This document shows positions 1 through 64,000 of a stretch of 64,000 nt of DNA, piece after piece. The position numbers and the translations under genes were made by a program. Source of the stretch: Dehalococcoidia bacterium (GTDB taxonomy: Bacteria; Chloroflexota; Dehalococcoidia; GIF9; UBA5629). The stretch spans positions 75,949 to 139,948 of the forward strand of contig DAOUCT010000003.1 in assembly GCA_034432055.1 (NCBI GenBank), given 5' to 3'. Positions within the stretch are counted from its first letter, which is position 1. Each line of letters opens with the position of its first letter. The notes beneath the pieces were generated by a model. It worked only from the letters and a program-made list of their open reading frames with translations. It was not told the DNA's origin and made no database searches.

Positions 1-709
1 TCTTATCGATTTCCCCCCTTTTCAGTTTCATCACCTGACTGGTAATCGCAGAGGTAACGAACATTTTACCCCTGCCAGCACCTTCGTGGTTGAATGCCCT
101 TGAGACTATCGTCCTCAATCCGTATGCACTTTGATAGTTTCTCATCGCAAATTCAGCCGATACCTTCGATACTGCGTATGGCGACATCGGACGCAATGGG
201 TTTAGTTCGTTTATAGGCAATTCGGGTATACGCACAGGCTCAGGAAACACCGTTCCATATCTCCTCAGCACCTGTTCATACTGATTCTGGGACACGATAG
301 CAAGACCATACTCTTCGCTGCTGCCAGCAAAAATTATGGTAGAATCAAGTCCCTTCGACCGTATCGCTTCAAGCAGATTGACCGTGCCGTGAAAATTTAT
401 GTCCATAGTCTCCCACGGATGAGAGAACGACCTGGGAACAAACGATTGTGCAGCTAGATGGAATACCACCTCCGGTCTGGAAGCGTCCAGCGCGAAAGCC
501 AGGCTGGATATATCCCGCACATCTCCCTCCAGTAATTCCACTTCCCTCTCGATGTTAAGGTACTCCAGGTTTCGCGGTATACCGCCGTCAGCCCGCCTTC
601 TAATCAGCCCGTATACCCCGGCTCCCTGCTCAAGTAAATATCGGGCGATATGCGAACCGACAAAACCGCTCACACCGGTGATAAATACTTTCTTTCCCTT
701 CCAGGACAT
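1..709 (-). CDS. NAD-dependent nucleotide-sugar epimerase/dehydratase (SDR family), N-terminal part; gene continues past the window start
   Basis: Not in the ORF track because it is truncated. My translation from ATG at 709 reads MSWKGKKVFITGVSGFVGSHIARYL (GxxGxxG Rossmann motif) and later PYAVSK (YxxxK). A ggaggt SD lies at 715-720, and the gene starts 21 nt downstream of the BNR gene stop. Confidence 0.7.
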   Translation of the reverse strand, partial: MSWKGKKVFITGVSGFVGSHIARYLLEQGAGVYGLIRRRADGGIPRNLEYLNIEREVELLEGDVRDISSLAFALDASRPEVVFHLAAQSFVPRSFSHPWETMDINFHGTVNLLEAIRSKGLDSTIIFAGSSEEYGLAIVSQNQYEQVLRRYGTVFPEPVRIPELPINELNPLRPMSPYAVSKVSAEFAMRNYQSAYGLRTIVSRAFNHEGAGRGKMFVTSAITSQVMKLKRGEIDK

Positions 710-730
710 CTCAAACCTCCATCGTTGTCA

Positions 731-3700
731 TTACTCACTACCGGTCCCGACCTCATCCTCTTTTTTCCTCCCACCCCACCTTCCCCTGATAAGTACCAGC
801 ACCACTGCTGCCAGAAGTGTATACACTGCTATCCCAGCCCATGCCAAGATAGCCACCGGTTCTCTATGCTCGGGCAATAGCTGTACCTGAGCCCTCACTG
901 TAGTGAAGCTGGCGACAGCGCTGGGCTGACTGGTGACTGGCTCCACCGCTTTCACCTGCCAGAAATAGGTCGTTCCAGAGTCAAGCTCACCATCGTATTT
1001 AAAAGCGTTACCCGCCACCTTGGTCTTTACCAGCACCTTTCTTAACTCAGCATCTTTAGCCAGTAAAAACTCATACTTGGTCACGCCGGGCAATGGCGTC
1101 CAGACAAAAGCTGGCGCTCGCACCACATCCTGGGCACCGCTAGCCGGTCTCAATAGCACAGGCTGCTGGTATTGAGTCTCTACAGGCACACCAATCTTGG
1201 TGGTAAAATACATCACTGCCGACCACGGACTGCGTACTATCTCACCTGTGGTAGCTCCCGTTGCCCGAACGCGCCAGTAATATTCGTGACCACACTCAAG
1301 ATTGCCGTAAAAGCCGATGGCTGAACCTTCAGCCATTTTGGTCACAAGTGATTTCTTCATCGGGTCCTGGGGGATCTCGAGAATGAGACCGGCTGTCTGC
1401 CCACCTGAGGGGAAAAATACCGCCGGTGATTCCTGGTCTTCAGGGAATATATTCACCTTTACCACCACGCGGGTGGTAAACTCTTTCTCCTTGGCTATCT
1501 GCATCTCATATACAGAGGCATAATCAAGTTGCCTCCAGCGGAAATCTATCTGCTTTGCCCGTCCGCTCACTGCATCACAGGATAATATGTCCCCGCTAGC
1601 CGGCAATATGGTCCACGGACCCACTCTGGCAAATATATCAGTATATACCCACAAGCAACCCTGTTCATTCTGCCAGTCATAGTCCCGATTATCAATTGCC
1701 CATAGCCAATTGTACTTTCCACCGGAGATTTTGAGTGAGCCCGGCTCACAGGTGAACTTCACCATACCAGTCTCCGGTAAACCAGCAATCAAATAGTCCC
1801 ACTCCAGTGATGGTGGCACAGGTGCACGGGAATACAAGGTGCGGTCCACACCAGTGCCGGTGAGAATATCGATACTCTCAGCTTTTGCCCATGCCCCATA
1901 CAGGACATCGTTACGCATCGCCAGACCATAGAAGGCGGAGTTCGGCGGACCGAGTTCTTCCCAATCGGTGCTTTCTCCAATCACCCAGCGGTAGACCTTG
2001 CCGACGGTGCCTGTGGCAATATCGTGGCTGGCAGCATATATGGTCTTATTTTCATCAAACCGGTCATCAGCGATAACATGCACATTCCCTTCGATGGGTA
2101 CCGGTTTCCTCTGCTCCAACGGAGGCAGAAACTTCGCCGCTGTCTGGGAGAAATCAGCATAAGCCACCCGCCCGTAGCCATCGGGGGGTCCCTTTTCCCC
2201 TACTATCACCCAGTCCTCCTCAGCGTCTTTCGCAACTTTACTTTTGGGATTCTTTAACGGCACGGCAATGGTATGATTAAAAGGGAACTCAGTGTACACT
2301 TTATTCTGCACCCATGTAGTACCTTCTTTTTCATAGTGGTAAACTGCGCTGCTGGATAGAGCATACACCACCTCATCATAAACCACTTTCCCCACCGCCA
2401 GGTCAACTATATCCATACCAAGCTCACCGGAAATCGTCTCCCACGATTGTCCTTCGTCTGGAGAATAGCCCACGTCTCTCCATTCAACCTCAGCGTAGGT
2501 GACCACTTCACTCCTTGATTTTTCCTCATAGTCTGGCTGCCTGACCCTGAGAAGTATTCCTTTATCGTTGTTATCGCTTTTAAGCCAAAGAACTCGTTCC
2601 CACATCTGTCCCGGCGGGTCACCTATACTGCGCCAGATGCTATACGAATAACCGCCGGCAGCAGTACTCAAGGAAGCTAAATATTGTATGTCATAATCCG
2701 GGATGATTTCCTCGCCTTTTTCAGGCTGGGGCACATTCAGCGCTGCCGTATCGCAGAGCTTTTGCATGTTGCTGTCTATCAGTCCCATCTGTGTCCAGCG
2801 TTCTCCCAACTGAGATAGTAACTCTTTTCCCACCATACTTAGAGCCACCTCATATTGAGCCGAGCAGGGGGTGACTGAAAAGGCGGACTCATCGCCGACC
2901 GTAGCTGGTGTCAGCAATGCACCAGGCCACTTATTTGGATCGCCGATGCTTGTGCCGCCGCTTGTCAATGCAGCCGAACTGGTGCCACAGTAAGCCCGCC
3001 TGCCGTCAGGGTGCCAGGCAAGAATTGCATTCGCATACCCCGTGCCAAAGCCACCGGTCGGCGAAGCGTATTCCGGCTGCGAGGGCTGCCAGCGTGGATA
3101 GGCATATGTGGGATTGGAGGTCCGCCATATCCGCACTCTTCCAGTAGCATATGGTATAACCTCACCGGCAAGCAGTTCACCCCCGCTGTAGTCACCGTAG
3201 TAGGCAATGCTGAAAATCCCGCCGCCGGGTGGGGATATGGAGGGTGTGATGGAGCGGACACGGGTGTTGTCGACCCGGTAAAGATAGCCAATATTGCCGC
3301 TGGTATTCAGGCTAATAAAATAGCGACGCCTTGGCGAATCAGGAGGAGATGTCGCCGCTAGAAAGTCCGATGGTAGCTCCAGACCAACAGTTATAAGCTG
3401 GTCCACCACCACTGTACTGCTTACTCTCACCGGATAGCCAGTATAACCGGCGGCATTATTCCACGTGGTCGTGCCAGCCACAGTATCCCGCTTGCCCAGA
3501 TTAAGATACGTGCCACGGATGGCAGGGGTTCCATCTCTAACTGCTACAACTATAAGCCCGGAATCTGATACGTAATTAGGGGAGAATTTTATCGCCACCA
3601 CGTCGCCAGCACCAGTCCCCGTCAGGTTCTGGTCCCGCCAGCTTGGTGCAGTAACTTCTGCCTGCAACACTAACACTTTCCCACCCGCGCTCCCATTTCT

Positions 3701-4240
3701 AGTGCCGATAGCGATATCCCGGTACTCGCCATATTTAAATGAAACATCGAGGCACCCGATAAACTCGTTATCAGCCAGCGTAAGCCCGGAATCAGCCGCA
3801 TCCCAGTTCTGTCCGCCGTCCTGCGAGATGAGCACTCTCTTCGGTCCCGCCACTGAGCTATCCGTAACCACCACCACGAAATTTACATCGTCCGGCGCTA
3901 TGACCACATTCCAGATATGCACAGCGCCTCCAGCGGCGCTGAACAACCTCTCAGAGATGTCCTGCCAGGTCACACCGCCATTGGTCGATTTATAAAGCTT
4001 CATGTTCGGCGTATCAGCCACATAGAAAGTCATACCGTCAACGCCGATAGCCACGGCATTTATCTCGCTGCCCGGGACAACGACATTGTCCTCCTTGCCA
4101 GGGGCGGGGGTATCCACAACCGACCAGGTCATCTTCCCGGGGTCGGCTGATACGAGGGCAACGTTTAGGGAAGAAAGCAAAGGGAACAAGATTAATGCAG
4201 CGAGAAGAACGCCCACCTTGATGGCTGCTGTCTTCCCCAT
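731..4240 (-). CDS. Large secreted BNR/Asp-box repeat plus FN3 surface protein with C-terminal TM anchor (S-layer-like)
   Basis: 1169-aa ORF. Hydrophobic N-terminal signal (VGVLLAALILFPLLSSL). Asp-box motifs STNGGVTWQD, SQDGGQNWD, SPDEGQSWE. FN3-like C-terminal modules (GHEYYWRVRA, TTYFWQVKAV). C-terminal helix plus basic tail (ILAWAGIAVYTLLAAVVLVLIRGRWGGRKK). Confidence 0.85.
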   Translation of the reverse strand: MGKTAAIKVGVLLAALILFPLLSSLNVALVSADPGKMTWSVVDTPAPGKEDNVVVPGSEINAVAIGVDGMTFYVADTPNMKLYKSTNGGVTWQDISERLFSAAGGAVHIWNVVIAPDDVNFVVVVTDSSVAGPKRVLISQDGGQNWDAADSGLTLADNEFIGCLDVSFKYGEYRDIAIGTRNGSAGGKVLVLQAEVTAPSWRDQNLTGTGAGDVVAIKFSPNYVSDSGLIVVAVRDGTPAIRGTYLNLGKRDTVAGTTTWNNAAGYTGYPVRVSSTVVVDQLITVGLELPSDFLAATSPPDSPRRRYFISLNTSGNIGYLYRVDNTRVRSITPSISPPGGGIFSIAYYGDYSGGELLAGEVIPYATGRVRIWRTSNPTYAYPRWQPSQPEYASPTGGFGTGYANAILAWHPDGRRAYCGTSSAALTSGGTSIGDPNKWPGALLTPATVGDESAFSVTPCSAQYEVALSMVGKELLSQLGERWTQMGLIDSNMQKLCDTAALNVPQPEKGEEIIPDYDIQYLASLSTAAGGYSYSIWRSIGDPPGQMWERVLWLKSDNNDKGILLRVRQPDYEEKSRSEVVTYAEVEWRDVGYSPDEGQSWETISGELGMDIVDLAVGKVVYDEVVYALSSSAVYHYEKEGTTWVQNKVYTEFPFNHTIAVPLKNPKSKVAKDAEEDWVIVGEKGPPDGYGRVAYADFSQTAAKFLPPLEQRKPVPIEGNVHVIADDRFDENKTIYAASHDIATGTVGKVYRWVIGESTDWEELGPPNSAFYGLAMRNDVLYGAWAKAESIDILTGTGVDRTLYSRAPVPPSLEWDYLIAGLPETGMVKFTCEPGSLKISGGKYNWLWAIDNRDYDWQNEQGCLWVYTDIFARVGPWTILPASGDILSCDAVSGRAKQIDFRWRQLDYASVYEMQIAKEKEFTTRVVVKVNIFPEDQESPAVFFPSGGQTAGLILEIPQDPMKKSLVTKMAEGSAIGFYGNLECGHEYYWRVRATGATTGEIVRSPWSAVMYFTTKIGVPVETQYQQPVLLRPASGAQDVVRAPAFVWTPLPGVTKYEFLLAKDAELRKVLVKTKVAGNAFKYDGELDSGTTYFWQVKAVEPVTSQPSAVASFTTVRAQVQLLPEHREPVAILAWAGIAVYTLLAAVVLVLIRGRWGGRKKEDEVGTGSE

Positions 4241-4251
4241 GGGATTAACCC

Positions 4252-4260
4252 ATTATACCA
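4252..4260 (-). promoter_or_regulatory. Extended -10 promoter (TGGTATAAT) for the BNR surface protein gene, predicting a near-leaderless mRNA
   Basis: The minus strand reads gcgTGGTATAATgggttaatcccATG. Only 11 nt separate the -10 box from the ATG at 4240, and there is no SD. Confidence 0.5.
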
Positions 4261-4432
4261 CGCAAAAACGCTTTTGTAGCCCTGGTGATGAAGAAATTTT
4301 TGGGGGAAATTAGGACTAATTGGCTATTATCTTTGTGACTAAATGTCCACGACCTAACTTGACAAACTAATTGCACATATGCCACAGTTAGTCTAACCTA
4401 TTAGCGAACAGACAGGACATTAGAGGAGTAGA

Positions 4433-5788
4433 ATGCTGGCTCGCCCCATAAGGGAAGAACCCCTGGTCAGGAAACTGATTGAACAGTTGCTCAGCGGCAA
4501 TATCGCCGAAGTCAAACCATTCGTCGACCTGTCATTAGAACTCGGCTTCACCTATCCTCAAATGGAAGAGCTACTCTCTCTGTCCGCACGCGAAAGCCTC
4601 AAGCTCCTTGAAGAATTGACTGCCAGTGCCTTGTTGGAAAAACACCCCCATAGCCGTCTTCTCTTCTGTCCTGAATGTCAATCGCCCAACATGAAAGCTG
4701 GCGATGGCTGCCCCAAATGCTACTCCTGGAACATCGCCAGAGGGCGGATACTGGAACATCTTCAGTGCGGCAATTTGAGTCTTGAAGAAGAGTATATCAC
4801 CGACGACAGGTATATCTGCCCTAAATGCCACAAGGAACTCAAATTCCTTGGTACCGATTATCAAAGTCTGGGGATAAACTACAAGTGCCACAGTTGCAAC
4901 AGCATATTCAGCCAGCCGCTGACCTCATGGCACTGCCTCAACTGCTCCCGGTTCTTCTTGGAAAAGGATGTCTCCGAGTCCTTCGTCTACTCTTACCGCC
5001 TCAATGAAGAGAAAAGGCGCTGGCTTGAATTCGAACTGGGACCAAAAGAGCGCTTGCTCAGTTTTCTCAGGAGTCGCGGCTACGAGGTGGCAGAGAATGC
5101 CATCGCCAGCGGCACAAGCAAATCAGGCACCGGGCACATCTTCGATATCGTTGCCCGACGCGACGACGGTTTTATCACTCATACCACAGTCATAGACGCG
5201 CTTATCGATGGCAGAGCACCAGAGGTCGGGCTGGAGCGGGTATTCAGCTATGATAATAAGACATATGACCTGGGAATACATGACAAGGTGCTTGTAGTCA
5301 TTCCCAGGCTGTCGCCACCAGCAAAACAATTTGCGCTGCGGCAAAAAATACGCCTTTTTGAGGACACAGAACTGGAAAGGTTTCTTGCTTCACCAGCCTC
5401 TGCTAGCACCGGTAGCCCATCAAAGGCAAAAGTCCACCACCCTAAATTCAAGTCAAAGACACAGTTAATCGACCACCTTAAAGCCACCGGCTACAGGGTG
5501 GAAGAACAGGCAACGATTCAGGGCAGGTCAGGTGCCAGACACCGCTTTCATGTCCTTGGTTATTACGATGATGGCATCCTTACACACACCTTAGCCATCG
5601 GCATCTTCAGTTCGGACACCGAGGTCGGGTTCGATGCCGTCTCTGCCTTCGATACCCGGGCTTACGATGCCAATATACATGACAAAGCCATACTGGTCTA
5701 CCCGCGGCTCAGCACCGAAGCCAGGCAGTTCGCTGATTACCAGCGGATAAGGGTCATCGAGGTTGACAGTACCGATGCCTTGAAATAG
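4433..5788 (+). CDS. Cys-rich multi-Zn-ribbon protein with tandem duplicated C-terminal domain (degenerate restriction-endonuclease-like by pattern); first gene of the pilus operon
   Basis: 451-aa ORF with a gaggag SD upstream. Eleven Cys lie in aa 79-170, mostly as CxxC pairs (CPEC..CPKC, CPKC..CHSC, CLNC). There is a clear internal duplication: GYEVAE..GHIFDIVARRDDGFITHT..IHDKVLVVIPRLS versus GYRVEE..RHRFHVLGYYDDGILTHT..IHDKAILVYPRLS. Confidence 0.8.
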   Translation: MLARPIREEPLVRKLIEQLLSGNIAEVKPFVDLSLELGFTYPQMEELLSLSARESLKLLEELTASALLEKHPHSRLLFCPECQSPNMKAGDGCPKCYSWNIARGRILEHLQCGNLSLEEEYITDDRYICPKCHKELKFLGTDYQSLGINYKCHSCNSIFSQPLTSWHCLNCSRFFLEKDVSESFVYSYRLNEEKRRWLEFELGPKERLLSFLRSRGYEVAENAIASGTSKSGTGHIFDIVARRDDGFITHTTVIDALIDGRAPEVGLERVFSYDNKTYDLGIHDKVLVVIPRLSPPAKQFALRQKIRLFEDTELERFLASPASASTGSPSKAKVHHPKFKSKTQLIDHLKATGYRVEEQATIQGRSGARHRFHVLGYYDDGILTHTLAIGIFSSDTEVGFDAVSAFDTRAYDANIHDKAILVYPRLSTEARQFADYQRIRVIEVDSTDALK

Positions 5789-5813
5789 AATATAACTTAT
5801 ACGAAGTCCTGAG

Positions 5814-7382
5814 ATGGCAGAAGAAGTAGTAAAAGAGAAAAGCGATAACGGGGTGGCTAACGGGGGGCTGCTCAGCGGCGTTGCCCGGCTAAATGTCTTG
5901 CTACAGGCGCCGACGCCGGAGGCACTGCAACTAGTGCCAGAGAGCATTGCCCGCAAGTACAATGTCGTCCCGCTTGAAGTCCGCAACAACACGCTCCGCG
6001 TGGCAATGACAGACCCCGACAATATCCTGGCGATAGAAGCCATTTCAGCGCGTGCCAAAAAGAGGGTCGAACCCGTAGCAGCCGAGCTCGCTGACATCCA
6101 GGAGGCGATAGACTTCAACTACAAAGCCTTTGGCGATATCGCTCATCTTTTCGGCACCGCTGCAGCACCCGCTGAAACAGAGACTCCAGAAAAGCTCGCC
6201 ACCGCTGCTATAGCCGAGGACGCTCCGGTAGCCAGGGCATTAAACCGCATCCTCGAAGAAGCGGTGAAGTCCAGGGCTTCCGACGTCCACATCGAACCCG
6301 AGGTTGACAGGCTCCGTATCCGATTCCGCATCGATGGTATTCTCCACGAAATAAGCTCCCTGCCGCTGGGGACTCACGGACCGCTTATCTCCCGGGTTAA
6401 AATCCTGGCGAATATGAACATCGCCGACCCGCGCCGTCCCCAGGATGGGCAGTTCTCCTTCAGTACACGAGGGAAGGAGATAGACCTTCGTGTTGCCACC
6501 ATCGCTACCGTCCATGGCGAGATGGCAGTGCTCCGCTTGCTGGACAAATCGATTGCTGTGCTCTCGCTGCGCCAGCTTGGTCTGTTGCCCGAGAGTCAGG
6601 AAAAGCTGGAGCGGATGCTCATGGTGCCCTATGGCATGGTGCTTATAAGTGGACCTACCGGCGCTGGCAAGACCACCACCCTTTACGCTGCTATCAACTC
6701 CCTGGACAGGGTGGGACGCAAAATCATCACCATTGAAGACCCTGTGGAGTACCGCTTTGAAGGCATAAACCAGATACAGATCAACCCCCGTGCTGGCATC
6801 ACCTTTGCCAGCGGACTCCGCGCTATTGTGCGTCTCGATCCCGATGTCATACTTGTGGGCGAGATCCGTGACCGTGAGACTGCCGAGATCGCCATCCAGT
6901 CAGCCCTCACCGGGCACCTCGTCCTCTCCTCTGTGCACGCCAACGACACGGTGGGCGTCCTCTTCCGTCTGCTCGACCTCGGCATCGAACCATTCCTTAT
7001 CTGCTCGTCAATCGTCGGTATCGTTGCGCAGAGGATGGTGCGCCGTGTCTGCCCCCACTGTGCCCGGATGACCACAGCACCAATGGTCGAACAATTAGCC
7101 TACCATAGAGAGCTGGGCGAAGAGCGTTCAGAATTCCTCTACGGCACCGGCTGTAGAGCCTGTACCTACACCGGCTACCTGGGCAGGACGGGGATCTTCG
7201 AGATACTGGAGCTTACCGACGAACTCAAACGAATGCTGGTCGCCGGTACCACGCCAGCCGAACTGCGTGCTAAAGCTATAGAGCAGGGAATGGTCACACT
7301 GGCTAAAGACGGCATGCTAAAAGCCCAGAAAGGCATCACTACACCGTATGAAGTATTGCGCAACGCTTACACGGCAGGTTAG
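5814..7382 (+). CDS. pilB: Type IV pilus assembly ATPase PilB (GspE family)
   Basis: N-terminal T2SSE_N-like region; Walker A GPTGAGKTTT; Asp box ITIEDPVEY; Walker B DPDVILVGEIRD; His box TGHLVLSSVHAN; tetracysteine CPHC...CRAC. Confidence 0.93.
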   Translation: MAEEVVKEKSDNGVANGGLLSGVARLNVLLQAPTPEALQLVPESIARKYNVVPLEVRNNTLRVAMTDPDNILAIEAISARAKKRVEPVAAELADIQEAIDFNYKAFGDIAHLFGTAAAPAETETPEKLATAAIAEDAPVARALNRILEEAVKSRASDVHIEPEVDRLRIRFRIDGILHEISSLPLGTHGPLISRVKILANMNIADPRRPQDGQFSFSTRGKEIDLRVATIATVHGEMAVLRLLDKSIAVLSLRQLGLLPESQEKLERMLMVPYGMVLISGPTGAGKTTTLYAAINSLDRVGRKIITIEDPVEYRFEGINQIQINPRAGITFASGLRAIVRLDPDVILVGEIRDRETAEIAIQSALTGHLVLSSVHANDTVGVLFRLLDLGIEPFLICSSIVGIVAQRMVRRVCPHCARMTTAPMVEQLAYHRELGEERSEFLYGTGCRACTYTGYLGRTGIFEILELTDELKRMLVAGTTPAELRAKAIEQGMVTLAKDGMLKAQKGITTPYEVLRNAYTAG

Positions 7383-7387
7383 TCATC

Positions 7388-8593
7388 ATGAACTATTCTT
7401 ATGTAGCTTACACTGAAGGTAAAAAAATGGTCAAAGGCAAGCTGGCGGCTATTGATGAGAAGGCAGCCATAGACATGCTCACCACAGTCGGCTACCACGT
7501 TGTCAGTATCAAGCCTGAGACCCGGCTTTTGCCCGACCTCAGCCGTTTCCTGCAAGCCCCGGTGAAGAAAGAAGCGCTCGTCCTCTTTTCCCGCCAGCTA
7601 GCACTCTTACTGGAAGCAGGAGTGGGCATCATCAGCGCCCTGGAACTATTGCAGGCACAGACATCGGACAAAACGCTCAAGACCGTCCTGTCCAAAGTCA
7701 TCGATGACCTCCGCGCCGGCAGGTCGTTCTCAGCGGCGCTTGCCCAGCACCAGTATGCTTTTCCGCCGATATATAGCCGCATGATAGGCGTCGGTGAACA
7801 CACCGGCGCTCTGGAGTCAGTCCTGCGCAGCCTTGCTGACCATATAGAGCGAGAGCTGACTGCCATGGGTAAATTGAAACAAGCGCTCATGTATCCCGCC
7901 CTTGTCGCTCTCATGACGGTCGTGGTGGGCGCCGTCATGATATTCGTACTTCTGCCACCTGTCACCAAGATGTTCTCTGCACTCGGCGGCAAACTTCCCA
8001 TAACCACCCGACTCCTTATCTCCAGCATGGACTTAGTTATGGACTACGGACTATATCTCATCGTCGGTCTTGTGGGACTGCTTGCGCTGCTGTTTCTTTT
8101 CTTCAGGACTTCCCGTGGACGCTACATCCGCGACAGCATCCTGTTGAGAATACCCATGCTGGGACGCCTTCTACATCTGACGGAGCTTGCCCGCTGCTGT
8201 CGAAACCTGGCATTGCTGTTCCGCTCCGGTCTGCCCATGACCGAGGTGATAAAGCTCACCACTCAAGCGACCGGCAATGCAGTCATCGTCGAGGCATTAA
8301 AACAGGTAGAATACGATATGATGAGAGGACGGGGGCTTTCAGCCCCGATGCGGCAGAGAAAGGTCTTCCTGCCCCTGATGGTGGAGATGACCAAGGTGGG
8401 CGAGGAGACTGGTGCCCTTGATGAGACATTAACTGTGGTCGCTGAAAACTTTCAAATCGAGGCAGACCGGCGCACACAGACCGTGCTCGGAATGATAGAG
8501 CCGGTGATGACCATCATCATAGGTGGTGCCGTTGGCTTTCTCGCCCTCTCCGTCTTTATGCCCATCTACGGGGCACTACAACTGGTGAAATAG
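7388..8593 (+). CDS. pilC: Type IV pilus platform protein PilC (two T2SSF domains)
   Basis: 401 aa with two repeats, each followed by TM helices (..GRSFSAALAQH..IGVGEHTGALESVL and ..GRGLSAPMRQ..TKVGEETGALDETL). Sits directly after pilB. Confidence 0.92.
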   Translation: MNYSYVAYTEGKKMVKGKLAAIDEKAAIDMLTTVGYHVVSIKPETRLLPDLSRFLQAPVKKEALVLFSRQLALLLEAGVGIISALELLQAQTSDKTLKTVLSKVIDDLRAGRSFSAALAQHQYAFPPIYSRMIGVGEHTGALESVLRSLADHIERELTAMGKLKQALMYPALVALMTVVVGAVMIFVLLPPVTKMFSALGGKLPITTRLLISSMDLVMDYGLYLIVGLVGLLALLFLFFRTSRGRYIRDSILLRIPMLGRLLHLTELARCCRNLALLFRSGLPMTEVIKLTTQATGNAVIVEALKQVEYDMMRGRGLSAPMRQRKVFLPLMVEMTKVGEETGALDETLTVVAENFQIEADRRTQTVLGMIEPVMTIIIGGAVGFLALSVFMPIYGALQLVK

Positions 8594-8601
8594 AGCTGAA
8601 G

Positions 8602-9027
8602 ATGAAACGTTCAAGTAGACAAAGAGTCCCTCGCTTTAGAGGCATAATGAGAGACCAGATAGGCATGACCCTCATCGAGACCCTCATCGCTATGTCCATA
8701 CTGTCGATAATCGCCGGCGCTTTTCTCACCAGCATGACCACCGCCGCCCAGACATCTTTCATCAACCACAAAAGGGCAACCGCCGAAAGCCTGGCTAAGT
8801 CCCAGATGGAATACATCAAGCGGCAGGACTACAAAGTCGACGGTGACTACGAAAAGCTGACAGGACTGCCACAGGGCTATGACCTGGACATCGTCGCCGA
8901 ACGGCTCAACCCCAGGGGCGATAGCACCATTAACGATGACGGCTTGCAGAAGATAATAGTTACCGTCACTTACCACAAAGACCCGGTATTGACGGTGGAA
9001 GGGTATAAATGTTTCCAGCGGTATTGA
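8602..9027 (+). CDS. Minor pilin / pseudopilin with class III (prepilin) signal
   Basis: Prepilin cleavage/methylation motif G|MTLIETLIAMSILSIIAG with Glu at +5. The start may instead be the ATG at 8647, giving leader MRDQIG. Confidence 0.8.
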   Translation: MKRSSRQRVPRFRGIMRDQIGMTLIETLIAMSILSIIAGAFLTSMTTAAQTSFINHKRATAESLAKSQMEYIKRQDYKVDGDYEKLTGLPQGYDLDIVAERLNPRGDSTINDDGLQKIIVTVTYHKDPVLTVEGYKCFQRY

Positions 9028-9515
9028 GACAATACAAGAGTGAACTCGGCTTCACCCTCATCGAAGTCCTGACGGCACTGGCGATACTGGCGATGGTAAT
9101 GGGACCAGCCACAGCCGCAGTTATCACCCTGATGAACCTCAGTTCGCGGAGCACCGATTTGAATGTCCACCTGCGCCAGGTGCAGAACGCCGGCTTCTGG
9201 ATTTCCCAGGATGCCCTGATGGCACAGACCGTGACCACTGGCAGCCCCGGGGTTCTCCTCACGCTCAGGTGGACCGACTGGGACGGCAACAACTATACCG
9301 TTGACTACCTGCTGGAGGAGAACACCCTGCAGCGCCAGCTCAATGGGGGTGGGCTTTCAGTGATCGCTGAATATATCGACCCCGATGCGACCAGCTGCCA
9401 GTGGGATAACGAGCACGGACAGCTTACAGTAACCATCTCTTCGCTGGGCAGCAGCAAGACCCGGGTACAAAAAGTATATACAGTCAGACCGCGAGCTTGG
9501 GTGGGAGGAAGCTAA
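9009..9515 (+). CDS. Minor pilin / pseudopilin with class III signal
   Basis: Leader MFPAVLRQYKSELG|FTLIEVLTALAILAMV with Glu at +5. Overlaps the upstream gene by 19 nt, which suggests translational coupling. Confidence 0.8.
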   Translation: MFPAVLRQYKSELGFTLIEVLTALAILAMVMGPATAAVITLMNLSSRSTDLNVHLRQVQNAGFWISQDALMAQTVTTGSPGVLLTLRWTDWDGNNYTVDYLLEENTLQRQLNGGGLSVIAEYIDPDATSCQWDNEHGQLTVTISSLGSSKTRVQKVYTVRPRAWVGGS

Positions 9516-11575
9516 TGAGGCTGAGGCAGTCCCTTAAAAGAGTCCTTACCAGCCAGTCAGGGCAAGCCCTGCCCATGGCGCTCATCTTGCTCATCGTCGG
9601 CGGGCTGGTCATCGTCCCCCTGCTCAACTTCATCAGCGGTAACATGAAGGCAGCACAGGTCATCGAGGACAAGGTGTACGATTTCTACGCCGCTGATGCC
9701 GGTGCCGAAGACGGGCTGTGGAAAGTGAGGTATGACTACCTCCCCGACTGGCTTATGGGCGACTGGACAGAGGAGACCTATTCCCACGAGCCCTATTCTT
9801 ACACAATGTATGACAACGATAACCCCAGCGATATAACCGCTGTGAACGGGCGCCAGGTGGCTGTGGAGATAAAGCCCATCTGGGTGCTGCAAGACCTCGA
9901 GGAGCCGAGCTACCAGCAGGGGCGCACGCCCGATGACCGCCTTATCACCTACGGTAATAAGACCGACCAGACACCTGATGGCAGTCAGGGCATCTATACC
10001 ATAAGCATAATGTACGATGGCTCGCTGGGGACACTGCTGGTCCAGAGAATCGGCTGCTGGCTGCCCGCCGGTTTCGACTACGTGGAAGGCTCCAGCAACC
10101 TGGAACAAGACCCGGGGGAGTCTTATTACCGCGTGCCCCAGGTCTCCAGCCATAAGAGCGGCACCACCGTGGTCTGGGACTACGGCACCGGCATCAACTA
10201 TAACAGCCTGCCCACCCAAGGGACAAAGAAAGTCGTTACCTTCAGGTTCACCCCCAATGAGGACATGCTCGACGCCTTCTCCTGGACACGGACGGGCACT
10301 GACGCCATCAAGCTCTCCTGGGACACCTCCAAGAAGATAATCGAGATCGTTTCCCGTGCCCCCAGTGGTGAAAGCAAACAGACCACCGTCACCTGCCACG
10401 TCATCAAGAAGGAGTTCCAGCCTCTGGGCTCCGCTTTAAACGGCGACTACGCCGCCAGTGGCATCACACTGATGCGCGACCACGATAACGATGGTGGCTG
10501 GTGGTGGGACAGGGACAAACGCGAAAGGCTGTATAACGAGACAGCGGTCACCCTAGCATCGGGACAGCCGGTGTCCGTCCCCGAGGATGCCACTGTGGAA
10601 CGTATCTTCCTCTACTGGTCGGGCTGGAAGTGCAAGCCGTGGAACATATGGGGCTACAGTCAGGAACAGCGCAACCTGTTGCCCAGCCAGAAGGGAGTCA
10701 ACAAGGTGAATTTCAGGGTGAAGGTGGGGGCAACCGAGTTCTCCACCACCGTCACCGCCGGCGTATCACAGGTATTGCCCGATGGGACTTCTGGCGACCC
10801 CCACGGCTGGTCATACTCCTGCTTCGCCGACGTCACCAATCAGGTGGTGGACTTCTTTAAAGCCCAAGGCGTACCCTTCTACGGTAATGGCACCTACACC
10901 GTAGGGCACTGGGATGTCAGCCCTAACTATAACGCCTCAACCTACCGCTACGCACTCTACAACTGGAAAGATAACCACCAGAACGAGACTATAGCCGGCT
11001 ATACCAGATACCCCCTGGGCAGCCCCATGGACGGGCGGCAGCGTGACTCAGGCTACGAAAACGACGGCGAGCAGGACGAGTGGTCGCACGCCGCCTGGTC
11101 GGTAATCATCATCTATTCCAGCCCGTCCACGCTGGGACACCACCTCTATCTCTACGATGAGTTCCGCACCTGCGTCCAATACGGGACTATATCTTTCACC
11201 ATCAGGGGCTTCCTCGCCCCGGACGATGTCGCCAATGACCCTCAAGCCGCCAGGATGACCGTATTTGTCGGTGAGGGCGACTACCACTACAGCGGAGACC
11301 GCTTCCAGGTGAACGGGTACACGCTCAGTGATGGCTACTACTCGAACAACGTCTGGAACGGGATATCAAATGTGCTGGGGCAACAGGCGACTACCCATGA
11401 AGGCATCGACATCGATACTTTCATCGCCGGCGGCGGCGACATCATCAAGCCCGGCGATACCGAGGCGCAGATCAGGATGCCCACCAGCACCGATGTCTGG
11501 CACCTGGTGTACATCATCCTCTCTTTCCGCAGCGAGATAACCGTCGGCGGCGTCATCGACTTTAAGGTGGAGTGA
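9515..11575 (+). CDS. Large pilus-associated protein with PilX-N-like hydrophobic N-terminus and Trp/Tyr-rich C-terminal domains (candidate tip/adhesin subunit)
   Basis: I place the start at ATG 9515 (gggaggaag SD; TAATG overlap with the upstream stop) rather than the track's TTG at 9497. The N-terminus GQALPMALILLIVGGLVIVPLL ... FYAADAGAEDGLWKV matches the PilX_N pattern (hydrophobic helix, then A-x-x-AEAG-like). The remaining ~600 aa have no motif I recognise. Confidence 0.75.
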   Translation: MRLRQSLKRVLTSQSGQALPMALILLIVGGLVIVPLLNFISGNMKAAQVIEDKVYDFYAADAGAEDGLWKVRYDYLPDWLMGDWTEETYSHEPYSYTMYDNDNPSDITAVNGRQVAVEIKPIWVLQDLEEPSYQQGRTPDDRLITYGNKTDQTPDGSQGIYTISIMYDGSLGTLLVQRIGCWLPAGFDYVEGSSNLEQDPGESYYRVPQVSSHKSGTTVVWDYGTGINYNSLPTQGTKKVVTFRFTPNEDMLDAFSWTRTGTDAIKLSWDTSKKIIEIVSRAPSGESKQTTVTCHVIKKEFQPLGSALNGDYAASGITLMRDHDNDGGWWWDRDKRERLYNETAVTLASGQPVSVPEDATVERIFLYWSGWKCKPWNIWGYSQEQRNLLPSQKGVNKVNFRVKVGATEFSTTVTAGVSQVLPDGTSGDPHGWSYSCFADVTNQVVDFFKAQGVPFYGNGTYTVGHWDVSPNYNASTYRYALYNWKDNHQNETIAGYTRYPLGSPMDGRQRDSGYENDGEQDEWSHAAWSVIIIYSSPSTLGHHLYLYDEFRTCVQYGTISFTIRGFLAPDDVANDPQAARMTVFVGEGDYHYSGDRFQVNGYTLSDGYYSNNVWNGISNVLGQQATTHEGIDIDTFIAGGGDIIKPGDTEAQIRMPTSTDVWHLVYIILSFRSEITVGGVIDFKVE

Positions 11576-11582
11576 GGAGGCA

Positions 11583-11826
11583 GTCCTCTCTCCCCTCCGC
11601 GGGAGAGAGTTAGAGTGAGGGGTCACCCCTATCTCCCTCGCAAAAAGGCTGGACTGAGGAGGTCACCCTCACCTTAGTCCTCTCCCGTCGCGGGAGAGGA
11701 AAAAAATCCCTCTCCCCTCCGCGGGAGGGGTCGGGTGAGGAGGCAGTCCCTATAGGAGAGAGCTACCTTCCCCTGTCCTCTCTCCCCTCCGCGGGAGAGA
11801 GTTAGAGTGAGGGGGATTCACCCCCT
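11583..11826. repeat. Cluster 1 of a hairpin repeat family (4 copies, both orientations) inside the pilus operon
   Basis: Copies include ctctctcccctccgcgggagagagttagagtgaggg (11586 and 11779), caccctcaccttagtcctctcccgtcgcgggagagga (11665) and ccctctcccctccgcgggaggggtcgggtgagg (11709). Each has a 8-9 bp CTCTCCC/GGGAGAG stem plus a GGTGAGGG/CCCTCACC flank. Confidence 0.85.
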
Positions 11827-11891
11827 CTTGTTTTCTGTATTCAAGCATGCTACACTGAAGTCAATATAGTGATACGAACATAAATGCCGTC

Positions 11892-12530
11892 ATGATGGCA
11901 CCAGCCGAAAAAGCTGACAAAGAGAAGAAGAAAAAGGGCATACTGGAAAGGCTGCCCAGACTTAGCCGTACCAGCCAGACAATACTCATCCTGGCAATGC
12001 TGGTCGCTATGTTCGTCCCCACCTACCTCATCTATTACCAGCAGCCCAAGACCCGTGCCGCGCTGGAGTCTTCTCTTGCCACTTTGCAAAAAGTGCTGGC
12101 GGCTGAGCAGACACCGAAAGAGCGGCTGGAAGCTGACCTGAAAAGGGCACAGGAGCAGCTTGCCGCTGCCAGAGCCCTCTACCCCGACCCCAACCATGTG
12201 CCCGAGCTGGTAAACAGCCTTATCGGGCTGGCAGAACAGAACGATATCGATGTCACCGAGACGAAGGTCACCGCCTCCAAGCTGCCACCGCCTAAAGACA
12301 CTAAAAAGGATAAGGCACCGGCTGAGAGGATCGAGGACATACTGACTGCAGAGATGACGCTGAAGGGGCAGGTATCGCATTTCCAGAACTTCCTGCTGGC
12401 GCTGGATAAACAGTTCCCCACCATCCGCATTAAAAAAGCCGCTTTCACCATCTCCAGCGAGGAGGGCAAGGAGGATACCTGCACGCTATCTCTGCTGGTT
12501 TTCTGCTATCCGGCTGAGGAGAACAAGTGA
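11892..12530 (+). CDS. pilO: PilO-like pilus alignment protein (TM helix, coiled coil, C-terminal alpha/beta domain)
   Basis: 212 aa. Basic N-terminus, one TM helix (ILILAMLVAMFVPTYLIYY), a coiled-coil stretch and a C-terminal MTLKGQVSHFQNFLLALDKQFPTIRIKK pattern typical of PilO. The call rests on architecture and context only. Confidence 0.6.
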   Translation: MMAPAEKADKEKKKKGILERLPRLSRTSQTILILAMLVAMFVPTYLIYYQQPKTRAALESSLATLQKVLAAEQTPKERLEADLKRAQEQLAAARALYPDPNHVPELVNSLIGLAEQNDIDVTETKVTASKLPPPKDTKKDKAPAERIEDILTAEMTLKGQVSHFQNFLLALDKQFPTIRIKKAAFTISSEEGKEDTCTLSLLVFCYPAEENK

Positions 12531-13957
12531 TAGTCCTGGACTTTACTGACAGCGAAATAAAGACACTGGTGGTGAGAAGAAAAAAAGTGGAGCTTGCCAC
12601 CACCCTGTCGCTTGAGCCTGGCTGGGTCAAGGACGGCGCCATTGCTGAGCCCGATGCTATCAGCCAGCGGCTGCGTGAGTTCCTCAGCTCCAATAACATC
12701 ACTGAAACAGAGGCGATGAGCACCGTAAGCGGTCAGCACACCATCTACCGCATGGTCAACATCCCCCGCGTCCCGCCCAAGCTGCTTGAGAACGCCGCCG
12801 CAATCGAGCTGGAAAAGAACATGCCGGTATCGCTGGAGGAGCTTTACACCACATGGCAGGCGGTAGACATCTCCCAGGAGGAGATAGCGCTCTGCATGGT
12901 CGGTACCCGCCGCGACATTGTGGACACCATGATAAGAACACTGCGCACCGCCGGTCTGCGCCCTGTGGTCTTTGAGCCCAGACCACTGGCTGTGGCACGG
13001 CTGTCCGAAGACCCCCACGCCATCATCATCGATGCCCAGCCTTCCAGTTTCGATATCGTCATCGTCCTCAGCGGCACCCCTGTGATACTGCGCAGCGTGC
13101 CCTTCCCGGACCAGGACATGTACAGCAGGTCGGCTGGAGTCAAGGAAGAGCTGGAGAGGACAATCAACTTCTACAATGCCAGCCATAAAGAGGCACCGAT
13201 AACGCCCCAGAGCCGCATACCAATCATCCTCAATGGTGAACTCCCTGGGCTGGCTGAAGCCACCGGGTACCACTGCAAGCCCCCCCTAGCCCCCTTCACC
13301 TACCCACCGCTCGACCTGACCAAATTCGCCGCCGGTGCCGGGCTGGCTCTCCGGGTGCTACAACCAAAGACATCCCCGATGCGCCTGACGGTCAATGCCA
13401 TACCCGAGACTTACCTGCCGAAGCCACGCCCCGTAGGACAGATTGCCTTCTGGCTATTCACCCTCCTCGCTGTCATCGCTTTTCTCTGGCTGGCTTCGCT
13501 CACCATAGCCGAGGTGAGGCAGACGGCAGAGCTAAACTCACAGGTCGAAGTGCTGCAGGCGCGGGTAAATGTACGCCGGGGTACGGAGAAGGTGCTCAAA
13601 GAGCTCCAGGCAAAGCTGGATGCCGCGCAGACCAGATTAAACGTGTTTCAAAAGCCGCTCGATGTTGCCGGGGCACAGCGCGCCAGCGTCATCGCCGATA
13701 TCCGCGAGGTCACTACCGCCAACACCAGCGGCACGCTTAAACTTAAGACCATAACCCTGACCGACAAAGCCGCCACCGGCACCGATGTCGCCCCCCAGAT
13801 CGAAGTGGAAATAAACGGCACCGCCGCCTCCCAGAGCACCATCCTGGACTACACCAGGAAGCTCCGCGACAGCGGCAGGTTCTCCCAGGTCACCATCAAA
13901 GAGATGAAAGAGGTCAAATACAACGAGTGGCAGTTCACCCTGTCGCTCGTCCAGTAG
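12527..13957 (+). CDS. pilM: PilM-PilN fusion (actin-like ATPase domain, TM helix, coiled coil, PilN-like C-terminus)
   Basis: 476 aa. GTG start overlaps the upstream stop (GTGA). The N-terminus IVLDFTDSEIKTLVV resembles the PilM phosphate-1 strand. After ~aa 300 come a TM helix (IAFWLFTLLAVIAFLWLASLTIA), a coiled coil and a PilN-like end (INGTAASQSTILDYTRKLRDSGRFSQVTI). Confidence 0.75.
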   Translation: MIVLDFTDSEIKTLVVRRKKVELATTLSLEPGWVKDGAIAEPDAISQRLREFLSSNNITETEAMSTVSGQHTIYRMVNIPRVPPKLLENAAAIELEKNMPVSLEELYTTWQAVDISQEEIALCMVGTRRDIVDTMIRTLRTAGLRPVVFEPRPLAVARLSEDPHAIIIDAQPSSFDIVIVLSGTPVILRSVPFPDQDMYSRSAGVKEELERTINFYNASHKEAPITPQSRIPIILNGELPGLAEATGYHCKPPLAPFTYPPLDLTKFAAGAGLALRVLQPKTSPMRLTVNAIPETYLPKPRPVGQIAFWLFTLLAVIAFLWLASLTIAEVRQTAELNSQVEVLQARVNVRRGTEKVLKELQAKLDAAQTRLNVFQKPLDVAGAQRASVIADIREVTTANTSGTLKLKTITLTDKAATGTDVAPQIEVEINGTAASQSTILDYTRKLRDSGRFSQVTIKEMKEVKYNEWQFTLSLVQ

Positions 13958-13963
13958 CCCCAC

Positions 13964-14008
13964 CAGAACAAAAACAGCACGGGAGACCGCTTTCACCGAG
14001 GTCTCCCG
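13964..14008 (-). terminator. Intrinsic terminator downstream of the major pilin gene
   Basis: The minus strand reads cgggagacc-tcggtgaaagc-ggtctcccg followed by tgctgtttttgtt. That is a 9-bp GC-rich stem with a T-run 5 nt after it. Confidence 0.5.
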
Positions 14009-14085
14009 CACCTATACCGGCAACCCGCAACCCGCTTACACGGCTGCGCTACAGGACGACAAAGCTAAACACCGGCTGCTGTCCG

Positions 14086-14421
14086 TTACTGCGGACAAGC
14101 GCCCTGGGTGACCACGCACTCGCCAGCGGCATTCTCGCTGAAAGTATAGGCGCCCAGCGGCTCCTCTGTAAGGTACCCGGCATTGATCAGGTCATCCACA
14201 GAGGTAGGGCAACTGCCCTCCTCCCACCTGTAGGCGGAGGTCACCGTGGTCACATTGTGCAGGTCGGTGGCGCACGCCTGTTCCTCGCCCCTGCCGATGA
14301 ACCTCGTCACCGCGATGGTGACCACGCCCGCCAGGGCGGCAAGGATGCTGATTACCACCAGCAACTCGATGAGGGTGAAGCCCGCTTCACCGTACCGAAA
14401 GCTCCTCAGCAGTCTTTTCAT
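14086..14421 (-). CDS. pilA: Major type IV pilin (PilA-like), short, four Cys
   Basis: MKRLLRSFRYGEAG|FTLIELLVVISILAALAGV is a canonical prepilin motif with Glu at +5. The mature protein is ~97 aa with Cys in EEQAC, EGSCP, AGECV, QGACPQ. It has a strong SD (aaggaggt), its own promoter and its own terminator. Confidence 0.9.
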   Translation of the reverse strand: MKRLLRSFRYGEAGFTLIELLVVISILAALAGVVTIAVTRFIGRGEEQACATDLHNVTTVTSAYRWEEGSCPTSVDDLINAGYLTEEPLGAYTFSENAAGECVVTQGACPQ

Positions 14422-14480
14422 TCGCTTTTACCTCCTTAAAAAAGCTCAAATCGCCTTTGCGGCGACTCTCATCAAATTTA

Positions 14481-14509
14481 ATCTTAACTGCCAGATTACC
14501 ATTTGTCAA
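14481..14509 (-). promoter_or_regulatory. Sigma70-type promoter of the major pilin gene
   Basis: On the minus strand, TTGACA (14509-14504), a 17-nt spacer, then TAAGAT (14486-14481). The ~55-nt 5' UTR contains hairpin tcgcc-gcaaa-ggcga and SD aaggaggt. Confidence 0.55.
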
Positions 14510-14696
14510 GGCGTGGTAGCCAGCCGAAGCTAACGAATTGGTCACATTGGAGTATAGTACTTTCGTCCTAGTACCTTTGTCGAGCGCCGCTATTTGCCGC
14601 CTCCGCAGGCTATTTCAGAAGCCCGCACGGCGATGTCTGATGTCGGGTTTCTGGTATTCTGCTATTATAGTACCCGTAAAAATCGAGGTGGGTTAT

Positions 14697-15497
14697 ATGG
14701 ACAGGGAGATTTCGGTCATCAGCATTGAAGTGGTAAGGGAGCTTTCCCGAGCCAAGCACCAGCCTCCCACAGAGGTGGAGGTTATGGCTCTGAAGCAGGG
14801 CATCGTGCCGCAGCGCTACCTGCGCAACATCGGCACCATCGGAGCTGAGGGGCAGATTAGACTGCTCCGGTCGCATATGGCGGTGGTCGGTGCCGGCGGG
14901 CTAGGCGGTACCATCGCCGAGCTTCTGGCAAGGATGGGGGTGGGGCATATAATCATCATCGATGACGACCGCTTTGCCGAACAGAACCTGAACCGTCAGC
15001 TAATGTGCACCGAAAGGAACATCGGCAAGTATAAAGCAAAGGTCGCCGCCGCTAGAGTAAGGCGGATAAATTCTGCAGTCAGGGTTACTGTCCGCACCGA
15101 AAGGCTGACTGTGGACAACGCCAGCCGCTTGCTCCGCGGTGCCGAGGTGGTGCTGGACGCGCTGGACAACCTGTCCTCGCGGCTCGCCGTGGAGAAAGCC
15201 TGCAGGGAGTTGAAGATACCCTTCGTCCACGGTAGCATCGCTGGCTTCTGCGGTCAACTGATGACCGTCTACCCTGAAGACCCGGGGCTACAGGCTATTT
15301 ATAGCGCAACCAGTCCCCCGGAGACAGGCATCGAGACCAGGCTGGGCAACCCTGCTACCACACCGGCGATAATCGCCGCCCTGGAGGTACAGGAGGCAAT
15401 TAAGATAATCACCGGCATCGGCGAACCCGTCCGCAACCGGTTGCTGGTATTCGACTTGCTTACCGCAGAGGTGCACAGCATAAACATCGGGAGGTAA
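14697..15497 (+). CDS. ThiF/MoeB/HesA-family E1-like adenylyltransferase
   Basis: RYLRNIGTIGAEGQIRLLRSHMAVVGAGGLGGTIAELLARMGVGHIIIIDDD is the E1 Rossmann signature. I place the start at ATG 14697 (gaggtg SD 7 nt upstream), not the track start 14538. There are no CxxC zinc motifs and no rhodanese domain. Confidence 0.8.
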   Translation: MDREISVISIEVVRELSRAKHQPPTEVEVMALKQGIVPQRYLRNIGTIGAEGQIRLLRSHMAVVGAGGLGGTIAELLARMGVGHIIIIDDDRFAEQNLNRQLMCTERNIGKYKAKVAAARVRRINSAVRVTVRTERLTVDNASRLLRGAEVVLDALDNLSSRLAVEKACRELKIPFVHGSIAGFCGQLMTVYPEDPGLQAIYSATSPPETGIETRLGNPATTPAIIAALEVQEAIKIITGIGEPVRNRLLVFDLLTAEVHSINIGR

Positions 15498-15498
15498 A

Positions 15499-15783
15499 AT
15501 GGCAAAGGTGACGGTAAGACTCTACAGCCTGTGGCAGGTGTATGCCGGGGCTGCCAGCACTGTGTTTGAGGCGAAGGACCTCGAGGACTTGCTGGAGCAG
15601 GTAGAACAGAAATTTGGCTCCCGCATCCGTGAGAAATTGCAGGCACGGAAAATCGACCTCAGCGGCAGGATAGATGAGTTCTCACTGGTGCTCCTCAACG
15701 GGACGAATATCAAGCAGGTGAATGATACCTCCCTTAAGGATGGCGATGTGCTGCACATCATGCCCCCTCTGGCTGGGGGCTAA
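15499..15783 (+). CDS. MoaD/ThiS-family ubiquitin-like sulfur-carrier protein ending in Gly-Gly
   Basis: 94 aa. The C-terminus is ...LKDGDVLHIMPPLAGG-stop. The start lies 1 nt after the E1-like stop. Confidence 0.8.
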   Translation: MAKVTVRLYSLWQVYAGAASTVFEAKDLEDLLEQVEQKFGSRIREKLQARKIDLSGRIDEFSLVLLNGTNIKQVNDTSLKDGDVLHIMPPLAGG

Positions 15784-15791
15784 CAGGTCAT

Positions 15792-15863
15792 ACCCTCACC
15801 TGACCTCTCCCCCTAACCAATAAATCCCTCTCCCCCTTGAGGGGGAGAGGATAGGTGAGGGGG
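15792..15863. repeat. Cluster 2 of the hairpin repeat family (nested imperfect palindrome)
   Basis: ccctcacctgacctctcccc (15793-15812) and ggggagaggataggtgaggg (15843-15862) are inverted. Inner hairpin is cctctccccc-ttga-gggggagagg. Confidence 0.8.
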
Positions 15864-15884
15864 TGAATAGGGTATAATACACGG

Positions 15885-16649
15885 GTGGACTATTTCTGGT
15901 CGTTCCTGTTCTTTGCCATCGGAGCCTGCATGGGCAGTTTCCTCAATGTCATCGCCGACAGGCTGCCACAAGGTAAGTCCATCGTCTCACCCCCTTCCCA
16001 CTGTGAGGACTGCCAGCGCCGGCTCTCCGCAGATGACAACATCCCCATATTCAGTTACCTCTGGCTGAGAGGACGCTGCCGTTATTGCCAGGCAGCCATC
16101 CCGCAGCGCATATTCTGGGTAGAGCTGGGCACAGCGGTGCTATTCGCCTTCCTCTACTGGGAATACGGTTTCGGCTATCTCTTGCCGGTGATGCTGGTCT
16201 ACGGCTGCATCTTCATCCTCCTCACCGTCATCGACCTGGAGCACGGGCTGCTGCCCAATAAGATCGTCTATCCGGCGATAGCCATCGCCTTTGCAGTCGC
16301 TGTGGCTTCGCAGTTCCTGCACTTGCCGCTCCTCCCCGACCTGAAGAGTGCCGCTATCGCTGGGACTATCGGTTTCGTCTTTCTGCTCATACCAGCCCTC
16401 ATCTCCCGGGGGATGGGCTGGGGAGATGTCAAGCTGGCGGCTTTCATCGGCTTGGCGACCGGATTCCCGCTGGTGCTGCTGACGCTGTTTATCAGCATCG
16501 TCAGCGGCGGGCTTGTCGCCGGCATCCTGCTCCTGCTCAAAATCAAAGGGCGCAAGGACGCAATCCCCTTCGGTCCTTTCCTGTCGCTGGGGACGCTGTT
16601 AACACTGCTCTGGGGAAACAACATCCTCGCCTGGCTGGGGTTCGCCTAG
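15885..16649 (+). CDS. pilD: Prepilin peptidase / N-methyltransferase PilD (peptidase A24)
   Basis: GSFLNVIADRLP, then CEDC...CRYC zinc motif, then GWGDVKLAAFIG active-site Asp motif. Multi-TM. GTG start. Confidence 0.9.
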   Translation: MDYFWSFLFFAIGACMGSFLNVIADRLPQGKSIVSPPSHCEDCQRRLSADDNIPIFSYLWLRGRCRYCQAAIPQRIFWVELGTAVLFAFLYWEYGFGYLLPVMLVYGCIFILLTVIDLEHGLLPNKIVYPAIAIAFAVAVASQFLHLPLLPDLKSAAIAGTIGFVFLLIPALISRGMGWGDVKLAAFIGLATGFPLVLLTLFISIVSGGLVAGILLLLKIKGRKDAIPFGPFLSLGTLLTLLWGNNILAWLGFA

Positions 16650-16797
16650 CCGCTCATACTAAAGTATGATTTTTATCCGCCGGATGGCTGAACCCGGTTA
16701 GTCCCTTTTTCCAGAGATAAACCATTCACTCTCTCGATGGCAACCAGCCGATAATGCGGTAGACTGATAAGGCTGTTACAAATAGAAAGGTCAATAG

Positions 16798-17640
16798 ATG
16801 AAAACTCAGATTAAAGAAACGGCTGTCAATTTCGGCAGCCATGGAATAAAGCTCAGCGGCAGGCTGATTTTGCCCTCAACGGTGGACAGTCCACTGCCAG
16901 CAGCTATCCTTTGTCACGGCTTCGGTGCCAGCAAGAAGGCGATGATTCCCAGCGGTCGCTCTCTGGCAGAGCAGGGTATAGCCAGTCTCGTCTTCGACCT
17001 CCGGGGGCATGGCAATAGCCACGGTGCCGTGGACGGTCTCCCGGTAGACGATGTCCTCGATGCCTGGGAATTCATCTGCTGCCAGCCAGAGGTTGACACC
17101 AGAAGAACAGCTTTTATCGGTCATAGCCTCGGTGCTATGTCTGCCATCTTCGCCGCCAGTGAAGTCCACCCCAGAGCACTGGTGCTTCTCTCCTGTCCGC
17201 CAGAGACCAGCAATGAGTTCCCTGCGGACAACGAACCCAGTACCTACGGGCGATGGGGACCTGATACTGTCCTGGAATATCCCAGGCACGGTGCTTTCCC
17301 GTGGCTTAGTGGCATTGCTGCCATCGCCTGCCGGCTATGGATGTACCTGCACAGCTACAGCGTCAAGGTCAACTGGCAAAAATTTTTCCAGGCTCTCCGT
17401 GAATTAAAAATGTCTCCCGCACTGGAAAAGCTCGATGACTGCGCCAAACTGTTTGTCTTCTGCCTGGGAGATAAGGTCACTCCGTATTCCAAATCGTCAC
17501 TCGTGTACCAGACGGCACCTATGCCCAAAGAAGCCTTGCTAGCCAGCGGTGGTAACCACACTGCGCCACTGTCCAGCAAAATGTTGCGTGCTTCATGGCT
17601 TGGCTGGACAAGACAGGTCTTGCTGAACGGGGAGGACTGA
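16798..17640 (+). CDS. Alpha/beta-fold hydrolase
   Basis: HGFGASKK oxyanion region and GHSLGA nucleophile elbow; 280 aa. Confidence 0.75.
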   Translation: MKTQIKETAVNFGSHGIKLSGRLILPSTVDSPLPAAILCHGFGASKKAMIPSGRSLAEQGIASLVFDLRGHGNSHGAVDGLPVDDVLDAWEFICCQPEVDTRRTAFIGHSLGAMSAIFAASEVHPRALVLLSCPPETSNEFPADNEPSTYGRWGPDTVLEYPRHGAFPWLSGIAAIACRLWMYLHSYSVKVNWQKFFQALRELKMSPALEKLDDCAKLFVFCLGDKVTPYSKSSLVYQTAPMPKEALLASGGNHTAPLSSKMLRASWLGWTRQVLLNGED

Positions 17641-17641
17641 G

Positions 17642-18604
17642 ATGAGGGTGCTGGTTACCGGTGGTGCCGGGCGTCTCGGCGTGATAGTTTGTCAGACCTT
17701 TCTCGACGCCGGATATAAGGTGCGCGTCTTCGACCTGGACTCACCGCAGAACCGGCGCAATCTGAAAAAGCTTCACCCCGGAGAGAATGTGGACGTCTGC
17801 TGGGGCGATATCACCCAGCCCCATCTGATAGCACAGGGGCTGAACGGGGTAGATGCCATCGTGCATATGGCAGCCGTACTGCCACCGCTCACCGATAAAC
17901 GACCAGAGCTAGCATACAAAGTCAATGTCGGTGGCACCAGAAACCTGGTCAAACTGGTCAAAGAGCTATCACACCCGGTGGCGTTCGTCTTCACCTCCTC
18001 AGTAGCCGTCTTTGGCTGCCATCCCCAGCCACACCAACCACTTTGTCCCGAGAAAACGCCTCCACAGCCCATCGATACCTACGGCAAGACCAAACTCGCT
18101 GCCGAAGACCTGATAAGGGAGTCTGGCATCGATTTTGTGATTTTGCGCCTCACCGCCACCATGTATCTCGACTTTACCATTGCCGACATCAAGCGGATGT
18201 TCTCCGCCCCGCCGGAGACGCCGGTGGAGTTCTGCCATCCCACAGACGCCGCCACAGCTATCGTCAATGCAGTGCGTGACTTCGACAGGGTGAAAGGCAA
18301 CACTCTGGTCATCAGCGGCGGACCCGACCAGCGGATGTCCTACGGCGAGATGGTGGGCGCCATTCTCGGCTTGATGGGGCTGCCGCTACCGCCAAGAGAA
18401 AAGTTCTCTTCCATGCCCTTCTATCTGCACTGGTACGATACCGCCAGGGCTCAGGCACTGCTTGCCTTTCAGCGGCACAGTTTCACCGACTACCTCAAAG
18501 ACCTCGCCAGTTCTATTTCGAGAAAATACGGTCCCGGTTTTCTGGGATTCATGAAGTATGTGGTCAGCCCGGTGCTGGGCAAGGTCATCGTGCAGTTCTT
18601 TTAA
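17642..18604 (+). CDS. NAD-dependent epimerase/dehydratase family protein
   Basis: MRVLVTGGAGRLG Rossmann motif and YGKTK (YxxxK); 320 aa. Confidence 0.8.
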   Translation: MRVLVTGGAGRLGVIVCQTFLDAGYKVRVFDLDSPQNRRNLKKLHPGENVDVCWGDITQPHLIAQGLNGVDAIVHMAAVLPPLTDKRPELAYKVNVGGTRNLVKLVKELSHPVAFVFTSSVAVFGCHPQPHQPLCPEKTPPQPIDTYGKTKLAAEDLIRESGIDFVILRLTATMYLDFTIADIKRMFSAPPETPVEFCHPTDAATAIVNAVRDFDRVKGNTLVISGGPDQRMSYGEMVGAILGLMGLPLPPREKFSSMPFYLHWYDTARAQALLAFQRHSFTDYLKDLASSISRKYGPGFLGFMKYVVSPVLGKVIVQFF

Positions 18605-18774
18605 CCTCACCCTCACCTTAGTCCTCTCCCATCAAGGGAGAGGAAAAAAGAGGTACTCTCTCCCCTCGCGGGAGAGAGCTAGAGTGAGGGGGCAGTCCTC
18701 ACCTTCACCCTCACCTTAATCCTCTCCCGTCAAAAGAGAGGAGGAAAATAAGGACTCTCCCGTCAAGGGAGAGG
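18605..18774. repeat. Cluster 3 of the hairpin repeat family (4 copies)
   Basis: Copies: cctcaccttagtcctctcccatcaagggagagga; ctctctcccctcgcgggagagagctagagtgaggg; ccctcaccttaatcctctcccgtcaaaagagagg; ctctcccgtcaagggagagg. The cluster starts immediately after the epimerase stop codon. Confidence 0.85.
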
Positions 18775-18842
18775 AAAAAGGCACAGGGTATTGCGTCTTC
18801 CAGCGACCTCTGTTATACTATATAACAGTAAACCTTTAAGTC

Positions 18843-18856
18843 AGTCCAGCGAGGCT
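18843..18856 (+). promoter_or_regulatory. PyrR-binding loop in the pyr operon leader
   Basis: AGTCCAGCGAGGCT matches the PyrR RNA consensus ARUCCAGAGAGGYU at 13 of 14 positions. It is embedded in hairpin ccagc-gag-gctgg. Confidence 0.7.
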
Positions 18857-18897
18857 GGCAAGGGTAATTATGAGTAAAGAGTATTTTGCCGGTGTAA

Positions 18898-20530
<1,633 letters not shown>

Positions 20531-20531
<1 letters not shown>

Positions 20532-21880
20532 TGACCAGGATACTTATCCGCGGCGGGCATATCATCGACCCATCCCAAAATCTCGATGCGATAGGCGACC
20601 TGTCCATCAAAGACGGCAAGGTCGAATGGCTCGGCACCCACAATGCCGCATTACCTGAGGCTGAGACAGTACTCAACGCCGCAGGGCTTATCGTCACCCC
20701 GGGGTTCATCGACCTCCACTGTCACTTGAGACAGCCCGGGTTCGAGGACGCGGAGACCATTGCCACCGGCACTCTGGCTGCCGCCAGAGGCGGCTTCACC
20801 ACGGTGTGCTGTATGCCCAATACCCAACCACCGCTCGATAGCCTTGCTTCTGTGGACTATGTAAAACAAGTCGCCTCCACTGAAGGGTATGTGCGCGTCC
20901 TCCCCATTGCCAGCATCACCAGGGGAAGAAAGGGGCTTGAACTGGTGGAGATGGACGAACTGGCGAAAGCTGGTGTGGTTGCCTTCAGTGACGATGGTGA
21001 GCCAGTCTCCAGTTCCAGAGTCATGCGCCTGGCGATGGAATATGCGACTAGACTGGGGGTACCCATCATCGACCATTGTGAAGATAAAGGACTGAGCCAG
21101 GATGGGGTGATGAACGAGGGATGGGTCTCTGCCAGGCTCGGTCTCAGGGGGATACCGGCAGCCGCCGAGGAGGTAATGGTAGCCCGGGATATCAGGCTTG
21201 CAGAGCTTACCGGCGCCAGACTCCATATTGCCCATGTCAGCACCAGAGGGTCCGTGGAGATAATCCGCCATGCCAGGGAGAAGGGAATCGCGGTCACCGC
21301 TGAGGTCACCCCACACCACCTCCTCCTCACTGAGGAACGGGTAATGGGTTCAGAACCTGGCAACAACACCCTCTTCCACTATGACACCAGCGCAAAGGTC
21401 AACCCACCACTGCGCACCCGGGACGACACCACCGCCCTTATCAAAGGCATTAAAGATAGCACCATCGATGCCATCGCCACCGACCATGCACCGCACACAC
21501 TGGTGGACAAGCTATGCGAGTTCAATATCGCCGCCTTCGGCATCAGCGGACTGGAGACCGCCTTCGGCTGTTTGATGCTGCTGGTGCACAACAAGGAGAT
21601 AGACTTGATAACACTGGTATCCCTGTTGACCTGCAAGCCGGCGAAAATCATCGGCAACAAATTTGGCGAGCTGGGCACCCTGCGACCGGGCTGTCCTGCC
21701 GATATCACGCTCTTTGACCCTGACAGGGAATGGGTAGTGGACAGTCGCACCTTTGCTTCCAAAGGGAAAAACACACCATTTGAAGGACAAACCTTAAAAG
21801 GCAAAATAATGGCTACCATCGTACAGGGCAAAATCGTCTATCGTGATGCCGCCCTCAAGCTAAAGACGGGGAAAGCTTGA
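20531..21880 (+). CDS. pyrC: Dihydroorotase
   Basis: DLHCHLRQPG metal-binding HxH motif; 449 aa; overlaps the pyrB stop (TAATG). Confidence 0.9.
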
Positions 21881-21931
21881 GTCCCGCTTACTGAAAAGAA
21901 TAACTATACCCGAAACATGAGAGGATGACAG

Positions 21932-23026
21932 ATGAGTAAAAAAGGAATACTGGTACTCGATGACGGTACCTTCTATGAAGGCTATTGCTTTGGTGCTGAA
22001 AGGACTGCCTACGGCGAAGTGGTCTTTGACACCAGCATGACCGGATACCAGGAGATGCTTACCGACCCTTCCTTTGCCGGACAGATCGTAGTCCCCACCT
22101 ACCCGCTTATCGGCAATTACGGCATAAACGACACAGACTCTGAATCGGCAAAAATCCAGGTGAGAGGCTTCGTGGTCAGAGAGTACTGTGAGAGCCCCAG
22201 CCACTGGCAGAGTAAATTGACGCTGCATGAGTACCTGCTCAACAACGGCGTCCCTGGGCTTGCATCGGTGGATACCAGAATGCTGACACGCCGCTTGCGT
22301 ACAAAGGGGGTGACCATGGGTATCCTGACTTCAGAGATGACTGTAGCCGAGGCGCTGGAACAACTGAAAGGCTCACCCACCTACGATAGCGTTGATTTTG
22401 TAAAGCAGGTGACCACTGCCCGCCAATACGACTGGAAACCGGTAGCAACCGGGAAGACATCTTACCATATAGCGGTCATCGATTTAGGCATGAAATATAA
22501 TATCGCCAGGGTATTGTCACACCTTGGCTGTCAGGTCACGGTCATCCCCTGTACCACACCAGCCGAACACATCCTGGACGTTTTGAGACCGGACGGGGTC
22601 ATCCTGTCACCGGGTCCCGGTAACCCTGATGTCATCCATTACCTTACAGATACGGTACACAAGCTTATCTTTCGCAAACCGGTGATGGGCATCTGCCTTG
22701 GTCACCAGCTTATTGGCGCTGTATTTGGAGCCCGGACCTTCAAACTGAAATTCGGGCATCGTGGCGGCAACCACCCGGTCCGCGACCTGGCGACAAACAG
22801 GGTCTACATCACAACTCAGAACCACGGCTATGCTATAGACCCCGACACTGTAACAGGGGGGCTCGAGATTAGCCATATCAATTTGAACGATGGTACAGTC
22901 GAGGGACTTCGCCATCAAGAATTACCACTGCTCTCCATCCAGTACCACTCTGAAGGTAGCCCCGGTCCTCAAGACAACACCTATCTCTTCCAGCGCTTTC
23001 TGGAAATTGTGAGGGAGAATATATAA
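21932..23026 (+). CDS. carA: Carbamoyl-phosphate synthase small (glutaminase) subunit
   Basis: GATase active site GICLGHQL; HGYAI; 364 aa. Confidence 0.93.
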   Translation: MSKKGILVLDDGTFYEGYCFGAERTAYGEVVFDTSMTGYQEMLTDPSFAGQIVVPTYPLIGNYGINDTDSESAKIQVRGFVVREYCESPSHWQSKLTLHEYLLNNGVPGLASVDTRMLTRRLRTKGVTMGILTSEMTVAEALEQLKGSPTYDSVDFVKQVTTARQYDWKPVATGKTSYHIAVIDLGMKYNIARVLSHLGCQVTVIPCTTPAEHILDVLRPDGVILSPGPGNPDVIHYLTDTVHKLIFRKPVMGICLGHQLIGAVFGARTFKLKFGHRGGNHPVRDLATNRVYITTQNHGYAIDPDTVTGGLEISHINLNDGTVEGLRHQELPLLSIQYHSEGSPGPQDNTYLFQRFLEIVRENI

Positions 23027-26000
23027 ATGGCTAAAGTATCCAAGGTCCTGGTCATCGGCTCCGGTCCGATAATTATCGGACAGGCAGCGGAATTCGACTA
23101 TTCCGGAACACAGGCATGTAAATCACTCCGTGAAGAAGGCGTGACCACTATTCTGGTCAATTCCAACCCGGCGACCATCATGACCGATGAAGGGATAGCC
23201 GACATCGTCTATATCGAGCCGCTCACAGTAGAGGTGATAGCCAGGATAATCGAACGCGAACGACCTGATGGCATTTTGCCCACGCTGGGTGGACAGACCG
23301 GGCTAAACATGGCAGTGGAACTTGCCGATGCTGGCGTGCTGGAAAAATACAATGTCCGGCTATTGGGCACACCACTGAACACAATCAGGAAGGCAGAAGA
23401 AAGGTCTTTATTCAAGCAATTGTTAATAGATATAGGTGAGCCGGTCCCATCCAGTGTCACTGTTCATTCGGTCGAGGAGGCGAAAAGGTTTGCCTGCGAA
23501 ATCGGTCTGCCGCTAATTATCCGCCCATCATACACTTTAGGAGGTACAGGGGGTGGGATAGCTCATACCCTGGAGGAACTGGAAAGCGTGGTAGCTAACG
23601 GACTCGCCTCGAGCCTCAGCCACGAGGTCCTGGTGGAAAAATGTGTTCTGGGATGGAAAGAGATAGAGTATGAGGTGATGCGCGATGCTGCTGATAACTG
23701 CATCACCGTTTGTTGCATGGAAAATGTTGACCCTATGGGCATCCATACAGGCGACAGCATCGTGGTTGCCCCCAGCCAAACGATGACCGACAAAGAGTAC
23801 CAGATGCTGCGTTCTGCCAGCCTGAGGATCATCCGTGCCCTGGGTATTGAAGGGGGCTGTAACATACAATTCGCCCTCACCCCACACCCGATAGTAGCTG
23901 AAAAGTGGGCACCCGACCAGCTCCGTGTGACCCAGAGCCAGTACTATGTTATCGAGGTCAACCCCAGGGTCAGCCGTAGCTCGGCTCTAGCAAGCAAAGC
24001 CACCGGCTACCCTATCGCCAGAGTGGCAGCAAAAATAGCCATAGGCAAGAGGCTCGACGAGATCCCAAACCGCATCACCGGCAAGACACTGGCAGCCTTT
24101 GAGCCTGTCGTTGACTACTGCGTTGTCAAAATTCCCCGCTGGCCCTTCGATAAGTTCACCCTGGGCGACCGCACCATCGGCACCCAGATGAAAGCCACCG
24201 GCGAGGTAATGGCAATCGAACGCTGCTTCGAGGCTGCCCTGCAAAAAGCGGTTCACTCTCTGGAATTCGGTAAAAGGAGCCTTCTGTGGGAAGATAAAAG
24301 CTGGGCACAAAGCACAGACATCGGTTCCCTCCCTCTACACCCCAACGATTTGAGGTTGTGGGCAATTATGGCAGCTTTGAGGCGCGGCATTAACTGCGAG
24401 CAGATAGCACAGCGTACTGGCATCGACCCCTGGTTTATCTACAAGATGCTCAACATCGTCAACATGGAGAAACGGCTCCTGTCAGAGCCACTGACCCCAG
24501 ACCTGATGCGGGAGGCAAAACAGCTTGGTTTTTCCGATGAGCAAATCGGCGTCCTGGCTGACAGATTGCCGGAGCAGGTGCGTCAGCTACGCCATAGCTG
24601 GCAAATAAGACCGGTGTACAAAATGGTAGATACCTGCGCTGCTGAATTTGAGGCTGAGACACCCTACTTCTATAGCACTTACGAGCAGGAGAACGAGGCT
24701 GAGCCGATGCCAGGCAAGAAAGCCGTGGTCATCGGTAGCGGTCCTATCCGTATCGGACAGGGAATAGAGTTCGATTATTGCTCCGTCCACGCCGCCTGGG
24801 CATTGAGAGACACGGGTATCCACAGTATTATGGTCAATTCTAACCCGGAGACTGTCTCCACCGATTTCGACACCAGCGACCGCCTTTACTTCGAGGCACT
24901 TAATGAGGAGAGCATGAGGAATATACTCGAGAACGAAGGGGGCTACACTACCGACTCATTGCCGCCAGTCATTGTCCAGTTCGGCGGGCAAACAGCAATC
25001 AACCTTGCTGAGCCACTTGCCCGTAGCAACTTGCCCATCCTGGGCTCAAGCGCCGAGACTATAGACATAGCTGAAGACCGCCGCCGCTTTGAGGAGTTCC
25101 TCAGCCGCCTGGGAATACCCCAACCACCAGGCGCCGGGGTGACAACACTAAAAGAAGCAGTCAGCACCGCCGGGCGACTTGGCTATCCAGTACTCGTCCG
25201 CCCCAGCTACGTCCTCGGAGGTAGAGCCATGGAAATAGTCCACAATGAGGACGAACTGGTCCGCTATATCTCCCTGGCACTGGAAATGGACAGCAAACAC
25301 CCCACCCTGATTGACAAGTATTTCGAAGGTAAAGAAGTTGAGGTGGACGCGGTGAGCGATGGCGAAGATGTGCTCATACCCGGGATAATGGAACACATAG
25401 AGCGCGCCGGTGTGCACAGCGGTGACTCGATAGCCGTCTACCCGGCGCTTAACCTGACACAGGACGAGGTCAACACCATAGTGGAGTACACCACACGGAT
25501 AGGGCGTGCTCTTGAGGTTAAGGGGCTGATGAACATCCAGTTTGTAATCATGCCTGGCAACGGAGGGAAAAGCTCTATATATGTACTCGAGGTCAACCCG
25601 CGTGCCAGCCGCACCATACCTTTTATCTCCAAGATTACTGGCGTGCCCATGGTGCGCATCGCCACTAAAGTGATGCTTGGCACCAGCCTCAAGGAGCAGG
25701 GCTATACTGGCGGGCTGTGGCGGAGACGGAAACTCGTTGGCATCAAAGCGCCAGTGTTCTCTATGTCAAAACTCACCGGCGTTGACACCTACCTGGGACC
25801 GGAGATGAAGTCCACAGGTGAGATAATGGGCATTGACTACACCTTCGAATCAGCCCTGGCTAAAGCACTCATCGCTGCCGGACTGATGCTGCCGGGGCAC
25901 GGTAACCTCCTGTTCAGTATTGCTGACAAGAACAAGAAGGAAGCACTGCCTATTATCCACGGCTTCTATTCACTGGGGTACGGGCTTTATGCCACCGAGG

Positions 26001-26308
26001 GAACCGCCAACTTCATCGAGTCTCAGGGGATAAAAGTGAATAAAGTCACCAAAAAGCTGGGCGAAGGACATCCCAATGTGGTTGACGTTATCAACGATGG
26101 CTCAGTGACTGGTGTTATAAACACCATAACCGGCGGGCGTGTCCCCCTTCAAGACGGCTTTCATATCCGCCGTGCCGCGGCGGAGCACCGCATCCCCTGT
26201 TTCACCTCGTTGGACACAGCCCGTGTCGCCCTACAAGCCATCACCAGCAGCAGCCAGATTTTCACCGTCTGCAGGTTAAGTGAATATCTTAACAGGCAAG
26301 AGGTGTGA
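23027..26308 (+). CDS. carB: Carbamoyl-phosphate synthase large subunit
   Basis: 1093 aa. Duplicated ATP-grasp halves ([21 protein letters not shown] and [20 protein letters not shown]) and an MGS-like C-terminus. Confidence 0.95.
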
Positions 26309-26315
26309 CTATACC

Positions 26316-27095
26316 TTGAAACTGGTCTCAGCCCGTATCGTGTCCAACATAGAGCTTATTCCGGGGCATGGTCTGCTCTGTATCGAAGCACCCTACATTG
26401 CCGCTAATGCTCAGCCAGGACAGTTTATCACCATAAAGTGTGGTGAAGAACTGTTTCTTCGCCGCCCCTTCAGTGTACACAAGACCGCTGGCACAGACCT
26501 GGTATTCGTTTTCTTTAAAATCGTCGGCAAAGGCACTATCTGGCTTTCGCAACGCACCAGAGGCGAGACGCTCGACGTGCTGGGACCACTGGGAAACGGT
26601 TTCTCAGTCCCCAGGTCGGCAAAAAAACTGCTTCTTATCGCCGGTGGTGCCGGCATCGCCCCCCTCGTTTTCCTGGCACAACGAGCTCCGGCACAGGGCA
26701 AGACTGTGAAACTCGTTATCGGCGCACAGACCGCGAGACAACTTTATCCTGAGGAGCAACTGCCTTCAGGTATAGAGAAGATATTCGTGACCGAAGATGC
26801 TAGCAGGGGCGAAAAAGGCACCGTAACCCAATTCCTTGCCAGGCACACAGGCGACCTTGTCATGTGGTCCGACCGAATTTATGCCTGCGGTCCTCTGGCT
26901 ATGTACCAGGAAATCGAGAGGCAGGGCTGGCACCAGAAAAGGGCAGTCCAGGTTTCCCTGGAGATAAGGATGGGCTGTGGTATCGGTGCCTGCTATGGAT
27001 GCAGCATAATGACCAGGAAAGGGATGAAACAGGTCTGCAAAGACGGTCCCGTTTTTAACATCGAGGATATCTTATGGGAGGAGGTCAGAATATGA
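26316..27095 (+). CDS. pyrK: Dihydroorotate dehydrogenase electron-transfer subunit PyrK
   Basis: RRPFSV FAD motif, GGAGIAPL NAD motif, and 2Fe-2S motif CGIGACYGC...VCKDGPVF. I prefer the TTG start at 26316 (aagaggtg SD) to the track start 26280, which lies inside carB. Confidence 0.85.
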   Translation: MKLVSARIVSNIELIPGHGLLCIEAPYIAANAQPGQFITIKCGEELFLRRPFSVHKTAGTDLVFVFFKIVGKGTIWLSQRTRGETLDVLGPLGNGFSVPRSAKKLLLIAGGAGIAPLVFLAQRAPAQGKTVKLVIGAQTARQLYPEEQLPSGIEKIFVTEDASRGEKGTVTQFLARHTGDLVMWSDRIYACGPLAMYQEIERQGWHQKRAVQVSLEIRMGCGIGACYGCSIMTRKGMKQVCKDGPVFNIEDILWEEVRI

Positions 27096-27511
27096 AGGTA
27101 GTCACCAGAACCCTCACATTCAGTACGCGCGGCAACTGCGACCTGATCGACATAACCGCGGAAGTAGCCCGGGAGGTGAGCAACTCGGGGTTAAAGGACG
27201 GCATCTTGACCATCTTCGTTACCGGGTCAACCGCCGGATTAACCACCATCGAGTATGAAAGCGGACTGATAAGCGATTTCAAGAATATGTGGGAGCGGCA
27301 TGTCCCGCGGGATATGACATACCAGCACGACCTCAAATGGGGGGATGGCAATGGCTACTCCCATGTCAGAGCATCCCTCCAGGGAGCCTCCTTCACCGTC
27401 CCCTTCAACGATAACAAGTTGACCCTGGGGACCTGGCAGCAGATCGTCCTCGTAGACTTCGATAACCGTCCCCGTTCAAGAAACATTGTCCTGCAGCTAC
27501 TGGGCGAATAG
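27092..27511 (+). CDS. YjbQ/UPF0047 family protein (secondary thiamine-phosphate synthase-like)
   Basis: LTFSTRGNCDLIDIT...GILTIFVTGSTAGLTTIEYE...HVRASLQGASFTVPF...GTWQQIVLVDFD. I place the start at ATG 27092 behind a ggaggaggt SD (ATGA overlap with pyrK). Confidence 0.8.
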   Translation: MKVVTRTLTFSTRGNCDLIDITAEVAREVSNSGLKDGILTIFVTGSTAGLTTIEYESGLISDFKNMWERHVPRDMTYQHDLKWGDGNGYSHVRASLQGASFTVPFNDNKLTLGTWQQIVLVDFDNRPRSRNIVLQLLGE

Positions 27512-27542
27512 GCAACGATGTCACCCTATTCTGTCAATTACC

Positions 27543-27571
27543 TTGATAAGCATGACTTGCCAGGGTAAAAT
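27543..27571 (+). promoter_or_regulatory. Sigma70-type promoter of the first GT4 gene
   Basis: TTGATA (27543-27548), 17-nt spacer, TAAAAT (27566-27571). Shares the 12-mer agggtaaaatgt with the second GT4 promoter. Confidence 0.55.
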
Positions 27572-27606
27572 GTTGCCGTTCCTATTCCCAACTCAAAAAA
27601 TCTGTC

Positions 27607-28848
27607 ATGCGCATTTGCTTACTCAGTTACAGAAGCTACCGCTATTCCGGAGGACAAGGGGTCTACCTCCGATACCTGAGCCGTGCTCTCTGCGAGCTGG
27701 GACACGAAGTTGATGTCATATCTGGACCACCTTATCCCGACCTCGACCCGCCAGCAAAGCTAATCAAATTACCCAGCCTTGACCTGTATTCCATATCGTC
27801 GGTTGCCCGGTTGTTTATCAACCCTCGCAGACTCGATTCCATACCTGACATAGTAGAATGGCTCGGTGTCATCAGCGGCTATTTTGCTGAGCCACTCTCT
27901 TTCGGCATGCGCGCCTATGAGTTTCTCCGCAGAAATAACAATTACGATATAGTCCACGACAATCAGACGCTTGCTTACGGTATTTTAAAGATTCAGCAAC
28001 TGGGACTACCGGTTGTAGAAACGATACATCACTCTATATTCCTCGACCGTGAACTGGCAATAAAGTCAGCGAAGTCCATTAAGGATAAGCTGGGGCTTAG
28101 GCGATGGTACTCTTTCCTTAACATGCAGAAAAAAGTAGCCCGTCAGCTTTCACACATTATCACCGTATCCCGCAATTCAGCAGAACATATTGCACAGGCT
28201 TTCGACCTCCCAAGAGAAAAACTCCGCATCGTTTATAATGGGATCGATACCCAGACCTTCTGCCCTTCCCCAAAAATAAGACGCCTGGAAAATAGACTGG
28301 TCACAGTTATCAGCGGCAACATAGCTGTAAAAGGCTTGAATTACTTGCTTGAGGCGTTCACAGTACTGAGACAACAACACCCACTGGAACTGCTCGTTAT
28401 CGGCAAAGGCGCTAAAACTCCCGCAGTCCAGAAAATGGTGACGAGTTTGGGGATTGAAGATTATGTAAAATTTGTCGGTGAAGTGACCACCGAAGAACTG
28501 GCAGACCATTACCGTCTAGCCACCATAGTAGTCATTCCATCGACGTACGAAGGTTTCGGACTACCGGCGGCGGAAGCCATGGCTTGTGCTGCCCCGGTGG
28601 TATCCACCTCTGCCGGTGCGTTACCGGAAGTAGTTGGCGATGCCGGACTACTGGTACCACCAGCCGATATCAAAGCTCTTGTCGATGCCATATCGGCATT
28701 ACTAACGAACGTAGAAAAACGCCAGTCGCTCGGCGAAGCCGGTTATAAGAGGGTTATTCAAAATTTCAACTGGCGCACCGCAGCCAGCCGTACGGTGGAT
28801 GTCTATACCGAGAAATTAGAGCACAACAAACGCTTGAACCTTAAATAG
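27607..28848 (+). CDS. Family 4 glycosyltransferase (GT-B, retaining type)
   Basis: N-terminal MRICLLSYRSYRYSGGQGVY and the E-x7-E motif EGFGLPAAEAMACAAPVV; 413 aa. Confidence 0.88.
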   Translation: MRICLLSYRSYRYSGGQGVYLRYLSRALCELGHEVDVISGPPYPDLDPPAKLIKLPSLDLYSISSVARLFINPRRLDSIPDIVEWLGVISGYFAEPLSFGMRAYEFLRRNNNYDIVHDNQTLAYGILKIQQLGLPVVETIHHSIFLDRELAIKSAKSIKDKLGLRRWYSFLNMQKKVARQLSHIITVSRNSAEHIAQAFDLPREKLRIVYNGIDTQTFCPSPKIRRLENRLVTVISGNIAVKGLNYLLEAFTVLRQQHPLELLVIGKGAKTPAVQKMVTSLGIEDYVKFVGEVTTEELADHYRLATIVVIPSTYEGFGLPAAEAMACAAPVVSTSAGALPEVVGDAGLLVPPADIKALVDAISALLTNVEKRQSLGEAGYKRVIQNFNWRTAASRTVDVYTEKLEHNKRLNLK

Positions 28849-28948
28849 CAAACCGGCAAATTCGAGCTCACTTGTAGCTATGAGCTAGTTCAGATAGATG
28901 GGTGACACACGGGCATAGCAGTGCGGGAAGGGCATTGCCTGCTTTATC

Positions 28949-29094
28949 TCACCCTCACCTTAATCCTCTCCCGTCAAGGGAGAGGAAAGAAGGAAGAAAC
29001 TCCACCATCAAATGGGAAAGGTTCTCTCTCCCCTTGTGGGAGAGAGTTAGAGTGAGGGGGAGTCCCTCCCACCAAGGGAGAGGTTAGGTGAGGG
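28949..29094. repeat. Cluster 4 of the hairpin repeat family (3 copies) between the GT4 paralogs
   Basis: Copies: caccctcaccttaatcctctcccgtcaagggagagga; ctctctccccttgtgggagagagttagagtgaggggg; ccctcccaccaagggagaggttaggtgaggg. Confidence 0.85.
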
Positions 29095-29129
29095 CAAGTG
29101 TCACTAATCTACTGGACGAGTACAAGCTA

Positions 29130-29158
29130 TTGCCATATCTGCGGATAAAGGGTAAAAT
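29130..29158 (+). promoter_or_regulatory. Sigma70-type promoter of the second GT4 gene
   Basis: TTGCCA (29130-29135), 17-nt spacer, TAAAAT (29153-29158). Confidence 0.55.
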
Positions 29159-29207
29159 GTGTGCGGTTTGCTGCCAAGGCGGCTAAGACAGAAAGGCGCA
29201 TTTTTCC

Positions 29208-30524
29208 ATGCGCGTATGTTTACTTAGTTACAGAAGTTATCCTTATTCCGGTGGTCAGGGTATATATGTCCGTTATCTGAGCCGCTCGCTACGGGACCTG
29301 GGGCACGAGGTGGACATAATCTCTGGTCCACCATATCCTGAGCTGGAGGAGGGAGTAAACCTGGTCAAATTGCCCAGCCTGGACCTCTACGCTCTACCTC
29401 AAAGCAAGCGCTTCTTCATCCATCCCGCAAAGTTGAATTCAATACCCAACCTTATTGAGTGGCTCGGTGTCTGCGCCGGCTTTTTCACCGAACCATCGAC
29501 CTTCGGTATGCGTGCTTACCAATTTCTGCGCCAGCAACAGCGCTATAAGAGATATGATGTAGTCCACGATAACCAGAGTCTTTCCTACAGTATTTTAAAG
29601 ATAAAGGCACTGGGTGTACCTGTTGTTGCAACTATCCACCATCCCATAGCCATTGACCGCGACCTTGCCTTACAAGCCGCCAGGTCACTGTGGCAAAAGA
29701 TGGGTATCAAGAGATGGTATGCTTTCACAAATATGCAGCTCGAGGTCGCCAGGCACCTTTCTCATTTCATAACCGGTTCGTACGATTCCTACCGTCAGGT
29801 CATTGAGATTTTTAAACTTCCGGAAAACAGCGTTCGGGTTATTTATGATGGCGTCGATACCTCTATCTTCACGCAGACATCAGGCACCAAACGATTGGAT
29901 AACCGTCTTCTCACAGTTAACAGCGGTGATACACCACTTAAAGGGCTGAAATATCTTCTCGAAGCTGTAGCCGTTATCAGAAAGCAGCGCCCGATTGAAT
30001 TGATAATAGTAGGGAAACCTATGAAAAATGGCTACACGGAGGGGCTTATCGAAAATCTGGGTATTGGTGATTGCGTGGGCTACACAGGCAAGATAGACAC
30101 ACAAGAACTGGTACGCCAATATTCGCTGGCTACCATGGTTGTGGTCCCATCGGTCTACGAAGGTTTTGGGCTGCCAGCAGCCGAAGCCATGGCATGCGGC
30201 ACGCCTGTAGTTTCGACTACAGCGGGAGCGCTACCCGAGATCGTGGGTGACGCCGGCATTCTGGTACCACCCGCCAGTACCGAAGCATTAGTTAAAGCTA
30301 TCACTGCGTTGCTGGATGCCCCGGACAGGCGTAAGCAACTTGGAGAGGCTGGAAGGCATCGTGTGCAGCAGATGTTCAACTGGCGCAATACTGCCAGGCA
30401 GACTGCCGAGCTCTATGCCGAAGCGATTGAACATTATCAGGGCTTAAAAGAACTGACCACGGTCTCGTTCACTGACAGCAGAGAGTTCAATAGACAAATA
30501 AGACCACTTTCAAAGGTAATATAG
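29208..30524 (+). CDS. Family 4 glycosyltransferase, paralog of 27607-28848
   Basis: About 55-60% identical by eye to the upstream GT4 over its full length (MRVCLLSYRSYPYSGGQGIY ... EGFGLPAAEAMACGTPVV). It has an extra ~25-aa C-terminal tail. Confidence 0.88.
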   Translation: MRVCLLSYRSYPYSGGQGIYVRYLSRSLRDLGHEVDIISGPPYPELEEGVNLVKLPSLDLYALPQSKRFFIHPAKLNSIPNLIEWLGVCAGFFTEPSTFGMRAYQFLRQQQRYKRYDVVHDNQSLSYSILKIKALGVPVVATIHHPIAIDRDLALQAARSLWQKMGIKRWYAFTNMQLEVARHLSHFITGSYDSYRQVIEIFKLPENSVRVIYDGVDTSIFTQTSGTKRLDNRLLTVNSGDTPLKGLKYLLEAVAVIRKQRPIELIIVGKPMKNGYTEGLIENLGIGDCVGYTGKIDTQELVRQYSLATMVVVPSVYEGFGLPAAEAMACGTPVVSTTAGALPEIVGDAGILVPPASTEALVKAITALLDAPDRRKQLGEAGRHRVQQMFNWRNTARQTAELYAEAIEHYQGLKELTTVSFTDSREFNRQIRPLSKVI

Positions 30525-30525
30525 G

Positions 30526-31560
30526 ATGGCAACACAATATTACGGGACTATAATACCGCGGGAACTCATCAAGCTTACTACAACCTTCATTGCAGAAAGT
30601 CAAGCAAGAGATGGCTCCATACCCTGGTCAGAAAATGGGGTTTTGGACCCCTGGACACATGTTGAAAACGCCATGGCTCTGGATATCGGTGGCTACCACG
30701 AAGAAGCTGGGAAGGCATATAGGTGGCTGGCGGAAACTCAGCTTGATGACGGTAGCTGGTATGCTTCATACCAGAATGGTCAGCCAAAGGATACTTCCAA
30801 GGTATCACATGTTATTTCCTACATCGCTGTGGGTGTCTGGCACCATTATTTGAGCACCCAAGACAAATCCTTTCTCCGAGAAATGTGGCACACCATCCGC
30901 TCCGCTATAGATTTCACCCTTGATATGGCAGGACCTAACGGTGAAATCTACTGGGCGAGGGATGCTAACGGCACCATTTATCCTAAAGCGTTAGTAACGG
31001 GTTGCAGCTCTATTTACCTCAGTCTGAAAAGCGCCTTGTGCATTGCCTCAGTGCTTGAGGAGGAAAACACTTCCTGGAAAAAGGCGCTTACGGAGCTGGC
31101 TAGCGCAATAAGACGGATGCCGTGTCCCATCGAGTCAATGTCTGACAACAGGTCGGTATTTGCCATGGATTGGTACTATCCAGCGATGTGCTGCGTGGTA
31201 AATGGCGATGATGCTAAGGAGAGGATTTTCAAAGGGTGGGACAGGTTTGTGGTAGAAGGGTTCGGTTCACTCTGTAGTCTGGAGCAAAACTGGGTCACTG
31301 TTGCCGAGACAAGTGAGCTAGCCTTGACTCTAGCAGTCCACGGGGAGTATCAACATGCTGCCACCGTCTTTAGCTGGCTCCAGCAGATGCGAGATAGCGA
31401 TGGTGCCTACTGGTATGGGGTCACCCTGCCACATGGAGAGGTCTGGCCCCAGGAAAAGCCCACCTGGACCTCTGCAGCAGTGGTATTGGCGGCTGACATG
31501 TTTCGCCACATGTCGCCGACCAGCCTACTCCTTGACCATCACCGTCCGCTGACGCTGTAA
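30526..31560 (+). CDS. Alpha/alpha-toroid protein with prenyltransferase/terpene-cyclase-type QW-like repeats
   Basis: Motifs ESQARDGSIPW, ETQLDDGSWY (QxxDGSW) and QQMRDSDGAYWY; 344 aa; no signal peptide. Confidence 0.5.
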   Translation: MATQYYGTIIPRELIKLTTTFIAESQARDGSIPWSENGVLDPWTHVENAMALDIGGYHEEAGKAYRWLAETQLDDGSWYASYQNGQPKDTSKVSHVISYIAVGVWHHYLSTQDKSFLREMWHTIRSAIDFTLDMAGPNGEIYWARDANGTIYPKALVTGCSSIYLSLKSALCIASVLEEENTSWKKALTELASAIRRMPCPIESMSDNRSVFAMDWYYPAMCCVVNGDDAKERIFKGWDRFVVEGFGSLCSLEQNWVTVAETSELALTLAVHGEYQHAATVFSWLQQMRDSDGAYWYGVTLPHGEVWPQEKPTWTSAAVVLAADMFRHMSPTSLLLDHHRPLTL

Positions 31561-32208
31561 TACCCCGAGCGTGTTCGTCATCGGTAACTCCGTAAACAGC
31601 CCTGAAGCCAGTGCCAGCTTATAGACCTCGTACGGAGCTTGTCCTCCTTTGGTCGGGTCTAAAAAAATATCGTGGAAAACGAGAAAGCCCCCGGGCAACA
31701 AGTGCCCGCTCCAGCACTGGTAATCAGTTAACACAGTCTCATAAGCATGTCCGCCATCTATAAACACCAGCCCCAATGGCGTAGCCCAGTCTTTTGCCAC
31801 AACATGTGACTTAGCTACTATCGCTACTACAACTTCTTCAAGCCCGGCACGCTCGATAGTAGTCCGGAAGTAGGGAAAGCTGTCTATCCTTCCTAGTTTC
31901 TCATCATACACTTCGGGGTCGAAATATAACTGCCCCGGCTGTTGCTCTTCTGAACCACGGTGATGGTCAATGCTGAACAGCGTTCTTTTCCGCAGCTTAC
32001 AAGCCGAGCCAAGGTATACCGTAGACTTGCCACAAAAACTACCTATCTCCAGACACGGTCCTAGCAGGCAACCTTGCAAGGCTAGCTCAAATAGTCTCTT
32101 GCCCTCCTCCGGAGCAAGGAAGCCTTTAACTTCTTGAACGAACGATGGGATCAGCCCTTTGAATTCCAATCTTCCAGCCCATAGTATAGCAAAATTACAG
32201 CAGTGCAA
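31525..32208 (-). CDS. Class I SAM-dependent methyltransferase (Methyltransf_24-like)
   Basis: CLEIGSFCGKSTVYLGSA (SAM motif I) and FIDGGHAYETV...GGFLVFHDI. The start codon is uncertain (TTG). The gene overlaps its convergent neighbour by 36 nt. Confidence 0.7.
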   Translation of the reverse strand: MHCCNFAILWAGRLEFKGLIPSFVQEVKGFLAPEEGKRLFELALQGCLLGPCLEIGSFCGKSTVYLGSACKLRKRTLFSIDHHRGSEEQQPGQLYFDPEVYDEKLGRIDSFPYFRTTIERAGLEEVVVAIVAKSHVVAKDWATPLGLVFIDGGHAYETVLTDYQCWSGHLLPGGFLVFHDIFLDPTKGGQAPYEVYKLALASGLFTELPMTNTLGVLQRQRTVMVKE

Positions 32209-32414
32209 GCCTCTCGCTATCTATATGCATATTCATTCAGCAGGCTTAGCACTGTCAACTTTGACAAAACAGCCGAAACTTATTAGACTCTAGTAACGTA
32301 AAAAATGGGTTCAAACGATTGCCCGTCAAGATGTCCGCGGCACAAGCCAAGAGAAACATTTGTTGACCCACCGCACAGCAGTAACTTGGATTCAGATAGA
32401 AAGGGTGATCCAGC

Positions 32415-34118
32415 ATGAGATACAAGTTTATAGTGACGTTCGTATTTGCTACTCTGCTATTGTTCATATTTCCCGGTTGCAAGGGTGAGCAATCGAAGTT
32501 GTCTGATAAGGAAATTGCCACCGTGACACGGGGTGACCTGGTCGTCACAGTGTCAGCAGATGGAACCCTGAAAATGCCGCGCGAAGTACAACTAAAATTC
32601 GGCACCCCGGGAACAGTCAAGGAAGTACGCGTAAAGAAGGGCGATAAGGTAAAAACAGGGACACTCCTTGCCAAACTGGATGACAGTACTCAGAAGCTGG
32701 CTGTGGAGGCGGCGCAGTACAAGGTGGAATTAGCGCTCAACGATCTGCTAGAAAAAGTCCACCCCGCAGTCATGGGGTATCCCAGAATGTACCCTGACCC
32801 TGTGACCGCTGTGCGTGCCGAACAAGCCGTGGAAGAACTGAAACAGGCGCAGGAATACCTCAGCCAAGGTGACCACTTAAGAGCGGCTTCACAACTTAGG
32901 CTTGCGATACATGACCTCCAGGCTGTAAATGACCTGCTTAAAGTCCCTCCTATTGAGGTCTCCCTGGAAAGTATTGACGAGTTCACTGGAGAGAAAATAG
33001 AGAATTATCCTGAAGTGTCACGTGCTATCAGGATGGTAGAACAAGGCTTACGAGAACTCGCCGAAATACAGGTGGAGCTAGAAAAAGATGACCTGAACAT
33101 AGCTAGACTCACGGCAGTCACACAACAAGTCTATCAAACGTATCAGCAGGTGAAAAACATTAGTGGCAGAGTCCGCATGTCACAGCGGATTGGTGAATGT
33201 TGCCAGCAGCTTACAGTGCAGGGCATGAGAACGGACAGCACGACAGGAGGAATGCCTGTCCCTTATCCCGATACTTCCACTGCACTTGCCTGGTTGGAAC
33301 AGGTAGAAAATTCATTGCAGAATATACAGGTGTGTCAGGAACAGAGCTGTGATGAATTGGAATTTGCCACCAAGCTGCGCATGGCACAACACGATATCGA
33401 GACCAGCCGCAAGATACTGGAAAATAACGAACTTGTCTTCCGTAGCGGTGTCAACCTCAAGACTTTAAGAGCTGCCAATCTTAACATACAGATTGCCGAG
33501 GCTGATTTGAAACGAGCTAAAGAGGAGTTAATGAGGACCGAGATACTGGCACCTTTCGATGGGACCGTGGTCGACGTCGGCGTTAAGGTCAACGACCAGC
33601 TCTCCTCGTTCGACTATTCATCTAAAACGGCTGTCTATCTTGTGGACACTTCCACTGTAGAGCTGGAGGCTACCGTGGATGAGGTGGACATCTATAAAGT
33701 GAAAGTGGGACAGGAAGCGATTGTGACTACGGATGCACTGCCTGAAGTAGAATTGAAGGGTAAAGTCACCTTTGTCTCGCCTGTCGGCACCAGCATTGCT
33801 GGTGTCGTCGAATTCCCCGTGACCATCGCCCTGGAACCGTCCGAAATCGAATTAAAAGGAGGGCTTACAGCCGGCGCTGACATCATAGTCAGGTCTTACC
33901 CCAATGTACTGCTGCTCCCTAATCGGGCGGTAAAAGGCAGTCCTGGCGATTATTACGTGGAAGTCGTTATCGATGAAGTGAAAGGATTGACCGAAAAGCG
34001 TCCGGTTCACATAGGTGCCCAGAATGACCGATTCACCGAGATAGTCTCTGGAGTGGAGGAAGGCGAAAAAGTTGTGATGGAGCCGGTAAAGATAAGGTCA
34101 CCGCTCTCTTTCCGCTAA
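32415..34118 (+). CDS. HlyD/MacA-type periplasmic adaptor lipoprotein with unusually long coiled-coil region
   Basis: Lipobox LFIFPGC|KG. Barrel-sandwich segments ([17 protein letters not shown] ... [16 protein letters not shown] ... [18 protein letters not shown]). About 280 aa of helical sequence lie between the lipoyl halves; 567 aa total. Confidence 0.8.
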
Positions 34119-34150
34119 CAGCCCGTCTTGTAGCAATATCATTCAACACC

Positions 34151-34825
34151 ATGATCAAACTGGACAACATAGTCAAAATCTACAGGCTGGGGAGCGTTCA
34201 GGTCAAAGCACTCGATGGCATCACCTGCACCATCGAGCCGGGCGAGATGGTCTCAATAATGGGTCCATCAGGTTCAGGTAAGTCTACTCTAATGAACCTT
34301 ATCGGCTGTCTCGATAGACCAACCTCGGGTAAATATGAGCTGGATGGCATAGATGTAAGTCGTCTCAAGGACGACCAGCTTGCTGCCATACGGAATAAGA
34401 AGATAGGCTTTGTCTTCCAGTCATTCAATCTGCTACCTCGCGCCACCGCTCTAGCCAATGTGGAGCTGCCGCTGGTGTATGACAGGGGCGGCAACCGTAA
34501 CCGGCGCCAGCGTGCTCTGGAGGCACTGGAAGCAGTGGGGCTGGCGAACCGTGCCCATCATCATCCCACAGAGATGTCTGGTGGGGAACAACAGCGCGTA
34601 GCCATAGCCAGAGCACTGGTGAACAATCCAGCTATCATCCTTGCTGACGAGCCTACAGGCAACCTTGATACTCAGACAAGTCATAGCATTATGCTACTTC
34701 TCCAGCAATTGAACAAACAGGGCATCACCATTGTCCTGGTCACCCACGAAGAAGACATCGCTAGATATACACAGCGTACGATCTACTTAAGGGATGGTAA
34801 AATAGTGGGAGAGAAAAGAAGATGA
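34151..34825 (+). CDS. ABC transporter ATP-binding protein (MacB/LolD type)
   Basis: Walker [10 protein letters not shown]; signature MSGGEQQR; Walker [12 protein letters not shown]. Confidence 0.92.
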
Positions 34826-36054
34826 ACCTCTGGGAAAGCATATTCACTTCGTGGCGTTCGCTGTATAGCAACAAAATGCGTTCCGCACTTACTATTCTAG
34901 GCATCGTTATCGGTGTGAGTGCCGTTGTATTCCTGGTCTCGTTTGGCAGAGGTCATGAAGCCAATGTCACCGCCGTATTCGAGAGTATGGGCGCTAACGC
35001 TATTTACATTACCGGTGCTACAGGCATGACGCAAGCAATGGCTGGCGGGGCAAGCCTGACGCTTGAGGATGCTATCGCTATAGCCAACCCGGCACGAGCC
35101 CCTTCGGTAGCTCTGGTAGCACCGATAATAGAAAAAATGACCAAGGTGGTCTATGGCAACAAAGACAAAACGATAGACGTGATGGGTACCACCCCGGAAA
35201 TTGCCGAGGTGATCAGCTACCCTGTAGCTCGGGGTGAATTTATCACCGCCGAGCACACCAAGAGCGCAGATACAGTGGCAGTGCTTGGTGATAAAGCGGC
35301 GTCAGACCTGTTCGGTAGCGAAGACCCGCTGGGCAAGACTATCCGCATCAGCGGCACCAGGTATAGAGTCATTGGCGTGCTGGAAAAGAAAGGGGGCTTT
35401 TTTGCCACAGCCGACAACTTCATCATAATACCACTAACTACGATGCAAGCAAGGTTGCTGGGAGAGACCAGTCCCCGCGGTCGACCGGTGCAGACCATAG
35501 CTATCAAAGCTGTGAGCACCGACCAGATACCCGCTGCCAGAGAACAGGTAACCGCTATCCTGAGGCAGCGGCACCATATCGCCCCCGATGAGGACGATGA
35601 TTTTGTGGTTATCGATATGCAAGAAATTCTGAAGAGTATGCATCAGGTATTGGGCATCTTTCAGGTCTTTCTCGGCAGCGTGGGGGCGATCTCGCTAATA
35701 GTCGGCGGCATTGGTATCATGAACATAATGCTGGTCTCAGTCACCGAACGCACCCGCGAAATAGGCATCAGAAAAGCAGTGGGTGCCAGAAGGTCTGACA
35801 TCCTGCGCCAATTCTTGGTCGAGTCGGCTATGCTTAGCCTGTCTGGAGGGATAATAGGACTGCTGATAGCTGCCACAGGAGCTTTTCTTATCACCGGTGT
35901 CCAGCTCGGTCCCTACCCGGTCAAAGCGCCTATGTCTCCTGATATTGCTATTATTGCTCTTTCTGTAGCGGTCTTTGTGGGGCTTGCCTCCGGGATCTAC
36001 CCGGCATACCGTGCCGCGCGCCTTGATCCGATTGAATCGCTCAGGCACGAATAG
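34822..36054 (+). CDS. ABC transporter permease (FtsX/MacB-type, 4 TM with large extracytoplasmic domain)
   Basis: N-terminal TM helix, ~230-aa extracytoplasmic domain, and FtsX motif ...[16 protein letters not shown]; 410 aa; overlaps the ATPase stop. Confidence 0.88.
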
Positions 36055-36059
36055 TCAGG

Positions 36060-36626
36060 CTATTTGCCCAGCACCAGGGAGAGAAATTCAGCCCTGGTCG
36101 CTGCACGACTGCGGAAAATTCCCCTGGTGGCAGAGGTGACGACATTACTTCCCGGCTTCTTGATGCCGCGCATGGTCATGCAAAGATGTTCTGCCTGGAT
36201 TACTACTGCCACCCCATCCGGTTGCAATGCCTCCAGGATGGCATCTGCTATTTGAGAGGTCATTCTTTCCTGCAATTGTGGACGTTTGGCAAATATTTCG
36301 ACTACTCTTGCCAGCTTGCTTATACCGACTACCCTGCCTGCCTCGTTGGGTATATACCCTACATGGGCTACGCCATAAAATGGCAACAGATGGTGCTCAC
36401 ACATAGAATAGAAGGGAATGTCCCTGAGTATCACCATCTCCCTGTGCCCTTCTTCGAAACCCACAGATAGTTCTGCTTTGGCATCCATATATAGCCCGGA
36501 AAAAAGTTCCGCATACATTTCGGCAATCCGTTGTGGTGTACCCTGCAACCCCTCCCGAGTTAAGTCTTCACCTATTGCCTCTAGAATGGACCGTGCAGCA
36601 GCCTCGATTTTGGCTTGATCAATCAC
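36060..36626 (-). CDS. folE: GTP cyclohydrolase I
   Basis: [11 protein letters not shown] and QERMTSQIA motifs; 188 aa. Confidence 0.92.
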
Positions 36627-36650
36627 AGTGTTCCTCCCTATAACATATGA

Positions 36651-37229
36651 CTAACGTTTGGCATAAAACTCCCTGTCAAGCAGTCTTACCAGGCTTTTGT
36701 CTATGGTGGTATAAAGCTCAGCACCCAGATAAAGGATTGGACTGACCCTGTCCAGGTCTAAAGTCCCTTTCGATGTTAGTGCCTCCTTAGCGAAATGCAC
36801 AGCTACGATTTCGCCCACTACCCAGACATGGTCGCCATATGTCTTGTTGTCAACCAGCCGGCACTCGTACGCAGCATAGGCATCCTTCAGTATGGGCGCA
36901 TTGGTCTTCAATGGCTTCTCTTCTGCGATGCTGAATTTCTGGAACTTGTCCACCCCCTTACCACCGCTGCCACCAACCGAAGCCACCAGTTCAGCACACT
37001 GGAAGGGCAAGAAGTTTACGCCGAACTCTTTGCTTTCTAAAAGAAGTTGATAAGTGTACCTCTTGGGAGCGATCGAGACTCCATAAAGCGGTGGCTTGAA
37101 CGAAATTGAGCTATGCCAGGCAACCGCCATAGCGTTCTTGCGCTCGCCAGCGCGTACGGTGAGTATTGTAGCTACCTTGGGGTAATGCTGGTAAAATTCG
37201 CCAATATCCTCTGCTACCCTTTTCGTCAT
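36651..37229 (-). CDS. Flavin reductase-like (FMN-binding split-barrel) protein
   Basis: The pattern NAMAVAWHSSISFKPPLYGVSI is typical of the flavin reductase domain; 192 aa. Confidence 0.7.
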   Translation of the reverse strand: MTKRVAEDIGEFYQHYPKVATILTVRAGERKNAMAVAWHSSISFKPPLYGVSIAPKRYTYQLLLESKEFGVNFLPFQCAELVASVGGSGGKGVDKFQKFSIAEEKPLKTNAPILKDAYAAYECRLVDNKTYGDHVWVVGEIVAVHFAKEALTSKGTLDLDRVSPILYLGAELYTTIDKSLVRLLDREFYAKR

Positions 37230-37249
37230 GTCACTCCTTTCACCACGGA

Positions 37250-38302
37250 CTATCGCCAGCCCAATACCTGCTCCACGGACTCAACATCTGGTGGCACTTC
37301 GGGGAAAGCCTCAGTGAACCGCCTAGGAAGGCTGGGGTCTTTGAGACCACTTCCTGTGATGACACAGACTGCCCTCTTTCCTCGCAAGTCCAGCCCTTGC
37401 TTTGCCATCTTTATCAGCCCTGCCACCGAGGCTGCAGAGGCAGGTTCACCGAAAATACCCTCCTTCCTTGCCAGAAGTTTATAGGCAGCTACGATCTCAT
37501 CATCGCTGACGCAGTCGATAGCACCACCTGACTGGTCGCGCGCATTTACTGCCCCCTGCCAGCTAGCTGGATTGCCAATGCGTATTGCCGTAGCCAGAGT
37601 GCGCGGTTTCTCAATGATTTTACCCCGGACAATTGGCGCCGCCCCTGCAGCCTGGAAGCCCATCATCTTTGGCGTCTGGCTTGCTTTACCTGCTTTTTTA
37701 TACTCGACAAAACCCTTCCAATAAGCTGTGATGTTACCGGCGTTGCCCACAGGGATAAACAAATAGTCAGGTGCATCACCCAGTTCGTCTATAATTTCAA
37801 AAGCGGCAGTCTTCTGACCCTCAAGACGGTACGGGTTAACCGAGTTGACCAGCGTCAATGGGTGCTTTTTCACCAGGCTTCGTACTATTTGCAAAGCCTG
37901 GTCGAAATTGCCCTGTACGGCAACGATCTTTGCCCCGTGAACGATAGCTTGGGCAAGTTTACCTACTGCTATCTTTCCTTTGGGTATCACTACCACCACC
38001 CCCAGCCCAAAACGTGCACCAAATGCCGCTGCCGATGCGCTGGTATTGCCTGTAGAAGCACAAATAATGCTTTTGCTCCCCTCTTCAACAGCCTTGGCTA
38101 CAGCCACCACCATGCCGCGGTCTTTGAAAGAACCGGTGGGATTACATCCCTCCAGCTTAAAATAAAGCTCGCCGCAACCTAATTCCTTCTCCAGGAACAC
38201 CGACCTTACCAGCGGGGTATCCCCCTCCCCAAGTGTGATCATTGGTGTTGCCGGCGTTAGCGGCAAAAAATCACGGTAGCGGAATAGAACACCGTGCCCC
38301 AT
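37250..38302 (-). CDS. thrC: Threonine synthase
   Basis: PLP-lysine motif NPTGSFKDRG and GNAGN loop; 350 aa; adjacent to hom. Confidence 0.9.
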   Translation of the reverse strand: MGHGVLFRYRDFLPLTPATPMITLGEGDTPLVRSVFLEKELGCGELYFKLEGCNPTGSFKDRGMVVAVAKAVEEGSKSIICASTGNTSASAAAFGARFGLGVVVVIPKGKIAVGKLAQAIVHGAKIVAVQGNFDQALQIVRSLVKKHPLTLVNSVNPYRLEGQKTAAFEIIDELGDAPDYLFIPVGNAGNITAYWKGFVEYKKAGKASQTPKMMGFQAAGAAPIVRGKIIEKPRTLATAIRIGNPASWQGAVNARDQSGGAIDCVSDDEIVAAYKLLARKEGIFGEPASAASVAGLIKMAKQGLDLRGKRAVCVITGSGLKDPSLPRRFTEAFPEVPPDVESVEQVLGWR

Positions 38303-38306
38303 TTTC

Positions 38307-39605
38307 TCAAGCCTCCACTCTGACGAAATTGCTTATCTCTTTGACCACAGGTAACCTCTCAGTCTCCCTGAGGGCAAGTTGCACTGCCTCCTCCTTAGCT
38401 GGATGGGTCATAATCACGATCTCCGCGGTCTGAGTTGTTGGGTCGCTCTCTTTCTGGATAACTGCTGAAATGCTGATATTATGGTCGCCCAATACTTTGG
38501 AAATCTGGGCTAAGACCCCAGCCCTATCAGCTACACTCATGCGCATATAGTACCTGGTCTCTATCTCAGACATAGGTCTCACTCTAAGACCGTTCTTCTG
38601 TAGTAACTTTACCTGACTGACAACCCCACGGTTAATGTCCTGGGCTATCCTAATCACGTCCGAAACGACCGCGCTTGAGGTAGCGGATGGTCCCGCACCC
38701 TGTCCGTAGAATATGACATTGCCCACAAGGTCACCCTCAACATTTATGGCATTGTAAACACCGTCAACCTTAGCCAGCAAGGACTCCTCGGGGATAAATA
38801 CAGGATGTACCCTTGCCTCTACGCATTCACCAGTCTGTTTGGCAATTGCCAGTAGCTTAATGGCATAACCCAGTTCGTGGGCATAACGAAAGTCCCGCGC
38901 CTTAAGCCGCGAAATACCCTCGTGATATACATCGTCTGGTTTTATCTCGGTGCCAAATGCGATGGTGGAAAGGATAGCCAGTTTATAAGCAGCATCAATG
39001 CCCTCGATATCTTTAGAGGGGTCTGCTTCAGCATAGCCCAGCTCCTGTGCCTTTTTCAGGGCTACGGAGAAGTCAAGCCCTTCCTTCGCCATCCGCGTTA
39101 GAATATAGTTGGTGGTCCCATTGAGAATAGCATGAATCGCTTTAATCTCGTTAGCTATCAAGTCTTCCTGAAACGGGGCAATGAGTGGTATCCCACCACC
39201 AACACTGGCTTCGTAACGCAACATCGCCTCATGTTTCCTAGCCGCTGTCTGCAACTCCGTCCAGTGTTTGGACATGACCTCCTTGTTAGCTGTGACCACA
39301 TGCTTACCGCGCTTTAAACAGTCCCGTATGTACTCGAAAGCAGGGTGTTCACCGCCGATAAGCTCGATGACAATATCGATCTCAGCATCCTTGACTATGT
39401 CATCGAAATTGGTAGTAAAAAGGGAACGCTCAAGCCCTAAAGCGCCATGCTTGCTCAGGTCGCGCTCCAGTATTTTCTTCAGCACCAGTCGGCTGCCAGC
39501 TTCCTGTGCCAGGAGGTCAGATTTCTGGAGTAGCACTTTTGTTACACCGCTACCTATCACCCCTAGACCCATAAGACCTATCCCTATGCTCTCTTTGTTC
39601 GCCAT
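38307..39605 (-). CDS. hom: Homoserine dehydrogenase with C-terminal ACT domain
   Basis: GLMGLGVIGSG NAD motif, catalytic core (NGTTNYILT) and a C-terminal ACT-like segment; 432 aa. Confidence 0.9.
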   Translation of the reverse strand: MANKESIGIGLMGLGVIGSGVTKVLLQKSDLLAQEAGSRLVLKKILERDLSKHGALGLERSLFTTNFDDIVKDAEIDIVIELIGGEHPAFEYIRDCLKRGKHVVTANKEVMSKHWTELQTAARKHEAMLRYEASVGGGIPLIAPFQEDLIANEIKAIHAILNGTTNYILTRMAKEGLDFSVALKKAQELGYAEADPSKDIEGIDAAYKLAILSTIAFGTEIKPDDVYHEGISRLKARDFRYAHELGYAIKLLAIAKQTGECVEARVHPVFIPEESLLAKVDGVYNAINVEGDLVGNVIFYGQGAGPSATSSAVVSDVIRIAQDINRGVVSQVKLLQKNGLRVRPMSEIETRYYMRMSVADRAGVLAQISKVLGDHNISISAVIQKESDPTTQTAEIVIMTHPAKEEAVQLALRETERLPVVKEISNFVRVEA

Positions 39606-39618
39606 CTCATCACTCCCT

Positions 39619-40887
39619 CTACTTGAGCACCTTCTTTATTGCCCACATTTCTTGTTCCTCAGTCAATAGTCTCTCGATGGTGTGATTCTTGCGCACCTCG
39701 TTAAGCCAATTGGTAAAAGCATCCATCTTTAAAGTCTCCCTTACTTCCCCATCAAGCTTGCGAGCAGGGTCCTTCTCGACTACTTTTATCAACCAATACC
39801 CGCCTTTGGTTGTTTTAGATGCGTCAGGAGTTGGCTGACTGAGAGAACCTGGCTCAAGGCTAAAAGCCAGCCGTGATAAGGTGCTGGTATCACCCCACCT
39901 CTGCACCCAGCCTAAATCACCACCCTGCTCTCCACTGGTTTCATCCTGTGAAAACTCCTTCGCCAGCGCGGCAAAGTCCTCACCTCTCTCCAGCCTCTCC
40001 CTTATCTCCAGGGCTTCTTTTTTCGTCCCCAGTAGAATGCCACGGATATGGCTACCTTTTGTCTCGTCTTTCTCCAGCACTTCAATAATCCAGTAGCCTA
40101 TATTTTTGGTCGCAGAAGCATCAAAAACTGGCTCGCTTACTTTACCTGGAGCAACAGAAAATACCATATCTTCGAATACCTGGCTGTCCAGTCCTAGAAG
40201 TATGTCTAAGTATCCTCTAGGCAACCAACCCAGGTCACCGCCCTTACTCTTGGTCACCGGTTCCACGGTAAATTCTTTAGCCAGAGCAAGAAAGTCCTCA
40301 CCATCGGTAACTCGCCTGGCGACTTCTGTTGCGGTATCCTCGTCCTGAAGCAGCATCGCCTGCACATAAGCCTGCTCACAGGTTTCAGGCACCATGGGGT
40401 CGAAATAGTCCTTCAGGAGTCTGGCTGTGAGCAGTCGCGCAGCGATTAAGTCCACAAAAGCCCTGTCGTCGGGCAGCTTTGAATCGTTTAACCCTTGCCT
40501 TATCTCTTCATCAGTCACCTGGAAGCCAAGTTTGGGGGCTTCCTGCCTCAGCACCTCCCCCTGCTCCATGACACCAAGACTAAGTTCGGCTATTGTAGGG
40601 AGCATAGCACCTTCCTGCCCCTGACTGTAAAACTTCAGCAACTTCAAATAATAATTCATTTTAAAGACGCTATCATCCACCTTCAGCACCGGTTGATTGA
40701 GGGGTCTCAGTTCTTCCGCATAAAAACCGTATCCGGTGTATGCAAGGATAAAGATGAGGAAGATGCAGCCAGCGATTAGTGTAATGCGCTGCACTCTTCT
40801 CTCGCGACGCCATCTCGATAACTGGCGCCTGGTGGGCGTTCGTATTGGGGCTGGTCTGGATTTCTTAGCCAACGGGTCACCTCGCAA
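39619..40887 (-). CDS. Membrane-anchored peptidyl-prolyl isomerase with two parvulin (PpiC) domains (PrsA/SurA-like)
   Basis: N-terminal TM helix (ITLIAGCIFLIFILAY) and two parvulin signatures (KGGDLGWLPRG, QGGDLGWVQRW). The start codon is uncertain (TTG). Confidence 0.8.
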   Translation of the reverse strand: MRGDPLAKKSRPAPIRTPTRRQLSRWRRERRVQRITLIAGCIFLIFILAYTGYGFYAEELRPLNQPVLKVDDSVFKMNYYLKLLKFYSQGQEGAMLPTIAELSLGVMEQGEVLRQEAPKLGFQVTDEEIRQGLNDSKLPDDRAFVDLIAARLLTARLLKDYFDPMVPETCEQAYVQAMLLQDEDTATEVARRVTDGEDFLALAKEFTVEPVTKSKGGDLGWLPRGYLDILLGLDSQVFEDMVFSVAPGKVSEPVFDASATKNIGYWIIEVLEKDETKGSHIRGILLGTKKEALEIRERLERGEDFAALAKEFSQDETSGEQGGDLGWVQRWGDTSTLSRLAFSLEPGSLSQPTPDASKTTKGGYWLIKVVEKDPARKLDGEVRETLKMDAFTNWLNEVRKNHTIERLLTEEQEMWAIKKVLK

Positions 40888-40965
40888 GATTTCTCAGCAC
40901 GGCATAAAAACGCCGATTGTCCCGAATCGTTTAATTATGATAACATATTGCCGTTGCTAAGACTA

Positions 40966-41042
40966 CGGGGTGTAGCGCAGCCTGGTAGCGCACCTGAATG
41001 GGGTTCAGGTGGTCGGCGGTTCAAATCCGCCCACCCCGACCA
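40966..41042 (+). tRNA. tRNA-Pro (anticodon GGG)
   Basis: I folded the cloverleaf manually. Acceptor cggggtg/caccccg; D arm gcgc-agcctggta-gcgc; anticodon arm cctga-atGGGgt-tcagg; T arm ggcgg-ttcaaat-ccgcc; discriminator A; encoded CCA. Confidence 0.9.
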
Positions 41043-41050
41043 TTACCAAC

Positions 41051-42409
41051 CTATCTTGCAGCCTTTCGTCTAGCCACCCGGTATATCACAAGCACGATTA
41101 CTGCACATAAAACAACCGCAGCCAGCCACCACCATCTACTTACCCCCACTGCCTCCTCGACCACCTCGAATTGTCCCGTCAGCCCAGCCACTTCCACCGT
41201 GTGCCAGCCGGGCATGTAGCCCTTCAGGGTAAAACTAACCATCTTGACGGCTCCAGGATCCAGCGTCAAAGTCCTTACCTCCCGCACCTCGCCATCAACG
41301 GTAAGCACCAATCGGTACTCGCCGGTCCTGCCACCGGTATTGGCTACTTCCACACTCACGGTCACCTCTTCCTCTTGCCGGACTCTGGTCGGTTCGATTA
41401 CGAGCCTGGTCACCTGGAAGCTAGCTGGTGCCGGCTCTGCTAGCCTTGCCATTATGGCAAACGGGGTGAAGTGACTCACCACACCATGTACCTTGCCCAC
41501 CTCAGCCACCGCACCCGGCACCGGCTCCAGCATCTGCCATCCTTTCTCGGCATCATAATAGGCAATGGATATCTCCACCGCGTTCTCCGGCACCTGCTCT
41601 GGCTCATAAGAGAGCAGTAGCCTGGCTGAAGGCGAAATATTTACCGGAGATGGCGGGGAAAGCGCAGTGGCAAAGGCTTCAAACTGGTACACCTTGCCCA
41701 GTACCACCGTGTTTTCAGGCGGCGGCAACGCCACAGAAGCTTCACTGAACTTCAGCAGCTCTGGCACCCTGCCCTCAGCCAGCACCACCTTCGTCCCCTT
41801 ATCAAGCTCGAAGGTATGTTTTTCCGAGGGGTCTTTCGCCACCAGTGTGCTGGCTAGCTCGCCCTCGCTGCTCACCCTCGCTGAAGCCACCCTGCCCAGC
41901 ATGTTTACACTTAAAGTAAGCGGATAAGCAGTATACGCCGCCGGCAGTCCTCCGATGCCGCCTCCACCTTCGGTGTAGCACAGCGTCCTGCCCAGAGGGC
42001 TGTTGGAAAGGTTTGACCACCTCCCCTGCGCATCCACCGCCTTAATGGCGAAAAAATAATTGGTGCAGGGGTCAAGTCCGATAACGGTGGTGCGCTCAGG
42101 CGTGCCCGGCGGCTGTGGTGGTGGCAGCCCGGCTACAGGGGTCGCCGCCTGCCATCTCGCCTCAGTATTTATCGCCGTCCGGGCATAGCGCAGGTCATAT
42201 TGCACCCACGGTCCACGGTTGCCACTGGTGCGGGGAGAGGTCCAGATGAGGGTAGCACTGGTATATGTGGTGCTCTCTACCGTGAGGTCAATTACCCTGC
42301 TGTGGACAACGGAGAATTTTCCCTTGAGCTCACCAGCGGCATATGTGCTGCCTGGCAGCAAACAAGGCAAAACTGCCAATACAAGAAGTACCCACCGGGA
42401 ACATCTCAT
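41051..42409 (-). CDS. Surface protein: signal peptide, FN3 domain, CARDB-like domain, C-terminal TM anchor
   Basis: Signal VLLVLAVLPCLLPGSTYA. FN3 pattern (TSATLIWTSP...YDLRYA...TNYFFAIKAVD). CARDB-like VTVSVEVANTGGRTGEYRLVLTVDG. Anchor WWWLAAVVLCAVIVLVIYRVARRKAAR. Confidence 0.8.
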   Translation of the reverse strand: MRCSRWVLLVLAVLPCLLPGSTYAAGELKGKFSVVHSRVIDLTVESTTYTSATLIWTSPRTSGNRGPWVQYDLRYARTAINTEARWQAATPVAGLPPPQPPGTPERTTVIGLDPCTNYFFAIKAVDAQGRWSNLSNSPLGRTLCYTEGGGGIGGLPAAYTAYPLTLSVNMLGRVASARVSSEGELASTLVAKDPSEKHTFELDKGTKVVLAEGRVPELLKFSEASVALPPPENTVVLGKVYQFEAFATALSPPSPVNISPSARLLLSYEPEQVPENAVEISIAYYDAEKGWQMLEPVPGAVAEVGKVHGVVSHFTPFAIMARLAEPAPASFQVTRLVIEPTRVRQEEEVTVSVEVANTGGRTGEYRLVLTVDGEVREVRTLTLDPGAVKMVSFTLKGYMPGWHTVEVAGLTGQFEVVEEAVGVSRWWWLAAVVLCAVIVLVIYRVARRKAAR

Positions 42410-42437
42410 TCAAACGAGGCAACCTGTCCTGATTTGC

Positions 42438-43574
42438 TTAATATGACCGTCTCCGCAGCGTGAACACAAGTATGATTATCACCAGCAGGGCTGCTGCCGC
42501 TATACCGCCGATGAGCAGCCAGTTCATGCCACCGAGACCTTCTGTGGTCAGGTCAAGGACTTCCTCTTTGCTACTGGTATAGGGCTTGTCCCCAATCCAC
42601 AATTCCAGCTTGAACCTGTACTCAGCCTTCTGCCACCCCTCCCTGGGGATATAGTTGTAGCTGAGTTCAACCCTGCCCTTCTCCAGTGGTGCCAGGGTGA
42701 TGAGGTTTACCTCCTCCAGAGGGCTACCGCCCTTGGTCACCTTGAGCACCACCTTCCCCTGCGGGAAGGGCTGGAACAGGTTGTTCACCGTGTACACGAT
42801 TTCGGCGAAGACCAGCTTCTTGGTCTCGGCGGAATAGTTAGGGGCGACGGTGAAGCCCTCAAAGTAGACCGTCTTTGCCTGGAGCACTATCTTCTTGGTC
42901 TGATTGGCGGCGATGGTGAAACTTTCCTCCGCCAGCTTGCTCCCCCCCATATACGCTTCGGCGATGTAGTCGCCCGGCGCCACCCTCATCTTCAGGCTGC
43001 CGGTGTCGGAATAGCCGACGCTGAGCCTGCCGTTGGCAGCCTGGCGGTAAAGCGTCACCCGCGCTGGCAACGGTGAACCGTCAGGAGTCAGGGCGACCAC
43101 CTCCACCGTGCCCGCCTCACCGGTAACGGTGAGCTTGGCTGTCTGCCCTGCCGCCCCCAGCAGCTTGATGCCAGCCCCCTCCCGGTAAGCCTCAGCAGTC
43201 ACCCGCAGCTTGTACTCACCGGGGGCAATAGCCTCGCTGACCTTAACTGCCACAGTGACCTTCTTCTGCTGTCCGGCAGGAAGAGGGAAGTCGGAGTCCG
43301 AAAGCACCAGCTCCACACCTGAAGGGGCTTCGGTGGTCATGCGCACATTCATATCGGAGCTGGAGTTGTTGAACACCACCACATAGACATCGGGTGTCTC
43401 GATGCTCGTCCCCTGGGGTACCTTGAACTCCTGACGGTAGAAGCTGCCGGAAAGTGCCAGCCCGCCCTGCGCCGCCGCAGCAGACGGCAAAACAAGGCTC
43501 ACGATGAAAAAGGCAGCAAGGGGGGCAAGGTATTTTGCCCCCCGCTGCCTCGCCTGCCGCACTATCTTGCACAT
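42438..43574 (-). CDS. Surface protein: signal peptide, CARDB/NEW3-like and carboxypeptidase-regulatory-like beta-sandwich domains, C-terminal TM anchor
   Basis: I place the start at ATG 43574 (MCKIVRQARQRGAKYLAPLAAFFIVSLVLPSAAAAQG); the track start is 43625. Patterns: VYVVVFNNSSSDMNVRMT...APGEYKLRVTA and GTVEVVALTPDGSPLPARVTLYR...VAPGDYIAEAY. Anchor GGMNWLLIGGIAAAALLVIIILVFTLRRRSY. Confidence 0.75.
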   Translation of the reverse strand: MCKIVRQARQRGAKYLAPLAAFFIVSLVLPSAAAAQGGLALSGSFYRQEFKVPQGTSIETPDVYVVVFNNSSSDMNVRMTTEAPSGVELVLSDSDFPLPAGQQKKVTVAVKVSEAIAPGEYKLRVTAEAYREGAGIKLLGAAGQTAKLTVTGEAGTVEVVALTPDGSPLPARVTLYRQAANGRLSVGYSDTGSLKMRVAPGDYIAEAYMGGSKLAEESFTIAANQTKKIVLQAKTVYFEGFTVAPNYSAETKKLVFAEIVYTVNNLFQPFPQGKVVLKVTKGGSPLEEVNLITLAPLEKGRVELSYNYIPREGWQKAEYRFKLELWIGDKPYTSSKEEVLDLTTEGLGGMNWLLIGGIAAAALLVIIILVFTLRRRSY

Positions 43575-43654
43575 GTTAATTATCCTAACACATAAGCGGC
43601 GGCTATGCAATACCCTGACGCCCAAAAACCGGGCAACACACAGCCAGCGCAGGA

Positions 43655-44650
43655 CTAGTCGTTGCTGATACCGTAATAGATGTCGCCGCTGTACTCGTCG
43701 GCTTCAAAATTGTTGCTCAACGACAGCCACAGTGTGTTGGTGCTGACCTTGACGCCGTTCTCATCGGTCTGGGTACCTGATTTCACAGTCACATCGGCCT
43801 TCTTCACCCATTTGGCGGCACCCAGGTTATTGGTGTCGTTGGCTTTCAGAGCGAACTCGTTATCGCCAGCCGGCGGCTCTGCTTCCTCTTCATCCAGATA
43901 AGCAGTGTAGCTTGCGCCAGCCCAGTCACTGCCTCTGATGGTGCGGAGATGACCACCGTTGGCGATGTAGGTCGTCTCTATGCCTGTCTGCGGGTTCGGC
44001 GATTGCTCGAACAGTAGGCCCGGGTCAACCTCACCCCAGTCCACTTCGGTAGTAGCCACCGTGACCTCGCCGTAGAAGTTCATGCCCTTGTCCCTGACAT
44101 AGTTCGTTCCTGTCCGGTCGTTCTTGTTGGCGGCGATGCCCTTGCCGTCCCAATTGTCTGAAGCCTCGGTCTCAGTTGCCACTTTGCCCACCACGAAGGC
44201 GAACACCCAGTCGCCGGTGGTATTGTTGAGGTTGTCAGGTCGGCTGCAGTCGCCCGGGACTATGCTCCAGGTGACAGAGCCACCGGCATCGATCGACCAG
44301 CCCTCGGGGTCAGCGGTCCATTTCAGCAGGGCACAGGTCTGCGGATGGGGCTCGCCGGGTTCCGGGTTGCTCCCGGAAGCATCGTAGTAAACATAGACCT
44401 CCACTGTCTTCAGGTACTTCAGACCGCTTTGCTGAGTAATGTTCGCCTTGGCATAGTATGTCACCTGCGGTGTCATGCTCGTAGCCACCTCGGTGCACGC
44501 CTTATCGGTGTAAATCTCTAACGAGTTCACGGTGGGTGCCTTTGCTTTCACGGTGAACTTGCCGGTGACCCCGGTGACCTCGTCACCGTAAGCCAGCGGT
44601 ACCAGACACAACACCAGCACCAGCGCTACTAATATGCTAAGCCATTTCAT
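43655..44650 (-). CDS. Secreted two-domain beta-rich protein of unknown family (paralog of 46325-47440)
   Basis: Signal MKWLSILVALVLVLCLVPLAYG; strong SD aaggaggt. Shares ordered motifs with the paralog: TPQVTYYA, PQTCALL, TGDWVFAF, GKVAT, DWGEVDPG, TYIANG, FALK, TNTLWLSLS, YSGDIYY. Confidence 0.8.
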   Translation of the reverse strand: MKWLSILVALVLVLCLVPLAYGDEVTGVTGKFTVKAKAPTVNSLEIYTDKACTEVATSMTPQVTYYAKANITQQSGLKYLKTVEVYVYYDASGSNPEPGEPHPQTCALLKWTADPEGWSIDAGGSVTWSIVPGDCSRPDNLNNTTGDWVFAFVVGKVATETEASDNWDGKGIAANKNDRTGTNYVRDKGMNFYGEVTVATTEVDWGEVDPGLLFEQSPNPQTGIETTYIANGGHLRTIRGSDWAGASYTAYLDEEEAEPPAGDNEFALKANDTNNLGAAKWVKKADVTVKSGTQTDENGVKVSTNTLWLSLSNNFEADEYSGDIYYGISND

Positions 44651-44768
44651 CTGTGTTACTTAAACACCTCCTTTCTGAGTTTTTGAGTACTGAGCAGATT
44701 TTGTTTCTAGTTTGATGGTCGCTTTTCCCTGTTCTGTATCATCACCTCCTTGTTCCAGAGTCACTAGC

Positions 44769-44799
44769 AAAAATAAAAACCGACCCTTTTCGGGTCGGT
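44769..44799 (-). terminator. Intrinsic terminator inside the 5' leader of the surface-protein operon
   Basis: The minus strand reads accgaccc-gaaaa-gggtcggt followed by ttttatttttg: an 8-bp GC-rich stem with a long T-run. Confidence 0.7.
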
Positions 44800-44945
44800 C
44801 TCACTACTCGCTCTACACCAGCCAAGTGACCGCATTACAGCCGGTGCTTCATCGCATCCCGACGTAGACCGGTCAAATTAGAGACTAACTTCTACCCTTC
44901 CTTGTTCCTCCTGCTTACCTCCGTCTTCACCAACGCACTATATGT
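44769..44945 (-). ncRNA. Candidate structured leader RNA / sRNA (promoter-to-terminator unit, ~175 nt), class unknown
   Basis: Bounded by a near-consensus promoter (44951-44979) and a strong terminator (44769-44799). It contains no convincing ORF, and possible helices are gaccg/cggtc and caccggc/gctggtg. It lies 120 nt upstream of the 43655-44650 gene. Confidence 0.4.
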
Positions 44946-44950
44946 AAAAT

Positions 44951-44979
44951 ACCATACCACGAGTTTTCAAGTTTGTCAA
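44951..44979 (-). promoter_or_regulatory. Near-consensus promoter with extended -10 immediately after the S8 protease stop
   Basis: On the minus strand, TTGACA (44979-44974), 17-nt spacer ending in TGg, then TATGGT (44956-44951). Confidence 0.6.
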
Positions 44980-45004
44980 GCCCCCTCCCAGGCGGTAACA
45001 CAGG

Positions 45005-46021
45005 CTATTCTCCAGCCACCTGCTGCACCGCTTTGAGGGCATTGATGCGTCCCTTCACACAGCCGGAGGGTACCCGGTCACAACCGGACTCGATGGCGGC
45101 GCGCACTTCGTCGTTGGTGAAGACGTTGCCATTTCGGTCCCTTGCCACGGTAAAAAGAAGTCCGGCAAGCCCGGAAACATGTGCCGCCGCCATCGAGGTG
45201 CCGCTAAGCGCCTGGTAATTATTACCAGGCAGCGTGGAGTAAATCGAAACGCCCGGGGCTGCCACCTCCACCCAGTCACCCCTCCCCGACCATAAAGTCA
45301 ACTCGTCACGAGTATCTGTGGCTGCCACCCCTAAACACTTGCCGTAATATGCCGGGTAAACTGCTCTATTACCTAAATAGTTACCCGAAGACGTCACTAG
45401 AAGAGCACCTTTGCTCCAGGCGTAGTCCACAGCTTGCTCTACCTCTATCGACGGTTCCAAAAGATAAAGGCTCATGTTTATCACTTTAGCACCGTGGTCC
45501 ACCGCCCAGATGATACCCTTCGCCAGAGCACTACTGGTGACCCAGCCACCATCATCCGCCACCTTAACATTAAGCAGCCGGCAGTCATATGCCAGCCCGG
45601 CAATACCTATACCGTTGTTCGCCACAGCAGCGATAATGCCTGCGACATGTGTGCCATGTCCATAAACATCGGCAGCGGTCGGACTGGTGGTAAAGTTGAC
45701 CTCATTCACCACCTTACCCGCCAAGTCCTCATGTCTCTTGTCTATACCGGTGTCCAGGACTGCGATAATGGTGCCAGCATCGCCCGATGTTATCTGCCAT
45801 GCCTGTGGTACCATTGCTTTATGAATGGACCACTGCATTATGGCATAGCTATCCCTGGAGACTGCAGAAGCAGCCACTGCTGCGACTCCCGCACCATCCG
45901 GGGGAAGGACAGCCACCCTGCCTGTGACATAGTGCCCTCCAGTTCCAGCGAGCAGGACCGGTATGCCCGCCAGCAGACAGATAACAAGGACCAGTAAACC
46001 GATACCAATTGACCTTTTCAT
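45005..46021 (-). CDS. Subtilisin-like serine protease (peptidase S8), membrane/secretion signal at N-terminus
   Basis: Catalytic triad motifs AVLDTGID, HGTHVAGII, GTSMAAAHVSG. N-terminal hydrophobic segment IGIGLLVLVICLLAGIPVLLAG. Confidence 0.9.
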   Translation of the reverse strand: MKRSIGIGLLVLVICLLAGIPVLLAGTGGHYVTGRVAVLPPDGAGVAAVAASAVSRDSYAIMQWSIHKAMVPQAWQITSGDAGTIIAVLDTGIDKRHEDLAGKVVNEVNFTTSPTAADVYGHGTHVAGIIAAVANNGIGIAGLAYDCRLLNVKVADDGGWVTSSALAKGIIWAVDHGAKVINMSLYLLEPSIEVEQAVDYAWSKGALLVTSSGNYLGNRAVYPAYYGKCLGVAATDTRDELTLWSGRGDWVEVAAPGVSIYSTLPGNNYQALSGTSMAAAHVSGLAGLLFTVARDRNGNVFTNDEVRAAIESGCDRVPSGCVKGRINALKAVQQVAGE

Positions 46022-46249
46022 TTCTCTGCACCATAACAGTCTAAGCCCCCTCCCTGCTGTACAGCTTCACCAGTAGGTAATGTTTGCGCACAACAGTTTG
46101 GTCATACCCGCCCCCAGTTTGCCGACGCTACACACTAGTCATGCCTGTTACGCTATGTATGGTATGACCGATGGGGCACCTCTCCCGCTAGGAAATAACT
46201 CCTAGACTGACGCCTACAGGAGGCAAGCAGTGCTTATGTAAAGAGATGC

Positions 46250-46278
46250 TTGACAGTCAAAAAGTGTTGTGCGATATT
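46250..46278 (+). promoter_or_regulatory. Sigma70-type promoter of the second secreted paralog
   Basis: TTGACA (46250-46255), 17-nt spacer, GATATT (46273-46278). Confidence 0.5.
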
Positions 46279-46324
46279 AGCAGCGTGTTAGAGGCGAGAC
46301 CTATTATGGCAGACACCGGAGAAG

Positions 46325-47440
46325 GTGATGAGGCAACTTAGTTACATCGGCATTGCATTATCGGCGGCAGTGGCAATATCCTGCCTGCTGCCAGCTTTTT
46401 CAATACAAAGTACCGGTTATTCCAATAATAGGGCGCTGGCAAACACGGACTCCGCCATCTATCAGGCAGACCTGGCAGCTAACAGCGATAATGTCACCAA
46501 AGAGCAAGCTACCGCGACAGAAGCAGACGAAACAGCCCTCGGTAGACCCCGACCTGATATAACAGCAGTTGAAATCTACAGTGACCCGGGCTGCACGCAG
46601 CCTACGTCAAGTCTGACGCCGCAGACCACCTACTACGCCAGGGTAGATATAAGAATGCGTATGGGCAATCAGCTATCGCACCTCAGAGAGGTAAGGGTAA
46701 CCATCTTTTACGATATTGCCGGTACAAATCCACCACCCCCACCAGTCGGCAATCCCCAGACCTGCGCCATACTGGTCTGCAATATAGACAGACCACCCCT
46801 ATGGGATATCAACGCTGGGAGTCCCACAAGCTGGCAAATCCTGCCAGCCGAATGTCAGCAGCCAGACTTAAGGCAGAAAACGGGTAGCTGGATATTTGCT
46901 TTCAAGCCGGGCAAAGTGGCTACAGCAAGCCCGCCCGGTAACTGGGATGTCTGCGCTAAGGCAACAACAAAGCTTAATGAGTGGGATGAACTCTGTATTC
47001 GGGACAAGTCTATGAACTGGTATGGTGAGATTATTCTCTTCCCTGCTTTGCTGGACTGGGGTGAAGTGGCACCGGGCACACGATTCGAGAACACACCACC
47101 CAATCCACGAGTCTTGACAGCTACTTATATCGCCAATGGGTCCTATGGCGTGGACATCAAATCAGACGACTGGTCAAGCGGGACAGCAACCGCATACCTG
47201 GATGAGACGGGTGGCAACCCGCCAGGCGGTGAAAACCAGTTCGCCCTGAAAGTCAGCACCACCGGTAACCTCGGCAATGCCATCACCGTCAGGAAAGACT
47301 ACACGCTCCTGGACGAGGGCACCCGGACTGGAGAAGGGGGAAGAATTAAAACAAACACTTTCTGGCTGTCCCTCAGCGAGTCTGACATCCCCTCAGGGAC
47401 CTACAGCGGCACTATACACTACCGTATCACGCAGAGATAA
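46325..47440 (+). CDS. Secreted two-domain beta-rich protein, paralog of 43655-44650 with an extra N-terminal low-complexity linker
   Basis: About 40% identity by eye to the paralog, with the same ordered motifs: TPQTTYYA, PQTCAIL, TGSWIFAF, GKVAT, DWGEVAPG, TYIANG, FALK, TNTFWLSLS, YSGTIHY. N-terminal signal-like helix IGIALSAAVAISCLLPAF. Start is GTG 46325 or ATG 46328. Confidence 0.8.
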   Translation: MMRQLSYIGIALSAAVAISCLLPAFSIQSTGYSNNRALANTDSAIYQADLAANSDNVTKEQATATEADETALGRPRPDITAVEIYSDPGCTQPTSSLTPQTTYYARVDIRMRMGNQLSHLREVRVTIFYDIAGTNPPPPPVGNPQTCAILVCNIDRPPLWDINAGSPTSWQILPAECQQPDLRQKTGSWIFAFKPGKVATASPPGNWDVCAKATTKLNEWDELCIRDKSMNWYGEIILFPALLDWGEVAPGTRFENTPPNPRVLTATYIANGSYGVDIKSDDWSSGTATAYLDETGGNPPGGENQFALKVSTTGNLGNAITVRKDYTLLDEGTRTGEGGRIKTNTFWLSLSESDIPSGTYSGTIHYRITQR

Positions 47441-47552
47441 TAATTGTACTCAGCCGTGTAGATTGGTGACACATATTCTTATTGTTCGCAGGGCAGGAAA
47501 CGGCTAATTAGTCCCGCGAGTCTTTCCCGCTGCCTTTATAAGATGGAGATTG

Positions 47553-47888
47553 CCCCCTCACCTAACCCTCTCCCGCGAGGGGAGAGGGACAAAGGAACAC
47601 CGCAAGAAGGAAGAGGGGGACACCTAACCTCTCCCGCGAGAGGAGAGGGACTTCTTTTCCTCTCCCTCGATAGGAAGTGCGCTGGCTGTGAAAGACAACA
47701 GCGCAAGAGGAATCCCGATATGCCTCAATCTCCCTCCTCTCCCCTAATGGGACAGGTATCTCATTCCCCCTCTCCTCTCTCTTGACGGGAGAGGTGTCTC
47801 ACTCCCCCTTTCCCTTGACAGGAGAGATATCTCACTCTGCCTCCCTCTCCCTTGACGGGAGAGGACTAAGGGAGGGTGACCCACTCCC
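47553..47888. repeat. Cluster 5 (largest, ~6-7 copies) of the hairpin repeat family
   Basis: Copies include ccctcacctaaccctctcccgcgaggggagaggg, cacctaacctctcccgcgagaggagaggg, cctctctcttgacgggagaggtgtctcactccccc, tttcccttgacaggagagatatctcactc and ccctctcccttgacgggagaggactaagggagggtgac. Confidence 0.85.
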
Positions 47889-47959
47889 ACTGTGCTATAT
47901 CCTGTGAGCCACCCTCCTATTTGAACGAACTCAAAATATCGGCTGAGAACTTGAAGGTG

Positions 47960-48466
47960 TTATTTCTTCTTTAGCTTGAAAGAGGAGACAATAGTAGGAA
48001 AAGGATACCTCTCATAAAGACTTTTTTCAGCCAGTGTGTCTATTTTATAGACCCGACCTTCCACCTGTTTGAAAAACGCCTCTCCGTGAAAGCTGCCATA
48101 AAATTCCGTCTCATACTCATAAGCCAGGTACCAGTCCCAGAACCTGTCGCTGGCTGGTTTATTCTCCAGCATTACCACTTCCTTGTAAGCTGTGCCTATC
48201 GCCATTAACCAGCGCTGCGCCACTGCCTGGGCTGACGACGATGCCACGACATCGATCCTGAACGAGCCCTTGCGCGATGGTGCTGTTGCCACACAGGTCG
48301 TGTTGTCGGTGCTTATCTCCAGCTTCCAACTATAGGGGTATTTGATAGTATATCCATATTCTTCGTTGGTGTAATCGACAAACCCTGTCTTGCCACAGCC
48401 AAACAGCGCACTGCTCAGTAATAATATAGTAAGCCCCAGAGACAACAGGAGCCAGCAATGTTTCAC
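47960..48466 (-). CDS. Small lipoprotein of unknown function
   Basis: Lipobox LLSSALFGC|GK; GTG start behind a gaggaggt SD; 168 aa; no catalytic motif recognised. Confidence 0.75.
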   Translation of the reverse strand: MKHCWLLLSLGLTILLLSSALFGCGKTGFVDYTNEEYGYTIKYPYSWKLEISTDNTTCVATAPSRKGSFRIDVVASSSAQAVAQRWLMAIGTAYKEVVMLENKPASDRFWDWYLAYEYETEFYGSFHGEAFFKQVEGRVYKIDTLAEKSLYERYPFPTIVSSFKLKKK

Positions 48467-48497
48467 TTAGACCTCCTCATCTTAAATTCAAAGTAAA

Positions 48498-48506
48498 ATT
48501 ATACCA
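48498..48506 (-). promoter_or_regulatory. Extended -10 promoter (TGGTATAAT) of the lipoprotein gene
   Basis: The minus strand reads tttcTGGTATAATtttac, about 30 nt upstream of the GTG start. Confidence 0.5.
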
Positions 48507-48543
48507 GAAACGCCACACCTCTGTTCTCCTATCGCTGGGGTGG

Positions 48544-48572
48544 TTGACAGGCGCTCTAAGATATGCTAATTT
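48544..48572 (+). promoter_or_regulatory. Promoter of the aroF leader transcript
   Basis: TTGACA (48544-48549), 17-nt spacer, TAATTT (48567-48572). The leader-peptide ATG follows 10 nt later, so the leader would be nearly leaderless. Confidence 0.5.
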
Positions 48573-48581
48573 AATATCGTT

Positions 48582-48668
48582 ATGGCTAATAAGCACAACC
48601 AGGTTCGAGTGTGGTTTGGTTTCTGGTTTAGCCCGCTTTCCTTCGGGTCTGGGAGGGCATTAGCCTAA
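48582..48668 (+). CDS. 28-aa aromatic-rich leader peptide (MANKHNQVRVWFGFWFSPLSFGSGRALA)
   Basis: My own translation; the ORF is below the track's size cutoff. Codons 11-16 read W-F-G-F-W-F (48612-48629). Stop TAA is at 48666. It lies between a promoter and an intrinsic terminator directly upstream of the DAHP synthase. Confidence 0.55.
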   Translation: MANKHNQVRVWFGFWFSPLSFGSGRALA

Positions 48669-48697
48669 CACAACCAGTACAAGTACAAGCATAAAAG

Positions 48698-48729
48698 GAC
48701 CCTCCTAGGCAGGAGGGTTCTTCATTTTT
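48698..48729 (+). terminator. Attenuator terminator upstream of DAHP synthase
   Basis: gaccctcct-aggc-aggagggtt forms an 8-9 bp stem followed by cttcattttt. It ends 18 nt before the aroF ATG. The upstream gggaggg (48651-48657) can compete for the ccctcc arm. Confidence 0.7.
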
Positions 48730-48747
48730 AGTCCCGAGGAGAGAAAA

Positions 48748-49671
48748 ATGAAGGCTCAACAGAACGCAGCACTGGAACAGATAGACAAAATGACTGCCGA
48801 CGCCAGGCACACCGATGGCAAATACCTCTTCACCAGGTCTGGTCATAGGCATGCCAGGACAATAGTTAAAATAGGCGGCATGAAAGTGGGCAACCAGGAG
48901 CTAGCCATAATAGCTGGTCCCTGCTCTGTGGAGAGTGCTGAGCAGATAATGCGCATCGCCCGGGAAGTGAAAGCCGCCGGTGCTAATCTACTGCGCGGTG
49001 GTGCTTTCAAGCCCCGCACCTCACCCTACGATTTTCAGGGGTTGGGAGAAAGGGGGCTCCAGTACCTGAAAGAGGCATCTGAGGAAACAGGACTTAAAGT
49101 CGTCACTGAAGTTCTTGACCCACGCCATGTAGAACTTGTAGCCAGGTATGCTGACTGTCTCCAGATCGGCTCACGCAACATGCAGAACTATCCGCTGCTC
49201 CGCGAGGTGGGACAATGCGCCAAGCCAGTCCTGCTCAAGCGCGGGCTATCCGCCACCTATCAGGAATTCTTACTAGCAGCAGAATACATAATGTCGGAGG
49301 GCAACACACAGGTCATTTTATGTGAAAGGGGTATACGTGGTCTATCAACTGAACTCCGCTTCACCCTGGACTTGAATGCTGTGCCTTATCTCAAAGAGAA
49401 GACACACCTGCCCATAATCGTTGACCCGAGCCATGGCACGGGCGATGCGCGGTTGGTGCCTGCAATGAGTCGGGCAGCTATAGCTTGCGGTGCCGATGGG
49501 GTCATTATTGAGACCCACTATGCCCCTTCAGACTCCCTCAGCGATGCCAACCAGACCATATCAACAGCCCAGCTTGCCACGCTGGTCAAAGAACTCGCCC
49601 AAATAGCCAAGACGGTGGGACGCAGAATCTGTCTGCCGGAGGAAAAAGCTATCTATAAGATAAAACAATGA
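48748..49671 (+). CDS. aroF: 3-deoxy-7-phosphoheptulonate (DAHP) synthase, type I-beta
   Basis: ELAIIAGPCSVES; FKPRTSPYDFQGLG; IVDPSHGTGD; 307 aa; gaggagag SD. Confidence 0.9.
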   Translation: MKAQQNAALEQIDKMTADARHTDGKYLFTRSGHRHARTIVKIGGMKVGNQELAIIAGPCSVESAEQIMRIAREVKAAGANLLRGGAFKPRTSPYDFQGLGERGLQYLKEASEETGLKVVTEVLDPRHVELVARYADCLQIGSRNMQNYPLLREVGQCAKPVLLKRGLSATYQEFLLAAEYIMSEGNTQVILCERGIRGLSTELRFTLDLNAVPYLKEKTHLPIIVDPSHGTGDARLVPAMSRAAIACGADGVIIETHYAPSDSLSDANQTISTAQLATLVKELAQIAKTVGRRICLPEEKAIYKIKQ

Positions 49672-49707
49672 CAAAAACAATTAACAACGAGGGACCATTT
49701 ACTCCCC

Positions 49708-50817
49708 TTACCAGGCTTTAACCTCCACTTTGAGGCTCGTCCCCCTTCCCGGCTCAGAATGGATATCGAGGGTACCACCAAGCAACCTGACCTGCTGCTC
49801 AATCCTTGCCAGACCTAATTTACCCTGGGACACATAATTTTCCAGTGCCCTGGGCGGGCAGAAACCACAGCCATTATCCTCTATTGTTACCCTGAAATCG
49901 CTGGAGAGAAAATCCAAGGTCACTACAATTAACGATGCCCCTGAATGCCGGAGCGCATTGTTCAGCGCCTCCTGGACAATACGGAACAAAACCGGCTCCA
50001 GCTCTGATGGTAGTCTGTGTTCCCTGCCGTCCACCTTTATCTCAACCTTAGTACCGCCCTGGCTAGAGACCTGCTCAGCCAGCCATCTTAACGCCGGCAA
50101 CAAGCCCGCATTGTCCAGAATCCTGGGACTCAGGCTATAGCTCAACCTCCGGACATCGTCCACTGTGCGCAAAAGCATGACCAAGGTCTCTTCCATCTGC
50201 TTTTTGACATCCGGAGAAATATTACCGTGGTTGCCATCTTGAAGCGCGTGGAGACGGTTAGCCACAACCAGCAACGACTGGATTACCCTATCGTGCAACT
50301 CTCGTGCTAGGTGCCGGCGCTCGTACTCATGGACTTTAACAATGCGGTTTAGTGATAAATGTTTCACCGCCTTAGCTGGCTTTGGTACTGCCTGCACCGG
50401 TGTTGAGTTATAGTCCAGCGCCACAAGCAAGCCCAGCAGTAAAGCGACTAGGTCAAAAAGCCCCACACCAAGCCAGAATGCCAGGTCAGGCGTGTGTCGC
50501 AAAAGCTGGGGCAGGGTAGCCACCAGGAATGCTGCCCAGGTACCGAGGACACCGCGAACACGGAACACTGCACCTGCGTAAAGAACAGGAAACAAAAAGA
50601 GAAAACTGAGCACAAAAGCGTAAATACCTCTGGCTCTGAAGACCTCGGCGAACAGCGGGAACCATCTTTCAATCCCCAAGTAACTAGCGTTGTACAGCAA
50701 GATAAGCCCCGCCATAATGAAAGCGATAGCCCAGAAATGGGGTATCGCCAGGACCTGTTTTATCCTGTCACTCAAAACGTCCACAGCTAGACCGGTTCGG
50801 GGTTCTCTGTGTGTCAT
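49708..50817 (-). CDS. Sensor histidine kinase, HisKA_3 type, four TM helices with minimal loops (DesK-like architecture)
   Basis: The four hydrophobic segments lie in aa 25-135. H-box ERRHLARELHDRVIQSL, N-box EALNNALRH, and G-boxes IEDNGCGF and GLARIEQQV; 369 aa. Confidence 0.88.
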   Translation of the reverse strand: MTHREPRTGLAVDVLSDRIKQVLAIPHFWAIAFIMAGLILLYNASYLGIERWFPLFAEVFRARGIYAFVLSFLFLFPVLYAGAVFRVRGVLGTWAAFLVATLPQLLRHTPDLAFWLGVGLFDLVALLLGLLVALDYNSTPVQAVPKPAKAVKHLSLNRIVKVHEYERRHLARELHDRVIQSLLVVANRLHALQDGNHGNISPDVKKQMEETLVMLLRTVDDVRRLSYSLSPRILDNAGLLPALRWLAEQVSSQGGTKVEIKVDGREHRLPSELEPVLFRIVQEALNNALRHSGASLIVVTLDFLSSDFRVTIEDNGCGFCPPRALENYVSQGKLGLARIEQQVRLLGGTLDIHSEPGRGTSLKVEVKAW

Positions 50818-51494
50818 CGAATATCGTCCACAGATATAATGCCTGCCTGCAAACTAACGGCAACCGCCTCAGTACGCGTACTCACCCCCAGTTTAGCAAA
50901 GATATCGGTCACATATCCTTTTACTGTCCGTAAACGGAGCCCCAGAGTTGCAGCTATATCACTGTTTGACATGCCGCGGGCTACCAGCCTTAGAACCTCC
51001 AGCTCTCGAACCGTCAGCCTCTCTCCTGAATTCAAAGGTAAGGAACGGGAGGGGCGACGGGCAGCCTGCCGCAAGAGGACTTGCCCCACAGAGGGCGACA
51101 ATACCATATCCCCGGCAGCGAGTGTGCGCACTGCCTGAACAACCTCGTTATCAAAAACGCTCTTTGTCAGGTACCCGGAGGCACCCGCTGATAGTACCTC
51201 AGCTATAGTCTGCTCATCATCATGGACCGTCAACGCCAGCACTGCTGTCTTAGGAGAAACCTCCTTGACCCGCTTCGTAGCTTCCACCCCATCCATTTCC
51301 GGTAGACTTATGTCCATGACCACCACATCCGGCTTCAGTTCGGTAGCCAGCGCCACCGCCTGAGGACCGTCACCAGCCTCAGCTACAACCTCGAGGTCAC
51401 CCTCTCTCTCCAAGACAGCACGAAGCGCCTGGCGCAACAAAGGATGGTCATCTACCAACAACACCGAAATCCTAGTTGGCTTTGCAGCGCTCAT
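50814..51494 (-). CDS. Response regulator, NarL/LuxR (FixJ) family
   Basis: REC domain (VLLVDDHPLL, DVVVMDISLPEMDG, ALTVH) and LuxR HTH (LTVRELEVLRLVARGMSNSDIAATLGLRLRTVKGYV). Overlaps the kinase start. Confidence 0.92.
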   Translation of the reverse strand: MSAAKPTRISVLLVDDHPLLRQALRAVLEREGDLEVVAEAGDGPQAVALATELKPDVVVMDISLPEMDGVEATKRVKEVSPKTAVLALTVHDDEQTIAEVLSAGASGYLTKSVFDNEVVQAVRTLAAGDMVLSPSVGQVLLRQAARRPSRSLPLNSGERLTVRELEVLRLVARGMSNSDIAATLGLRLRTVKGYVTDIFAKLGVSTRTEAVAVSLQAGIISVDDIR

Positions 51495-51497
51495 CTC

Positions 51498-51587
51498 TAC
51501 CCCGATAATCCCATTAGCGTCAATCTTGCGTACCCCGCTGTGGTTAATAAATTGTATTACCCTCTTTAGCGGGATGCAAGTACCCCG
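51498..51587. promoter_or_regulatory. Three direct TACCCCG heptamers in the divergent regulator / fatty-acid operon intergenic region (candidate NarL-family sites)
   Basis: TACCCCG occurs at 51498-51504, 51531-51537 and 51581-51587. A TTACCCT variant sits near 51557. The NarL-family heptamer consensus is TACYYMT. Confidence 0.3.
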
Positions 51588-51727
51588 ACTTTCGTCCAGC
51601 GGCGTGTCCTGAGTACAAGTCCCAAAGTGCCTTGTCGGTGATACGAAAACGAATTACACTGAATAATTGCACCATTTCTAGCCAGCGTTGAAATGCATCG
51701 TCTGACTACTGGAGGTACAGGATAATT

Positions 51728-51979
51728 ATGGACGTATTTGAGCTTGTTAAAAAAGCTATTTGCAAGGTGGAACCAGGACTTGACGAAAGCAAAATAGTCC
51801 CCGCTGCTTTGCTGAAGGAAGACCTCGACCTCGACTCTTTAGACCGGGTAGAACTGGCACTATCCCTGGAAGACGAACTTGGTCTCTACCTTCAGGACGA
51901 AGAGATGGGTGATATTATAACCGTGGGGGATGTGGTCGCACTCATCGAATCGAAATTGAAGGTTGAGAAAAAGAGTTAG
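51728..51979 (+). CDS. acpP: Acyl carrier protein (divergent)
   Basis: 83 aa with phosphopantetheine attachment motif DLDLDSLDRVELALSLEDEL. Confidence 0.85.
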   Translation: MDVFELVKKAICKVEPGLDESKIVPAALLKEDLDLDSLDRVELALSLEDELGLYLQDEEMGDIITVGDVVALIESKLKVEKKS

Positions 51980-51993
51980 GTCAATCGACTCAA

Positions 51994-53244
51994 GTGAAAA
52001 AGCGGCGAGTTGTCATAACGGGCGTCGGGATGGTAACCCCCCTGGGTACAGGCATAGACAAGAACTGGTCCGCCCTTTGTGAAGGAAAGTCTGGTATCGG
52101 TCCCATCACCCGCTTCGATGCTTCATCTTTGAGGTGCCGAATAGCTGGTGAAGTAAAGGACTTCCATGCCGGAGACTTCGTGGACGAAAAATTTGCCAAG
52201 CGGTTCGACCCGTTCATTCAGTACGCAATGGCAGCTTCTGAGATGGCGGTGGAGGACGCGGGATTGAAAACAGGTCAATACGACAGAAGTCGTATCGGTG
52301 TAGTGATCGGAACAGCATGTGGCACTAATGTCTACTTTGAAAACGCTCACAGGCTTGTGTTACAAGGAGACCTGAGAAAAGTCCCACCATTTTTTCTGCT
52401 TAACGATTCAGGTAATATGGTATCAGCAGTCGTAGCCATTAGATTCGGAGCCAGAGGTCCCAACCATTGCCCCATGGAAGCCTGTGCCGCCGGGGCAAAC
52501 GCTATAGGGCTGGGTCTCAGGATTATCCAGCATGGGGAAGCAGATATAGTCATCGCTGGCGGCTCGGATGCTGGCATCACACCAACTTGCATCGCCTCTC
52601 TAGACAATCTGGGGGCTTTGACCACTAAGAGAAACAACGAGCCGGAAAAAGCCAGCCGACCATTCGACGCCGACCGTGATGGTTTCGTGACCAGTGAAGG
52701 CAGCGGGATTGTGGTGCTGGAAACTCTCGAGACAGCGCTGAGAAGGGGAGCCAGAATATATGGTGAAGTTGTGGGTTATGCAAGTAATTGTGACGCCTAC
52801 CACTATACCTCCCCCACACCCGATGGCGAAGGACAGGCGGAATGTATGTCTCTGGCTCTCAAAGATGCGGAAATAAGACCGGAGGAAGTGGACTACATAA
52901 ATGCCCATGGCACCTCGACGCATATCAACGATATCGCCGAGACGAAAGCTATCAAGAAGGTCTTCGGCGACCATGCCAAAAAGCTGGCAATAAGTTCCAA
53001 CAAGTCTATGACAGGGCACATGTGGGGGGCTTCGGGTGCCGCAGAAGTCATTTTTTCGCTCCTAACCATCAGAGACGGTATAATCCCGCCTACCATTAAC
53101 TACGAGACACCAGACCCGGAATGTGACCTGGACTATGTCCCGAACAAGGCAAGAAAGGCAATGGTGAACACGGTCATCTCCAACTCGTTCGGTTTCGGGG
53201 GCGTAAATGCCACCCTTGTCCTGAGAAAATTCGAGGGGGCATAA
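51994..53244 (+). CDS. fabF: 3-oxoacyl-ACP synthase II (KAS II), copy 1
   Basis: Active-site Cys (MEACAAGANA) and both His residues (NAHGTSTHIND, SMTGHMWGASG); 416 aa; GTG start. Confidence 0.88.
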   Translation: MKKRRVVITGVGMVTPLGTGIDKNWSALCEGKSGIGPITRFDASSLRCRIAGEVKDFHAGDFVDEKFAKRFDPFIQYAMAASEMAVEDAGLKTGQYDRSRIGVVIGTACGTNVYFENAHRLVLQGDLRKVPPFFLLNDSGNMVSAVVAIRFGARGPNHCPMEACAAGANAIGLGLRIIQHGEADIVIAGGSDAGITPTCIASLDNLGALTTKRNNEPEKASRPFDADRDGFVTSEGSGIVVLETLETALRRGARIYGEVVGYASNCDAYHYTSPTPDGEGQAECMSLALKDAEIRPEEVDYINAHGTSTHINDIAETKAIKKVFGDHAKKLAISSNKSMTGHMWGASGAAEVIFSLLTIRDGIIPPTINYETPDPECDLDYVPNKARKAMVNTVISNSFGFGGVNATLVLRKFEGA

Positions 53245-53255
53245 TTGCCAGCGAC

Positions 53256-54488
53256 ATGGACAATCGAGTAGTTATCACCGGGTACGGGGCAGTTACTCCG
53301 CTGGGCGCAGATATCGAGAGCACCTGGCAGAATTTAATAGGTGGCAACTCAGGAATTAACTACATCACCTTGTTTGATGCCACCAATTTCAGCGTCAAAA
53401 TAGCCGCAGAGGTCAAGGATTTCGACCCTCTTAAATACCTCGACCCGTCAACTGCTAAATACACAGACAGGTTCACCCATTTCGCCGTAGCAGCTACTTT
53501 GCAAGCTATAGAGAAGGCTAGACTGAAAATAGACGATAACAACAGGTATGACATCGGTATTATCATCGGAAGCGGTATCGGTGGGCTGACCACATTATCG
53601 CACCAGATGGAAATCCTGCAGACCAGAGGACCAAGCAGAGTCAGCCCTTATCTCGTTCCGATGATGATAGCCGATAACGCCCCCGGTCGTGTATCCATGA
53701 TCACGGGCATCAAAGGTCCCAATTTCAGCCTTGCTACAGCTTGTTCAACAGGCGCAGATGCTTTAGGGATAGCTTACAAACTAATCAAGCACGGTGATTA
53801 TAAAGTGATAATCGCCGGTGGCACCGATGCTGCGATAACACCTATAGGTATTGCCGGCTTCGCTCAAGCAGGTGCCTTATCCAAAAATCCTGACCCTTTG
53901 AAAGCATCAAGACCCTTCGACGCTAAGCGCGATGGCTTCGTCATAGGTGAAGGCGCCGGAATTATGGTGCTGGAAAATCTGGAACATGCCCTGTCAAGAG
54001 ACGCCACCATACTTGCTGAAATAGTCGGCTATGGTGCTACCTCTGATGCTTTCCACATAACCCAACCAGCAGAAGACGCCGATGCAGCCGCCAAGGCGAT
54101 AGCACTATCTCTGGAAGGTCTAAACTACAACGATATCGGCTACATAAACGCGCACGGCACATCAACACCCCTAAACGATGCAACCGAAACCAGGGCGATC
54201 AAAAAGGTCTTTGGCAACAGGGCTTACGATATACCCATCAGTTCCACCAAGTCAATGTTGGGGCATATGCTGGGTGCTGCCGGTGCCGTGGAGGCTATCA
54301 TTTGCTGCAAAGTAATAGCTGAAGGTATCGTACCACCGACTATAAACCTCGAATACCCTGATGCAGAATGCGATCTGGACTATGTGCCCAATAAAGCCAG
54401 AGAGAAGACAGTGCGACTCGCTTTGTCTAACTCCTTCGGATTTGGGGGGCACAACTCAGTTTTAGCCATAAGCAAGTTCGAACTATGA
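53256..54488 (+). CDS. fabF: 3-oxoacyl-ACP synthase II (KAS II), copy 2
   Basis: Active-site Cys (ATACSTGADA) and both His residues (NAHGTSTPLND, SMLGHMLGAAG); 410 aa. Confidence 0.9.
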   Translation: MDNRVVITGYGAVTPLGADIESTWQNLIGGNSGINYITLFDATNFSVKIAAEVKDFDPLKYLDPSTAKYTDRFTHFAVAATLQAIEKARLKIDDNNRYDIGIIIGSGIGGLTTLSHQMEILQTRGPSRVSPYLVPMMIADNAPGRVSMITGIKGPNFSLATACSTGADALGIAYKLIKHGDYKVIIAGGTDAAITPIGIAGFAQAGALSKNPDPLKASRPFDAKRDGFVIGEGAGIMVLENLEHALSRDATILAEIVGYGATSDAFHITQPAEDADAAAKAIALSLEGLNYNDIGYINAHGTSTPLNDATETRAIKKVFGNRAYDIPISSTKSMLGHMLGAAGAVEAIICCKVIAEGIVPPTINLEYPDAECDLDYVPNKAREKTVRLALSNSFGFGGHNSVLAISKFEL

Positions 54489-54588
54489 AATATAACAATT
54501 CCCGAGCAGACACAAGAAACAGACATCACAATTACCGGAGTGACCGTGAAAGAATAAAACGATGCTGTATTGGTCACGGAGGCACACT

Positions 54589-55542
54589 ATGTTAGCCAAC
54601 TTAGCGATTTGCGAACTACTGGGCATTGAATACCCGATCATCCAGGGTGGGATGGCATGGCTAGGGACTTTTGAACTCGTATCAGCAGTGTCAAACGCTG
54701 GCGGACTGGGAATAATCGGCAGCGGAGATGCACCCCCTGACTGGTTGAGAAAACAGATAAGGGCTACCAGAGAGCACACAGATAGACCATTTGGTGTCAA
54801 TATCATGTTAATGTCACCGTTCGTAAAAGAGAACTTGAAGATAGTTATCGAGGAACAAGTAAAAATCGTCACCTTCGGTGGTGGTAACCCCGGTGTTTAC
54901 ATCCCCCTGCTAAAAGAGTCCAACATTAAGTTGTTGCCGGTTGTTTCCAGTGTGGCTTTAGCTCGTCGCTTGGAAAGACTGGGGGCAGATGCCATAATTG
55001 CCGAGGGCATGGAATCCGGAGGACATATCGGCGAGACAAGCACTATGGCACTAATTCCACAAGTAGCCCAGAGCATAAGACTTCCGGTCATAGCTGCCGG
55101 TGGCATTGCTGATGGGCATGGGCTGGTAGCAGCCCTTGCACTAGGGGCACAAGGGGTGCAAATGGGAACCCGCTTTATCTGTTCGGAAGAATGTATCGCT
55201 CATCCTAAGTTCAAACAGCAAATCCTTCAAGCACACGACAGGGCTACCGTGGTCACCGGTGAATCCACGGGACATCCTGTCCGTTGCCTAGAAAATAAAT
55301 TGACAAGGGAGTTCAGGACTCGTGAGAAAGCTGGAGTTTCTAAAGAGGAACTCGAGGAATTCGGCAAAGGAAGACTGAAATTGGGTGTCATCGACGGCGA
55401 TGTTGATCAGGGTTCACTTATGGCAGGACAAATAGCCGGGCTAATAAGAGAAATAAAGCCAGTTAAGGAAATAATCGAGTCAATTATGGCTGAAGCCGAA
55501 GAAATTATTGACAACTTGTGTAAGCTTAAGGTAAAAAACTGA
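54589..55542 (+). CDS. fabK: Enoyl-ACP reductase II (FabK, FMN-dependent NPD family)
   Basis: LGIEYPIIQGGMAWLGTFELVSAVSNAGGLGIIG and ESGGHIG. I place the start at ATG 54589 (ggagg SD 8 nt upstream); the track start is 54562. Confidence 0.82.
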   Translation: MLANLAICELLGIEYPIIQGGMAWLGTFELVSAVSNAGGLGIIGSGDAPPDWLRKQIRATREHTDRPFGVNIMLMSPFVKENLKIVIEEQVKIVTFGGGNPGVYIPLLKESNIKLLPVVSSVALARRLERLGADAIIAEGMESGGHIGETSTMALIPQVAQSIRLPVIAAGGIADGHGLVAALALGAQGVQMGTRFICSEECIAHPKFKQQILQAHDRATVVTGESTGHPVRCLENKLTREFRTREKAGVSKEELEEFGKGRLKLGVIDGDVDQGSLMAGQIAGLIREIKPVKEIIESIMAEAEEIIDNLCKLKVKN

Positions 55543-56489
55543 TGGAGTACCTGAAGAAGATAGCTTTCATATTCCCGGGGCAAGGCTCACAAAGAGTCGG
55601 CATGGGGAAAGATATCTATCTCAACTTCCCATCAGCTAGACACGCCTTCGATGAAGCAGACGATACTCTTGGTTTCCCCTTATCTCGCCTTTGTTTTGAA
55701 GGTCCTGAAGAAGAACTTTCTCAGACAGACAATGCTCAACCAGCAATACTGACAGTTAGCATCGCTTATCTTAGAGTTGCCCGAGAGATGTATGGCACAG
55801 CCCTGCCACAACCAGATTTTGTTGCCGGTCACAGCCTGGGTGAATATACCGCTTTGGTCGCTGCCAGTGCCATCAGCTTTCCTGAAGCTGTAAGCCTGGT
55901 GCGCAAAAGAGGAGAGCTAATGAACCAAGCCGGCAAACAGCAACCCGGAGGAATGGTAGCAATAATTGGTCTTGATGAGAAAAATGTCAGGGAAATTTGC
56001 CAGATTACCGATGTGGAAATCTCCAACATAAATTCACCGGAACAGATCGTCATTAGCGGAACACAGGAGAAACTGGCTAGAGCTAGAGAACTTGCTATAA
56101 CAAAGGGCGCCCGCCGGGCTATCCCACTAAGAGTTAGCGGCGCTTTCCATTCACATTCCATGACAGCTGCTGCTCACGAACTGAAAAAAGCCATCGAGGC
56201 AGCCACTTTCGGCAACGCTGCGATACCACTGGTAGCTAATACTAATGGCAAAATGCTCACCAATGCTACGGAGATAAAACAAGAACTTTTAGACCAGCTT
56301 ACAAGCTGCGTTCAATGGTCAAGCTGCGTCAAAAACATGATACACGCAGGTACATCTACATTCTTCGAAGTAGGTCCGGGGGAAGTGCTTACCGGACTGG
56401 TGAAACGGATAGACCCGTCTGTACAGACCTGCAATATTAACAATTTAGAGAGCCTGGTCCGACTGGCAGATGTGATGAAGAAGTCCTGA
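55542..56489 (+). CDS. fabD: Malonyl-CoA:ACP transacylase
   Basis: FIFPGQGSQ and active-site GHSLGEYTAL; 315 aa. Confidence 0.92.
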   Translation: MEYLKKIAFIFPGQGSQRVGMGKDIYLNFPSARHAFDEADDTLGFPLSRLCFEGPEEELSQTDNAQPAILTVSIAYLRVAREMYGTALPQPDFVAGHSLGEYTALVAASAISFPEAVSLVRKRGELMNQAGKQQPGGMVAIIGLDEKNVREICQITDVEISNINSPEQIVISGTQEKLARARELAITKGARRAIPLRVSGAFHSHSMTAAAHELKKAIEAATFGNAAIPLVANTNGKMLTNATEIKQELLDQLTSCVQWSSCVKNMIHAGTSTFFEVGPGEVLTGLVKRIDPSVQTCNINNLESLVRLADVMKKS

Positions 56490-56503
56490 TGGAGGAGGTA
56501 GAA

Positions 56504-57274
56504 ATGAACATCGTTTACACCAAAGAAGACAGGACCGCTATCATCACTCTGAACCGTCCTGAGGCTCTGAACGCAATCAATCCCGAAATGCTCCGCGAGT
56601 TAAGTGATGTATTCCTGGACTTTAAAGACGACAAGGAGCTCATGGTCTGCATAATCACCGGGGCAGGGGAGAAAGCTTTCTCCATCGGAGCCGATATACA
56701 GACGATGCTGCCTGAAATGAAAAAACTGAGAGCACAACAACAGACGGAGCCGCCCACTATAATGCACGGGCTGACAATATGGAAACCGATGATTGCTGCC
56801 ATAAACGGCGCCTGTCTAGGCGGAGGGCTGGAGTTAGCCCTTGCCTGCGACTTGCGCATTGCTTCTGAAAACGCCACTTTCGGCATGCCAGAGGTAACAC
56901 TGGGACTGATACCGGGCTGGGGAGGGACACAAAGGTTGCCAAGAGCCATCCCACCAGCTAAGGCGGCAGAACTACTGCTTACCGGACGCCCTATCAACGC
57001 TCAAGAGGCTTACAGGATAGGGTTAATCAACAAGGTGGTGCCCTTGCCACAACTTATGTCTACAGCCAGACAGCTAGCCGAGATGGTATGCCGTCCAGCA
57101 CCGCTGGCAATAAGAGCAGCCAAACAAGCTATCATCCAGGGCATAGACCTTTCTCTGGAAGACGGGCTGGCACTGGAAAGAAGCCTGAACGATTTCCTGC
57201 TGACCACAGAAGACTTTGAGGAGGGATGCACGGCTTTCATCGAAAAAAGAAAGCCGGTCTTTAAACAGAAGTAG
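56504..57274 (+). CDS. Enoyl-CoA hydratase/isomerase (crotonase) family protein; possible FabM-like role
   Basis: ITLNRPEALNAI and ACLGGGLELALACDLRIA...FGMPEVTLGLIPGWGGTQRL. I place the start at ATG 56504 behind a ggaggaggt SD. Confidence 0.85.
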   Translation: MNIVYTKEDRTAIITLNRPEALNAINPEMLRELSDVFLDFKDDKELMVCIITGAGEKAFSIGADIQTMLPEMKKLRAQQQTEPPTIMHGLTIWKPMIAAINGACLGGGLELALACDLRIASENATFGMPEVTLGLIPGWGGTQRLPRAIPPAKAAELLLTGRPINAQEAYRIGLINKVVPLPQLMSTARQLAEMVCRPAPLAIRAAKQAIIQGIDLSLEDGLALERSLNDFLLTTEDFEEGCTAFIEKRKPVFKQK

Positions 57275-57465
57275 GTTATACAACCGAGTATAGTAAACGC
57301 AAAGACCGCAACCCGAAGGGCAAGGCAACAGAAAAACCCACAGTCAATACACCTTCCAGCATGCTCCCACCGGACCGTAATGTAGTTATGGTAAGACTTT
57401 GGTTCAGCCACTCTTTGTGATAAAATCCTGATACGGAGTCAACAACGAAGTGAGGTAGAACATTA

Positions 57466-58617
57466 ATGACTGTAAGGAAAATGGTCAAAAACCTGCTTAT
57501 CTATGTGCTAGTTTTGAGCCTTTTAACAAATCTGTTAGGCTGCCTTTTGCTACCTTTTTCCCCACCCATAACTTCACAAACTGAGACGCCTCAGCCAGAG
57601 AATAACCAAATAACAGGAGGAGGTGGCTTGAACCCATCCTGGTCGCCACCCCAAATTAGAAATGAAGTCCCGACACTACCAAACATCGCCGATGTTGTGG
57701 AAAAGATTTACCCTTCAGTAGTAGCTATAACCACAGAGGTCGTGTCACTGGACATATTTCTTACACCACGGAGCCAATCTGGTGCCGGTTCAGGATGGAT
57801 AATAGACAAAGATGGCATCATCGTAACTAACAACCATGTAGTGGAGGGAGCTAAAAAGGTAACTGTAGAACTATACGACGGCAAGATTTTCGAGGTAGAC
57901 CCAAGTAATATATATACAGACCCACTGACCGACCTGGCGGTCATTAAAATTAATGCTACTAACTTACCCGCTGCCCCGGTGGGCGATTCAACAAGGCTGC
58001 GAGTGGGAGATTGGGTAGTCGCCATTGGTAACCCATTGGGTAAGGGGATAAGAGCCAAAGAAGGGACTGTCAGTGGACTCAAGGTCTCACTCGAGGTCGA
58101 CCAAGGACAAACACTGGACGACCTAATCGAGACTTCTGCAGCCATTAACCCTGGCAATAGTGGCGGACCTTTAGTTAATATGAAAGGACAGGTTATAGGG
58201 ATTACCAGTGCTAAAATTGCCGGCGTTGGAGTCGAAGGCATGGGCTATGCTATAAGCACCAATGCCGCCATGCCAATCATCGAACAACTGATAAGAAATG
58301 GATATGTGGTTCGCCCCTGGCTTGGGGTCAGCCTCTACACTGTGGATCGCTATGTCGCCATGGTAAATCGGTTGCCCGTTGACAAGGGGGCTGTAATTAC
58401 ATATGTAGCATCCGGGAGTCCGGCAGAAAAAGCAGGGCTAAAACAACTTGATGTCATAATTCGTTTCAAAGGTAAAGAGGTAAATACAGCCCAGGACGTA
58501 ATTGAGGCGATACACTCCTCAAAAGTCGGGGAGGATATCGAGATAACCTTTGTCAGAGGCAGCGAGACAAAGACTGTTTATGCTCGCCTGACCCAAAGTC
58601 CACCGGTCAGAAGGTAA
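57466..58617 (+). CDS. htrA: HtrA/DegP-family serine protease with one PDZ domain, N-terminal membrane anchor
   Basis: Catalytic triad context TNNHVV, DLAVIK, GNSGGPLVN. C-terminal PDZ (GAVITYVASGSPAEKAGLKQLDVI). Confidence 0.9.
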   Translation: MTVRKMVKNLLIYVLVLSLLTNLLGCLLLPFSPPITSQTETPQPENNQITGGGGLNPSWSPPQIRNEVPTLPNIADVVEKIYPSVVAITTEVVSLDIFLTPRSQSGAGSGWIIDKDGIIVTNNHVVEGAKKVTVELYDGKIFEVDPSNIYTDPLTDLAVIKINATNLPAAPVGDSTRLRVGDWVVAIGNPLGKGIRAKEGTVSGLKVSLEVDQGQTLDDLIETSAAINPGNSGGPLVNMKGQVIGITSAKIAGVGVEGMGYAISTNAAMPIIEQLIRNGYVVRPWLGVSLYTVDRYVAMVNRLPVDKGAVITYVASGSPAEKAGLKQLDVIIRFKGKEVNTAQDVIEAIHSSKVGEDIEITFVRGSETKTVYARLTQSPPVRR

Positions 58618-58629
58618 ATCAATAAAAAG

Positions 58630-61600
58630 TCACACCGTCCAGCGTACTATGCTCAAAATAATCTCGTGCCCAGAGATACGATGTTTTTCAGTGTAACTGC
58701 GCTCCGGTGACGCACCTCTCACCAGCTCTCTTGAAAGAGTTTCCTGTTTTATATAGTCAGCAAACTCACTCACTACTCTATAAATAAAATCGTCACCCTG
58801 ATAATAAGTGACTATAGTATCGGTAACCTCAAATCCGGCTGCGCGGCGCATCGTTTGCAAACGGCGCACTATCTCCCGGCTTATCCCCTCAGCTTCCAAA
58901 TCAGGCGACAGCTCAGTAGCCACAGCCACCCAGCAACCGCCCTCCATAGCCAGGGCAAAACCAGTTTTGTCAGCAAAGCCCCCAGCATCTGAAGAAAACT
59001 CTATTTCCTTGACATTCAACTCATCAAGTATCTGGTAGTCCAGCTTCCTGATAAATTGTCTTTCCATCTCCGACCTAACACCGATTACTGCTTTAGACAG
59101 TGGCTGTCTAACCTTTATGCCGGCTTTCGCCCGGGCAGCACGCCCCAAGCTGCAGACCAGCATAGCAAGAGAAGTAGCATCAATTAAATCTTTGTCAATC
59201 TCAGATAGCTGAGCACTGGGATAATCAGTCAAGTGCACACTTTCTGCGGCTTCTGGATCAACAGAGCGTACCAAATTCTGGTAGATTTCCTCAGCAACAA
59301 ATGGTATAAAAGGAGCCAGGAGCCTGGACAGGGTGACCAGACATCGATAGAGCGTAGTATAAGCAGCTTGCTTGTCGGCATCGTTCTGACTCTTCCAGAA
59401 ACGGCGCCTGCTTCGTCTGACATACCAATTGGAAAGTTCGTCGACAAATATCCCCAGCTTCCGACCTGCAGTAGTGGGGTCATAGCTGTCCAAAGCCGCG
59501 TCAACCTCAAGAATAAGTTGGTTAAGGCGGGAAAGTATCCACCTATCCAAGTCCGACAAAGACACTTCCACATCTGACATTGGGTCAAAACGGTCAATAT
59601 TAGCATACATAACAAAGAAAGAATAGGTATTCCACAGTGTAAGAAGAAAGTTGCGCATAACCTCAGCTACCGCGTCGCTGGAAAAGCGTCGCACATTACC
59701 CGGGGGCGACGAGGTGATCAGGTACCAGCGCAAAGCATCGGCACCGTAACTATCAAGCACAGTCCAGGGGTCGACCACATTCCCTTTAGCTTTGCTCATC
59801 TTCTCGCCCTGCGCATCGAGAATATGCCCCAGACAGATGACATTCCTAAAACTAGGACGGTCAAAAAGCAAAGTAGAAATAGCATGCAAACTATAAAACC
59901 AGCCCCGAGTCTGGTCGACCGCTTCGCAGATATAATCGGCAGGAAAACCCTGCGCGAAAACATCTTGACTCTCAAAGGGATAATGCCACTGCGCAAAAGG
60001 CATAGCTCCCGAGTCAAACCAGCAATCAATCACCTCGGTGAGCCGTCTCATCCTGCCACCACACTGGCTGCAGGAAAACGTGATACCATCCACGAAAGGA
60101 CGATGTAAGTCCAGGGGTTCTATTATACCCTCGATATGTGGCTTAGCTTTTAGGTCAGCTACACTGCCAACACACTCATACTTGCCACACTGCTCACATG
60201 TCCATACATTTAGCGGCGTCCCCCAGTAGCGCTCGCGCGAGAAAGCCCAATCAACATTGTTTTCCAGCCAATTTCCAAAACGCCCGTGCTTGATATATTC
60301 AGGATACCAGTTGATCTCTTCATTTCTGGCAATAAGCACCTTCTTGTGAGCCGAAGTCCTGATATACCAGGCTCTTTTAGCGCAATACAATAGTGGCGAC
60401 TCACATCTCCAGCAGAAAGGATAAGTATGGACTATCCGCTCGCTACGGTAAAGCAAACCACGCGACTCAAGTTCTTTAAGCACCAAGGGGTCAGCGTCTT
60501 TGACAAACTTACCCGTAAACGGATAAGACCCTGTCATACGTCCATCAAGGTCTACAGGCTGTACAAAGTCCAGCCCTTCCTTTTTCCCAGCCTCAAAATC
60601 GACTTCCCCGAACGCAGGGGCGATATGGACTATTCCCGTGCCCTCTTCCATAGATACAAAGCTACCAGCAATAACCGGGTATGTAAGGTTTTTCTCTTCT
60701 GGCTGCAAACTAAGCACTTCATAAGAGGCTGTTTCCTGAGTGTTCTGGACATTAAAGCGTCGCCTTTCTACAGCAAACTGATGGGGATTGAACAAAGGCT
60801 CGTAACGGAGCCCTACAAGTTCAGACCCTAGCACACTGTCTTTTGCCTCGTAGCCACCAAGCCCGATGTCCGATGCCAACGCATCAGCCACAATCAAACA
60901 CTCATTTTCATTGTCCAAAATGCTATACCTCGCATCGGGTGCTACAGCCAATGCAGTGTTGCCAGGCAATGTCCACGGGGTTGTCGTCCAGACAAGGAAA
61001 AAAATAGGTTTATTCACATGAAGCTCACTTAACAGAGAAGAAAACTTGCTGCCTTTCGCTATCGAGTCATAAATAAGTCTAAACTTTATGTAAACAGAAG
61101 GGTCGTCTGCATCATCTCTGTAACCAAGCGCCACTTCATGCGAACTCAATGAGGTGCCGCACCTGGGGCAATGTGGCGTCACTCTATAACCCTGATAAAT
61201 CAACCCCTTGTCCCAAAGCTGTTTTAATGCCCACCAGCAGGACTCGATATAGTTATTATCTAAAGTCTTATAGGCGCTTTTCAGATCGAGCCAAAAGCCA
61301 ATACGTTCTGTCAGAGCTTCCCAGTCCTTGATATAGCTAAAAACGCTCTCACGGCAAAGCCTGTTGAATTCCCCCACACCATATTCCTCTATCTGAGATT
61401 TGCTTGTAATACCGAGGGTCTTCTCTACTTCCAACTCCACAGGCAACCCATGGGTATCCCACCCGGCTTTCCGGGGTGTATAGTATCCCTTCATCGCCTT
61501 ATATCTGGGGATAATATCCTTAAATACACGAGACAGCACATGATGAATACCTGGTTTACCATTAGCAGTGGGTGGACCTTCATAAAGTGTGAACTGAGGA

Positions 61601-61713
61601 GCTCCAGTCCTGATACCTACGCTCTTCTGAAAAATCTGGTGCTCTTTCCAGAAATTAATGATATCACTTTCCAGTTGTGGAAAATTTATTTTGCTATTTA
61701 CCGGGCGAAACAT
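58630..61713 (-). CDS. ileS: Isoleucyl-tRNA synthetase
   Basis: 1027 aa; HIGH-type motif PGIHHVLSR; KMSKAKGN; CxxC zinc knuckles; editing-domain insertion. Confidence 0.95.
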   Translation of the reverse strand: MFRPVNSKINFPQLESDIINFWKEHQIFQKSVGIRTGAPQFTLYEGPPTANGKPGIHHVLSRVFKDIIPRYKAMKGYYTPRKAGWDTHGLPVELEVEKTLGITSKSQIEEYGVGEFNRLCRESVFSYIKDWEALTERIGFWLDLKSAYKTLDNNYIESCWWALKQLWDKGLIYQGYRVTPHCPRCGTSLSSHEVALGYRDDADDPSVYIKFRLIYDSIAKGSKFSSLLSELHVNKPIFFLVWTTTPWTLPGNTALAVAPDARYSILDNENECLIVADALASDIGLGGYEAKDSVLGSELVGLRYEPLFNPHQFAVERRRFNVQNTQETASYEVLSLQPEEKNLTYPVIAGSFVSMEEGTGIVHIAPAFGEVDFEAGKKEGLDFVQPVDLDGRMTGSYPFTGKFVKDADPLVLKELESRGLLYRSERIVHTYPFCWRCESPLLYCAKRAWYIRTSAHKKVLIARNEEINWYPEYIKHGRFGNWLENNVDWAFSRERYWGTPLNVWTCEQCGKYECVGSVADLKAKPHIEGIIEPLDLHRPFVDGITFSCSQCGGRMRRLTEVIDCWFDSGAMPFAQWHYPFESQDVFAQGFPADYICEAVDQTRGWFYSLHAISTLLFDRPSFRNVICLGHILDAQGEKMSKAKGNVVDPWTVLDSYGADALRWYLITSSPPGNVRRFSSDAVAEVMRNFLLTLWNTYSFFVMYANIDRFDPMSDVEVSLSDLDRWILSRLNQLILEVDAALDSYDPTTAGRKLGIFVDELSNWYVRRSRRRFWKSQNDADKQAAYTTLYRCLVTLSRLLAPFIPFVAEEIYQNLVRSVDPEAAESVHLTDYPSAQLSEIDKDLIDATSLAMLVCSLGRAARAKAGIKVRQPLSKAVIGVRSEMERQFIRKLDYQILDELNVKEIEFSSDAGGFADKTGFALAMEGGCWVAVATELSPDLEAEGISREIVRRLQTMRRAAGFEVTDTIVTYYQGDDFIYRVVSEFADYIKQETLSRELVRGASPERSYTEKHRISGHEIILSIVRWTV

Positions 61714-61715
61714 AG

Positions 61716-62363
61716 CTAGCGCTTTTTGGGAAAGATAGCCACCTTGCGCCCCTCACCCTCACCCATGCTTTGAGTGGTAACATCAGGATGATTAGCAAGA
61801 GCAAGATGGATAATGCGTCGCTCGTCCGCTGGCATTGGCTCAAGGGTTATCACCCGTCTTCCTCGTTTCACCTGCTCTGCCAGGCGCAGGGCTAAACTTT
61901 GCAACGAGTCATAGCGGCGTTTTTTATAGCCAGCGATATCGACATTGATTGGCACCCAGATTTTAAGTTTCTCGGACACTATTAGTCTAACCAAATACTG
62001 CAAACAAGCTAGGGTCTGCCCACGTCGTCCTATCAATACCCCCAGGTCATCCCCGTCGATATCAAGGTTTACCGGGAGTTCTCCACCAGTTGAGGAAAGC
62101 ACCGAAACTTCAGCCTTCATCCCCATGTACTTAAGAATGTTAGCCAGCACTTCTTTAGCTACAGCGGCTATGTCTACTTTTGAAGGCTGTGACTGTAAAA
62201 GCCTCACCTTAACCTTAGCTTCCTCTGCACCAACCCCCAATAAGCCAGACCTCCCCTTCTTCAAAACAATTACTTCAACATCTTCCTCATCTGCTCCTAA
62301 TTGGTCTAATGCTTTGCGGATAGCTTCATCTACTGTTTTGCCGCTCACTTCCAGTTCCTTCAT
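61716..62363 (-). CDS. jag: Jag/KhpB-type RNA-binding protein (KH and R3H domains)
   Basis: N-terminal Jag_N-like segment and R3H motif PADERRIIHLAL; located directly downstream of yidC. Confidence 0.85.
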   Translation of the reverse strand: MKELEVSGKTVDEAIRKALDQLGADEEDVEVIVLKKGRSGLLGVGAEEAKVKVRLLQSQPSKVDIAAVAKEVLANILKYMGMKAEVSVLSSTGGELPVNLDIDGDDLGVLIGRRGQTLACLQYLVRLIVSEKLKIWVPINVDIAGYKKRRYDSLQSLALRLAEQVKRGRRVITLEPMPADERRIIHLALANHPDVTTQSMGEGEGRKVAIFPKKR

Positions 62364-63220
62364 CTCCGAAAAAGACCTCCCTTCTTGCTTCCAGCCGCCT
62401 TGGTTAAGACTTTTGATTGTTCAGTCTCTTTACCTAGCATTTTGGACACGGGCTTTGCCTGAGGCTGATCACGAGTAGGCGGCACTTTAGCACCACTTGA
62501 TGGTCTGGCTAAATATCCCCACCCACCACCAACAAAGTACTGAATAACCACACCTACCACATTTGAGACAACCCAATATAATGCTAGCCCGCTCGGAAAA
62601 GAAAGAGTAAAAAGGGCGAACATCAAAGGCATCATCAACAGCGTCATATTATTTACAGATTGTTGCCGGGGGTCAGCCGCTGGTGGTGTTACCATTTTCT
62701 GCTGCACCCACATTGTTGCTCCAACAAGCAAAGCCAGGATCAGATTAGGGTCCGGTTTGGATAGCTGGAGCCACAAAAAACGCTCATTCAAAGGCACCGC
62801 ACGCACCACCAAGTCCCATGAGTAAAGATGCTGAGAGAGATTCAATAAATTCTCCGGAGTAGCCGCCAATGCTTGCATTATGGACTGGTAAAGAGCAATC
62901 CAAATGGGCAACTGAATGAGCAAAGGCCACAAACACCCTAGAGGGTTAACTCCAGCTTCTCGATATAGTTTTACCATCTCCTGCTGCAACTTCTGCTGGT
63001 CTTTCGCGTATTTCTTCTGTAACTCCTGGAGCTTGGGTTGCAACTCCTGCATCACCTTCGTCGAACGGGTCTGCCGGATAGTAAGGGGCAACAAGGCAAT
63101 ACGAACAACCACCGTAAAAACGATAATGGCTAACCCAAAATTCTCACCCAAGACAGAACACAACGCAATCAAGCTATTCAGTATCGGTTCAAGTATTATC
63201 GTATTCCACAGCTCAGCCAT
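62360..63220 (-). CDS. yidC: Membrane protein insertase YidC (short, Gram-positive/monoderm type)
   Basis: 286 aa, 5 TM helices, conserved LPLTIRQTRS and GCLWPLLIQLPIWIALY; basic C-terminal tail. Confidence 0.9.
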   Translation of the reverse strand: MAELWNTIILEPILNSLIALCSVLGENFGLAIIVFTVVVRIALLPLTIRQTRSTKVMQELQPKLQELQKKYAKDQQKLQQEMVKLYREAGVNPLGCLWPLLIQLPIWIALYQSIMQALAATPENLLNLSQHLYSWDLVVRAVPLNERFLWLQLSKPDPNLILALLVGATMWVQQKMVTPPAADPRQQSVNNMTLLMMPLMFALFTLSFPSGLALYWVVSNVVGVVIQYFVGGGWGYLARPSSGAKVPPTRDQPQAKPVSKMLGKETEQSKVLTKAAGSKKGGLFRR

Positions 63221-63227
63221 AATTAGC

Positions 63228-64000
63228 CTACTTCACAACCGATGAAAATTTCCACAGTACTTCGCCCCTCTCTATATCTATACCATAGATACACTTGTCT
63301 CGGGCATGAACATAGACCATGTTGTCCACAGTACAAAGAGGAGCCATAATCTGGGCACCAATAGCAACCGTCTTCTCAAGGCTACCGGTTTCAACTCTGA
63401 GCACATAAACTTTTCCTGATTTCGAGCTTACTACCAGCCGGTCTCCAACCAGAACAGGCGTGGCTATAACAGGTGAATCACAGGTGAACTCCCACAGTGC
63501 TTCACCATGTTCTACAGGCGTGTCAGCCTTTAAGGCATACACTTTCTTATCCAGACAAGCTGCATAAACAGCCCCACCTTTCACCACAGGTGTTGCCCAG
63601 AACCAGTTGCCACCTTTAAATTTCCACTTCACATCGCCATCTGCTGCATCAAGAGCGTAGAGATAGCAATCAAAAGTGCCGAAGAATAATCTATCCCCAG
63701 CAATTACCGGTGATGAAGAAACCGAAGCTGGAAACTCCTTTTCCCACAACAATGTGCCATCACGAACAGACAGAGCATAAAGTTTGTGTCTGTAATTACT
63801 TACATAGAGAACGTCATTCCCAATGGCTGGAGACGTCCATATCTTTCCCCCCGTGTCGAAGACCCAACGTTTCTCGCCATACATAGCGTCTAAAGCATAA
63901 ACTTTCCCGTTTGAACTGCCAAAATACAGCGTACCCTCATATAACACAGGACTACCTACAATAGCACCTATAGATTCTAAACCACCAGGATAAACCCACT
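63228..64000 (-). CDS. PQQ-like beta-propeller repeat protein, C-terminal part; gene continues past the window end
   Basis: Repeated G-x-VYALD/L...G...W blocks (KVYALDAMYGEKRW, KLYALSVRDGTLLW, YLYALDAADGDVKW, KVYALKADT, KVYVLRVETG). The reading frame stays open upstream of the track's GTG at 63947 to the window edge. Confidence 0.8.
   Translation of the reverse strand, partial: WVYPGGLESIGAIVGSPVLYEGTLYFGSSNGKVYALDAMYGEKRWVFDTGGKIWTSPAIGNDVLYVSNYRHKLYALSVRDGTLLWEKEFPASVSSSPVIAGDRLFFGTFDCYLYALDAADGDVKWKFKGGNWFWATPVVKGGAVYAACLDKKVYALKADTPVEHGEALWEFTCDSPVIATPVLVGDRLVVSSKSGKVYVLRVETGSLEKTVAIGAQIMAPLCTVDNMVYVHARDKCIYGIDIERGEVLWKFSSVVK

What the first reader, a model, noticed from the sequence alone, without database searches (positions are those of the whole stretch)
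4433..5788. Cys-rich Zn-ribbon protein with a tandem, apparently inactivated nuclease-fold duplication as first gene of the pilus operon
What the sequence shows:
- The 451-aa protein sits 25 nt upstream of pilB on the same strand.
- It has a helical N-terminus, then 11 Cys in about 90 aa arranged as CxxC pairs. That suggests at least two Zn ribbons.
- It then has two copies of a ~105-aa domain that align residue by residue: GY(E/R)V(A/E)E...G..H.F.(I/V)......DDG(F/I)(I/L)THT......(V/I)G(L/F)(E/D).V..(Y/F)D...YD..IHDK..LV.PRLS..A(K/R)QFA.

Interpretation: the strand pattern around HIFDIVA ... VIDAL resembles the PD-(D/E)xK (Mrr/Hjc-like) core. However, the (D/E)xK lysine is missing in copy 1, and the Asp is also missing in copy 2. 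A binding or regulatory role therefore seems more likely than a catalytic one.

No canonical type IV pilus component I know of has this architecture. Candidate roles are a pilus-operon regulator, a PilB partner or a DNA-binding accessory for uptake.
Basis: partly seen in the sequence, partly recalled or inferred. Interest (0 to 1): 0.65.

Follow-up and report, generated by a model that had tools for sequence, protein, structure and literature searches.

The report
Dead-nuclease zinc-ribbon partner of PilB
The first gene of this Dehalococcoidia type IV pilus operon encodes an uncharacterised protein (a TackOD1 triple zinc-ribbon domain plus two catalytically dead restriction-endonuclease-fold domains). 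In related genomes the dead-nuclease pair is fused directly to the pilus motor ATPase PilB, so it is most likely a PilB-directed regulator or adaptor, not a nuclease.

Summary
ORF 4433-5788 (+) encodes 451 aa and ends 25 nt before pilB. Residues 13-190 are a full TackOD1 domain (PF18551, E 1.7e-39): 11 Cys as five CxxC plus one HxxC, which implies three Zn sites. Two 42%-identical ~110-aa domains follow (E 5e-26).

AlphaFold (pLDDT 90), Foldseek and a profile search place both copies in the Mrr-type PD-(D/E)xK fold; the closest structure is AF1548 (PDB 1y88). The (D/E)xK lysine is hydrophobic in 168 of 169 family domains, and copy 2 here lacks all three catalytic residues. Both copies are therefore dead as canonical nucleases.

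All 80 genome loci recovered are from Dehalococcoidia/Chloroflexota assemblies. Of the 83 loci analysed (these 80 plus 3 metagenome contigs), 71 carry pilus genes in the flank, and only one locus with full flanks has none.

The tandem dead-nuclease pair also occurs in two other forms:
- fused to the N-terminus of PilB (8 sequence clusters, 6 loci);
- as a stand-alone gene directly upstream of pilB.

This marks it as the constant PilB-linked module. TackOD1 was already noted in thaumarchaeal pilus loci, and its function is unknown.

Best reading: a cytoplasmic PilB regulator or adaptor (confidence about 0.5). Main rival: a transcription factor. I rate it a new variant of a known but uncharacterised family, of moderate interest.

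The parts
4433..5788 (+). Whole gene: TackOD1 + 2x inactive REase-fold protein, 451 aa
4433..4633 (+). aa 1-67: acidic three-helix, winged-helix-like N-terminal part of TackOD1
   Evidence: Helices at 10-21, 42-48 and 52-64. Only weak local fold similarity to MarR and TFIIE-alpha winged helices. Family mean pI 4.5. No HTH Pfam hit.
4634..5002 (+). aa 68-190: triple Zn-ribbon cluster (C79/C82/C93/C96; H109/C112/C129/C132; C152/C155/C168/C171)
   Evidence: Pfam TackOD1 covers aa 13-190, E 1.7e-39. All Cys and H109 are invariant. All-beta hairpins in the model.
5042..5386 (+). aa 204-318: inactive REase-fold domain, copy 1. Retains D238 and D255; the Lys position is L257
   Evidence: Mrr_cat match at aa 208-317; fold; residue mapping
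5387..5449 (+). aa 319-339: basic, low-confidence linker between the two copies
   Evidence: pLDDT 53-63; pI about 10
5450..5779 (+). aa 340-449: inactive REase-fold domain, copy 2. H373 replaces the Asp; G390-I-F392 replaces (D/E)xK
5814..7382 (+). PilB (MshEN + T2SSE assembly ATPase), the proposed target
7388..8593 (+). PilC platform protein
8602..9515 (+). Two overlapping prepilin-type (N_methyl) minor pilin genes (8602-9027 and 9009-9515)
9497..11575 (+). 692-aa protein with no Pfam match, conserved in the same position in related pilus loci
12527..13957 (+). PilM-PilN fusion
15885..16649 (+). PilD prepilin peptidase
731..4240 (-). 1169-aa BNR/Sortilin-like protein, the conserved divergent neighbour of the gene in type A loci
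4315..4392 (.). Operator-like cluster of four ACTAANTG copies (3 direct, 1 inverted) in the promoter region of the gene

Best explanation
The gene encodes a cytoplasmic regulatory or adaptor subunit of the type IV pilus machine. It is neither an enzyme nor a canonical structural part.

Its C-terminal half is a tandem pair of PD-(D/E)xK (Mrr-type) domains that have lost the catalytic lysine. I infer that this pair serves as a protein-docking or regulatory module directed at the assembly ATPase PilB. In related genomes the same pair is tethered to PilB in cis by a flexible Pro/Ala-rich linker. In others it is a separate gene directly in front of pilB. Here it would act in trans.

The N-terminal TackOD1 module (an acidic winged-helix-like bundle plus three Zn ribbons) is the variable, signal-coupling part. 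In other family members it sits behind a receiver (REC) domain. In some loci it is absent and Roadblock/LC7 genes or a REC-GerE response-regulator gene sit beside the stand-alone pair. The protein would therefore couple an upstream signal or partner to PilB activity or localisation.

Shown: the domain composition, the fold, the loss of catalytic residues, the conserved pilus linkage and the fusions.
Inferred: physical binding to PilB and the direction of regulation.
For: Domains and fold.

Loss of the catalytic Lys: the position is hydrophobic and is Lys in only 1 of 169 domain instances. D238 is kept in 76%.

Rosetta-stone fusions:
- The L002 PilB carries the tandem pair at its N-terminus, 42% identical over 235 aa to this protein, E 4e-58.
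- An intact 792-aa fused ORF exists in L016.
- Six genome loci carry the fusion.
- Eight 50%-identity cluster representatives have the architecture 2x iREase - MshEN - T2SSE.

Stand-alone 2x iREase genes sit directly upstream of pilB in L092 and L091 and overlap a fragmented PilB gene in L093.

Linkage: 71 of 83 Dehalococcoidia loci have pilus genes in the flank. In 32 loci pilB is co-oriented downstream, usually 2-60 nt away. Only one locus with full flanks has no pilus gene.

An archaeal-type pilus locus also starts with a TackOD1-iREase gene. Published notes of TackOD1 in thaumarchaeal pilus loci agree (PMC4858521, PMC5847659).

The winged-helix-like part and the iREase domains are acidic or neutral, which fits protein binding better than DNA binding.
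Against:
- In type B loci (29 of 83) the gene is not co-transcribed with pilB. It precedes a pilin gene and diverges from pilD.
- Distant TackOD1-iREase genes sit beside GT2 polysaccharide synthases or unrelated genes. A dedicated PilB adaptor does not explain this easily.
- PilB in this window lacks an iREase domain, so a homotypic iREase-iREase contact cannot be the mechanism here.
- Strictly conserved polar residues (S231, H235, D238, K276, D279) suggest a ligand or substrate site, not just a docking surface.
Confidence: 0.5

Rival explanations
1. It is a transcription factor of the pilus operon. The TackOD1 winged-helix/Zn-ribbon module, or the pseudo-dimeric dead-nuclease pair, binds operator DNA. 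The protein then autoregulates the operon it heads.
For: - It is the first gene of the operon, next to a divergent gene.
- Family members carry REC domains, as DNA-binding response regulators do.
- Distant members head unrelated surface-polymer operons (GT2 synthases), as a portable regulator would.
- There is weak fold similarity to MarR and TFIIE-alpha winged helices.
- Four ACTAANTG repeats are confined to 78 nt of its own promoter and are partly conserved in relatives.
Against: - The winged-helix-like segment is acidic (pI 4.5) and the iREase domains are near neutral.
- There is no HTH Pfam match, even at E <= 10.
- A DNA-binding module fused to PilB makes little sense.
- Loci with the stand-alone iREase pair already carry dedicated HTH_17 and REC-GerE regulators.
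- Galperin et al. report REC-wHTH-TackOD1 proteins, that is, an extra wHTH beside TackOD1 (PMC5847659).
Confidence: 0.25
2. The dead-nuclease pair is a small-molecule or nucleotide sensor: the former active site is reused as a ligand pocket. It controls whichever output it is attached to, TackOD1 here and PilB in the fusions.
For: - Polar residues at the former active site are strongly conserved although catalysis is lost: S231 96%, D279 97%, H235 84%, D238 76%, K276 75%.
- The module is combined with different outputs.
- The organism uses c-di-GMP: PilB has an MshEN domain and the window holds a c-di-GMP-II riboswitch.
Against: - I found no precedent for ligand sensing in an Mrr-type domain.
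- D279 is also present in the active-type relative AF1548, so it may be structural.
- No ligand can be inferred.
- This reading overlaps with the best explanation rather than excluding it.
Confidence: 0.15
3. It is an active nuclease or restriction-type enzyme, as NCBI names some relatives. A variant is a DNA-processing or DNA-binding accessory for pilus-mediated DNA uptake.
For: - Mrr_cat scores above its gathering cut-off.
- WOR-3 homologs are annotated 'restriction endonuclease'.
- Copy 1 keeps two acidic residues, D238 and D255.
- Active-site plasticity is known in this superfamily (own knowledge).
Against: - The catalytic Lys is absent family-wide, and copy 2 has none of the three residues.
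- There is no PADLOC hit and no methyltransferase or defence context.
- The domains are acidic or neutral.
- Some copies match Pfam's 'inactive REase' model NA-iREase1.
Confidence: 0.05

Closest known systems
TackOD1 / arCOG06883 proteins (Pfam PF18551; Galperin et al. 2018, PMC5847659; Makarova et al. 2016, PMC4858521)
   Same: Full-length TackOD1 match with the defining 11 Cys (five CxxC plus HxxC). Encoded in a type IV pilus locus. Function unknown.
   Different: This one is bacterial (Dehalococcoidia) and has no REC domain. It carries two C-terminal dead-REase domains. In my sample 143 of 150 family representatives carry at least one such domain. The two papers, in the passages I read, describe only a double Zn-ribbon or output domain and do not mention it.
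AF1548 (PDB 1y88) and the Mrr_cat family (PF04471)
   Same: Same alpha-beta-beta-beta-alpha-beta(-alpha-beta) fold: rmsd 2.4 A over 103 columns and profile E 1.2e-5. The first catalytic Asp is conserved.
   Different: AF1548 has D...E-C-K. Here the Lys position is Leu (copy 1) or Phe (copy 2). The domain is duplicated in tandem and fused to Zn ribbons.
NA-iREase1 (PF22722, NACHT-associated inactive restriction endonuclease)
   Same: An REase fold without catalytic residues, used as a non-catalytic module in signalling proteins. Some family members score on this model.
   Different: The window protein itself does not reach that model. The context is a pilus motor, not a NACHT/STAND conflict system.
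Known PilB-directed regulators (PilZ/FimX, the MshEN c-di-GMP domain, MglB-type Roadblock proteins; own knowledge)
   Same: Proposed to work like them: a cytoplasmic factor encoded with, or fused to, the assembly ATPase that couples signals to pilus extension. One relative locus pairs the iREase module with Roadblock/LC7 genes.
   Different: No sequence or fold relationship, and the mechanism is untested.

Membership tests
TackOD1 (PF18551) | HMM score above the gathering cut-off over the whole model | tested here: met
   135.8 bits against a cut-off of 32; aa 13-190 cover model positions 11-188 of 188
TackOD1 (PF18551) | 11 conserved Cys forming five CxxC plus one HxxC (PMC5847659) | tested here: met
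   C79/82, C93/96, H109/C112, C129/132, C152/155 and C168/171, all invariant in 64 homologs
TackOD1 (PF18551) | Acts as the output domain of a response regulator (REC fusion) | tested here: not met
   No REC domain in this protein. REC-TackOD1-iREase relatives do exist.
PD-(D/E)xK / Mrr_cat (PF04471) | Sequence match above the gathering cut-off | tested here: met
   27.7 bits against a cut-off of 21, aa 208-317. Copy 2 is recognised only through its similarity to copy 1.
PD-(D/E)xK / Mrr_cat (PF04471) | alpha-beta-beta-beta-alpha-beta core fold | tested here: met
   Model pLDDT 89.9 with this topology in both copies. Foldseek hits: 1y88 at E 7e-6, plus NucS, Can2, MspJI, AspBHI and FokI.
PD-(D/E)xK / Mrr_cat (PF04471) | Catalytic D ... 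(D/E)xK residues | tested here: not met
   Copy 1 has D238, D255, L257. Copy 2 has H373, G390, F392. The Lys position is Lys in 1 of 169 family domains.
Canonical type IV pilus components (PilM/N/O, PilT, PilZ, pilins) | Match to any Pfam or NCBIfam pilus family | tested here: not met
   No such hit for this protein. Its neighbours hit PilB, PilC, PilM/N, PilD and N_methyl.
Restriction / anti-phage defence systems | Match to a defence-system model, or a methyltransferase/defence neighbourhood | tested here: not met
   No PADLOC hit. The neighbourhoods are pilus genes.
Winged-helix transcription factors | Recognisable HTH/wHTH domain with a basic recognition surface | tested here: inconclusive
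   No HTH Pfam hit at E <= 10. Only weak local Foldseek similarity (E >= 0.3). The segment is acidic.

The most novel reading that the evidence does not exclude
TackOD1-iREase proteins are a previously unrecognised class of type IV pilus motor regulators shared by Thaumarchaeota and Chloroflexota. Their dead-nuclease module binds PilB-type ATPases directly, in cis in the fusions and in trans here. It may sense a nucleotide-like ligand in the former active site, giving a new signalling input to pilus extension alongside PilZ and MshEN.
Probability: 0.3. Interest if true: 0.7.

Novelty: new variant of a known kind. Interest (0 to 1): 0.55.

Why it matters
Type IV pili of Chloroflexota and of ammonia-oxidising archaea are almost unstudied, and TackOD1 has stayed a 'function obscure' domain since 2018. 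This analysis gives three testable leads:
- TackOD1 nearly always comes with a dead REase-fold domain.
- That domain, as a tandem pair, is repeatedly fused to or placed beside PilB.
- The arrangement spans bacteria and archaea.

If the PilB contact is confirmed, it would add a new kind of motor regulator. It would also be a clear example of a nuclease fold recycled as a signalling module. In addition, it would correct database names such as 'restriction endonuclease' and 'RNA-binding Zn-ribbon protein' for this family.

Tried and rejected
- Searching PDB sequences with the single full-length protein gave only spurious PPR-repeat hits.
- Scanning each isolated repeat against Pfam gave nothing. 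Mrr_cat is detected only in the full-length scan.
- A broad alignment of distant ~320-aa relatives was too divergent to seed a genome scan, so the scan used the close family only.
- Foldseek of TackOD1 alone found no significant structural neighbour: best E 0.04, with weak winged-helix and TFIIE-alpha/MCM hits.
- The PADLOC scan was negative.
- The N-terminal 82 aa hit no HTH family at E <= 10.
- Literature searches for Dehalococcoidia pili or PilB, for 'Thaumarchaeal output domain' and for iREase found nothing specific.
- I considered an EndA-like Tyr/His/Lys RNase site (Y217, H235, K276). No splicing endonuclease appeared among the top fold hits, so I did not pursue it.

Full report
**Observation.** The window holds an ORF at 4433-5788 (+) of 451 aa. 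It starts at an ATG preceded by GAGGAG and ends 25 nt before the next gene. The downstream genes form a complete type IV pilus (T4P) locus:
- PilB (MshEN + T2SSE), 5814-7382;
- PilC, 7388-8593;
- two prepilin-type genes, 8602-9515;
- a 692-aa protein with no Pfam match, 9497-11575;
- a PilM-PilN fusion, 12527-13957;
- PilD, 15885-16649.

The protein has 11 Cys between residues 79 and 171, arranged as five CxxC plus H109-x-x-C112. All are invariant in 64 homologs, which implies three Zn sites. The C-terminal half is a tandem repeat: 42% identity over 106 aa, E 5e-26.

**What the domains are.** Pfam assigns aa 13-190 to TackOD1 (PF18551, E 1.7e-39, nearly the whole model) and aa 208-317 to Mrr_cat (27.7 bits against a cut-off of 21). 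An AlphaFold2 model built on 64 homologs is confident (pLDDT 89.9, pTM 0.75). It shows three parts:
- a three-helix N-terminal bundle;
- an all-beta Zn-ribbon region;
- two copies of an alpha-beta-beta-beta-alpha-beta-alpha-beta domain.

Foldseek against the PDB returns PD-(D/E)xK nucleases: AF1548/1y88 (E 7e-6, rmsd 2.4 A over 103 columns), NucS/EndoMS, Can2, Cdn1, MspJI, AspBHI, FokI and the REase-like domain of Rpb5. A profile of 35 domain instances finds AF1548 by sequence alone (E 1.2e-5). That alignment places D238 on the Asp of AF1548's 'EIDVVA' and D255-A-L257 on its 'E-C-K'.

I tallied 169 domain instances from the 50%-identity representatives:
- The Lys position is hydrophobic, and is Lys only once.
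- The preceding acidic position is D/E in about half and Gly in 29%.
- S231 (96%), D279 (97%), H235 (84%), D238 (76%) and K276 (75%) are kept.

In this protein, copy 2 has H373 and G390-I-F392, so none of the three catalytic residues remain. The domains are therefore REase-fold but not canonical nucleases. Some relatives even score on Pfam's 'inactive REase' model NA-iREase1.

TackOD1 modelled alone (pLDDT 90.8) has no significant structural neighbour. Only weak local matches link its first ~65 residues to winged helices (MarR, TFIIE-alpha). That segment is acidic (family mean pI 4.5), the Zn part is mildly basic (8.1), and the REase-like domains are near neutral (about 6).

**Family and distribution.**
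- The word-indexed search finds 348 homologs. The 120 listed are 429-476 aa, and the few that carry organism names are Dehalococcoidia/Chloroflexota.
- The exhaustive representative search finds 2268 clusters at E <= 1e-3.
- A genome scan returns 80 loci, all labelled Dehalococcoidia, Dehalococcoidales or Chloroflexota except one labelled Brocadiaceae. The best is 94% identical (Dehalococcoidia bacterium H62_637). The window therefore comes from a Dehalococcoidia bacterium.

The architectures seen are:
- (a) TackOD1 + 2x iREase, the type found here;
- (b) REC-(Zn ribbon)-TackOD1-iREase(-iREase) response regulators;
- (c) many ~320-aa TackOD1 + 1x iREase proteins, including ones from Nitrososphaerales and WOR-3, the latter named 'restriction endonuclease' by NCBI;
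- (d) 2x iREase - linker - MshEN - T2SSE, i.e. PilB fusions (P0168, P0171, P0179, P0181, P0187, P0191, P0231, P0268);
- (e) stand-alone 2x iREase proteins.

In total, 143 of the 150 best representatives contain at least one iREase domain. TackOD1 and the dead-nuclease domain are thus a near-obligate pair. The published descriptions of TackOD1/arCOG06883 that I read do not mention this (PMC5847659, PMC4858521).

**Genomic context.** I analysed 83 Dehalococcoidia loci:
- 32 have the window's order: BNR/Sortilin-like gene divergent, then this gene, pilB, pilC. The gap to pilB is usually 2-60 nt.
- 29 have a second order: pilD divergent upstream, this gene followed by a pilin gene, and a convergent pilB-pilC-...-pilMN-pilT operon.
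- 10 have pilus genes in other arrangements.
- 12 show no pilus gene. Eleven of these have under 3 kb of downstream sequence before the contig ends (two of them still show the type-A BNR/Sortilin neighbour upstream). Only L063 has full flanks and no pilus gene.

Six loci (L002, L011, L012, L014, L015, L016) hold a second tandem iREase pair fused in frame to PilB. Two were checked in detail:
- The L002 fusion is 42% identical over 235 aa to this protein's C-terminal half, E 4e-58.
- L016 has an intact 792-aa fused ORF.

Stand-alone 2x iREase genes also sit with pilB:
- L092: HTH_17, REC-GerE, 2x iREase, pilB, pilC, pilins.
- L091: Roadblock/LC7, 2x iREase, Roadblock/LC7, iREase-PilB, pilC.
- L093: as L092, but the PilB gene is fragmented.

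An archaeal-type locus (L089) starts with TackOD1-iREase, followed by a KaiC-like ATPase, T2SSE and two T2SSF genes. This matches the published note that arCOG06883 lies in thaumarchaeal T4P loci.

The linkage is not universal in distant relatives:
- A WOR-3 gene lies beside lipoprotein signal peptidase.
- A Nitrososphaerales gene precedes a GT2 polysaccharide synthase.
- A REC-TackOD1-iREase gene also precedes a GT2 synthase.

**Mechanism.** The tandem dead-nuclease pair is the element that stays with PilB across three architectures: fused to PilB, stand-alone upstream of pilB, and fused to TackOD1 upstream of pilB. Its N-terminal or neighbouring partner varies (TackOD1, REC-TackOD1, Roadblock/LC7, REC-GerE). 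In the one fusion read in full (L002), the pair is joined to PilB by a long Pro/Ala-rich linker, as expected for a tethered interaction or regulatory module.

I therefore propose that the protein is a cytoplasmic regulator or adaptor of the pilus motor. Its iREase pair would dock on PilB or on the PilB platform, and its TackOD1 module would provide the signal or partner interface. Confidence is about 0.5, and the binding itself is inferred.

The main rival is a transcription factor (0.25). It is supported by the gene's position at the head of operons, the REC fusions, the non-pilus contexts and an operator-like repeat array in its promoter. It is weakened by the acidic winged-helix-like segment, the absence of any HTH signature, the PilB fusions, and the presence of dedicated regulators in loci that hold only the iREase pair.

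A ligand-sensor reading of the conserved former active site (0.15) is compatible with the main model. An active nuclease or a DNA-uptake accessory is unlikely (0.05).

**Comparison and novelty.** The protein is a bona fide TackOD1 family member and, by sequence and fold, a member of the Mrr-type REase fold. It fails the catalytic-residue test. TackOD1's presence in archaeal pilus loci is already published, but its function is not known. I found no report of the following in the searchable literature:
- the constant dead-REase partner domain;
- the large Dehalococcoidia subfamily with a tandem pair at the head of bacterial T4P operons;
- the iREase-PilB fusions.

I rate this a new variant of a known, uncharacterised kind, with interest 0.55.

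Noticed in passing
window 4315-4392: The octamer ACTAANTG occurs four times in the whole 64-kb window (three direct, one inverted), and all four lie within 78 nt just upstream of the gene, around a TTGACA. The array is intact in L004 (four exact copies) and partly kept in L005 and L008 (one and two exact copies, others diverged). It looks like an operator array for an unknown regulator. The enrichment upstream of homologs (0.59 against 0.045 per kb) is confounded by AT-rich intergenic composition.
   Followed up: partly
window 5763-5791: A near-consensus sigma-70-like promoter (TTGACA-17-TAGAAT, 11 of 12) overlaps the last codons and the stop of the gene, 22 nt before the pilB ATG. Both hexamers are kept in L004, L005 and L008. 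pilB may therefore also have its own promoter.
   Followed up: partly
window 44784-44868 (-): A c-di-GMP-II riboswitch (64.9 bits, E 3e-12) lies upstream of a minus-strand cluster: a 331-aa protein with an N-terminal signal-peptide-like segment (43655-44650), then 395-aa and 452-aa proteins that also end in a hydrophobic C-terminal stretch. These are probably surface proteins. This shows that c-di-GMP controls surface structures in this organism.
   Followed up: partly
window 731-4240 (-): A 1169-aa BNR/Sortilin-Vps10-like protein is the conserved divergent neighbour of the gene in the type A loci whose upstream flank is present (36-84% identity). A small HTH_17 gene sometimes lies between them (L001, L002). 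It may be functionally tied to the pilus locus.
   Followed up: partly
L091 5373-9694: A relative locus places two Roadblock/LC7 (MglB-like) genes around a stand-alone 2x iREase gene, directly upstream of an iREase-fused PilB. This hints at small-GTPase-style polarity control of this pilus type.
   Followed up: no
L086 8001-10452; L088 8001-11786: In one archaeal and one further (unassigned metagenome) contig, TackOD1-iREase genes sit directly upstream of a GT2 (chitin/cellulose-synthase-like) glycosyltransferase. This is a second recurrent context, also concerned with surface polymers.
   Followed up: no
window 18829-18974 (+); 14538-15497 (+): A PyrR-binding leader (60.4 bits) lies further downstream. 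A ThiF-family gene is inserted between the 170-aa ORF that follows pilM-N and pilD.
   Followed up: no
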